Assembly: GCF_000015585.1 (NCBI RefSeq)
Contig: NC_008789.1
Coordinates: forward strand, 270,001 to 302,000
Reading direction: 5' to 3'
Origin: Halorhodospira halophila SL1
GTDB taxonomy: Bacteria; Pseudomonadota; Gammaproteobacteria; Nitrococcales; Halorhodospiraceae
DNA length: 32,000 nt
The notes under the pieces were generated by a model. It ran no database searches and was not told the origin of the DNA. It saw nothing but the letters and a program-made list of their open reading frames with translations. The first letter of the stretch is position 1, and every line of letters begins with the position of its first letter. Positions 1 to 32,000 of this stretch are shown piece after piece. The position numbers and the translations under genes were made by a program.

Positions 1-4
1 CACC

Positions 5-865
5 ATGAAACGCATGACCACCGCTGCCGCCACCGCGGCGCTGACCGTGGGCATGGCCAGCGCGGCCAACGCCGACGAGATCCGCATCGGCTGGACGGCC
101 TGGGCCGACGCCGAGTTCGTGACCCGCATGGCCGAGGACGTCATCACCAGCGAGTTCAACACCGACGTCGAGCTCGTCCAGACCGACATCGCCCCGCAGT
201 ACACGGGCCTGGCCCAGGGCGACATCGATCTGATGCTGATGTCCTGGCAGCCGACCACCCACGAGGACTACGTCGAGCAGTTCGGCGACGACATCGTCGA
301 TCTCGGCGTCCTGTACGGCGACGCCGCCCTGGGGTGGATCGTGCCGCAGGACCTCTACGACGAGGGCCTGACCTCCATCGAGGATCTCAAGGATCCGGAG
401 TGGCACGACCGGCTGGACGGCCAGATCCAGGGCATCGACCCGGGCGCCGGCCTCACCCGCCTCTCCCACGACGTCATTGAGGACTACGACCTCGACTACA
501 ACCTGATCGAGGCCTCGGACTCCGCAATGACGGCGGCACTGAACCGGGCTGCTCGCCGCGGGGACGCCATCGTGGTCACCGGCTGGAGCCCGCACTGGAA
601 GTTCGGCGCCTGGAACCTGGCCTACCTGGAGGACCCCAAGGGCAGCCTGGGCGGAGCCGAGTCGATCCACGCCATGGCCCGTCAGGGCTTCGAGGGTGAC
701 CACCCCGAGGTGGCCAGCTTCGCCAGCTGCATCGAGATCGACATCGACCTGCTCAACGAGTACATGTACCTCGGTCGCGAGGAAGGCACCGAGGAGGCTG
801 TTGAGCAGTTCCTCGACGCGGAGGCCGACCTGGTCGATCAGTGGGTGGAGTGCGCCCGCAACTAA
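5..865 (+). CDS. Periplasmic glycine betaine/proline betaine ABC-transporter substrate-binding protein (OpuAC/ProX-like)
   Basis: ATG at 5. Signal peptide MKRMTTAAATAALTVGMASAANA followed by DE. The mature part resembles OpuAC-type betaine binders (IRIGWTAWADAE, LMLMSWQP, GIDPGAGL, TGWSPHWKF). G/C-ending codon bias in this frame. TAA stop at 863-865. The cognate permease and ATPase would lie upstream of the window. Confidence 0.85.
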   Translation: MKRMTTAAATAALTVGMASAANADEIRIGWTAWADAEFVTRMAEDVITSEFNTDVELVQTDIAPQYTGLAQGDIDLMLMSWQPTTHEDYVEQFGDDIVDLGVLYGDAALGWIVPQDLYDEGLTSIEDLKDPEWHDRLDGQIQGIDPGAGLTRLSHDVIEDYDLDYNLIEASDSAMTAALNRAARRGDAIVVTGWSPHWKFGAWNLAYLEDPKGSLGGAESIHAMARQGFEGDHPEVASFASCIEIDIDLLNEYMYLGREEGTEEAVEQFLDAEADLVDQWVECARN

Positions 866-884
866 GCGCCCTCCGGCCCCCACG

Positions 885-917
885 CCGGGCCCGGCCCTTG
901 CCGGGCCCGGGCCGTTT
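885..917 (+). terminator. Candidate intrinsic terminator after the betaine-binding protein gene
   Basis: CCGGGCCCGG (885-894) pairs with a second CCGGGCCCGG (901-910) across the loop CCCTTG, followed by GCCGTTTG. The T tract is short, so strength is uncertain. Confidence 0.5.
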
Positions 918-987
918 GGGCAACACTGAGCGGCGCGTCAAGAAACGCATCACGAATAACGCATAGAGAGCGATAGAGGGAGTCACC

Positions 988-2064
988 ATGAACAACAAGA
1001 CCAAGAGCCTGGTCCTCTCCGGGGCGGCGGTCGCCCTGGCCACGCCGATGTCCTCGGCGCTGGCGCTGGACGACGTCCTGAGCTTCGGGGCGTGGGTGAA
1101 CTACAACTACAACGTTGATGACGACGCCAGCGAGGACCGCTTCGGCGATCTCGACTTCGAGTCCTTCAACATCTACGCCAACCACGAGCACGGCGACTGG
1201 TTCCTCGACTCGGAAGTCCGGTTGGGTAAGGGCAGTTTCCAGGGTTCCGGCATCAGCGAGCAAGGATCTGAAGCCACAGCAGACCGCAATGTCATCGGCA
1301 TTAAGGAACTGGCCATCGGCCGCCACTACGGCGAAGAGTGGACCATGACCATTGGTAAGACCACGGTCCCGTTCACCTACAGCCGTTTTAACTTCTGGCC
1401 GGGCGCCCGCAACATGGCCGGCTTCGACGACCAGGACGGGGTCGGTATCCGGTTCGATAACGACCCGGTCAACACCCCGTTCGACATGAGCCTCATGTTC
1501 GTCAAGAGCCAGAACTTCGGCAACGAGACCACCTCGCTTGACGACGGGCAGCGGACTTTCTGGGGAACCGATGACACTTACCACGTCATGAACACCCTGG
1601 TGGGTGACTTCGGTTTCACCACGGGTGATTTCCGCCACGGTGTCTCGGTGCAGGCAGGTCAGCTGGCCGACCAAGATGATACCGACGAGATCGAGGGCCA
1701 CTACGCGGCCGGTCTGTACTCCGAGGGCACCGTTGGCGCCCTGGACCTCTCCGCGCAGTTCGTGCACTACGACCTCGACGAAGTCGATGGCGACGTAACT
1801 CAAGGCTCCGGCCAGAAAGCCATGGTCAACGTGGGCACCGACGTAGGCAGCTGGTACACCTACAGCGACCTCTCCATGAGTATGCCCGACAGCGATATAG
1901 CAGATGATGACCAGATCGACCTGGTCCTTGGTGGTCGCTACAACTACGGCCCGGGTAACATCTACGTCGAGGTGCTGCTTGAAAACCTCACCGATGATGA
2001 AGATGTCGAGACGAACGATGAGTTCTCTCAGAGCATCGACCTGACCATGGACTACTACTTCTAA
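988..2064 (+). CDS. Putative outer-membrane beta-barrel porin (acidic, family not recognised)
   Basis: SD AGAGGGAG lies upstream of ATG 988. Signal peptide ends ...ATPMSSALA/LDD. Alternating aromatic/polar beta-strand-like segments. C-terminal signature ...DLTMDYYF with a terminal Phe, typical of BAM substrates. Very Asp/Glu rich. Followed by a strong terminator. Confidence 0.7.
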   Translation: MNNKTKSLVLSGAAVALATPMSSALALDDVLSFGAWVNYNYNVDDDASEDRFGDLDFESFNIYANHEHGDWFLDSEVRLGKGSFQGSGISEQGSEATADRNVIGIKELAIGRHYGEEWTMTIGKTTVPFTYSRFNFWPGARNMAGFDDQDGVGIRFDNDPVNTPFDMSLMFVKSQNFGNETTSLDDGQRTFWGTDDTYHVMNTLVGDFGFTTGDFRHGVSVQAGQLADQDDTDEIEGHYAAGLYSEGTVGALDLSAQFVHYDLDEVDGDVTQGSGQKAMVNVGTDVGSWYTYSDLSMSMPDSDIADDDQIDLVLGGRYNYGPGNIYVEVLLENLTDDEDVETNDEFSQSIDLTMDYYF

Positions 2065-2096
2065 ACCCCTCTGGGTCTAGAAGCCATGTAGCCACT

Positions 2097-2131
2097 GCAA
2101 GGGCGCGGCCTCGGTCGCGCCCTTGCTGTTT
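2097..2131 (+). terminator. Rho-independent terminator after the porin gene
   Basis: Perfect 11-bp stem GCAAGGGCGCG / CGCGCCCTTGC with 8-nt loop GCCTCGGT, followed by TGTTT. Confidence 0.8.
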
Positions 2132-2150
2132 GGGGGCCAATGTACGAGGC

Positions 2151-2198
2151 CGTGTTGAGGGGGGCCGACCCCGCATGGGGCTCGGCCCCCTCAACACG
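2151..2198. other. Long imperfect inverted repeat (about 20-bp arms, GCAT loop) between the porin terminator and the BCCT gene
   Basis: CGTGTTGAGGGGGGCCGACCCC-GCAT-GGGGCTCGGCCCCCTCAACACG. The arms are complementary apart from a one-nucleotide offset and mismatches in the middle. No T tract follows. Confidence 0.5.
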
Positions 2199-2308
2199 CA
2201 GCTGCTCAACCGAATTGACTCTCCACCCCCCCTTTGGGAAGCTTTCCCACACTCCGCAACGCGGCATCCTGCCGTACGGATGATCTGAAGCCACAGGGAG
2301 CCCGACCC

Positions 2309-3961
2309 GTGACCGATCCCAACAACACCGATCCGAAAGAGGTGAAGAAGGAGATCGAGGAGCTGGAGCAGGCCTACGAGACCGACCACGAGATCGGCGA
2401 TCAGAACATCAGCACCGAGATCAAGCCCATCGGGCTGGCGCTGGATCTGCACAACCCGGTCTTCATCGTCAGCTCCGCGCTGATCCTCGTCTTCCTCATC
2501 GGCACCCTCATCTTCACGGCCCCCGCCCAGGAGGCGCTGGAAGGCGTCCGCGGCTGGGCCACCAGCAGCTTCGACTGGTTCTTCCTCACCGCCGGCAACA
2601 TCTTCGTCCTCTTCTGCCTGCTGCTGATCGTCCTGCCCCTGGGCAGCATCCGCATCGGCGGACAGGACGCGAAGCCGGACTTCTCGCGACTGTCCTGGTT
2701 CACCATGCTCTTCGCCGCCGGCATGGGCATCGGCCTGATGTTCTGGGCGGTGGCCGAGCCGGTGGGCTACTACACCGAGTGGTTCGGCTCGCCGTTCAAC
2801 ATCGAGGGCGGCACCGACGAGGCGGCCAAGGCGGCCATGGGTGCGACCATGTACCACTGGGGCCTGCACCCGTGGGCCATCTACGGCGTCATGGCGCTGG
2901 CCCTGGCCTTCTTCACCTACAACAAGGGGCTGCCGCTGACCGTGCGCTCGGTCTTCTACCCCCTCCTGGGTGAGCGGGTGTGGGGGCCGCTGGGCCACAT
3001 CATCGACACCGTGGCGGTGCTGGCCACCATCTTCGGCCTGGCCACCTCCCTGGGCTTCGGCGCCCAACAGGCGGCCAGCGGCCTGAGCTACGTCTTCGAG
3101 GCCGTGCCCGATACTCTGGGCACCCAGGTGGCGATCATCATCGGCGTCACGGTGGCGGCGCTCGTCTCGGTGCTGCGCGGCATCGACGGCGGCATCAAGC
3201 TGCTCAGCAACCTCAACATCAGCCTCGCCGGGCTGCTGATGCTCTTCGTCATCATCGCCGGCGGCGCCATCGCCTTCGTCACCCAGCTCTGGCACACCAC
3301 CAGCGCCTACGCCGGGGACTTCTTCGCCCTCTCCAACCCGGTGGGCCGCGAGGACGAGACCTTCCTCCAGGGCTGGACGGCCTTCTACTGGGCGTGGTGG
3401 ATCAGCTGGTCGCCCTTCGTCGGCATGTTCATCGCCCGGGTCTCCCGCGGCCGCACGGTGCGCGAGTTCATGACCGCGGTGCTGATCGTGCCCACGGTGG
3501 TGACCATCTTCTGGATGAGCGCCTTCGGCGGCGTGGGCCTGCAGCAGGCCATCGAGGGCATCGGTGCCCTGGCCGACGGCATCGGCGCCGACGAGTCCAT
3601 GGCCCTGTTCCACATGCTGGAGCAGCTGCCCTGGACCCTGCTCACCGCCTCGGTGGCGGTCTTCCTGGTGCTGGTCTTCTTCGTGACCTCGTCGGACTCC
3701 GGCTCGCTGGTGATCGACAGCATCACCGCCGGCGGCAAGACCGACGCCCCGGACGCCCAGCGCGTCTATTGGGTGGTCATGGAGGGCCTGATCGCCGGTG
3801 TGCTGCTGTTCATCGGCGGGGACGCCGCCCTCAGCGCCCTGCAGGCGGGGGCGGTCTCGGCCGGGCTGCCGTTCACCGTGGTCCTGCTCCTGGTCTGCCT
3901 GAGTCTGCTGATCGGGCTGCGCCACGAGCGGCGGCTGATCAAGCTGACCCAACAGGCCTGA
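2309..3961 (+). CDS. BCCT-family betaine/carnitine/choline transporter
   Basis: Contains the hallmark BCCT tryptophan-rich TM8 segment WTAFYWAWWISWSPFVGMFIARVSRGRT and about 12 predicted TM helices. I place the start at GTG 2309 (VTDPNNTD...), preceded by AGGGAG at 2295-2300. The ORF-track start at 2234 is a TTG with no SD. Confidence 0.93.
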   Translation: MTDPNNTDPKEVKKEIEELEQAYETDHEIGDQNISTEIKPIGLALDLHNPVFIVSSALILVFLIGTLIFTAPAQEALEGVRGWATSSFDWFFLTAGNIFVLFCLLLIVLPLGSIRIGGQDAKPDFSRLSWFTMLFAAGMGIGLMFWAVAEPVGYYTEWFGSPFNIEGGTDEAAKAAMGATMYHWGLHPWAIYGVMALALAFFTYNKGLPLTVRSVFYPLLGERVWGPLGHIIDTVAVLATIFGLATSLGFGAQQAASGLSYVFEAVPDTLGTQVAIIIGVTVAALVSVLRGIDGGIKLLSNLNISLAGLLMLFVIIAGGAIAFVTQLWHTTSAYAGDFFALSNPVGREDETFLQGWTAFYWAWWISWSPFVGMFIARVSRGRTVREFMTAVLIVPTVVTIFWMSAFGGVGLQQAIEGIGALADGIGADESMALFHMLEQLPWTLLTASVAVFLVLVFFVTSSDSGSLVIDSITAGGKTDAPDAQRVYWVVMEGLIAGVLLFIGGDAALSALQAGAVSAGLPFTVVLLLVCLSLLIGLRHERRLIKLTQQA

Positions 3962-3990
3962 CCCCCGGCGCCTCCGGGCGCCCGCAACCG

Positions 3991-4023
3991 CCCCCGGTAC
4001 CCTGTGGGTGCCGGGGGCTTTTT
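3991..4023 (+). terminator. Rho-independent terminator after the BCCT gene
   Basis: CCCCCGGTACCC-TGT-GGGTGCCGGGGG (12-bp stem with one G-U pair), followed by CTTTTT. Confidence 0.8.
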
Positions 4024-4051
4024 CGTCCCCCCCGCCCACGCCCTCCGCGGG

Positions 4052-4060
4052 TGCTAGAAT
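4052..4060 (+). promoter_or_regulatory. Candidate extended -10 promoter (TGcTAGAAT) for the HEAT-repeat protein gene
   Basis: TG-n-TAGAAT sits 29 nt after the BCCT terminator. There is no good -35, which is tolerated by extended -10 promoters. The predicted start site near 4066-4069 lies downstream of the GTG at 4064 and so favours ATG 4091 as the start codon. Confidence 0.4.
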
Positions 4061-4090
4061 CGAGTGCTCACCCACGCCCGACAACCGCCC

Positions 4091-5353
4091 ATGTCCCACT
4101 GGCGAACGCTCTCCGGACTCTTCGGCCCGCGCTGGCGTCACCCGGACCCGGCCACCCGCCGGCGGGCCGCCATGGATCTCGACCCCGACGACCCGGAGAC
4201 CGCCGAGGCGCTGGCCGCCCTGATCGACGACCCGGCCCCGCCGGTGCGCGAGGCCGCCGCCAAGCGCTGCCGAGACCTGGCCACCCTGCGCCGGCTGCGC
4301 CGCCACGACCCGGACGCCAGCGTGCGCACCGCCGCCACGGTCCGCTACCGCCAGCGGCTGGTGGGCGACGTACCGCCGGAGGCGGTAGCCACTGAACTGC
4401 GCCACTGCGACGACCCCACCGTGGCCGCCCATATCGCCCAGCAGGGCCGCACCCCGGCGGTGCGCCGCGCCGCCCTGGAGCATCTGGACCAGGCCCCGGT
4501 CCTGCAGGAGGTGGCCCTCCACGACGACGACCCGGCCACCCGGCTGTACGCCGTGCAGCAGCTCTCCGACCCACAGACCCTGCGGCGCCTGGCCGAGCGT
4601 GCCCGCAGCCTGGCCCCGGACGTGGCCGACGCCGCCGAGCATCGCCTGCACGCCCCGGCGCCGACCACTCCCGAGGCCGACCCCGAGACCGACACCACCG
4701 CTGAACCGGAGCCGGCGGCCGATCCCGCGCCCCCCTGCGAGGACGAGGCGGCCGCCCCATCCACCGGCGCCGCTGCCTCGCTGGCCAACGCCATGACCGG
4801 CCTCGCCGAGGGCGGCTGGTGGCCCGGCTACCACGCCCGCCGGCGGGCGCTGATGGCGCGCTGGCGGGAGCTGGAGGAACCACGCCCCCCGGCGCTGAGC
4901 GAGCGCTTCCGCCAGGCCACCCTGGCGGCCCTGATGCAGCAGCCGCGCAACCACGGCGGCGAGGCCACCCGCACCCGCCTGCAGCTGGAGAACCTGCTCG
5001 CCGAGACCCGGGGGGAGGACGATCCGGCCAGCGCCGTGGGGCAGCGCCTGGAGGCCCTCAGCCGCAGTGTTGCCGAGCTGACCGGCGACCACCCCGATGA
5101 GGCCCGCGCCCGCATCCACCTGCAGCGCCTGGCCCGTCGGGTGCCGCAGATCCGCCCGCGGCGCCCGGTCCGCGCCGGGGTGCGCCCGCCGCATCGCCCT
5201 TCGGCGCCGCACGACCTCCCCGCCCTGGCCCGGAGCCTGGCCGACGCCGAGGCGGCCATCGCCGCCGGCGACCTGCACCGGGTCCGCGCGGCCCTCGGCG
5301 AGGCCCGGCGGCTGGTGGAACCCGCCGAGGCCGGCGAGCCGCCGCAGGGCTAG
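4091..5353 (+). CDS. Hypothetical protein with N-terminal HEAT/PBS-lyase-like repeats, a Pro/Glu/Asp-rich linker and a C-terminal helical (DUF349-like?) region
   Basis: Repeated DP(D/A)xxVRxAA units (DDPAPPVREAAAKR, HDPDASVRTAATVR, DDPTVAAHIAQ, DDPATRLYAVQQL), linker TTPEADPETDTTAEPEPAADPAPP, then Arg/Leu/Glu-rich helices. Codon bias supports this frame over the giant antisense ORF. The start is uncertain: ATG 4091 (no clear SD) or GTG 4064. Confidence 0.6.
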   Translation: MSHWRTLSGLFGPRWRHPDPATRRRAAMDLDPDDPETAEALAALIDDPAPPVREAAAKRCRDLATLRRLRRHDPDASVRTAATVRYRQRLVGDVPPEAVATELRHCDDPTVAAHIAQQGRTPAVRRAALEHLDQAPVLQEVALHDDDPATRLYAVQQLSDPQTLRRLAERARSLAPDVADAAEHRLHAPAPTTPEADPETDTTAEPEPAADPAPPCEDEAAAPSTGAAASLANAMTGLAEGGWWPGYHARRRALMARWRELEEPRPPALSERFRQATLAALMQQPRNHGGEATRTRLQLENLLAETRGEDDPASAVGQRLEALSRSVAELTGDHPDEARARIHLQRLARRVPQIRPRRPVRAGVRPPHRPSAPHDLPALARSLADAEAAIAAGDLHRVRAALGEARRLVEPAEAGEPPQG

Positions 5354-5356
5354 GCC

Positions 5357-5374
5357 CGGCGGCGCGCGCCGCCG
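5357..5374. terminator. GC-only perfect palindrome in the 30-nt gap between convergent genes (possible bidirectional hairpin)
   Basis: CGGCGGCGCGCGCCGCCG is an 18-nt perfect palindrome. No flanking T/A tracts, so terminator function is speculative. Confidence 0.3.
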
Positions 5375-5383
5375 TCCCGGGGG

Positions 5384-6217
5384 TCAGCGGATCAGACGCC
5401 GCCGGAAGAGGTAGGCCGCCACCGAGAAGGCGCCAACAATGTAGACCAGCGGCACCAGCAGGTGCAGCAGCGCCCCCGGCCCGATGCCCTCGCCCACCGC
5501 CAGCGGCCGGACCACCTCGACCATGTGCGCCAGCGGCAGCAGGTAGGCCAGCCCGGCGATCACCGCCGGCAGCTGCTCGATGGGGAAGAAGACCCCGGAG
5601 AGCAGCAGCATCGGGGTCAGCACCAGGGTGAAGTAGTAGAGGAAGAAGTCGTAGCTCGGCGACAGCGCGGTGATGATCAGCGCCATGCTGGCGAAGGCCA
5701 GCCCGGCCAGGAAGACCACCGGCAGCGCCAGGAGCATACCGGGCAGGCTGAGGATGCCCAGGGCCACGGCGACGATGCCGATGGCGCCGGCGCTGAGCAG
5801 CGACTTGCTGGCCGCCCACACCGCCTCACCGAGGACAATGTCGTCCACCGACAGCGGCGCGCCGAGCATCGCCGCCCAGGTCTGCTGGGTCTCCATGCGC
5901 GTGTACGCCGAGTAGAGCGCCTCGAAGCTGGAGGTGAACATGGCGCTGGAGCAGACGATCCCCGAGGCGATGAAGACGCTGTACGGCATCCCCGAATCGA
6001 GCTCGCCGATCAGCGCCCCGAGGCCGTAGCCGAAGGCCAGCAGGTAGAGCACCGGCTCACCGAAGTGGCCGAGCAGCGAGGGCCAGATCAGCCGGCGCCA
6101 GACGCGCAGGTTGCGCTGCCAGACGGGGATGAAGCGCAGGCTCGGCCGCGGCAGCCAGCGTTCGTTCTCGGCCCGCGGCGCGCGTGGCTCGGAGAGGGTC
6201 TCGGCGTGCTCGGGCAT
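5384..6217 (-). CDS. ABC-2 type transporter permease (NodJ/YadH-like)
   Basis: 277 aa starting MPEHAETLSE..., with six hydrophobic segments and an ABC-2 membrane-protein look. ATG 6217 lies 2 nt after the stop of the ATPase gene. The 603-aa ORF in the track is an out-of-frame upstream extension across the ATPase gene. Confidence 0.85.
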   Translation of the reverse strand: MPEHAETLSEPRAPRAENERWLPRPSLRFIPVWQRNLRVWRRLIWPSLLGHFGEPVLYLLAFGYGLGALIGELDSGMPYSVFIASGIVCSSAMFTSSFEALYSAYTRMETQQTWAAMLGAPLSVDDIVLGEAVWAASKSLLSAGAIGIVAVALGILSLPGMLLALPVVFLAGLAFASMALIITALSPSYDFFLYYFTLVLTPMLLLSGVFFPIEQLPAVIAGLAYLLPLAHMVEVVRPLAVGEGIGPGALLHLLVPLVYIVGAFSVAAYLFRRRLIR

Positions 6218-6219
6218 GC

Positions 6220-7164
6220 TCACTCCCGCAGTTCGTGGCCGGTGAGGTGGAGGAAGACGTCCTCGAGGTTGGTCGGACGCTGCAGGTAGGTCAGCCCCTG
6301 GGCCTGCAGGGCGCTGGCCACCGGCGCCGGGTCGTCGGCGTAGAGCAGTACCGTCTCGCCCACCTCGCGCACCCGCGCCGCCCCGGAGAGCCCGGACTGG
6401 CCGAGCCAGGTCCGCGCCTCGTCGCCGCGCAGCTCCACCACGTAGCGCTCCAGATGGCTGCGCGCCAGCGCCGCCGGGCTGTCGCAGTCGATGATCCGGC
6501 CGTGGTCCATGATCGCCAGCCGGTCGCAGAGGCGCTCGGCCTCCTCCATGTAGTGGGTGGTGATCACCAGGGTGCGCCCCTGCTTCTGCAGCGCCCGCAG
6601 CTTCTGCCAGATGTTCTGCCGCGCCTGGGGGTCGAGCCCGGTGGAGGGTTCGTCGAGGACCACCAGATCCGGATCGTTGACCAGCGCCCGGGCCAGGGTC
6701 AGGCGGCGCTTCATGCCGCCGCTGAGCGAGGCGATGGGCGCCTCGGCCTTGCCCTCCAGCGCGGCGAACGCCAGCAGCTCCTCCACCCGCGGCCGCCCCG
6801 CCTCGCGGCTGAGGCCGTGGTAGCTGGCGTAGGTGAAGAGGTTCTCGCGGACGGTGAAGTCCGGATCCAGGTTGTCGATCTGCGGCACCACCCCCATGCG
6901 CGCGCGCATCGCTCGGGCGCGGGCCGGTACCGGCTCGCCGAGGACCTCCAGGGTGCCGCCGTCCGGCGGCGTAACCCCGAGGATCATGCGCAGCGTGGTG
7001 GTCTTGCCGGCGCCGTTGGGCCCGAGCAGCCCGAAGCATTCGCCCCGGGGGACGTGCAGATCGATGCCGTCGACCACCGTAGTCCCGCCGTAGCGCTTGA
7101 GCAGGCCGACGGCCCGGACCGCCGGGCCATCGGCGCGGTCGGATTCGTTCACCATCGGGTCCAT
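6220..7164 (-). CDS. ABC transporter ATP-binding protein (NodI/YadG-like)
   Basis: Walker A GPNGAGKTT, Q-loop VVPQ, signature LSGGMKRR, Walker B LVVLDEPSTGLD, H-loop TTHYMEEA. Confidence 0.95.
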   Translation of the reverse strand: MDPMVNESDRADGPAVRAVGLLKRYGGTTVVDGIDLHVPRGECFGLLGPNGAGKTTTLRMILGVTPPDGGTLEVLGEPVPARARAMRARMGVVPQIDNLDPDFTVRENLFTYASYHGLSREAGRPRVEELLAFAALEGKAEAPIASLSGGMKRRLTLARALVNDPDLVVLDEPSTGLDPQARQNIWQKLRALQKQGRTLVITTHYMEEAERLCDRLAIMDHGRIIDCDSPAALARSHLERYVVELRGDEARTWLGQSGLSGAARVREVGETVLLYADDPAPVASALQAQGLTYLQRPTNLEDVFLHLTGHELRE

Positions 7165-7230
7165 CCCGCATCGCTAGAGGCCGTCGATGGTACACGCTGC
7201 GGCCATCCCCCGCAGCCCGCGCCGCCCGCC

Positions 7231-7851
7231 CTACCCCGGCCCCGCGGACAGCCGCTGCGCCACCTGGGCCAGGTCCTCGGGGGTGTTGACGTTGACCATG
7301 GCCGCCGAGCGGTCGTCGAAGTCCGCCGCGGCCACGCGGTGGCGCCCCAGCCAGGCATGGACGCGCCGCTCGCCGGCGGCCAGGGCGGCGTCGAGGTCGG
7401 CGGCCAGGCCCCGGTGCAGCAGCGCGTAGACCGGCTGCAACCGCCCCCCCAGCCGGGCCACCGCCCCATCGGCACCGGCCGCCTCCAGGGCCGCGGTCAG
7501 CCGCGGGGCCATATCGCCGGGGAGCAGCGGGGCGTCGCAGGGGACCACCAGCACCCGCTCACTCCGGGCGTGGGCCAGGGCACTGGCGATCCCGGCCAGC
7601 GGCCCCAGACCGCCGGGGTGGCAGTCGCCGTCCACCGGAACCCCCAGCGCCCGGTAGCGCGCGGCGTGGCGGTTGGCGTTGATGCGCACGGCGCCGACCT
7701 GGGGAGCCAGCCGGTCGAGGACATGGGCGACCAGGGGGCGGCCGGCCAGGGGGACCAGCCCCTTGTCGCGAGCGCCCATGCGCCGGCCGCTGCCGCCGGC
7801 AAGGATGACGCCGGTAAGCCGCGGGTCGGCAGCAATCGGGCACCCGGCCAC
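7231..7851 (-). CDS. mobA: Molybdenum cofactor guanylyltransferase
   Basis: N-terminal LAGGSGRRMG nucleotide-binding motif, DKGL, and GPLAGIASAL. GTG start at 7851, 7 nt after the moeA stop. Confidence 0.88.
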   Translation of the reverse strand: MAGCPIAADPRLTGVILAGGSGRRMGARDKGLVPLAGRPLVAHVLDRLAPQVGAVRINANRHAARYRALGVPVDGDCHPGGLGPLAGIASALAHARSERVLVVPCDAPLLPGDMAPRLTAALEAAGADGAVARLGGRLQPVYALLHRGLAADLDAALAAGERRVHAWLGRHRVAAADFDDRSAAMVNVNTPEDLAQVAQRLSAGPG

Positions 7852-7858
7852 GCCGGGC

Positions 7859-9124
7859 CTAGCGCTGCAGGCCTTCGAGGGGCTGCACCTGCACCGTCTC
7901 CCCCGGAGCCACGTCGCCGCGCTCGGCGTCGAGGACGATGAGGCAGTCGGCGTGGACCAGCGAGGTCAGCATCCCCGACCCCTGCGCCCCGGTGGAGCGC
8001 ACCTGCACGGTGCCGTCGGCCCCCGGCTCGAGGATGCCGCGCTGGAACTCCATGCGCCCCGGCCGCTTGCGCAGCCGCTCGGCGGCGATCACCGGCAGCT
8101 GGGCCGGCTGCAGGGTCCCGGCCTCGCCCATCAGCCGGCGCAGGGCCGGCTGGACCAGCTGGTAGAAGGTGGCCGCCGCCGAGACCGGATTGCCCGGCAG
8201 CCCGAAGAAGAGCGCCGGGCCGACGCGGCCGAAGGCCAGGGGCCGGCCCGGGCGCATGGCCACCCGCCAGAAGGCGATGTCGCCGGCGCACGCCAGGGCC
8301 TCCTTGACCGTGTCGGCCTCGCCGACGGAGACGCCACCGGTGGTGATCACCGCATCGGCGTAGCTGCCCGCCTCGCTGATGGCCGCCTTCAGGGCGCCCA
8401 GGTCGTCGCCGATCACCCCGCCGTCGACGGCGTCCACGCCCAGGCGGCGCAGTGCGGCGCCGATCAGGTGGCGGTTGCTGTCGTAGATCTGCCCCGGCCC
8501 CGGCGTCTGCCCGGGGCTGCAGAGCTCGTCGCCGGTGGAGAGGAAGGCGACCACCGGGCGCCGGTGGACGGTGACCTCCGGCCGCCCCAGGGAGCCGAGC
8601 ACGCCCACCTCCTGCGGGCGCAGCCGCCGTCCCGCAGCCAGGGCCACGCTGCCGGCGGCCAGGTCCTCGCCGGCGCGGCGGATGTTCTCGCCGGCCGCCA
8701 CCGGGCCGGGGATCCGCACCTGCCCGTCGTCGCCGTCCTCGACCCGCTCCTGCATCACCACGGCGTCGGCCCCCGGCGGGATCGGCGCCCCGGTCATGAT
8801 GCGCACGCACTCGCCGGCGGCCAGGGGATCCCGGCGCGCCGCGCCGGCGAGTACACGGTCAACCACCCGCAGGGTGCCCGGGCCGTTTTCCGGCAGATCC
8901 ACACTGCGCACCGCGTAGCCGTCCATGGCGGCGTTATCGGCGCCGGGCACATCCAGCGGGGCGTGGACGTTCTCGGCCAGCACCCGGCCCAGAGCGGCGG
9001 CCAGGGCCACCCGCTCCTGGCCGATCAGCGGCGCCACCTCATCGAGGATCCGCCGCCGCGCCTCGGCCACGGCCAGCCCCGGCCCGTCGTGCCCCGCTAC
9101 ACCCTGCGTCGCTTGCCGCGTCAT
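7859..9124 (-). CDS. moeA: Molybdopterin molybdotransferase
   Basis: Full-length MoeA/gephyrin-E pattern: DVPGADNAAMDGYAV, RIMTGAPIP, TTGGVSVGEADTVKEA and FGLPGNPVSAAATF. Confidence 0.92.
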   Translation of the reverse strand: MTRQATQGVAGHDGPGLAVAEARRRILDEVAPLIGQERVALAAALGRVLAENVHAPLDVPGADNAAMDGYAVRSVDLPENGPGTLRVVDRVLAGAARRDPLAAGECVRIMTGAPIPPGADAVVMQERVEDGDDGQVRIPGPVAAGENIRRAGEDLAAGSVALAAGRRLRPQEVGVLGSLGRPEVTVHRRPVVAFLSTGDELCSPGQTPGPGQIYDSNRHLIGAALRRLGVDAVDGGVIGDDLGALKAAISEAGSYADAVITTGGVSVGEADTVKEALACAGDIAFWRVAMRPGRPLAFGRVGPALFFGLPGNPVSAAATFYQLVQPALRRLMGEAGTLQPAQLPVIAAERLRKRPGRMEFQRGILEPGADGTVQVRSTGAQGSGMLTSLVHADCLIVLDAERGDVAPGETVQVQPLEGLQR

Positions 9125-9181
9125 ACCTGCATCTCCCTGTTCATGCCATGCCCGGTACCCTGTCCCCGGTGCGCCGCTCGC

Positions 9182-10215
9182 TCACGACGGCTCATCCTCC
9201 TCGCCGTCCAGCTCCGCCAGCTCCTCGACCACCTCCGAGGCGCGCTCCGGGTGGCGCACCCGGGCGACGTGGAACAGCGCGTCGCCCTCGTGGACCAGGG
9301 GCAGATTGGTGCGGCCGATGACGATGCCGTCGAAGGCCGCCAGGGCCTGGGTCTCGCCGTCGCCAAAGGGATCGGAGATCAGCCCCAGCTGCTCGCCGCG
9401 GCGCACCCGCTGGCCGAGCTGCACCGTCGTGCGCAGGATACCGCTGCTCTCGGTACGCACCCAGCGTGTATTCTCCACCTGGACCGGCCGGCGCGGCGGG
9501 TACTTGCGCTTGACCCGCGGGAGCATGCCCAGCTCACGCATCACGCCGGTGATCCCGCGCACCCCGAGGCGGATGCAGTCCTCGTCGAAGCGCAGCGCCT
9601 CGCCGGCCTCGTAGAGTAGCACCGGGATGCCGCGCTCGTCGGCGGCGTGGCGCAGCGAGCCGTCGCGCAGGTCGGAGTTGATGATCACCGGCGCCGAGAA
9701 GGCCCGCGCCAGCTCCAGGGTGCCGGGGTCGTCGAGGTTGGCGCGGATCTGCGGCAGGTTGGTGCGGTGGGCGGTGCCGGTGTGCAGGTCGATGGCGTGG
9801 GAGGCCCGCTCCAGCACCTGGCTCATGAACAGGTGAGCCAGCCGCGCCGCCAGCGAGCCGCCGGCGCTGCCCGGGAAGGAGCGGTTGAGGTCGCGGCGGT
9901 CCGGCAGGTAGCGGGTCTGCGCCAGCACCCCGAAGACGTTGACGATGGGCACCGCCAGCAGGGTGCCGCGCATCCGGCGCAGCTGCGGCAGCGCCAGCAC
10001 CCGGCGGATGATCTCGATGCCGTTGATCTCGTCGCCGTGGATGGCGGCGCTCAGGCACAGGGTGGGGCCGTCGCGGCGGCCGTGGACCACGTGCACCGGC
10101 ATGCCCACCGGGGTGTGGGTGTAGAGCTGCGCCACGTCGAGCTGCACGGTGCGCCGCTCCCCCGGGGGCACGGCCTGATCGCTGATCACGAAGGCACTGC
10201 GCCGCCGCCGGGCCA

Positions 10216-10216
<1 letters not shown>
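9182..10216 (-). CDS. Succinylglutamate desuccinylase/aspartoacylase (AstE/AspA) family zinc hydrolase, RimK-associated
   Basis: Zinc-ligand motif AIHGDEINGIE, then DLNRSFPG and DLHTG, typical of the M14-like AstE/AspA superfamily. Its ATG overlaps the rimK stop (TGATG). Confidence 0.8.
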
Positions 10217-11124
<908 letters not shown>

Positions 11125-11141
11125 ACAGTCTTCGGGTCTCC

Positions 11142-11606
11142 TCACGGGGTTGCGGTGTCACTGCGGGAACGGAGCGCGGCTCGCCCGGTCAGGTATGAGC
11201 CTTCGGGGTCGACCACGAACCGACCAGCCATGGCGGTGCGGCCGAGCAGCATACGAAAGCGCATGGTGTCCCGGTCGGTCAGGGTGAGCTCAGCCCGCCA
11301 GCGGATTCCACCGAGTTCGAGCAGGGTCGCAATCACCCAGCGCGACTCCCGGTGGCCACCGGAGTCCGCCACTACGCGGCGGTCCGTCGCCGGCGCCTCG
11401 CACCAGAGCTCCGGCTCGGTGGTGCCCTGACGAGGGTGGAGGCCGAAGCGCACCCAGGTCTGCCCGCCGCGCTCGAACGGCTCGATGGCGAAGGTGTGCA
11501 GGGCCGAGGTCCGCGCCCCGGTGTCCACCTTGGCCTTGAGGCGGCGGATATCGAGTTCCGGCAGCGCCACCCACTCGCGCCAGCCGATGCGTTGCCGCTC
11601 AGTCAC
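11142..11606 (-). CDS. Retropepsin-like 'ATP-dependent zinc protease' family protein (DUF785/PF05618-type), RimK partner
   Basis: 154 aa with [12 protein letters not shown] (a D-T-G-A aspartic-protease-like motif) and a second half [14 protein letters not shown] start overlaps the upstream gene's stop by 8 nt (GTGACTGA). Confidence 0.8.
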
Positions 11607-12396
11607 GGGCAGACTCCTTGCCAGGCGGCCGCGGGGGGCCGGGGATGACGGCGTTGCGCCCGGCGGCGTAGGCGGCGTAGCCCGGGCGGTGTTTCCGCAG
11701 GTGCGCCTCGAGCAGCGGCACGCCGGAGACCCGCAGCAGCAGAGCGGTCATCAGCAGCGGGGCGAAGACCGTCCACCAGCCGCCGGCCGCCGCGGCCAGG
11801 CCCCACAGCCCCCAGGCCACCAGGATCTCGCCAAAGTAGTTGGGGTGGCGGCTGTAGCGCCACAGCCCGCGATCGCAGACCTCGCCGGCGTTGCGCGCAG
11901 TGGCCCGGAAGCGCGCCAGCTGCCAGTCGGCCACCGCCTCGTAGAGCCATCCGAACAGGAAGAGCGCGGCCGCCGCCAGGGCCACCGGCCCGGTCCAGGT
12001 CTGGGCGTCGCCCCGGGCGATGGCGTGGAGCACCGGCGCCGCCGCCAGCCACAGGACCACCGCCTGGAGCCAGAACACGGTCACCAGGCTGCGCCGCGCC
12101 CAACCGGGGCCACCGGCTCGGCGCAGGGCGGCGTAGCGGGCATCTTCGCCGGCGCCCCAGCTGCGCCAGGTCAGGTAGCCGCTGAGCCGGCCACCCCACA
12201 GCGCCACCAGGGCCACAATCCACCAGCCGTGCGCGGGGAGCCCGGCCAGCGCCTGGTAGAGCAGCGCCAGCAGGACGAAGCCGGCGCCCCAGTAGCGATC
12301 CACCAGGCTGGCATCGCCGGTGCGCAGGCTGTACGCCCAGACGGCGGTCATCAGCAGCAGCACAGCGCCCAGGCCGGCGATGGCACTGACGAGCAT
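11599..12396 (-). CDS. DUF1295 / steroid 5-alpha-reductase-like integral membrane protein
   Basis: 265 aa from MLVSAIAG..., multi-TM, with the conserved C-terminal block [20 protein letters not shown] typical of DUF1295/ICMT-clan membrane enzymes. The ORF-track N-terminal extension to 12621 has no support. Confidence 0.75.
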
Positions 12397-12549
12397 CGGC
12401 ACCCCCGCGATCGAAGTTGAGTACCTGCGTAACGTAACTGCAAACGCTGGCGCCGCCAATGACAGCGGCGGTACCCTGTGGCGTTCCCCAGCGCACGGCC
12501 CGGGCTGCCCCGTGGCCGCCGCTTCATCTGCCAGGAGGATCATCGACCC

Positions 12550-13068
12550 ATGCGCATGCTGATCTCCGCCCTGATGATGTTTCTCATCATCATGATCGTG
12601 CTGGCCTTCGCCCGCGATCACCTGCGCCCGGCCGAGGAGGCGGATCTGCGCCTGACCGAACTCACCGCCGAGACCCCGCGGGATGAGCTGGAGGACCGGC
12701 TAGCGAAGGTGGAGTTCGACTGCACCGATGACGAGACCGGCCTGGAGACCGGCGAACGGGTCTGCTTCGCCCCGATCAGCCGCGCCGACGAGTACCACGC
12801 CAACTACCTGGCGCTGTTCTTCGACAGCGACAACGCCCTGGCCGCGGTGAACATCGTCCTCGACCCGGGCGAACACGAGGCCAACCACGAACGCCTGCGC
12901 GAGGCCCTCGGCGACCCCACGCGGCGGATCGAGGACGCCTTCACCTGGCTGGTCTGGGAGCGGGACGAGCACCTGATCCTGACCCAGGAAGAGCCGCCGG
13001 AGGACGACGCCCCCACCCTGATGTGGTTCCGCGACGCCGAGCTGATGGAGCGGCTGCTGCCGCGCTAG
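12550..13068 (+). CDS. Hypothetical membrane-anchored acidic protein
   Basis: AGGAGG at 12533-12538 precedes ATG 12550. N-terminal TM helix MRMLISALMMFLIIMIVLAF, then an Asp/Glu-rich domain of about 150 aa with two Cys. No family recognised. TAG stop shared with the convergent gene. Confidence 0.5.
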   Translation: MRMLISALMMFLIIMIVLAFARDHLRPAEEADLRLTELTAETPRDELEDRLAKVEFDCTDDETGLETGERVCFAPISRADEYHANYLALFFDSDNALAAVNIVLDPGEHEANHERLREALGDPTRRIEDAFTWLVWERDEHLILTQEEPPEDDAPTLMWFRDAELMERLLPR

Positions 13069-14405
13069 ATCGGCGTATCGGCCAGCACCAGGCGCTCGCC
13101 CCAAGGCGGCTCGGCGTCGGCCCAGGCCGGCGGCACCACCCACAGCAGCGGCCATGGCGGCCGGAAGCGGCACGGCCCCTGGAGATCGGTGAGCACCACC
13201 GCCTGATCCGGGGTGTGGCGGTCGGCCGCCTCGAGCAGCGGGGTGAAGTCCGTCCCGCCGCCCCCTTGGAACTGGAGTTCCGCCAGCGGCGAGGCCCCCG
13301 GCGCCAGGTGCACCACCCGGCGCACCCGATCATCGCCGACGATAACCACCAGCTGCGCCTCGCTGCGCCGCGTGATGGCGGCCAGCTCACCGGCGAAGCG
13401 CGCCAGCAGCCCGTCATCAATGGAGCCCGAGGCGTCCACCACCAGCGCCAGGCGGGGCACCCGGCGGGCGGTGACGATGCCCGGCTCCCACGGCATGCGC
13501 CGGCCGCCGGCGGTGCGCCCCCGATTGGCCAGCCACGACCGCGCCGGGCGCGACCAGGAACGCTCCGGCAGGCGCGCCAGCCCGCGGGCCAGGCGGGTGC
13601 GCAGGATATGCTCCCAGGGCGTGCGCGGCGTGGGCCGATCGGCCAGCAGCCCGCGCAGCATGGAGAAGGCGCCGTCGTCGGCGTGGGCGCGCACCAGGCG
13701 CTCCGACCAAGCGCGGGCCTCCTCCACCGCCACTTCCGGGGGCTCGCCGGCGGCCGGCATCAGGTCCGCCTCGGTGCCGGCGGCCAGCTGGCGCAGCCGC
13801 GCCGCCCGCGGCCCATCGGTCCGACCGGTGGCGGCGTGGCGCCGCCCCGAGGCCTCGCCACCACCGCCCTGCCCGGCCCGGCCGCGGCTGTCACTGCTGC
13901 CGCCGCGCCGGTCGTCCACGGCCCGGTAGAGGCGCTCCACATCCCACTCCAGCAGGGCCCGCTCCGGGGCGGCCGCGGCGTCCGGCAGCACCTCGCGGAG
14001 CACCCGCTCCAGGGTCACCGCCCCGGCCGGGAGGGCCAGCCAGTCCAGGTGGCCGAGGGTGGTGTTCACCAGGGCGTCGGCGCAGTGGTTGAACAATTCC
14101 GGGTCCACATCGCCGAGCACGCCGGCCAGGGCCTCCCGGCGCTGGGCGTGGCGCAGGGCCACGTGGAGGACCTGGTGGGCCACCCAGCCCACCTGCTCGG
14201 GCCGCGGCAACTCGGCGAAGGCCGGCGCGTAGTAGAGGGTGCGGCCGTCGTTGGCCACGGGGCCCTCGAGGACACCGTCGGCCACATCCCGGTGGTGCGC
14301 CCACAGGGCCAGTCCGCCGGTCCCCGGCGCCTGCTCGACCATGACGCGGATCGCCGGCGTCCCCCGGTGGGTGTAGGGCTCGGCCGGGTCGGGCTCAGTC
14401 GCCAT
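13065..14405 (-). CDS. Metallopeptidase-like (DUF2201_N-type) plus C-terminal vWA domain protein
   Basis: The N-terminal region carries the HxxxH-type helix WVAHQVLHVALRH (HQVLH where the family, as I recall it, has HExxH). The C-terminal vWA has the MIDAS motif LVVDASGSI. The start overlaps the AAA+ gene stop by 11 nt. Confidence 0.8.
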   Translation of the reverse strand: MATEPDPAEPYTHRGTPAIRVMVEQAPGTGGLALWAHHRDVADGVLEGPVANDGRTLYYAPAFAELPRPEQVGWVAHQVLHVALRHAQRREALAGVLGDVDPELFNHCADALVNTTLGHLDWLALPAGAVTLERVLREVLPDAAAAPERALLEWDVERLYRAVDDRRGGSSDSRGRAGQGGGGEASGRRHAATGRTDGPRAARLRQLAAGTEADLMPAAGEPPEVAVEEARAWSERLVRAHADDGAFSMLRGLLADRPTPRTPWEHILRTRLARGLARLPERSWSRPARSWLANRGRTAGGRRMPWEPGIVTARRVPRLALVVDASGSIDDGLLARFAGELAAITRRSEAQLVVIVGDDRVRRVVHLAPGASPLAELQFQGGGGTDFTPLLEAADRHTPDQAVVLTDLQGPCRFRPPWPLLWVVPPAWADAEPPWGERLVLADTPI

Positions 14406-15498
14406 CGCCGGCCCGCTCGGCCAGGTAGCGCTGGTAGACGGGACTGCCGAGGATCGCCGACTCCAGCCCGCGGGCCAGGCCGCGCTGGAACAGCAGTTCC
14501 ATGGTCAGGGTCTGGGCCTCGCGCGCCGGCAGCGGGGTGCGCCCGCGCATCTCGGGGAACTGCTCCACGATCTCTAGGGCCCGTGTCAGGGTCGCGGCGT
14601 CGTCCACGGCGGCCACCAGGCCGTAGATCATGCCGTAGAGCCCATCCAGGCTCTCGGGCAGCAGCGCCGCCGTCTCCGGCCCCGGGCGGGCGGCCAGCAG
14701 CCGGGTCACGTCGGTCGCCGCCTGCAGCTCGTCGAGCACCCCGAAGAACTCGGCGGCGTTGGCCGCGCCGATGCGCCCCTGCACGAACAGCCGCCGCGCG
14801 GCGTCGCCCAGATCGGCCCGCAGCACCGCCGAGACATCCTCCCAGCCCCGCGGGCTGGCGCCCACCAGGTGGTCGTTGGCCAGCTGCGTGGCGGTATCGT
14901 CCAGCCGGTCGGCGCGCACCCGCAGAAAGGCCATCACCTCGGGGGCCAGCTCGCGCTCGGCGGCGTAGCTCAGGAAGGCCTCCAGGGCCGTCTGGACGTT
15001 GAAGTGGAACATGCGATCGGCCAGCGCCGTGCCCATGTCGTGGCTCACCGCCCCCTGGAAGCGGGCGTTGCCCGCCGCCACCACCTGCCAGCCGTCGGGC
15101 AGGTGGTACTGCCCCACCTTGCGGTCGAGGATCAGCGAGTAGGCGGAGATCTGCAGGCGCTGATCGGCGGCGGTCAGCTCGTCGAGGAAGAGGATGCCCT
15201 CAGGCCGATCCGCCCCGGGCAGGAACTCCGGCGGGAACCAGACCGTCCGCTGCTGCTGCTCGTCGGCGTAGATCGCGCCGCGGATATCCACCGGCTCGAT
15301 GGTGGTCAGGCGCAGATCCACCAGCGGCACACCGAAGTGGGCCGCCACCTGGGCGACCACCGACGACTTGCCCACCCCGCGGGTCCCCCAGAGCATGGTG
15401 GCCCGCCGGCGCAACACCGGATCGGCGTACTGCTCGATCAGCGCCTGCTTGGCGGCGGCCACCGAGACCGCCGGGATGTTCATCGGATCAGCCGCCAT
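14395..15498 (-). CDS. MoxR-class (AAA_5) AAA+ ATPase
   Basis: Walker A GTRGVGKSS, Walker B GILFLDELTAA, sensor region VVAAGNA, and arginine-finger region ALADRM. A C-terminal helical extension of about 150 aa. I prefer ATG 15498 (MAADPMNIP), preceded by AGGGAGGGG; the ORF-track start at 15591 lies inside the upstream gene. Confidence 0.85.
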   Translation of the reverse strand: MAADPMNIPAVSVAAAKQALIEQYADPVLRRRATMLWGTRGVGKSSVVAQVAAHFGVPLVDLRLTTIEPVDIRGAIYADEQQQRTVWFPPEFLPGADRPEGILFLDELTAADQRLQISAYSLILDRKVGQYHLPDGWQVVAAGNARFQGAVSHDMGTALADRMFHFNVQTALEAFLSYAAERELAPEVMAFLRVRADRLDDTATQLANDHLVGASPRGWEDVSAVLRADLGDAARRLFVQGRIGAANAAEFFGVLDELQAATDVTRLLAARPGPETAALLPESLDGLYGMIYGLVAAVDDAATLTRALEIVEQFPEMRGRTPLPAREAQTLTMELLFQRGLARGLESAILGSPVYQRYLAERAGDGD

Positions 15499-16489
15499 CG
15501 GCCCCTCCCTGCCAGGTGGTTGCGTGCAGTGGCCGGGGCAGCGGCGGCCAGTCCACCAGCGGGACCTCGGTGCCGGAGAAGAGCAGCGCACCGATGGCCA
15601 GCAGTGGCGGCACCCCGTGGAGCCACGGCGGCATCTCGCCCTCCTGCAGCACCACGCCGAACAGCGGCACCGCGGCGAGGACCAGGAAGAAGACGGTCAT
15701 CGGCAGCAGCCGCCGACCCACCGCGGCCCAGCGCTGCCGCCGGTAGCGCCGGTGGTAACCGCTCGGCGGCGCGGCGAAGACCGCCGCCAGATGGGCGACG
15801 AGCTGCTGCGTCCGGGCCTCCACGTCGTCCCGGCGCCGGGGCTCGTGGCGGCGCAGCGCCAGGGTGCTGCGCCACGCCCCCTGCCGCCAGACCAGCGGCC
15901 GCCAGCCCCAGCCGAGCACCGCGAGCAGGTCCTCGGGCAGCGGGGGCTCACCGTCAGCGTGGGGGGTGATCGCGATCTGCCCCGGCAGCCCCGCCCCCGG
16001 AGTGGCGTCCAGCGTCACCCGCCGCCCGGCGACCTGGGCCTCGGCGGCCACCGCCCGCCACAGCGGCTCCCCGCCACCGGCGGCGCCGGCCGCCGAGCGG
16101 TAGCTGCGGCCGATGCAGACCCCGGCGGCCCCCACGAACAGCCGCGGGCGCACCTCCGCCGCCTGATAGCGGGCGAGCAGATCAGCGGGGCGGTCGCCGT
16201 CGATGCGCAGCCCGGCCCGGGTGCCGTCGGCGGCGGTGTAGGTGGCGCTCAGCCGGTAGCGGCCGGGCTCTGGCTCAGACAGGGCCAGGTGCTCGGTGAC
16301 CGGCCCCGGGGCGGCGTCCAGCCCTGCGTGGCTGACCGGCTCGAAGGCGATCAGCCGCCGCGCCCGATCGCAGGCCGCCAGATCCACGGTCCAGCCGGCG
16401 GCGCTGAACGGCGCCACCCGGGCGAGGATCTGGTGGTGGGAAAGCGGCTGGACCAAGGCGGTCGCCCCCTGCGTGGGCTGCTCCGCCAC
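15488..16489 (-). CDS. Hypothetical membrane-anchored protein, first gene of the MoxR/vWA module
   Basis: 333-aa ORF with strong G/C third-position bias. A soluble N-terminal region of about 230 aa, an Arg-rich segment HRRYRRQRWAAVGRR, then two hydrophobic helices (LLPMTVFFLVLAAVPLFGVVL and VPPLLAIGALLFSG). No family recognised. The GTG start at 16489 lacks an SD, so the true start may be up to about 36 nt downstream. Confidence 0.6.
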   Translation of the reverse strand: MAEQPTQGATALVQPLSHHQILARVAPFSAAGWTVDLAACDRARRLIAFEPVSHAGLDAAPGPVTEHLALSEPEPGRYRLSATYTAADGTRAGLRIDGDRPADLLARYQAAEVRPRLFVGAAGVCIGRSYRSAAGAAGGGEPLWRAVAAEAQVAGRRVTLDATPGAGLPGQIAITPHADGEPPLPEDLLAVLGWGWRPLVWRQGAWRSTLALRRHEPRRRDDVEARTQQLVAHLAAVFAAPPSGYHRRYRRQRWAAVGRRLLPMTVFFLVLAAVPLFGVVLQEGEMPPWLHGVPPLLAIGALLFSGTEVPLVDWPPLPRPLHATTWQGGADGG

Positions 16490-16553
16490 TCAGGTTACGC
16501 CGCCCCGGCCGGGCAATGAAGCCACTCGCTGCCGGGGTATACCGCCCGCTACC

Positions 16554-17516
16554 CTACTCCGGGCGCAGCAGCCGGCCGCTGAGCAGCTTGACCAGGGTGG
16601 CGACGAAGACCACGGCGATCACCAGCGTGGTCAGCACCACCAACAGCATCACGCCCCGGCCCCCGCCGGTCTCATAGGCCTGGACGAAGTGCTGACTGGC
16701 CAGGCAGAAGGCGGCCAGCGGGAAGGTGTAGGCCCACCAGGAGGGGAAGTACGGCAGGCGCACCAGCCGCGGCACCTGGATGAGCAGCAGCAGGAAGGTG
16801 AACAGCGCCTTGTAGTAGAGCAGCCGGCCGACGATTCCCGGGTCGCCGCCGTCGAGCAGGGCCACCCAGGCCAGGTAGCCCGCCGCCGGCGGGGCCAGCA
16901 GCACGAACAGCGTCGGCAGCAGGAACGCCGGCAGGTTGGGCGCGAAGATCAGCCGGTAGTAGACCAGCGTCATCAGGATCAGCCAGAAGAACAGCCCGAC
17001 GCTGAAGAAGAACCAGGCCACCTCCATGTAGCCCGCCTGCGCCGCCGGGATGGGCACCAGGATGTTGCCTACCGCGGGGATGAACCAGACCGGGTTGAGG
17101 GTGCCGAGCTCCAGCTGCCGGTGCATCCAGCTGGTGACGATGGCCAGCATCAGGACCAGGTGCAGCAGCGCCCCGCTACCCCACAGGGCCGTGGAAAGCG
17201 GCTCCGAATCGGTAACAATCCCCAGCAGGATCAGCGAGATGGAGATCGCCGGCAGGAAGTTGAGGCGCACCGGGTGGGCGATCTCGCCCCACGCCGCCGC
17301 CGGGTGCAGCGCCGCCTTGAGGGCGTAGCCGCCAGCCATGGCGAGGAAGCTGAGCACCGCCAGCACCGCCACGCCCTCGCCGACCACCGCCGGCCAGCCC
17401 CAAGAGGCGTGGCTCTCGTTCCAGACCATGGCCAGGCCGGCCAGACCCATGGTAGCGGCGAACAGGGGCAGCGGCAGGTGGGCCAGACTGACCCGTGCGT
17501 TCTCGTCCTGACTCAT
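16554..17516 (-). CDS. TehA/Mae1/SLAC1-family anion channel or dicarboxylate/tellurite-resistance transporter
   Basis: 320 aa from MSQDENARVSLAHLPLPLFAATMGLAGL..., with about 10 TM helices in the TDT-family pattern. AAGGAG SD precedes ATG 17516. Confidence 0.8.
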   Translation of the reverse strand: MSQDENARVSLAHLPLPLFAATMGLAGLAMVWNESHASWGWPAVVGEGVAVLAVLSFLAMAGGYALKAALHPAAAWGEIAHPVRLNFLPAISISLILLGIVTDSEPLSTALWGSGALLHLVLMLAIVTSWMHRQLELGTLNPVWFIPAVGNILVPIPAAQAGYMEVAWFFFSVGLFFWLILMTLVYYRLIFAPNLPAFLLPTLFVLLAPPAAGYLAWVALLDGGDPGIVGRLLYYKALFTFLLLLIQVPRLVRLPYFPSWWAYTFPLAAFCLASQHFVQAYETGGGRGVMLLVVLTTLVIAVVFVATLVKLLSGRLLRPE

Positions 17517-17594
17517 GCGTGGCTCCTTTGTGGATCGTTCAGCTCGGGCCATCCCGCGATGGCCGACACACATTACGGATCGGGCATGTCTTTG

Positions 17595-20243
17595 TCACGC
17601 GCCGCTGCCATCCAGACGCAGGGCCACGTGCATCAGCCCCGGGTCGTCGCTGCTCGGCTCGATGCGAAAGCCCATGGCCTCGTTGATCTTGAGCATCGGC
17701 TCGTTCTCGCGCAGCACCTCGCCGTAGATCTCGCGGATGCCGCGCTGACGGGCGTAGTCGACGATCCGGTGCATGAGCATCGGCCCCAGCCCCATGCCGG
17801 CCACCGAGGGGTCGAGCATGATGTCGTACTCGGCCTGCTCCAGATCGGGGTCGGCGCTGATGTGCACCATCCCCAGCAGCGGCGCCCGGCCGGGGATGCC
17901 GTCGCGGGTGATGACCAGGGCCATCTCGCGGTCGTAGTCGATCTGCGTCAGCCGCGCCGCCAGCTCCTGGGGCAGGCTCTTGAGCGCCTGGAAGAAGCGC
18001 ATGCGCACCTGCTCCGGCGGCGTGCGCTCGACCATGGCGTTGAGCTGCGGCCCGTCCTCGGGCAGCACCGGGCGCAGGTTCAGGCACTGGCCGTCGGGGA
18101 GCTCGATCCGCTCGTTGAGTTCGGTGGGATACGGCCGGATACACAATGATTCGGCGGGATCGCCGCGCTGGGGCTGGATCCCCACCCCGGCGTCCAGGGC
18201 CAGCACGCCGTGGCCGGTGGCCCACAGGGGATTGATATCCAGCGACTCGATGGCGCCGAAGTCGATCACCAGCTGCGAGAGCTTGACCAGGCTCAGGGCC
18301 ACGGCGTCCAGGTCCGGCTTGCGCAGCCCGCTGTCGACCAGCAGGCCGTAGATCCGGGTGCGCTGCATGATCTCCCGGGCCAGGTGCATGTTCAGCGGCG
18401 GCAGGCCGCAGGCCCAGTCGGCGATGGCCTCGGTTTCAGTGCCGCCGTGGCCGAAGTAGAGCACCGGCCCGAAGGGCCCGCCGGGGCGCACCCCGAGGGT
18501 CAGCTCGAAGGCCCCGTCGCGGCGGGTCATCGGCTGCACGGCGAAGCCGTCCACGGCCACGTCCTCACCGCGGAGCTCGTGCAGGCGGGCCAGCATCGCC
18601 TCGGCCTCGGCGCGGACCGCCTCGGGGCCGGTCAGATCCAGGGCCACACTGCCGGCCTGGGACTTGAGCTGCACCTCCGGGGACATCAGCTTCAGGGCCA
18701 CCGGCTGGTTCAGCTCGGCGGCCACCGCCGCGGCCTCCTCCGGGTCATTGGCCCGGCGGCTATCCACGCAGGGGATGCCGTAGGCGCTGAGCAGCCGCCC
18801 CGTCTGGTACTCGTTGAGATGGTCGCGCCCGGCGGTCAGCGCCGCCGAGAGGATCAGCCGCGCCTGTTCGTAGTCCGGCGTGAAGTCCTCGGGGAGCGAG
18901 GGCGGCGTCTGCATCAGCAGGGTCTGGCTGCGCCGGTACTGCAGGAGGCGGCTGTAAGCGCGCACCGCCTCCTCGGGGTAGGAGAAGGCCGGCACCGCCG
19001 CCGCGAGCCGGCGCAGCCCCGCCTCCCCGGCGGAGGGGTCCCAGGCGGCGAGCACCGGCTTGCGCAGCCGCTTGGCGTGGCGGGCCACCACCTCGGCCAC
19101 CGCATCGCCGTCGTCACTGGCACCGGGCGCCTTGAGGGCCAGGATGCCGCTGATGCGCCGGTCCTTGCCGAGGATCTCCAGCGCCCGGTCGTAGGCGTCG
19201 GCGCCGGCGTCCACCCCCATATCCAGCGGGTTGTGGCTGCTGGCGTTGCGCCGGGCGAGCTCCTGCAGCGCCTCGTTGCTCTCCGGCGCCAGCTGCTGCG
19301 GGCTGCTGTCGTGGCGGCGCAGGGCGTTGCTGGCCAGCAGCCCCAGACTGCGGCTGTTACCGAAGATGGCCAGCGGCCCGTCGCGGCCCGGGACCCGGCT
19401 GCTGTCGAGGATCTCCACGGCGCTGAACAGCTCCTCCAGGTCGTCCACCCGGACCACGCCGGCACGGCGGAAGGCGGCATCGTAGACGAAGTCGTCGATC
19501 TCCTCCTCGCCGACCTGGGGCGGCTTGAGGATGATCACCGGCTTCATGCGCGCCAGCCGGCGCAGCGCCGACATGAACTTGCGCGCCCGTCGCACTCGCT
19601 CGATGTAGACGATCACCGCCCGGGCCCGATGGTCGGTGGCCAGGTAGTCGAAGCTGTCACCCAGATCCACGTCGGTGGCGGCGCCGATGTGGATGATGTG
19701 CGACAGCCCCGAGTCGTTCTCGCGGCACCAGCGCAGGGCGGCGCCGGCCATGGCCGAGGACTTGGTGACCAGGGCGGCCTTGCCGGCGGCCAGGGTGATC
19801 GGCAACGACGAGGCGTGCAGCCCCCGGTGGGGGACGCTGATGCAGCTGCTCCCCGGCCCGGCCACGCGCACCAGATGGGGGCGCGACGCCTCGAGGATGG
19901 TCTGCTCCAGCGCCTCGCGCTGCTCCCGGGTGTAATCCCGAGGTACGGCGCGGGTGATGATCACGCCCCGGGTGCCACGCTCACCGAGGGCGGTGATCAG
20001 CGCCGGCACCTCCTCGAGCGGCCGGGTAATGACCGCCAGATCCGGTACCGCAGGCAGATCGTCGATGCCGGGGAAGACGGGCACCCCGCCCATCGAGTCG
20101 ATCCCCGCCATGACCGGCATCACCGGCCCCTGGAAGGGCTCGCTGAGCAGGTTGCGCAGGATGCGTCGGTCCGTATCGCTGGCCTCGCCGATCAGGGCGA
20201 TGGAGCGGGGCTGGAAGAGGCTTTCGAGATTGCGTACGGTCAT
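17595..20243 (-). CDS. Bifunctional NDP-forming acyl-CoA synthetase-like / GNAT protein lysine acetyltransferase (Pat/PatZ-type)
   Basis: 882 aa. N-terminal CoA-binding region (LFQPRSIALIGEAS), a succinyl-CoA-ligase-like region and an ATP-grasp region, and a C-terminal GNAT domain with acetyl-CoA loop VAGMGLGPMLMHRIVDYARQRG. Confidence 0.85.
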   Translation of the reverse strand: MTVRNLESLFQPRSIALIGEASDTDRRILRNLLSEPFQGPVMPVMAGIDSMGGVPVFPGIDDLPAVPDLAVITRPLEEVPALITALGERGTRGVIITRAVPRDYTREQREALEQTILEASRPHLVRVAGPGSSCISVPHRGLHASSLPITLAAGKAALVTKSSAMAGAALRWCRENDSGLSHIIHIGAATDVDLGDSFDYLATDHRARAVIVYIERVRRARKFMSALRRLARMKPVIILKPPQVGEEEIDDFVYDAAFRRAGVVRVDDLEELFSAVEILDSSRVPGRDGPLAIFGNSRSLGLLASNALRRHDSSPQQLAPESNEALQELARRNASSHNPLDMGVDAGADAYDRALEILGKDRRISGILALKAPGASDDGDAVAEVVARHAKRLRKPVLAAWDPSAGEAGLRRLAAAVPAFSYPEEAVRAYSRLLQYRRSQTLLMQTPPSLPEDFTPDYEQARLILSAALTAGRDHLNEYQTGRLLSAYGIPCVDSRRANDPEEAAAVAAELNQPVALKLMSPEVQLKSQAGSVALDLTGPEAVRAEAEAMLARLHELRGEDVAVDGFAVQPMTRRDGAFELTLGVRPGGPFGPVLYFGHGGTETEAIADWACGLPPLNMHLAREIMQRTRIYGLLVDSGLRKPDLDAVALSLVKLSQLVIDFGAIESLDINPLWATGHGVLALDAGVGIQPQRGDPAESLCIRPYPTELNERIELPDGQCLNLRPVLPEDGPQLNAMVERTPPEQVRMRFFQALKSLPQELAARLTQIDYDREMALVITRDGIPGRAPLLGMVHISADPDLEQAEYDIMLDPSVAGMGLGPMLMHRIVDYARQRGIREIYGEVLRENEPMLKINEAMGFRIEPSSDDPGLMHVALRLDGSGA

Positions 20244-20371
20244 CGGGCTCGGGACCTTGGCCGGCGCTGCACTGCACCACGCGCCAGTCTAGCGGTCCGG
20301 GCAACACGGAGGCCAGCCGGCGGCGACTGCAACGCCGGCCGCACCGGCATCCCAAGGCGGAGGAATCGGCA

Positions 20372-20632
20372 GTGACGGAAGAGACCGAGGCGCGCATCGA
20401 GCGGGCCCTGCGGGAGGCGCTGACGGAGATCGTACCGGAGGCGGACGTGGGCCGGCTGGACGCCGAGCGCACACTGCACGCCCAGCTGGGGCTCGACTCG
20501 GTGGACTTCCTGCGTTTCCAGGCGGCCCTGGAGCGCACCGCCGGGGTGTCGATCCCGGGGGCGCACGGCTACCGCCTGGCCACCCTGGACGGCTGCCGCC
20601 GGTACCTGCGCGAAAAGCTCCTGGCCGGCTAG
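20372..20632 (+). CDS. Stand-alone acyl/peptidyl carrier protein-like (PP-binding) protein
   Basis: 86 aa. GGAGGAA SD lies 6 nt before GTG 20372. A carrier-protein helix II motif LGLDSVDFLRF with the putative phosphopantetheinyl Ser. No synthase, ligase or PPTase gene is adjacent. Confidence 0.65.
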   Translation: MTEETEARIERALREALTEIVPEADVGRLDAERTLHAQLGLDSVDFLRFQAALERTAGVSIPGAHGYRLATLDGCRRYLREKLLAG

Positions 20633-21378
20633 CCGGCCTCGTCGGCGGGGGACGGCGCCTCTCCCAGGCCCGCCCGGCGGAAGATGGCCTGGAGCTCGGC
20701 ATCGGGCTCCGTGGCCAGGCGCACGGCGCCCCCGTCCGCGGGGTGGGGGACGACCAGTTCCGTGGCCACAAGCAGCAGCCGCCGGGCACCGAAGTGTTCC
20801 CGGAAGAACCGGTTGTTGGCGCCATCGCCGTGGGTGGTATCGCCGAGGATCGGGTGGCTGATCGCCTTCATGTGGCGGCGCAGCTGGTGCTGCCGGCCGG
20901 TCTGCGGATGCAGCGCCAGCCGGGTGAAGCGGGCGGTGTCGTAGCGCGAGACCGGAATGGGCAGCTCCGTCCAGGCCAGCGGCACGTAATCGGTCACCGC
21001 CGGCTGCGGCGCGCCCCCCTCACCCCGTCGCCCCGCCCCCAGGGGCCGATCGATGCGTCCGGGCGCCTCCACCCAGCCGCGGACCACGGCCTGGTAGCGC
21101 TTGCCGATGCGTTGCTCGCGGAAGGCGGCAGCCAGGACCGAGGCGGCATCGGGATCGAGGCCGAAGACCAGCACGCCGGCGGTGGCACGGTCGAGCCGGT
21201 GGACCGGATAGACCCAGTGCCCGCCGAGCTGATCGCGGAGGCGCTGCAGGACCACGTCCCGGTCGCGGTCGATGTTGCTGCGGTGGACCAGCAGCCCGGC
21301 GGGCTTGTAGACGGCGATCAGCCGCTCATCCCGGTAGAGTATGGCGAGGCTGCGATCGTCCTGGTCTGCGGTCTCCAC
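20629..21378 (-). CDS. truC: tRNA pseudouridine(65) synthase (RluA family)
   Basis: Collinear with E. coli TruC as I recall it: ILYRDERLIAVYKPAGLLVHRS, catalytic HRLDRATAGVLVFG, KRYQAVVRGW, and TGRQHQLRRHMKAISHPILGDTTHGD. Start placed at GTG 21378 (VETADQDD...) with GAGGA 8 nt upstream. The 420-aa track ORF is an unsupported extension. Confidence 0.9.
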   Translation of the reverse strand: METADQDDRSLAILYRDERLIAVYKPAGLLVHRSNIDRDRDVVLQRLRDQLGGHWVYPVHRLDRATAGVLVFGLDPDAASVLAAAFREQRIGKRYQAVVRGWVEAPGRIDRPLGAGRRGEGGAPQPAVTDYVPLAWTELPIPVSRYDTARFTRLALHPQTGRQHQLRRHMKAISHPILGDTTHGDGANNRFFREHFGARRLLLVATELVVPHPADGGAVRLATEPDAELQAIFRRAGLGEAPSPADEAG

Positions 21379-21459
21379 GGGAGCGGTCCTCGATTGCGGG
21401 CTCGCGTCGTTCCGGCGCAGGCGGTGGCGTGCCGGCGGCGGGCATCGTAGCGTATCGCC

Positions 21460-22809
21460 ATGAGCGAGCCCACACCCCCGACGACCGCATCCCCCTCCGC
21501 CCTGGCCACGCTGGCCTACGCCCTCGCCGCCCTGCCCCTGGCGATGAGCGTGCCGCCGTTCTTCCTGCAGATCGCCCCGCAGCGCCTGGAGGCCCCGGAG
21601 GTCGCGGCGGTGGCAGTGCTCGCCGTACTGGTGGTCCTGCGCCTGCTCGACGCCGCGGCGGTCCTGGTCCTCGGCGCCTGGAGCGATACCCTGGCCATCA
21701 AGGCGCGGCGCCGGCGCGGCTGGTGGGCCGGCGCCGCGCTCACCCTGGTGGGCCTGGCGCCGCTGCTGCTGCTCGAGCCCGGCACCGGGCTGGCGCCCCT
21801 GATCCTCGGCGGCACCGCCGCCACCCTGGGCTGGGTGCTGATGCGCATCAGCCATCTGGCCTGGGGGGCCGAGCTGGCCGCCGGCTACCACGCCCGCACA
21901 CGCCTCTACGCCGGGGCGCAGCTGGCCACCCTGCTCGGCATCGCCCTGGGGCTGGCCGCACCGCTGTTCGCCGTGGAGCTGGGGGCGGCCCGCGTCGAGG
22001 CCCTCACCGGGCTGTTCCTGCTGCTGCTCGGGGTCACCGCCGGGACCAGCCTGGCCATCCTCGCCCTGCCCGATCCGCAGCCCCCGGCCCCGGACCGCGC
22101 CTACGCGGCGATCGCCCGGCGGCTGAGCGGCCTACGCGCCTGGCGCCGCCTGCTCGGCGCCCACGCCGCCAATGTCGCCGCCAACACCCTGCCCGCCGCC
22201 CTGCTGCTGCCCATCGCCGCCGGCATCATCGGTGACGCCAGCGCCGCAGCGGTAGCCGTGGCCACCTACCTCCTGGCGGCGCTCGTCGGTCTGCCGCTGG
22301 GCGCCGCCCTGGCCCAGCGTTACAGCAAGCACTCCATCTGGTGCGCCGCCCTGGTGCTGGCCGCGGCGGTATTGATCTGGATCCCGCTGCTCGGCCCGGG
22401 GCACACCCTGCCGCTGCTCATCCTTGCCGCCCTGCTCGGGCTCACCGGCGGCCTGGACTGGGCGCTCTCCGCCGCCATCCAGGCCGACATCCCGGACGTC
22501 GAAGCCGCCCACACCGGCGCCCCGCGCACCGGCCTGCACTTCGCCGTATGGTCGCTGGCCGGCCGCATCGGGTTCACCCTGGCCGGTGCCGCGGCGCTGC
22601 TGACCACCGCACTCTTCCCGCCCAACCCGACGCCGGGCGTGGGCGAGGTCAGCACCCTGCTGCTCATTGCGGGGATCGCCCCGGCCGCGCTCAAGCTCAC
22701 GGCCATGGGGCTGATGTGGGACTTCCCGGTGGACGAGATCCGCCACGAGGCGCTGCAGCGGCGGATCGCCGAGCGCCACGCGGCCGCCGAGGAGCGCGGC
22801 GCGGCCTAG
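21460..22809 (+). CDS. MFS transporter, GPH (glycoside-pentoside-hexuronide)/MFS_2-like
   Basis: 449 aa with about 12 hydrophobic helices and a loop 2-3 motif [18 protein letters not shown] resembling the D-x-x-G-R-R-(R/K) GPH signature. Substrate unknown. Confidence 0.75.
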
Positions 22810-23885
22810 GCGTCGCCGTTGCCGAGCACCTGGCGGGCCCGCTCGGCGGCGAAGTCGAGCATGCGGTTCAGGGAGCGCCGCGCCCCGGCCGCCACGTCGG
22901 GATCCACGGTTACCTGCGGCTCACCGGCCTCCAGCGCCGACGCCAGGCTGCGCAACCCGTTCATGGCCATCCACGGGCAGTGGGCACAGGAGCGGCAGGT
23001 GGCGCTGCGCCCCGCCGTCGGGGCCTCGATCAGCGTCTTGCCGGGGGCGGCCTCGTGCATCTTGTGGAAGATGCCGGCATCGGTGGCGACGATGAAGGTC
23101 TCGGCCTCCATCTCGGTCACCGCCCGGATCAGCTGCGAGGTGGAGCCGACCACGTCGGCCTGCTCGACCACCGCCGCCGGCGACTCCGGGTGGACCAGCA
23201 CCTTGGCCCCGGGGTGTTCCCGGCGCAGGTCGGCCAGCTCCAGGCCACGGAACTCCTCGTGGACGATGCAGCTGCCGTCCCAGAGCAGCATGTCCGCCCC
23301 GGTCTGGCGGCGCACGTAGTCGCCCAGGTACTTATCCGGGGCCCAGAGGATCTTCTCGCCCCGCTGGTGCAGATACGCCACCACGTCCACGGCGATGCTT
23401 GAGGTCACCACCCAGTCGGCCCGGGCCTTCACCGCGGCCGAGGTATTGGCGTAGACCACCACCGTGCGATCCGGGTGCTGATCGCAGAACGCCGCGAAGG
23501 CGTCGGCCGGGCAGCCGACGTCCAGCGAGCAGGTGGCCTCCAGGTCCGGCATGATCACCCGCTTGTCCGGGGTGAGGATCTTGGCCGTCTCGCCCATGAA
23601 GCGCACGCCGGCCACGGCCAGCGTGGAGGCCGGGTGCTCGGCGCCGAAGCGGGCCATCTCCAGGGAGTCGGCCACGCAGCCGCCGGTCTCGTCGGCCAGC
23701 CGCTGGAGTTCGGCGTCGGTGTAGTAGTGGGCAACAAGGACGGCATCGCGGCTGCGCAGCAGCTCGCGGATGCGCTCGCGCAGGGCCTCACGCTCCTCGG
23801 CACTGAGCGTCTCGTCGGCGGTGAACGCCTCGGGACGGAAATAGCGGGTGGACGGCTCGATGACGGAGGGATCCGACATGGGCAC
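22806..23885 (-). CDS. nadA: Quinolinate synthase
   Basis: Type-I NadA pattern: [42 protein letters not shown] and the cluster region [18 protein letters not shown]. Confidence 0.95.
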
Positions 23886-23912
23886 AGGACCTCGTAGGGG
23901 TAACGCAGGGGA

Positions 23913-24719
23913 TTATGGGGTTGGACCGTTCCCGTCGCCAGGAGTTGCCCCGGCCACGGGCTCCCAGCGGTAGCCGGCGGCCTCCAGCTCGCGGGTCAGG
24001 GCCTCCAGCGCCTCGGTGGCCCGCGGCGCCGTTCCGCGCACGCCGAGCTCCACCTCGAAACCGCGCTGGCGGTCCCCCCCGGGCAGGCAGGAGATGCGCA
24101 GATCCGGGTACGCCTCGGTGAAGCGCTCGAGCAGCGGGATCATCGCCCCCTCCCGCGCCCCGGGTACACGCACGGCGCGCTGGAGCATCCGCCCCGGCGC
24201 CTGCAGGTGGGCGTAGTGGGTATCCAGCACCCACTCGATCATCGGCCAGGCCATGCGCGGGAACCCCGGGACGAAGTGGTGATCGCCCCAGGAGAAGCCC
24301 GCCACCCGGTTGATCGGATTGGGGATCATCCACGACCCGGCGGGGAACTCGACCATGCGCAGACGCTGAGCGGTGGCATCGACGCCGAACTGCTCGCGCA
24401 TGGCCGCCTCGGCCTCCGGGTGGCGCTCCAGGGGCTGCCCCACCGCCTCGGCACAGCACTGCCGGGTGCGGTCGTCGGGGGTGGCACCGATGCCGCCGAA
24501 ACTGAAGACGATATCGCCACCGGCGAAGGTCTCGCGCAGCGTGCGGGTCAGCAGCTGCGGATCGTCGCCGATCAGCCGCGCCCAGGAGAGCTCCAGCCCG
24601 CGGGCGTCGAGGCGCTCGATCACCGCCTCCATGTGCCGATCCTGGCGCCGGCCGGTAAGCAGCTCGTCACCGATGATCAGGGCGCCGAAGCGCGGAGTGT
24701 GGTGCACATGCTCGGTCAT
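23913..24719 (-). CDS. CinA N-terminal/MoCF-binding (COG1058-like) domain protein
   Basis: FGALIIGDELLTGRRQD... and the GGIGATPDDRT motif of the MoCF_biosynth fold. It lacks the C-terminal PncC deamidase domain. I place the start at the ATG that overlaps the RND gene stop (ATGA); the track's GTG at 24740 lies inside the RND gene. Confidence 0.8.
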   Translation of the reverse strand: MTEHVHHTPRFGALIIGDELLTGRRQDRHMEAVIERLDARGLELSWARLIGDDPQLLTRTLRETFAGGDIVFSFGGIGATPDDRTRQCCAEAVGQPLERHPEAEAAMREQFGVDATAQRLRMVEFPAGSWMIPNPINRVAGFSWGDHHFVPGFPRMAWPMIEWVLDTHYAHLQAPGRMLQRAVRVPGAREGAMIPLLERFTEAYPDLRISCLPGGDRQRGFEVELGVRGTAPRATEALEALTRELEAAGYRWEPVAGATPGDGNGPTP

Positions 24720-27700
24720 GGCGTTGTACCGTACCGCCACCGCGTCACCCCGGCAACCGCATCCTCATAGATGCGCAGCAGCGCCGGCATCAGGAACAGC
24801 ACGATGCCCGTCGCCCCGGCCAGGCCGAAGGCGATGGCCGCCGCCATGGGGATGAGGAACTGCGCCTGCACCGACTGCTCGGCGAGCAGCGGCAGCAGGC
24901 CCCCGATGGTGGTCAGCGAGGTGAGGATCATCGCCCGCAGGCGCTGGCACGACGCCTCGACCAGGGCCTCGACCACCGGCGTGCCGGCATCGCGGATCTG
25001 CTTGTAGAACAGGGTCAGGATGATGGCGTTGTTCACCGTGATCCCGGTCAGCCCGAAGATGCCGAACAGCGACAACAAGGTCAGGTCGAGCCCCATCACC
25101 CAGTGGCCGACCAGCGCCCCGACCAGGCCGAAGGGGATGACCGTCATCACCAGCAGCGGCCAGCCGTAGGAGGCGAAGACCCACGCCAGGATCAGGTAGA
25201 TCAGCCCCAGGGCGAAGAACAGCCCGCGCTGCATATCCGCCAGGGTCTCGTCCTGGAAATCGGCCTGGCCGCCGAACTCGGCCGCCACCCCGTAGCGCTC
25301 GACCAGATCGGGCAGGACGTTCTCGCGCAGGTCGGCGCGGATCTGCCCGGTATTGGCCACCCGATCGTCCACGTCGCCGGTGACGCTCACCGCCAGTTCG
25401 CCGTTGTGGTGGCGGACCACCTCGAAGCCGCGGCGCGAGTCGATCGTCACAACGCTGTCCAATGGCACCAGATCCCCCTCCGGCAGGCGGATCTGGAGAT
25501 CGGTGACCGCCGAGAGATCGCGGCGCTCGGCCATCGGTTGGCGCACGCGCACCTCGACCTCGTCGCGCCCCTGGTGGTAGACCTGCGCCAGCTCGCCGGC
25601 GAAGGCGTCCCGCACCTGGCGGCTGACCGCCTCGGTGGTCAGCCCCAGGGCCCGCCCCTCGGCGGTGAGGCGGTAGACCCACTGCTCCTGACCGTAGGGC
25701 AGGTCGTCGTCGATGCTGCCCAGCCCCGGATAGCGGTGCAGCACCTGGCGCAGCTCGTCGGCGGCGGCGCGCAGAGTGCCCGGATCCCCCTGGGTCAGAC
25801 GCACATCGATGTCCTCACCCGGCGGACCGGCGCCGCGTTCGCGGATCACCAGCCGCTCCAGGCCGGGGCGTTCGGTGATCCGCTCCTCCCAGGCGTTGAT
25901 CAGGTCGGTGTTGCGGACGTCCCGCTCCTCCGGGGAGATCAGCTCCACGGCGATGTTGCCGTAGTGATCCCCGCGGTTGGCGTCCTGGGCGTCGCGGGCC
26001 TGCATCTCGCCGTAGCGCACGGTGTGGGTGCGCACCAGCTGCTGATCGGAGAGCGCGGCGTCGGCGGCGTGGAGCTGGCGCTCCATGTCGCCAAGGAAGG
26101 CCTCCACCCGCTCCGGCGGCGTGCCCGGGGCGAAGCCGACATTGGCCTGGAGGACCGTTCCCTCCGGCTCGGGGAAGAAGGTGAAGTCGATGCGTCCGCC
26201 GACCACCAACCCGGCTGCCGCCACCAGCAGCGCCACGGCGCCCGAGACCGTCGTCCAGCGCCACTCGACGGCCCGGGTGATGCCGCGTCGGTACGCGCCT
26301 TCGCGGAAACGGTGGAAACCGTTGTCCACCCAGCGCCGGAAGCGGCTCGGCTCGCGCCCGCGCTGATCGCCCTCGAAGGAGCGGCGCAGGTGCCCCGGCA
26401 GGACGATGAAGGCCTCAATCAGCGAGGCGATGATCACGCAGATCACCACCAGCGGGATATCGAAGAGCATGTTGCCCATCACCCCGCTGATCGCCATCAG
26501 CGGGATGAACGCCGCCACCGTGGTCAGCGACGACGCCAACACCGGGGCCAGCATGTCGCGTGCCCCGCCGGCGGCCGCCTCGCCCGGCGACTCGCCGCGC
26601 TGGAAGCGGGCCACGCCGCGTTCGCCGACCACGATGGCGTCGTCGACGATGATCCCCAGGGTCATGATCAGGGCGAACAGGCTCATCATGTTGATGCTGC
26701 CGCCCACGCCCCAGAGCACCACCAGCGCGGTGAGGAAGGCGGCGGGGATGCCCACCGTCACCCAGAAGGCCACCCGCGCGGTGAGGAAGGTGAAGAGGAT
26801 GGCCACCACCAGCAGCAGGCCAGCCAGGCCGTTGGTCACCAGCAGCCCGATGCGCTCGCTGATCAGCTCCCAGAACTCGTCGTAGATGGTCAGTTCCAGG
26901 CCGTCGGGCAGGGTCGGTGACACGTCGTCGTACCACGCCTCCAGGATCGCCGCCGCGCCCAGGGCGTCCTCCCCCTCGGAGCGCTGGACGTAGAGTTCGA
27001 TGGCGGTGTCCTCGCCCAGGCGGAAGTCCACCTGACCGTCCCGGGCGCGGCGCTCGATCTGCGCCAGATTGCTGAGCAGCAGCGGCTGGCCGTCGCCATC
27101 GGTGATCTGCAGATCGCGGAACTCCTGCACGCCGCGGCGCTGCTCCAGGCTGCGCAGCTGCCGGGCGATGTCCGCCTCGCCGGCCTCGCCGCCGGGCAGA
27201 TCGGTGCTCTCGGCGTCAATGGCCGCGCCGAGATCGGCGAAGGTCAGCCCGGAGTCGAGCAGCACCCGCTGCTCCACCTCGACGGCGGTCTCCAGGTCCG
27301 GCATGCCGGTGACCTCGACATTGGCCACCCCGCGGCGCAGCAGGTCGTCCTCCAGCTCCCGCGCCCAGGCGCGCATGCTCGACGGCGGGGCGTCGCCGCT
27401 GAGCACCACGCGGGCCACCGGATCAAAGCGCGAGATGCGGCGGATGGTCGGTTCCTCCGCCTCCTCGGGGAGGTTGCGCACGGCGGCGACGCGATCCTTC
27501 ACGTCCTCCACCGTGTCGGCCATGTCGGTGCCCTCGAAGAACTCGAGGCTGATGTTGCTCACCCCGTCCGCCGAGCGCGACTGCATCTCGCGCAGCCCCT
27601 CGAGATCACGGACCGCATCCTCCAGCGGAGTGGTCACCGAGTCGGCCACGTCCTCGGCGGTGGAGCCGGGCCACTCCACCTGCACGGTGACCACGTCGAG

Positions 27701-27838
27701 CTCGAAGCTGGGAAAGAACTGCGTGTTGAGCTGACTGACGGCGTAAAAGCCGGAGATGAACATCAGCGCCAGCACCAAGTTGGCGGCCACCGGGTGGTCC
27801 GCCAACCAGCGCAGCGCGTCTCGCCGCTGCTCAACCAT
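24716..27838 (-). CDS. RND efflux transporter permease (AcrB/AcrD/AcrF family)
   Basis: 1040 aa with 12 TM helices, two large periplasmic loops and internal duplication. Typical N-terminus WLADHPVAANLVLALMFISG and conserved TM4 region LGIIVDDAIVVGE. Confidence 0.95.
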   Translation of the reverse strand: MVEQRRDALRWLADHPVAANLVLALMFISGFYAVSQLNTQFFPSFELDVVTVQVEWPGSTAEDVADSVTTPLEDAVRDLEGLREMQSRSADGVSNISLEFFEGTDMADTVEDVKDRVAAVRNLPEEAEEPTIRRISRFDPVARVVLSGDAPPSSMRAWARELEDDLLRRGVANVEVTGMPDLETAVEVEQRVLLDSGLTFADLGAAIDAESTDLPGGEAGEADIARQLRSLEQRRGVQEFRDLQITDGDGQPLLLSNLAQIERRARDGQVDFRLGEDTAIELYVQRSEGEDALGAAAILEAWYDDVSPTLPDGLELTIYDEFWELISERIGLLVTNGLAGLLLVVAILFTFLTARVAFWVTVGIPAAFLTALVVLWGVGGSINMMSLFALIMTLGIIVDDAIVVGERGVARFQRGESPGEAAAGGARDMLAPVLASSLTTVAAFIPLMAISGVMGNMLFDIPLVVICVIIASLIEAFIVLPGHLRRSFEGDQRGREPSRFRRWVDNGFHRFREGAYRRGITRAVEWRWTTVSGAVALLVAAAGLVVGGRIDFTFFPEPEGTVLQANVGFAPGTPPERVEAFLGDMERQLHAADAALSDQQLVRTHTVRYGEMQARDAQDANRGDHYGNIAVELISPEERDVRNTDLINAWEERITERPGLERLVIRERGAGPPGEDIDVRLTQGDPGTLRAAADELRQVLHRYPGLGSIDDDLPYGQEQWVYRLTAEGRALGLTTEAVSRQVRDAFAGELAQVYHQGRDEVEVRVRQPMAERRDLSAVTDLQIRLPEGDLVPLDSVVTIDSRRGFEVVRHHNGELAVSVTGDVDDRVANTGQIRADLRENVLPDLVERYGVAAEFGGQADFQDETLADMQRGLFFALGLIYLILAWVFASYGWPLLVMTVIPFGLVGALVGHWVMGLDLTLLSLFGIFGLTGITVNNAIILTLFYKQIRDAGTPVVEALVEASCQRLRAMILTSLTTIGGLLPLLAEQSVQAQFLIPMAAAIAFGLAGATGIVLFLMPALLRIYEDAVAGVTRWRYGTTP

Positions 27839-27841
27839 CGG

Positions 27842-29128
27842 CTAGCGGCTCTCCGGATCGACGCGCACGCGCAGCCCGTCCGTGGCCTGCGGGATCTGCG
27901 TGGTGACGATCTGGGCCCCGGCTTCGATCTCCGGGGCGCGGATCAGGGCGCCGCGGCGGCCGTCCGGGCGCCGCGCCTCGCCCAGGCGCTGGGCCTCGAT
28001 ACCGCGCAGGCGCTTGTGGTCGTCGTCTTCCCCGCCCGACTCGACGATGTAGAGCCGGTCGGTGCCGTAGAGCGCCTCGTAGGGGACCACCAGGGTGCCG
28101 GGCTCCGGGGGCAGCTCCAGCATCACCTCGGCGAAGCGATCCAGCGCCACGTCCTCGTGTCGGTCGGCCACGGTGAAGATCGCCTCGACCCCGCCGCGCT
28201 CGCGGGCGGTCTGCCCGGCCAGCCGGTCCAGCTCCAGGTCGAGTTCGCGGCCATCCACCCGCGCTTCGCCGCGCACCGCGGTATCGGCAGCACGGGCCCG
28301 GTAGAGGGCACCGATGCGCGTGGTGGGGATCTGCACCCGGACCTCCAGCTCGCCGGTGTCGTAGAGACCGACGAGCTCGTTACCGGGGCTCACCCGGTCA
28401 CCCCGGCCCACCGGCACCGCGCTGACCCGGCCGTCGAAGGGGGCGCGCACCTCGGTGCGGCCCACGTCACGCCGGGCCTGATCCCGGGCGGCCTCGGCGC
28501 CGTCCCGGCGCGCCTCGGCCACGGCCAGACGCTCCTCGGCGTCGTCCACCGACTGCCGGGCCCGGATCACCGCCTGGCGCTGGCGCTCCTTGGACTCCTC
28601 GGCGTCGTCGAGTTCCGAGGGTGAGGCGGCGTTGTCGGCGACCAGCTCCTCGAGCCGCGCCACCCGCCGCTGGTCGATGGCCAGCAGGGCCTCCTCGGCC
28701 TCCAGGTCCTCGCGGTCCGCCTCGACGGCGCGGCGCTCCTGGCGCAGCGCCGCTTCCAGTTCGTCGAGATCCGCCTGGCGCTGTCGGAGGATGTCGCGCA
28801 GCTCGCCGTCGTCCAGGCGCACCAGCAGCTCGCCGGCCTCCACCACCCGGCCGTCGCGGGCCGGGACGTCGACCACGTCAGCCTCCACCGCCGACTTGAC
28901 GGTAACGTCCGAAGGCGACTCGATGTAGCCGAACAGACGCAGCAGCGGCTGGTGGACACCGGGCTCGGCACGCTCAGTGGCCACCACCCAGGAGGGTTCG
29001 GTGGGCTCCTCGGCGGGCGGATCGGGGCGGGTCCAGACCAGCGCCGCCAGGACCAGCACGGCCGCCATCAGCACCACCACGGGCGCAGCGGCCCCCCAAC
29101 CCTTTCGCAGCAACGAACGTAACGGCAC
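27842..29128 (-). CDS. RND efflux periplasmic adaptor (membrane fusion protein, HlyD family)
   Basis: N-terminal anchor AAPVVVLMAAVLVLAALVW, a long coiled-coil hairpin (LRQRQADLDELEAALRQERRAVEADREDLEAEEA...), and lipoyl and beta-barrel segments. GTG start with GGAAGG SD. Stop lies 3 nt before the RND ATG. Confidence 0.85.
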   Translation of the reverse strand: MPLRSLLRKGWGAAAPVVVLMAAVLVLAALVWTRPDPPAEEPTEPSWVVATERAEPGVHQPLLRLFGYIESPSDVTVKSAVEADVVDVPARDGRVVEAGELLVRLDDGELRDILRQRQADLDELEAALRQERRAVEADREDLEAEEALLAIDQRRVARLEELVADNAASPSELDDAEESKERQRQAVIRARQSVDDAEERLAVAEARRDGAEAARDQARRDVGRTEVRAPFDGRVSAVPVGRGDRVSPGNELVGLYDTGELEVRVQIPTTRIGALYRARAADTAVRGEARVDGRELDLELDRLAGQTARERGGVEAIFTVADRHEDVALDRFAEVMLELPPEPGTLVVPYEALYGTDRLYIVESGGEDDDHKRLRGIEAQRLGEARRPDGRRGALIRAPEIEAGAQIVTTQIPQATDGLRVRVDPESR

Positions 29129-29158
29129 GCAGCCCTTCCTTCATTTCGCCTCGAGTGG

Positions 29159-29176
29159 CCCTGGGGTGCCCCAGGG
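29159..29176. other. Short GC palindrome between the YbgA-like gene stop and the RND operon start
   Basis: CCCTGGGG-TG-CCCCAGGG. No U tract on the minus strand, so it is at best a weak terminator or attenuator. Confidence 0.3.
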
Positions 29177-29186
29177 GGCCGCCGGA

Positions 29187-30167
29187 TCAGACCTGATTGA
29201 GCAGCGCCAGTTCCGGCGGACTCCAGTAGAGATAGAACTGCCGCTCCACATAGGGATCCGGCCAGTGGCGGAAGTGGTGACGCAACAGCATCACCGGGAC
29301 GATCAACGGCACCATACCGGTGCGGTACTGCTCGATGACACTCACCACCTCTTGCTTGTCCGCCGGGTCCAGCTCGCGTTTGAGATAGCCGAGCAGGTGG
29401 TAGAGCACGTTGGCGTGCCGGCCGCGCGTCGCCGGCCGGGCCAGGGCCGCCATGAACCCGTGGATGTACTCGTCGGCCACCGCCTCCAGCGACCGCTCGC
29501 CCAGCGTCGAGACCAGCCGCCCCAGCTCGCGCATGCGCTGATCGTCGTGGGCCATGAGCAACAGCTTGTGCTCGGCGTGGAAATCCACCAGCGCCTTGGG
29601 CGTCAGGCCCGCCTCGACCAGGCGCTGCCAACGGTAGTAGCAGAAGACCCGGCAGACAAAGCCCTCACGCAGGGACGGATCGTTGAGCCGTCCCTCCTCC
29701 TCCACCGGGAGCAGTGGGTTGGCCTCCATCAGCGTCCGTGCATAGGCGCCCCGCCCGGGGATACCGGCCGGATGGCCGTCGGGTTTGTAGACCTTGACGC
29801 GCTCCATACCGCAGCTCGGCGACTTGGCCTTGAGGATGTAGCCGCTGAGCCAGTGGAGCTCCCGCCCCTTCTCGCGGCCGAAGGCCTCCATGGCCTCGGT
29901 GACGTCGGTCTGCCGATCCCGCACCCCGCGCACGCGCACCCGGTTGTCCGCATCCAGCTCCAGGCGGATCGGCGGCCGCGGGGTGGGCAGCCCGATGGCC
30001 ACCTCGGGGCAGACGGGCACGTAGCGGAAGTAGCGCGAGAGTGCCTCGGTAACGAAGGGGTTGCGCTTGTGACTGCCGTCGTAGCGCACCTCCTCGCCGA
30101 GCAGGCAGCTGCTCACGCCCACCGGAATCTGCGGCTGCGACGCGGTCTGATCGCTTGGCCGGCTCAT
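29187..30167 (-). CDS. DUF523 (TudS-like Fe-S) plus DUF1722 fusion protein, YbgA family
   Basis: N-terminal DUF523 motifs VSSCLLGEEVRYDG and KAKSPSCG. The C-terminal half (FCYYRWQRL...HKLLLMAH...LLGYLK) matches DUF1722/YbgA. I prefer ATG 30167 (MSRPSDQ) with AGGGAG upstream over the TTG at 30188. Confidence 0.85.
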   Translation of the reverse strand: MSRPSDQTASQPQIPVGVSSCLLGEEVRYDGSHKRNPFVTEALSRYFRYVPVCPEVAIGLPTPRPPIRLELDADNRVRVRGVRDRQTDVTEAMEAFGREKGRELHWLSGYILKAKSPSCGMERVKVYKPDGHPAGIPGRGAYARTLMEANPLLPVEEEGRLNDPSLREGFVCRVFCYYRWQRLVEAGLTPKALVDFHAEHKLLLMAHDDQRMRELGRLVSTLGERSLEAVADEYIHGFMAALARPATRGRHANVLYHLLGYLKRELDPADKQEVVSVIEQYRTGMVPLIVPVMLLRHHFRHWPDPYVERQFYLYWSPPELALLNQV

Positions 30168-30181
30168 GCTCTCCCTAGGGT

Positions 30182-30198
30182 TGTACAACTTGTGTACA
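30182..30198. promoter_or_regulatory. Tandem TGTACA-N5-TGTACA hexamers immediately upstream of the YbgA-like gene (candidate operator)
   Basis: TGTACA at 30182-30187 and 30193-30198, with an 11-bp period. Each hexamer is itself palindromic. They fill the 36-nt gap between the HAD stop and the YbgA-like start. Confidence 0.3.
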
Positions 30199-30203
30199 GC
30201 ATT

Positions 30204-30941
30204 CTAGCCATCCGCATCCACGCTTGCATCCACGCTGCGCAGGATCGCCCGGCGCAGCGCCGCCATGTCCGGGACCATCAGGCAGTCGGGCACGCCGTGG
30301 GACGGCTCCGGCGGGCCGTAACGGCAGATCAACGCCGCCTGCATGCCGGCGGCCAGCGCCCCGGCGGCGTCGCTGTCCGGGTCATCCCCCACGTGCAGAA
30401 CCTCGCCGGGGGGCGCCCCGGCGTGCTCGCAGGCCAGGGCGAAGATCTCCGGCTCGGGCTTGGGAATGTCGATGTCCACGCCGCGCACCACGAAGTGGAC
30501 GTAGGGGCCGAGTTCGGTGCGGTAGACATCGGCGTTGCCGTTGGTGATCACGCCGATACGGAACCGCCCGGCCAGATCGCGCAGGGCCGGCAGCACTTCG
30601 GGGAACGGGGCCACCCGGCTCTGCCGCGCCTCGAGGAACACGGCGAAGGTCTGCTCCACGAACCGCTCCGCCGCGGCTCCGTCGATCCCGCAGCTGCGGG
30701 CGATCTCAGCCATGGTGGCACGGCGCAGGGTGGTGGCGTTGCGTGTGAGTTCCGGGCGCGCGGCGGCCAGTTCGCGGCGCAGCTGCCGCATGGTGTCGGG
30801 ATCGAAGCGCTCGGCCACCACCGGGTAGGCGTCGCGCAGATAGTCGTGGAGGGTCTGCTCGGCCGCCGCGAGGACATCGTCGACGGACCAGAGGGTGTCG
30901 TCGAGGTCGAAGGTCAGGGCCCGCAGGGGGGGACGGATCAT
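30204..30941 (-). CDS. HAD-IA family hydrolase (phosphatase/nucleotidase-like)
   Basis: Motif I FDLDDTLW, motif II VITNG, and motif III/IV K...HVGDDPDSD. Start ATG 30941 overlaps the dnaQ stop (ATGA). Confidence 0.85.
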   Translation of the reverse strand: MIRPPLRALTFDLDDTLWSVDDVLAAAEQTLHDYLRDAYPVVAERFDPDTMRQLRRELAAARPELTRNATTLRRATMAEIARSCGIDGAAAERFVEQTFAVFLEARQSRVAPFPEVLPALRDLAGRFRIGVITNGNADVYRTELGPYVHFVVRGVDIDIPKPEPEIFALACEHAGAPPGEVLHVGDDPDSDAAGALAAGMQAALICRYGPPEPSHGVPDCLMVPDMAALRRAILRSVDASVDADG

Positions 30942-31669
30942 GATCCGGACGCCTCCTCGCCACGGGCCGAGCCGCGCCACAACGCCGGCCCGCCGCAGGT
31001 GGCCTCGATGCGCTGGAGCAGCTGCTCGTGGGCCTCGCGCTCGAGTTCACCGGGCTCCGGGACGCGCAGCCGCGGCCGCTCCGCCGACAGCCGCTGCACC
31101 GGCTCGGCGCCGCCCGGCTCCAGGCCCTCGCCCTCCAGGGAGAGCTTGCCCTGACCACCGGTCATGGCCAGGTAGACCTCGGCGAGCAGTTCCGAGTCGA
31201 GCAGCGCGCCGTGGAGTTCGCGGCGCGAGCCGTCCACGCTGTAGCGCTTGCACAGGGCATCGAGGCTGCAGCGCTGGCCCGGATGCATGCGCCGGGCCAT
31301 CTGCAGCGAGTCGGTGATGGTGCAGTAGTCCTCGAGCTGCCCCCACGCCGGCCCCAGACGGGCCAGCTCGGCGTCGATGAAGCCGACGTCGAAGGGCGCG
31401 TTGTGGATGATCAGCTCGGCATCCTGGACGTAGTCGACGAAGCGCCGGGCGATGTCGGCAAAGCGCGGCTTGTCGGCCAGGAAACGATTCGACAGACCGT
31501 GGACGTTCTCCGCCCCCTCGTCCACTGCCCGGTCCGGATTGAGGTACTCGTGGAAGTTGTTGCCGGTCAGCCGCCGGCGCACCAGCTCGACACACCCGAT
31601 CTCGATGATGCGGTGCCCCTCGGTGGGGTCCATGCCGGTGGTCTCGGTGTCGAGCAGGATCTGCCGCAT
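30938..31669 (-). CDS. dnaQ: DNA polymerase III epsilon subunit (3'-5' proofreading exonuclease)
   Basis: Exo I LLDTETTG, Exo II IIHNAPFDVGF, Exo IIIe HGALLDSELLAEVY, a Q-linker, and a C-terminal theta/alpha-binding tail. Confidence 0.95.
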   Translation of the reverse strand: MRQILLDTETTGMDPTEGHRIIEIGCVELVRRRLTGNNFHEYLNPDRAVDEGAENVHGLSNRFLADKPRFADIARRFVDYVQDAELIIHNAPFDVGFIDAELARLGPAWGQLEDYCTITDSLQMARRMHPGQRCSLDALCKRYSVDGSRRELHGALLDSELLAEVYLAMTGGQGKLSLEGEGLEPGGAEPVQRLSAERPRLRVPEPGELEREAHEQLLQRIEATCGGPALWRGSARGEEASGS

Positions 31670-31741
31670 GGCTCAGGGTCCGGATACATTGCAAGGATTC
31701 GAAACAGTCTGCGACGCGGCCCATCCAGGGTCAACGCAGGG

Positions 31742-31757
31742 TGTCACAAACGGCACA
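31742..31757 (+). promoter_or_regulatory. NifA upstream activator sequence 1 (TGT-N10-ACA)
   Basis: TGTCACAAACGGCACA matches the TGT-N10-ACA consensus exactly. It lies about 100 nt upstream of the -24/-12 element. Confidence 0.65.
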
Positions 31758-31771
31758 CCATAACGCCCGGC

Positions 31772-31787
31772 TGTCGGATTTGCGACA
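31772..31787 (+). promoter_or_regulatory. NifA upstream activator sequence 2 (TGT-N10-ACA)
   Basis: TGTCGGATTTGCGACA matches TGT-N10-ACA, 30 nt (about three helical turns) from UAS 1. Confidence 0.65.
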
Positions 31788-31841
31788 CACCCGCAAAGCC
31801 CACCCCCCCGCCGTGACGCGCCTCCCACCGCCGCCCGGACC

Positions 31842-31856
31842 TGGCACGCCCCTTGC
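31842..31856 (+). promoter_or_regulatory. Sigma-54 (-24/-12) promoter of nifE
   Basis: TGGCAC-GCCCC-TTGC matches the TGGCAC-N5-TTGC consensus perfectly. The GC of the -12 element lies 43 nt before the nifE ATG. Confidence 0.8.
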
Positions 31857-31898
31857 TGCACTGCGGGAGAAGCCACCCAGGACCGGAGCCGCCCGCCC

Positions 31899-32000
31899 AT
31901 GCGAAACCAGGAGATCGCCGCCCTCCTCGACGAACCGGGCTGCGCCCACAACCAGGGCAGCAAATCGGGCTGCGCGCGCCCCACGCCGGGCGCCGCCGCT
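31899..32000 (+). CDS. nifE: Nitrogenase FeMo-cofactor biosynthesis scaffold NifE, 5' fragment (runs off the window)
   Basis: The translation MRNQEIAALLDEPGCAHNQGSKSGCARPTPGAAA parallels the NifE N-terminus as I recall it (…[28 protein letters not shown]…). It is preceded by a NifA/sigma-54 promoter. It is absent from the ORF track because it is open-ended. Confidence 0.8.
   Translation, partial: MRNQEIAALLDEPGCAHNQGSKSGCARPTPGAAA

Follow-up and report, generated by a model that had tools for sequence, protein, structure and literature searches.

A three-gene unit on the minus strand of Halorhodospira halophila SL1 is confirmed as real, widely conserved and uncharacterised. The triad encodes a predicted inner-membrane protein of an unnamed family (g1), a MoxR-type AAA+ ATPase (g2) and a protein that combines a zincin-like domain with a vWA domain (g3). 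The explanation to which we lean, placing it slightly above even, is a chromosomally inherited, housekeeping-type MoxR–vWA remodelling machine on the cytoplasmic side of the inner membrane, with g1 as its partner. The housekeeping character is indicated by an ATPase that is 70–80% identical over three proteobacterial classes, by the near-absence of the module from plasmids, by its absence at close identity from phage records and by the lack of PADLOC matches. The features are listed below by their positions in the window, that is, the whole stretch of 32,000 nucleotides analysed (NC_008789.1, 270,001 to 302,000).

15488..16456, minus strand: g1, 322-aa predicted inner-membrane protein of an unnamed family, start TTG at 16456
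15767..16456, minus strand: g1 predicted cytoplasmic domain, about residues 1–230, an N-terminal helix and then about 12 beta-strands (AlphaFold model)
15908..15940, minus strand: g1 motif LPEDLLAVLGW, residues 173–183 (conservation)
15569..15706, minus strand: g1 predicted TM hairpin, residues 251–296 (hydropathy, charge counts, AlphaFold model)
15488..15498, minus strand: g1/g2 overlap of 11 nt, ATGGCGGCTGA (sequence read directly)
14395..15498, minus strand: g2, 367-aa AAA_5/MoxR-type AAA+ ATPase
15364..15387, minus strand: g2 Walker A GTRGVGKS, residues 38–45, G38 to K44–S45 (sequence and alignment)
15178..15192, minus strand: g2 Walker B LFLDE, residues 103–107, with D106–E107 (sequence and alignment)
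14395..14405, minus strand: g2/g3 overlap of 11 nt, ATGGCGACTGA (sequence read directly)
13065..14405, minus strand: g3, 446 aa, zincin-like domain plus vWA domain (DUF2201_N plus DUF2201)
13476..14375, minus strand: g3 zincin-like domain, residues 11–310, DUF2201_N (Pfam)
14148..14177, minus strand: g3 degenerate zincin motif H77-Q-V-L-H81-VALR-H86 (sequence; family consensus HExxHxxxxH)
13083..13451, minus strand: g3 vWA domain, residues 319–441 (Pfam, Foldseek)
13422..13436, minus strand: g3 MIDAS motif D324-A-S326-G-S328, completed by T385 and D407 (alignment)

All three open reading frames are present in the window with coding-like GC by codon position (GC3 0.92–0.93, GC2 0.54–0.59). The 11-nt overlaps at both junctions, reported by an earlier sequence-only reading of this DNA, were confirmed: the g2 ATG at 15498 lies within the 3´ end of g1, whose stop is 15490–15488, and the g3 ATG at 14405 lies within the 3´ end of g2, whose stop is 14397–14395. 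A Shine–Dalgarno core, GGAGG, is found at 15504–15508, 5 nt on the 5´ side of the g2 ATG. Overlaps of 4–8 nt between g2 and g3 also occur in loci L001, L086 and L088. The g1/g2 overlap is lineage-specific, since a gap of 10–100 nt usually separates these two genes in other genomes. The length of 333 aa first given for g1, which corresponds to a GTG start at 16489, needs correction. The start is most likely TTG 16456, because all the homologues begin at the matching position, with PLTHH, and AGGGGG lies 8 nt upstream; NCBI carries both versions of the protein.

The linkage of the three genes is conserved when approached from either side, in agreement with the earlier view that they form one unit. 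The g2 and g3 genes lie downstream of g1 on the same strand in 59 of 78 g1 loci. Starting from the ATPase, g1 is upstream in 47 of 57 loci, and five more have the order g2–g3–g1, giving 52 of 57. A g1 homologue lies upstream (1e-104 to 1e-131) in every Rhodopseudomonas, Ectothiorhodospira and Thiocapsa genome to which the ATPase led. No recurrent fourth gene was found among the neighbours of the triad; the flanks vary by lineage and consist of housekeeping genes rather than defence islands, and the g1 tree mostly tracks taxonomy. The remaining 19 of the 78 g1 loci, without the g2–g3 pair, represent paralogous clades in which every invariant residue is kept, and g1-family proteins may therefore also act without a neighbouring pair. 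The ATPase stands alone in five related metagenomic loci.

Profile searches of Pfam, NCBIfam, PADLOC and PHROG returned no family match for g1, and its confident AlphaFold model (pLDDT 81, pTM 0.77) has no fold relative in the PDB or BFVD. The claim that g1 belongs to no recognised family thus holds by profile and by fold. Neither a characterised family for g1 nor a lack of conserved synteny, each of which would have spoken against the earlier reading, was found. The term orphan is not apt, however: g1 belongs to a family of at least 470 protein clusters (50% identity), free-standing paralogues included. Among 158 family representatives, H7, H8, D25, R31, R34 and H222 are near-invariant in the cytoplasmic domain, H7, H8, H222 and H235 are 95–99% conserved, and D176, within the LPEDLLAVLGW motif, is invariant in all 158. 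By analogy with CbbO, D176 is a candidate acidic ligand of the MIDAS site.

Hydropathy detects a strong helix at residues 251–271 of g1 and a weaker second one at 278–296, and the AlphaFold model places helices at 231–269 and 277–296. The 50 residues preceding the first TM helix contain 13 Arg/Lys; an Arg-rich segment, HRRYRRQRWAAVGRR, lies just before the hairpin, and a conserved PPLPRP...W tail follows it (P304, P307 and W315 at least 98% conserved in the 158 representatives). Hydropathy, charge distribution and model agree with the topology proposed earlier, and g1 is predicted to be an inner-membrane protein with a cytoplasmic N-domain and a TM hairpin.

The assignment of g2 as a MoxR/AAA_5 ATPase with intact Walker A and B motifs was upheld by matches to Pfam AAA_5 (26.6 bits, cut-off 22; 6.7e-6) and phrog_1297 (6e-66). 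Its catalytic motifs are complete, with sensor-1 N144, Arg finger R162 and sensor-2 R217, and all are invariant, phage homologues included. The best PDB relatives are the midasin AAA modules (7.6e-8), CbbQ (5.5e-4) and CobS (5.6e-3), all of them MIDAS- or vWA-coupled remodellers. The 63 orthologues, from alpha-, beta- and gammaproteobacteria, are 70–80% identical, with 50% of columns at least 98% invariant; this strong conservation across three classes is a new finding. The identity of g1 across homologues is only 32–41%. The slower evolution of the ATPase fits g1 as an adaptor better than as sole client, and suggests, from sequence comparison, that the strongest constraint on the motor stems from something other than g1.

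The g3 protein matches DUF2201_N (6e-93), the vWA-like DUF2201 (3e-44) and phrog_1314 (4e-41). Its AlphaFold model (pLDDT 82) finds Foldseek matches solely through the vWA domain: Ro60, TFIIH p44, CLCA1, integrin I-domains and NorD. These support the vWA fold, and the MIDAS motif is intact as originally described, with all five residues present (D324, S326 and S328 in 59 of 59 orthologues, T385 and D407 in 58). The description of the N-terminal part as metallopeptidase-like is borne out by the DUF2201_N match but not by the active site, which reads HQVLH instead of HExxH. In zincins, the Glu-to-Gln substitution abolishes catalysis. Because of this motif, the domain is probably non-catalytic in H. 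halophila. Replacements of the catalytic Glu occur in 19 of the 59 orthologues, spread over several separate clades (position 78: E 40, Q 12, A 5, R 1, T 1), and the three His are retained (H77 and H81 in 57 of 59, H86 in all). Loss of the Glu with retention of the three His and the MIDAS is a further new finding.

We infer that the three proteins form one complex, with remodelling as the outcome. In the proposed mechanism, g2 would be the AAA+ motor, presumably a hexamer, and g3 its adaptor, with the intact MIDAS gripping the partner by an acidic side chain. In H. halophila g3 the zincin-like domain would be a peptide- or metal-binding module rather than a protease, since the three His are kept and the catalytic Glu is lost. 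Being a dedicated membrane-anchored partner with a fold not seen elsewhere, g1 would offer Asp176, in its LPxDLLAVLGW loop, to the MIDAS as the likely ligand and anchor the complex in the membrane through its TM hairpin. ATP hydrolysis would then alter the conformation or assembly of g1, or of a membrane complex recruited by g1. The role of g1 may be that of client, adaptor or effector.

The closest characterised parallels are CbbQ–CbbO and NorQ–NorD, in which a MoxR AAA+ hexamer works with one vWA adaptor. There, too, an AAA_5/MoxR gene precedes, and often overlaps, a gene whose product ends in a vWA domain with a perfect MIDAS. By sequence, CbbQ ranks among the best PDB matches to g2, and NorD (9qhd_G) is among the fold matches of g3. 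CbbO uses its MIDAS to bind an acidic residue on the client, and CbbQ6–CbbO1 remodels Rubisco in this way (PMC4660213). However, the triad has no cbb or nor genes nearby, the N-terminal part of g3 is zincin-like instead of a CbbO/NorD N-domain, and there is a conserved third gene, for a membrane protein. The triad matches no NCBIfam equivalog model. The eukaryotic CLCA1 also joins a zincin metalloprotease and a MIDAS-bearing vWA domain in one polypeptide, and its vWA (6pyo, E 9e-4) is among the best structural matches to that of g3. Nevertheless, CLCA1 is extracellular and lacks a coupled ATPase; the likeness is only architectural, without demonstrated homology between the zincin domains.

By analogy with NorQD, CoxDE, CobST and BchID, the triad could instead insert a cofactor or metal into a separate membrane enzyme, a reading that we consider unlikely but worth weighing. 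Here g1 would be merely a membrane adaptor or a His-rich metallochaperone, with putative metal binding by g1 or g3, and the client, such as a [NiFe] hydrogenase or a photosynthetic or respiratory membrane complex, would be encoded elsewhere. The four near-invariant His of g1, the three-His site of g3 kept even where the Glu is lost, and the weak similarity of g2 to CobS all point this way, as does an ATPase far more conserved than g1, which is expected for a very conserved client. Purple-phototroph taxa contribute 27 of 80 genome loci, a descriptive and biased count, as the 80 loci kept are those most similar to the query, and there are further named matches. In one lineage a lone ATPase precedes a [NiFe]-hydrogenase small-subunit operon by about 420 nt, and in Ectothiorhodospira BSL-9 the triad sits between hypDE and hypABFC. 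Against this, the window contains no linked candidate client, and about 160 other loci show none either, hydrogenase or hyp genes being confined to one lineage and L088. The window scan found no nor, cbb, cox, gas-vesicle or chelatase genes, in line with the earlier remark that no known MoxR–vWA client is nearby.

It is more doubtful still that the triad is an ATP-regulated, membrane-associated metalloprotease, in which the vWA domain and ATPase would deliver or unfold a substrate and g3 would cleave g1 or a g1-presented protein. The Pfam domain matched at 6e-93 is named a putative metallopeptidase, HExxHxxxxH is kept in 40 of 59 orthologues and in the N4-like phage homologue, and the conserved g1 termini (N-terminal PLTHH, C-terminal PPLPRP) could fit a zincin cleft. 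The H. halophila motif is HQVLH, however, and a literature search found no demonstrated DUF2201_N peptidase activity. In 19 of 59 orthologues the Glu was independently exchanged for Q, A, R or T, with the other triad motifs conserved; therefore, proteolysis cannot be the conserved core function. In the part of the family with intact HExxH (40 of 59), proteolysis may nonetheless matter.

In the MoxR–vWA ternary conflict systems, the couple is accompanied by an obligatory third protein, the proposed restructuring target (Kaur et al. 2020; PMC7159879). The triad shares the couple and a single third protein, but g1 is none of VMAP, iSTAND, FtsH or beta-propeller, effector or adaptor domains, diversification and PADLOC matches are lacking, and host taxa and conservation level differ. 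The bpMoxR profile scores 13.6 bits, below its cut-off of 27, and PADLOC gave no significant match for the triad. Abortive-infection systems commonly use effectors with two TM helices. An NTP-dependent anti-phage ternary system, with g1 as a membrane-disrupting effector released on infection, is very improbable despite its similar architecture, the TM hairpin that recalls such effectors and the distant phage homologues of g2–g3, for the ATPase, with half of its columns invariant, shows the opposite of rapid diversification, a single conserved family, not a range of swapped effectors, supplies the third component, the neighbours are housekeeping genes, the module is nearly absent from plasmids and the g1 tree is largely taxonomic. 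The conflict-system option raised earlier is thus disfavoured by extreme ATPase conservation, near-absence from plasmids and the lack of PADLOC matches, and a phage-defence role is unlikely.

The ATPase matches 841 phage records, and at close identity the module is absent from phage records. N4-like phages (Schitoviridae; phrog_1297 and phrog_1314) have the same two-gene architecture and order as g2–g3, and these distant homologues are a new finding. A MoxR/metallopeptidase–vWA pair has been described in jumbo phages by Iyer et al. (PMC7824862). The N4-like pair differs from the triad in several respects: its ATPase is only 27–35% identical to g2, its adaptor gives only patchy BLAST matches to g3 and, unlike that of H. 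halophila, keeps the catalytic Glu (HELDH), and no g1-like membrane protein accompanies it. No function has been assigned to the phage proteins. In phage Paxi the pair consists of the ATPase gp26 and of gp27, which contains HELDH...H, DVSGS and GGGGT. The annotation of gp27 as an 'HNH endonuclease' is contradicted by its domain content.

The conserved unit comprises g1, which encodes an inner-membrane protein of an unnamed family, g2, encoding the ATPase, and g3, encoding a two-domain protein that is the putative adaptor:

15488-16456, minus strand: g1, inner-membrane protein
14395-15498, minus strand: g2, AAA_5/MoxR-type AAA+ ATPase
13065-14405, minus strand: g3, DUF2201_N (zincin-like) plus DUF2201 (vWA) protein

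A sequence-only reading had described these three minus-strand ORFs as overlapping by 11 nt at both junctions. The ORFs are present as claimed, with coding-like codon-position GC (GC3 0.92-0.93) and products 100% identical to the H. halophila SL1 proteins ABM61044, ABM61043 and ABM61042, and direct reading of the junction sequence confirmed both overlaps. The ATG of g2 (15498) lies within the final codons of g1 (stop 15490-15488), with a GGAGG core 5 nt before it, and the ATG of g3 (14405) lies within the final codons of g2 (stop 14397-14395). Plus-strand ORFs over the same region (e.g. 13023-15002 and 15299-16519) were dismissed as artefacts of the high GC, since their codon-position GC is not coding-like or is borderline and all of the homology falls on the minus strand. 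The 333 aa originally assigned to g1 required revision. Its product most likely has 322 aa (15488-16456), starting at TTG 16456, because all homologues begin at the PLTHH motif and AGGGGG is found 8 nt before this TTG; both start versions are on record at NCBI.

The linkage of the three genes was established from both sides of the module. In a genome scan with one genome per species, g1 was found in 154 genomes and 80 loci were kept. Over all loci of the analysis, 78 had at least 2.6 kb downstream of g1, and in 59 of these g1, the ATPase gene and g3 followed one another on one strand. When metagenomes were scanned from the ATPase side, g1 lay upstream in 47 of 57 loci with enough upstream sequence, and five more of these 57 presented the order ATPase-g3-g1. 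The g3 gene was located downstream of the ATPase gene in 57/64 loci with enough downstream sequence, and searching with the ATPase also led to genomes of Rhodopseudomonas, Ectothiorhodospira and Thiocapsa, every one of which has a g1 homologue upstream. That the genes stay linked even where their order has changed strongly supports a functional unit. No fourth conserved gene recurs across the loci, the flanking genes varying by lineage, and the genes inserted between g1 and g2 in three loci (L011, L056 and L076) are mutually unrelated. Only Halorhodospira shows the 11-nt g1/g2 overlap, the usual spacer being 10-100 nt, and g2/g3 overlaps of 4-8 nt are common elsewhere.

The g1 loci lacking the ATPase-g3 pair group into a small number of paralogous clades, with one from Chromatiaceae and one from Burkholderiales. 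Linked and free copies coexist in several genomes, and the free copies keep every invariant residue of the family. In Thiocapsa and relatives (loci L008, L012, L014, L020, L022, L024 and L070), a second, free-standing paralogue at about 6001-6950 has a conserved position, flanked by rho on one side and by convergent genes for CIA30-domain and DUF192 proteins on the other.

The hosts of triad components are strikingly often purple phototrophs, with 27 of the 80 genome loci in a descriptive tally and further named hits. These hosts include Thiocapsa, Thiocystis, Lamprocystis, Halochromatium, Thiohalocapsa, Thiodictyon, Thioflavicoccus, Ectothiorhodospira, Ectothiorhodosinus, Halorhodospira, Rubrivivax, Rhodopseudomonas and Rhodoblastus. 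The remaining hosts are mostly Burkholderiales, Steroidobacteraceae and Nevskiaceae (loci L006-L085 and named ATPase or g3 hits). A recent mobile-element origin of the module was considered and discarded, the tblastn search with g3 giving 0 phage matches at 1e-5 and one weak plasmid match.

The ATPase exceeds the Pfam AAA_5 gathering score (26.6 bits versus a cut-off of 22; E 6.7e-6) and carries Walker A (G38..K44-S45), Walker B (D106-E107), sensor 1 (N144), an Arg finger (R162, DR-hydrophobic) and sensor 2 (P216-R217, SPR motif), all of them invariant across 63 orthologues and two phage homologues. In profile comparisons, its best solved relatives are the midasin AAA modules (7.6e-8), CbbQ (5.5e-4) and CobS (5.6e-3); matches to PDB profiles reach only 1e-8 to 1e-3 and are confined to the N-terminal half. 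All NCBIfam models score far below their cut-offs (CobS, 13 bits versus 558), and the protein falls in none of the characterised subfamilies (CbbQ/NorQ/GvpN, RavA, MoxR proper, CoxD and CobS). Judged by its sequence, g2 is assigned to the MoxR/midasin clade, in no characterised subfamily. It is 70-80% identical across alpha-, beta- and gammaproteobacteria, with half of its columns at least 98% invariant. The evolutionary rates within the triad are thus very unequal, with identities of 70-80% for the ATPase, 51-59% for g3 and 32-41% for g1.

The g3 product, whose reference family is the COG3864-type 'predicted metal-dependent peptidase' with vWA, contains both of its domains at full length and in the expected order: PF13203 (DUF2201_N) on residues 11-310 (profile positions 2-270 of 271; 6e-93) and PF09967 (DUF2201, vWA-like) on residues 319-441 (positions 1-122 of 123; 3e-44). 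The AlphaFold model (pLDDT 82) matches vWA domains in Foldseek at probability 1.00, and it resembles solved structures through this domain only (Ro60, TFIIH p44, CLCA1, integrin I-domains and NorD), so the zincin-like domain could not be placed structurally. In the window protein, the zincin motif reads H77-Q78-V-L-H81 (HQVLH) and the general-base Glu of HExxH is absent. Among 59 orthologues, position 78 is E in 40, Q in 12, A in five, R in one and T in one, the catalytic Glu having been lost in several separate clades, whereas the metal-ligand His residues of HExxHxxxxH are retained (H77 and H81 in 57/59, H86 in 59/59), as are those of the MIDAS (D324, S326 and S328 in 59/59; T385 and D407 in 58/59). 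The repeated loss of the Glu while the three His and the MIDAS are kept rules out proteolysis as the conserved core activity, and proteolysis by g3 is unlikely in H. halophila. What is conserved would therefore be metal or peptide binding by the zincin-like domain, together with MIDAS-mediated binding. A regulated protease is possible only for those orthologues that keep the Glu. This pattern constitutes a natural experiment on DUF2201_N and argues that the domain, labelled 'metal-dependent peptidase' everywhere, is often not a peptidase.

The third component, g1, had been regarded as an orphan. Profile searches gave no match in Pfam (E<=0.1), NCBIfam, PADLOC, PHROGs or PDB sequences, but the protein belongs to a family of its own: an exhaustive profile search recovered 470 clusters at 50% identity (E<=1e-3; 305 at E<=1e-30), all of them full-length at about 310-380 aa, whereas a word-indexed search gave only 15. 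Across 158 representatives, with a median identity of 34% to the window protein, D176 is 100% conserved and H7, H8, H222 and H235 are 95-99% conserved; R31, R34 and R242 and, in the cytoplasmic tail after the hairpin, P304, P307 and W315 are also among the most conserved residues. The window protein carries the family motifs PLTHH (N-terminus), VDLxxSDR, LPxDLLAVLGW and PPxxFHxRxxxARW, as well as the transmembrane hairpin and the PPLPRP...W tail. Hydropathy and charge back the cytoplasmic domain (about 230 aa) that the earlier reading had predicted, and they favour a hairpin in N-in/C-in orientation: residues 251-271 form a strong hydrophobic helix and residues 278-296 a weaker one, and 13 Arg/Lys immediately precede them.

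The AlphaFold model of g1 is confident (pLDDT 81, pTM 0.77). In it, a helix at the N-terminus is followed by some twelve beta-strands, then by a long helix and a hairpin of helices. No relative was found by Foldseek against the PDB and BFVD (best E 0.05-0.1, TM mostly <0.3); hints of lipocalin, hot-dog and beta-barrel folds had weak, non-significant scores and were set aside. Hundreds of g1-family clusters are thus left with neither a name nor a fold relative in these two databases.

Few AAA+ machines are as widespread as MoxR-vWA pairs. To our knowledge, clients are known for only a few of these pairs, namely Rubisco, NO reductase, CO dehydrogenase and chelatases. The module, which belongs to the AAA_5 and DUF2201 families, would operate as a MoxR-vWA machine, but it does not correspond to CbbQO, NorQD, CoxDE, RavA-ViaA, the chelatases, the ternary systems of Kaur et al. 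or any PADLOC system. No nor, cbb, cox, gvp, cob or bch client genes were found near the triad in the window. Its distinguishing marks are a fixed third component without a named family or recognisable fold and an often decayed peptidase motif. No study of the module was found in the literature searched (DUF2201, COG3864, VWA-like, N4-like phage and MoxR in Rhodopseudomonas). It is a real, conserved and testable unknown, whose architecture will not surprise AAA+/vWA specialists.

In characterised MoxR-vWA systems, one vWA adaptor is bound by the hexameric ATPase and its MIDAS grips an acidic side chain of the client, which is then remodelled by ATP hydrolysis, as shown for CbbQO with Asp82/Glu75 of Rubisco (PMC4660213). 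By analogy, g2 would be the motor and g3 the adaptor, with g1 as a membrane-anchored partner whose invariant D176, in the LPxDLLAVLGW loop, may serve as the MIDAS ligand. Without cleavage, the pseudo-zincin cleft of g3 might bind either a metal or a peptide, the latter possibly one of the conserved termini of g1. The data show the linkage, the motifs, the predicted topology and the novelty of the g1 fold; from the analogy we infer a ternary complex, a D176-MIDAS contact and the remodelling outcome. Since the ATPase is far more constrained than g1, the latter likely serves as an adaptor or anchor, through which the machine would reach another client that is itself highly conserved. As g1 is a defined and consistently linked candidate partner, the client question is directly testable, and tractable carriers of the triad include Rhodopseudomonas palustris and Rubrivivax gelatinosus.

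Two loci types place triad components near hydrogenase genes. One metagenomic lineage (L100, L101, L104, L106 and L112) has a lone, 78%-identical ATPase gene at about 4001-5100, with no g1 or g3 within 4 kb. This gene follows a DUF1840 gene and lies about 420 nt upstream of an operon that encodes the small subunit of a [NiFe] hydrogenase together with HybA-like (4Fe-4S) and NrfD-like proteins; in this lineage the link to hydrogenase is real. In Ectothiorhodospira sp. BSL-9 (L088), the triad is located between the hydrogenase maturation genes hypD-hypE (1083-3189) and hypA-hypB-hypF-hypC (17122-20872), with about ten unrelated genes in between, and the link is suggestive.

An attractive alternative is that the triad inserts a metal or cofactor into a separate membrane enzyme. 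The retained three-His site of g3, the four invariant His of g1, the excess of purple phototrophs among the hosts and these two hydrogenase contexts all favour insertion, but no other locus carries hydrogenase genes, so that the hydrogenase link is a lead only. A more specific version, which we consider improbable, casts the triad as a hitherto unrecognised chaperone that assembles, or inserts metal into, a membrane complex characteristic of purple phototrophs and related bacteria, for instance a [NiFe] hydrogenase or a complex of photosynthesis or respiration. In that case g1, without recognisable fold relative, would be a His-rich membrane metallochaperone or adaptor, the catalytically dispensable three-His domain of g3 would hold the metal or a client peptide, and N4-like phages would have adopted the ancient two-gene engine as a pair of core genes.

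Several observations speak against a role as a conflict system: the pattern of conservation, neighbourhoods of housekeeping genes, the near absence of the triad from plasmids, a g1 tree that follows taxonomy and the lack of significant matches of any component in PADLOC-DB 2.0 (best E 0.016, P-loop region only). The MoxR-vWA ternary conflict systems have been defined by Kaur et al. (2020, PMC7159879). Their third component is a VMAP, inactive STAND, FtsH or beta-propeller protein, and g1 is none of these by Pfam; the bpMoxR profile gives 13.6 bits on g2, versus a cut-off of 27. Moreover, those systems display variable effector/adaptor domains and rapid diversification, whereas in the triad g1 belongs to one conserved family whose architecture is fixed (310-380 aa) and the ATPase is 70-80% identical across classes.

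Distant homologues of the ATPase-g3 pair are found in phages. The g2 product matches phrog_1297 (6e-66) and that of g3 phrog_1314 (4e-41). With identities of 27-35%, the ATPase has matches in 841 phage records, most of them from N4-like Schitoviridae. In Stenotrophomonas phage Paxi (L091), the ATPase gp26 is followed by gp27 (4984-6138), which carries HELDH...H (HELDHVARLH), DVSGS and GGGGT, that is, the zincin motif and a vWA/MIDAS domain. Both gp27 and phrog_1314 are labelled 'HNH endonuclease', an annotation that, judging from these motifs, looks wrong. The triad is thereby tied to a core gene pair of N4-like phages that seems to have been mis-annotated. No g1-like gene was found in any of the phage loci examined. 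A MoxR/metallopeptidase-vWA pair has been described in jumbo phages, with a proposed role in virion assembly (Iyer et al., PMC7824862).

The neighbours of the triad in the window include SLAC1/TehA-like, Pat-type acetyltransferase, DUF1295 and RimK genes, among others:

16554-17573, minus strand: SLAC1/TehA-type anion channel gene, ending 97 nt upstream of the g1 start
12478-13068, plus strand: convergent 196-aa ORF (GC3 0.92, coding-like), whose stop overlaps that of g3 by 4 nt
11599-12621: DUF1295 membrane protein gene, directly upstream of the rimK/PF05618 genes, 8-nt overlap
10216-11606, minus strand: rimK (ATP-grasp) and PF05618 'putative ATP-dependent zinc protease' gene, 4-nt overlap
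4058-5353, plus strand: ORF of about 430 aa with very high GC (0.77) and weak HEAT-repeat matches only

In other genomes, the SLAC1/TehA-type gene is not linked to the triad. The intergenic space that separates it from g1 contains no predicted terminator-like site, so co-transcription is possible; a sigma-70 scan found no promoter, and no Rfam family or tRNA was found within the window. The 196-aa ORF encodes a single N-terminal hydrophobic segment and an acidic C-terminal part, gives no Pfam or PHROG match and is not conserved beside the triad elsewhere. No gene was assigned to 5353-6220, 7173-7859 and 9181-10216 in a quick survey of the window.

Finally, both junctions of the triad are near-identical in sequence (CGATGGCG[G/A]CTGA), the overlap regions at 15488-15500 and 14395-14407 on the minus strand reading CGATGGCGGCTGA and CGATGGCGACTGA, respectively. 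As a result, the upstream protein ends in D-G-G/D-stop and the downstream one begins with M-A-A/T in each case, a likeness that could reflect either chance or a shared translational-coupling element.
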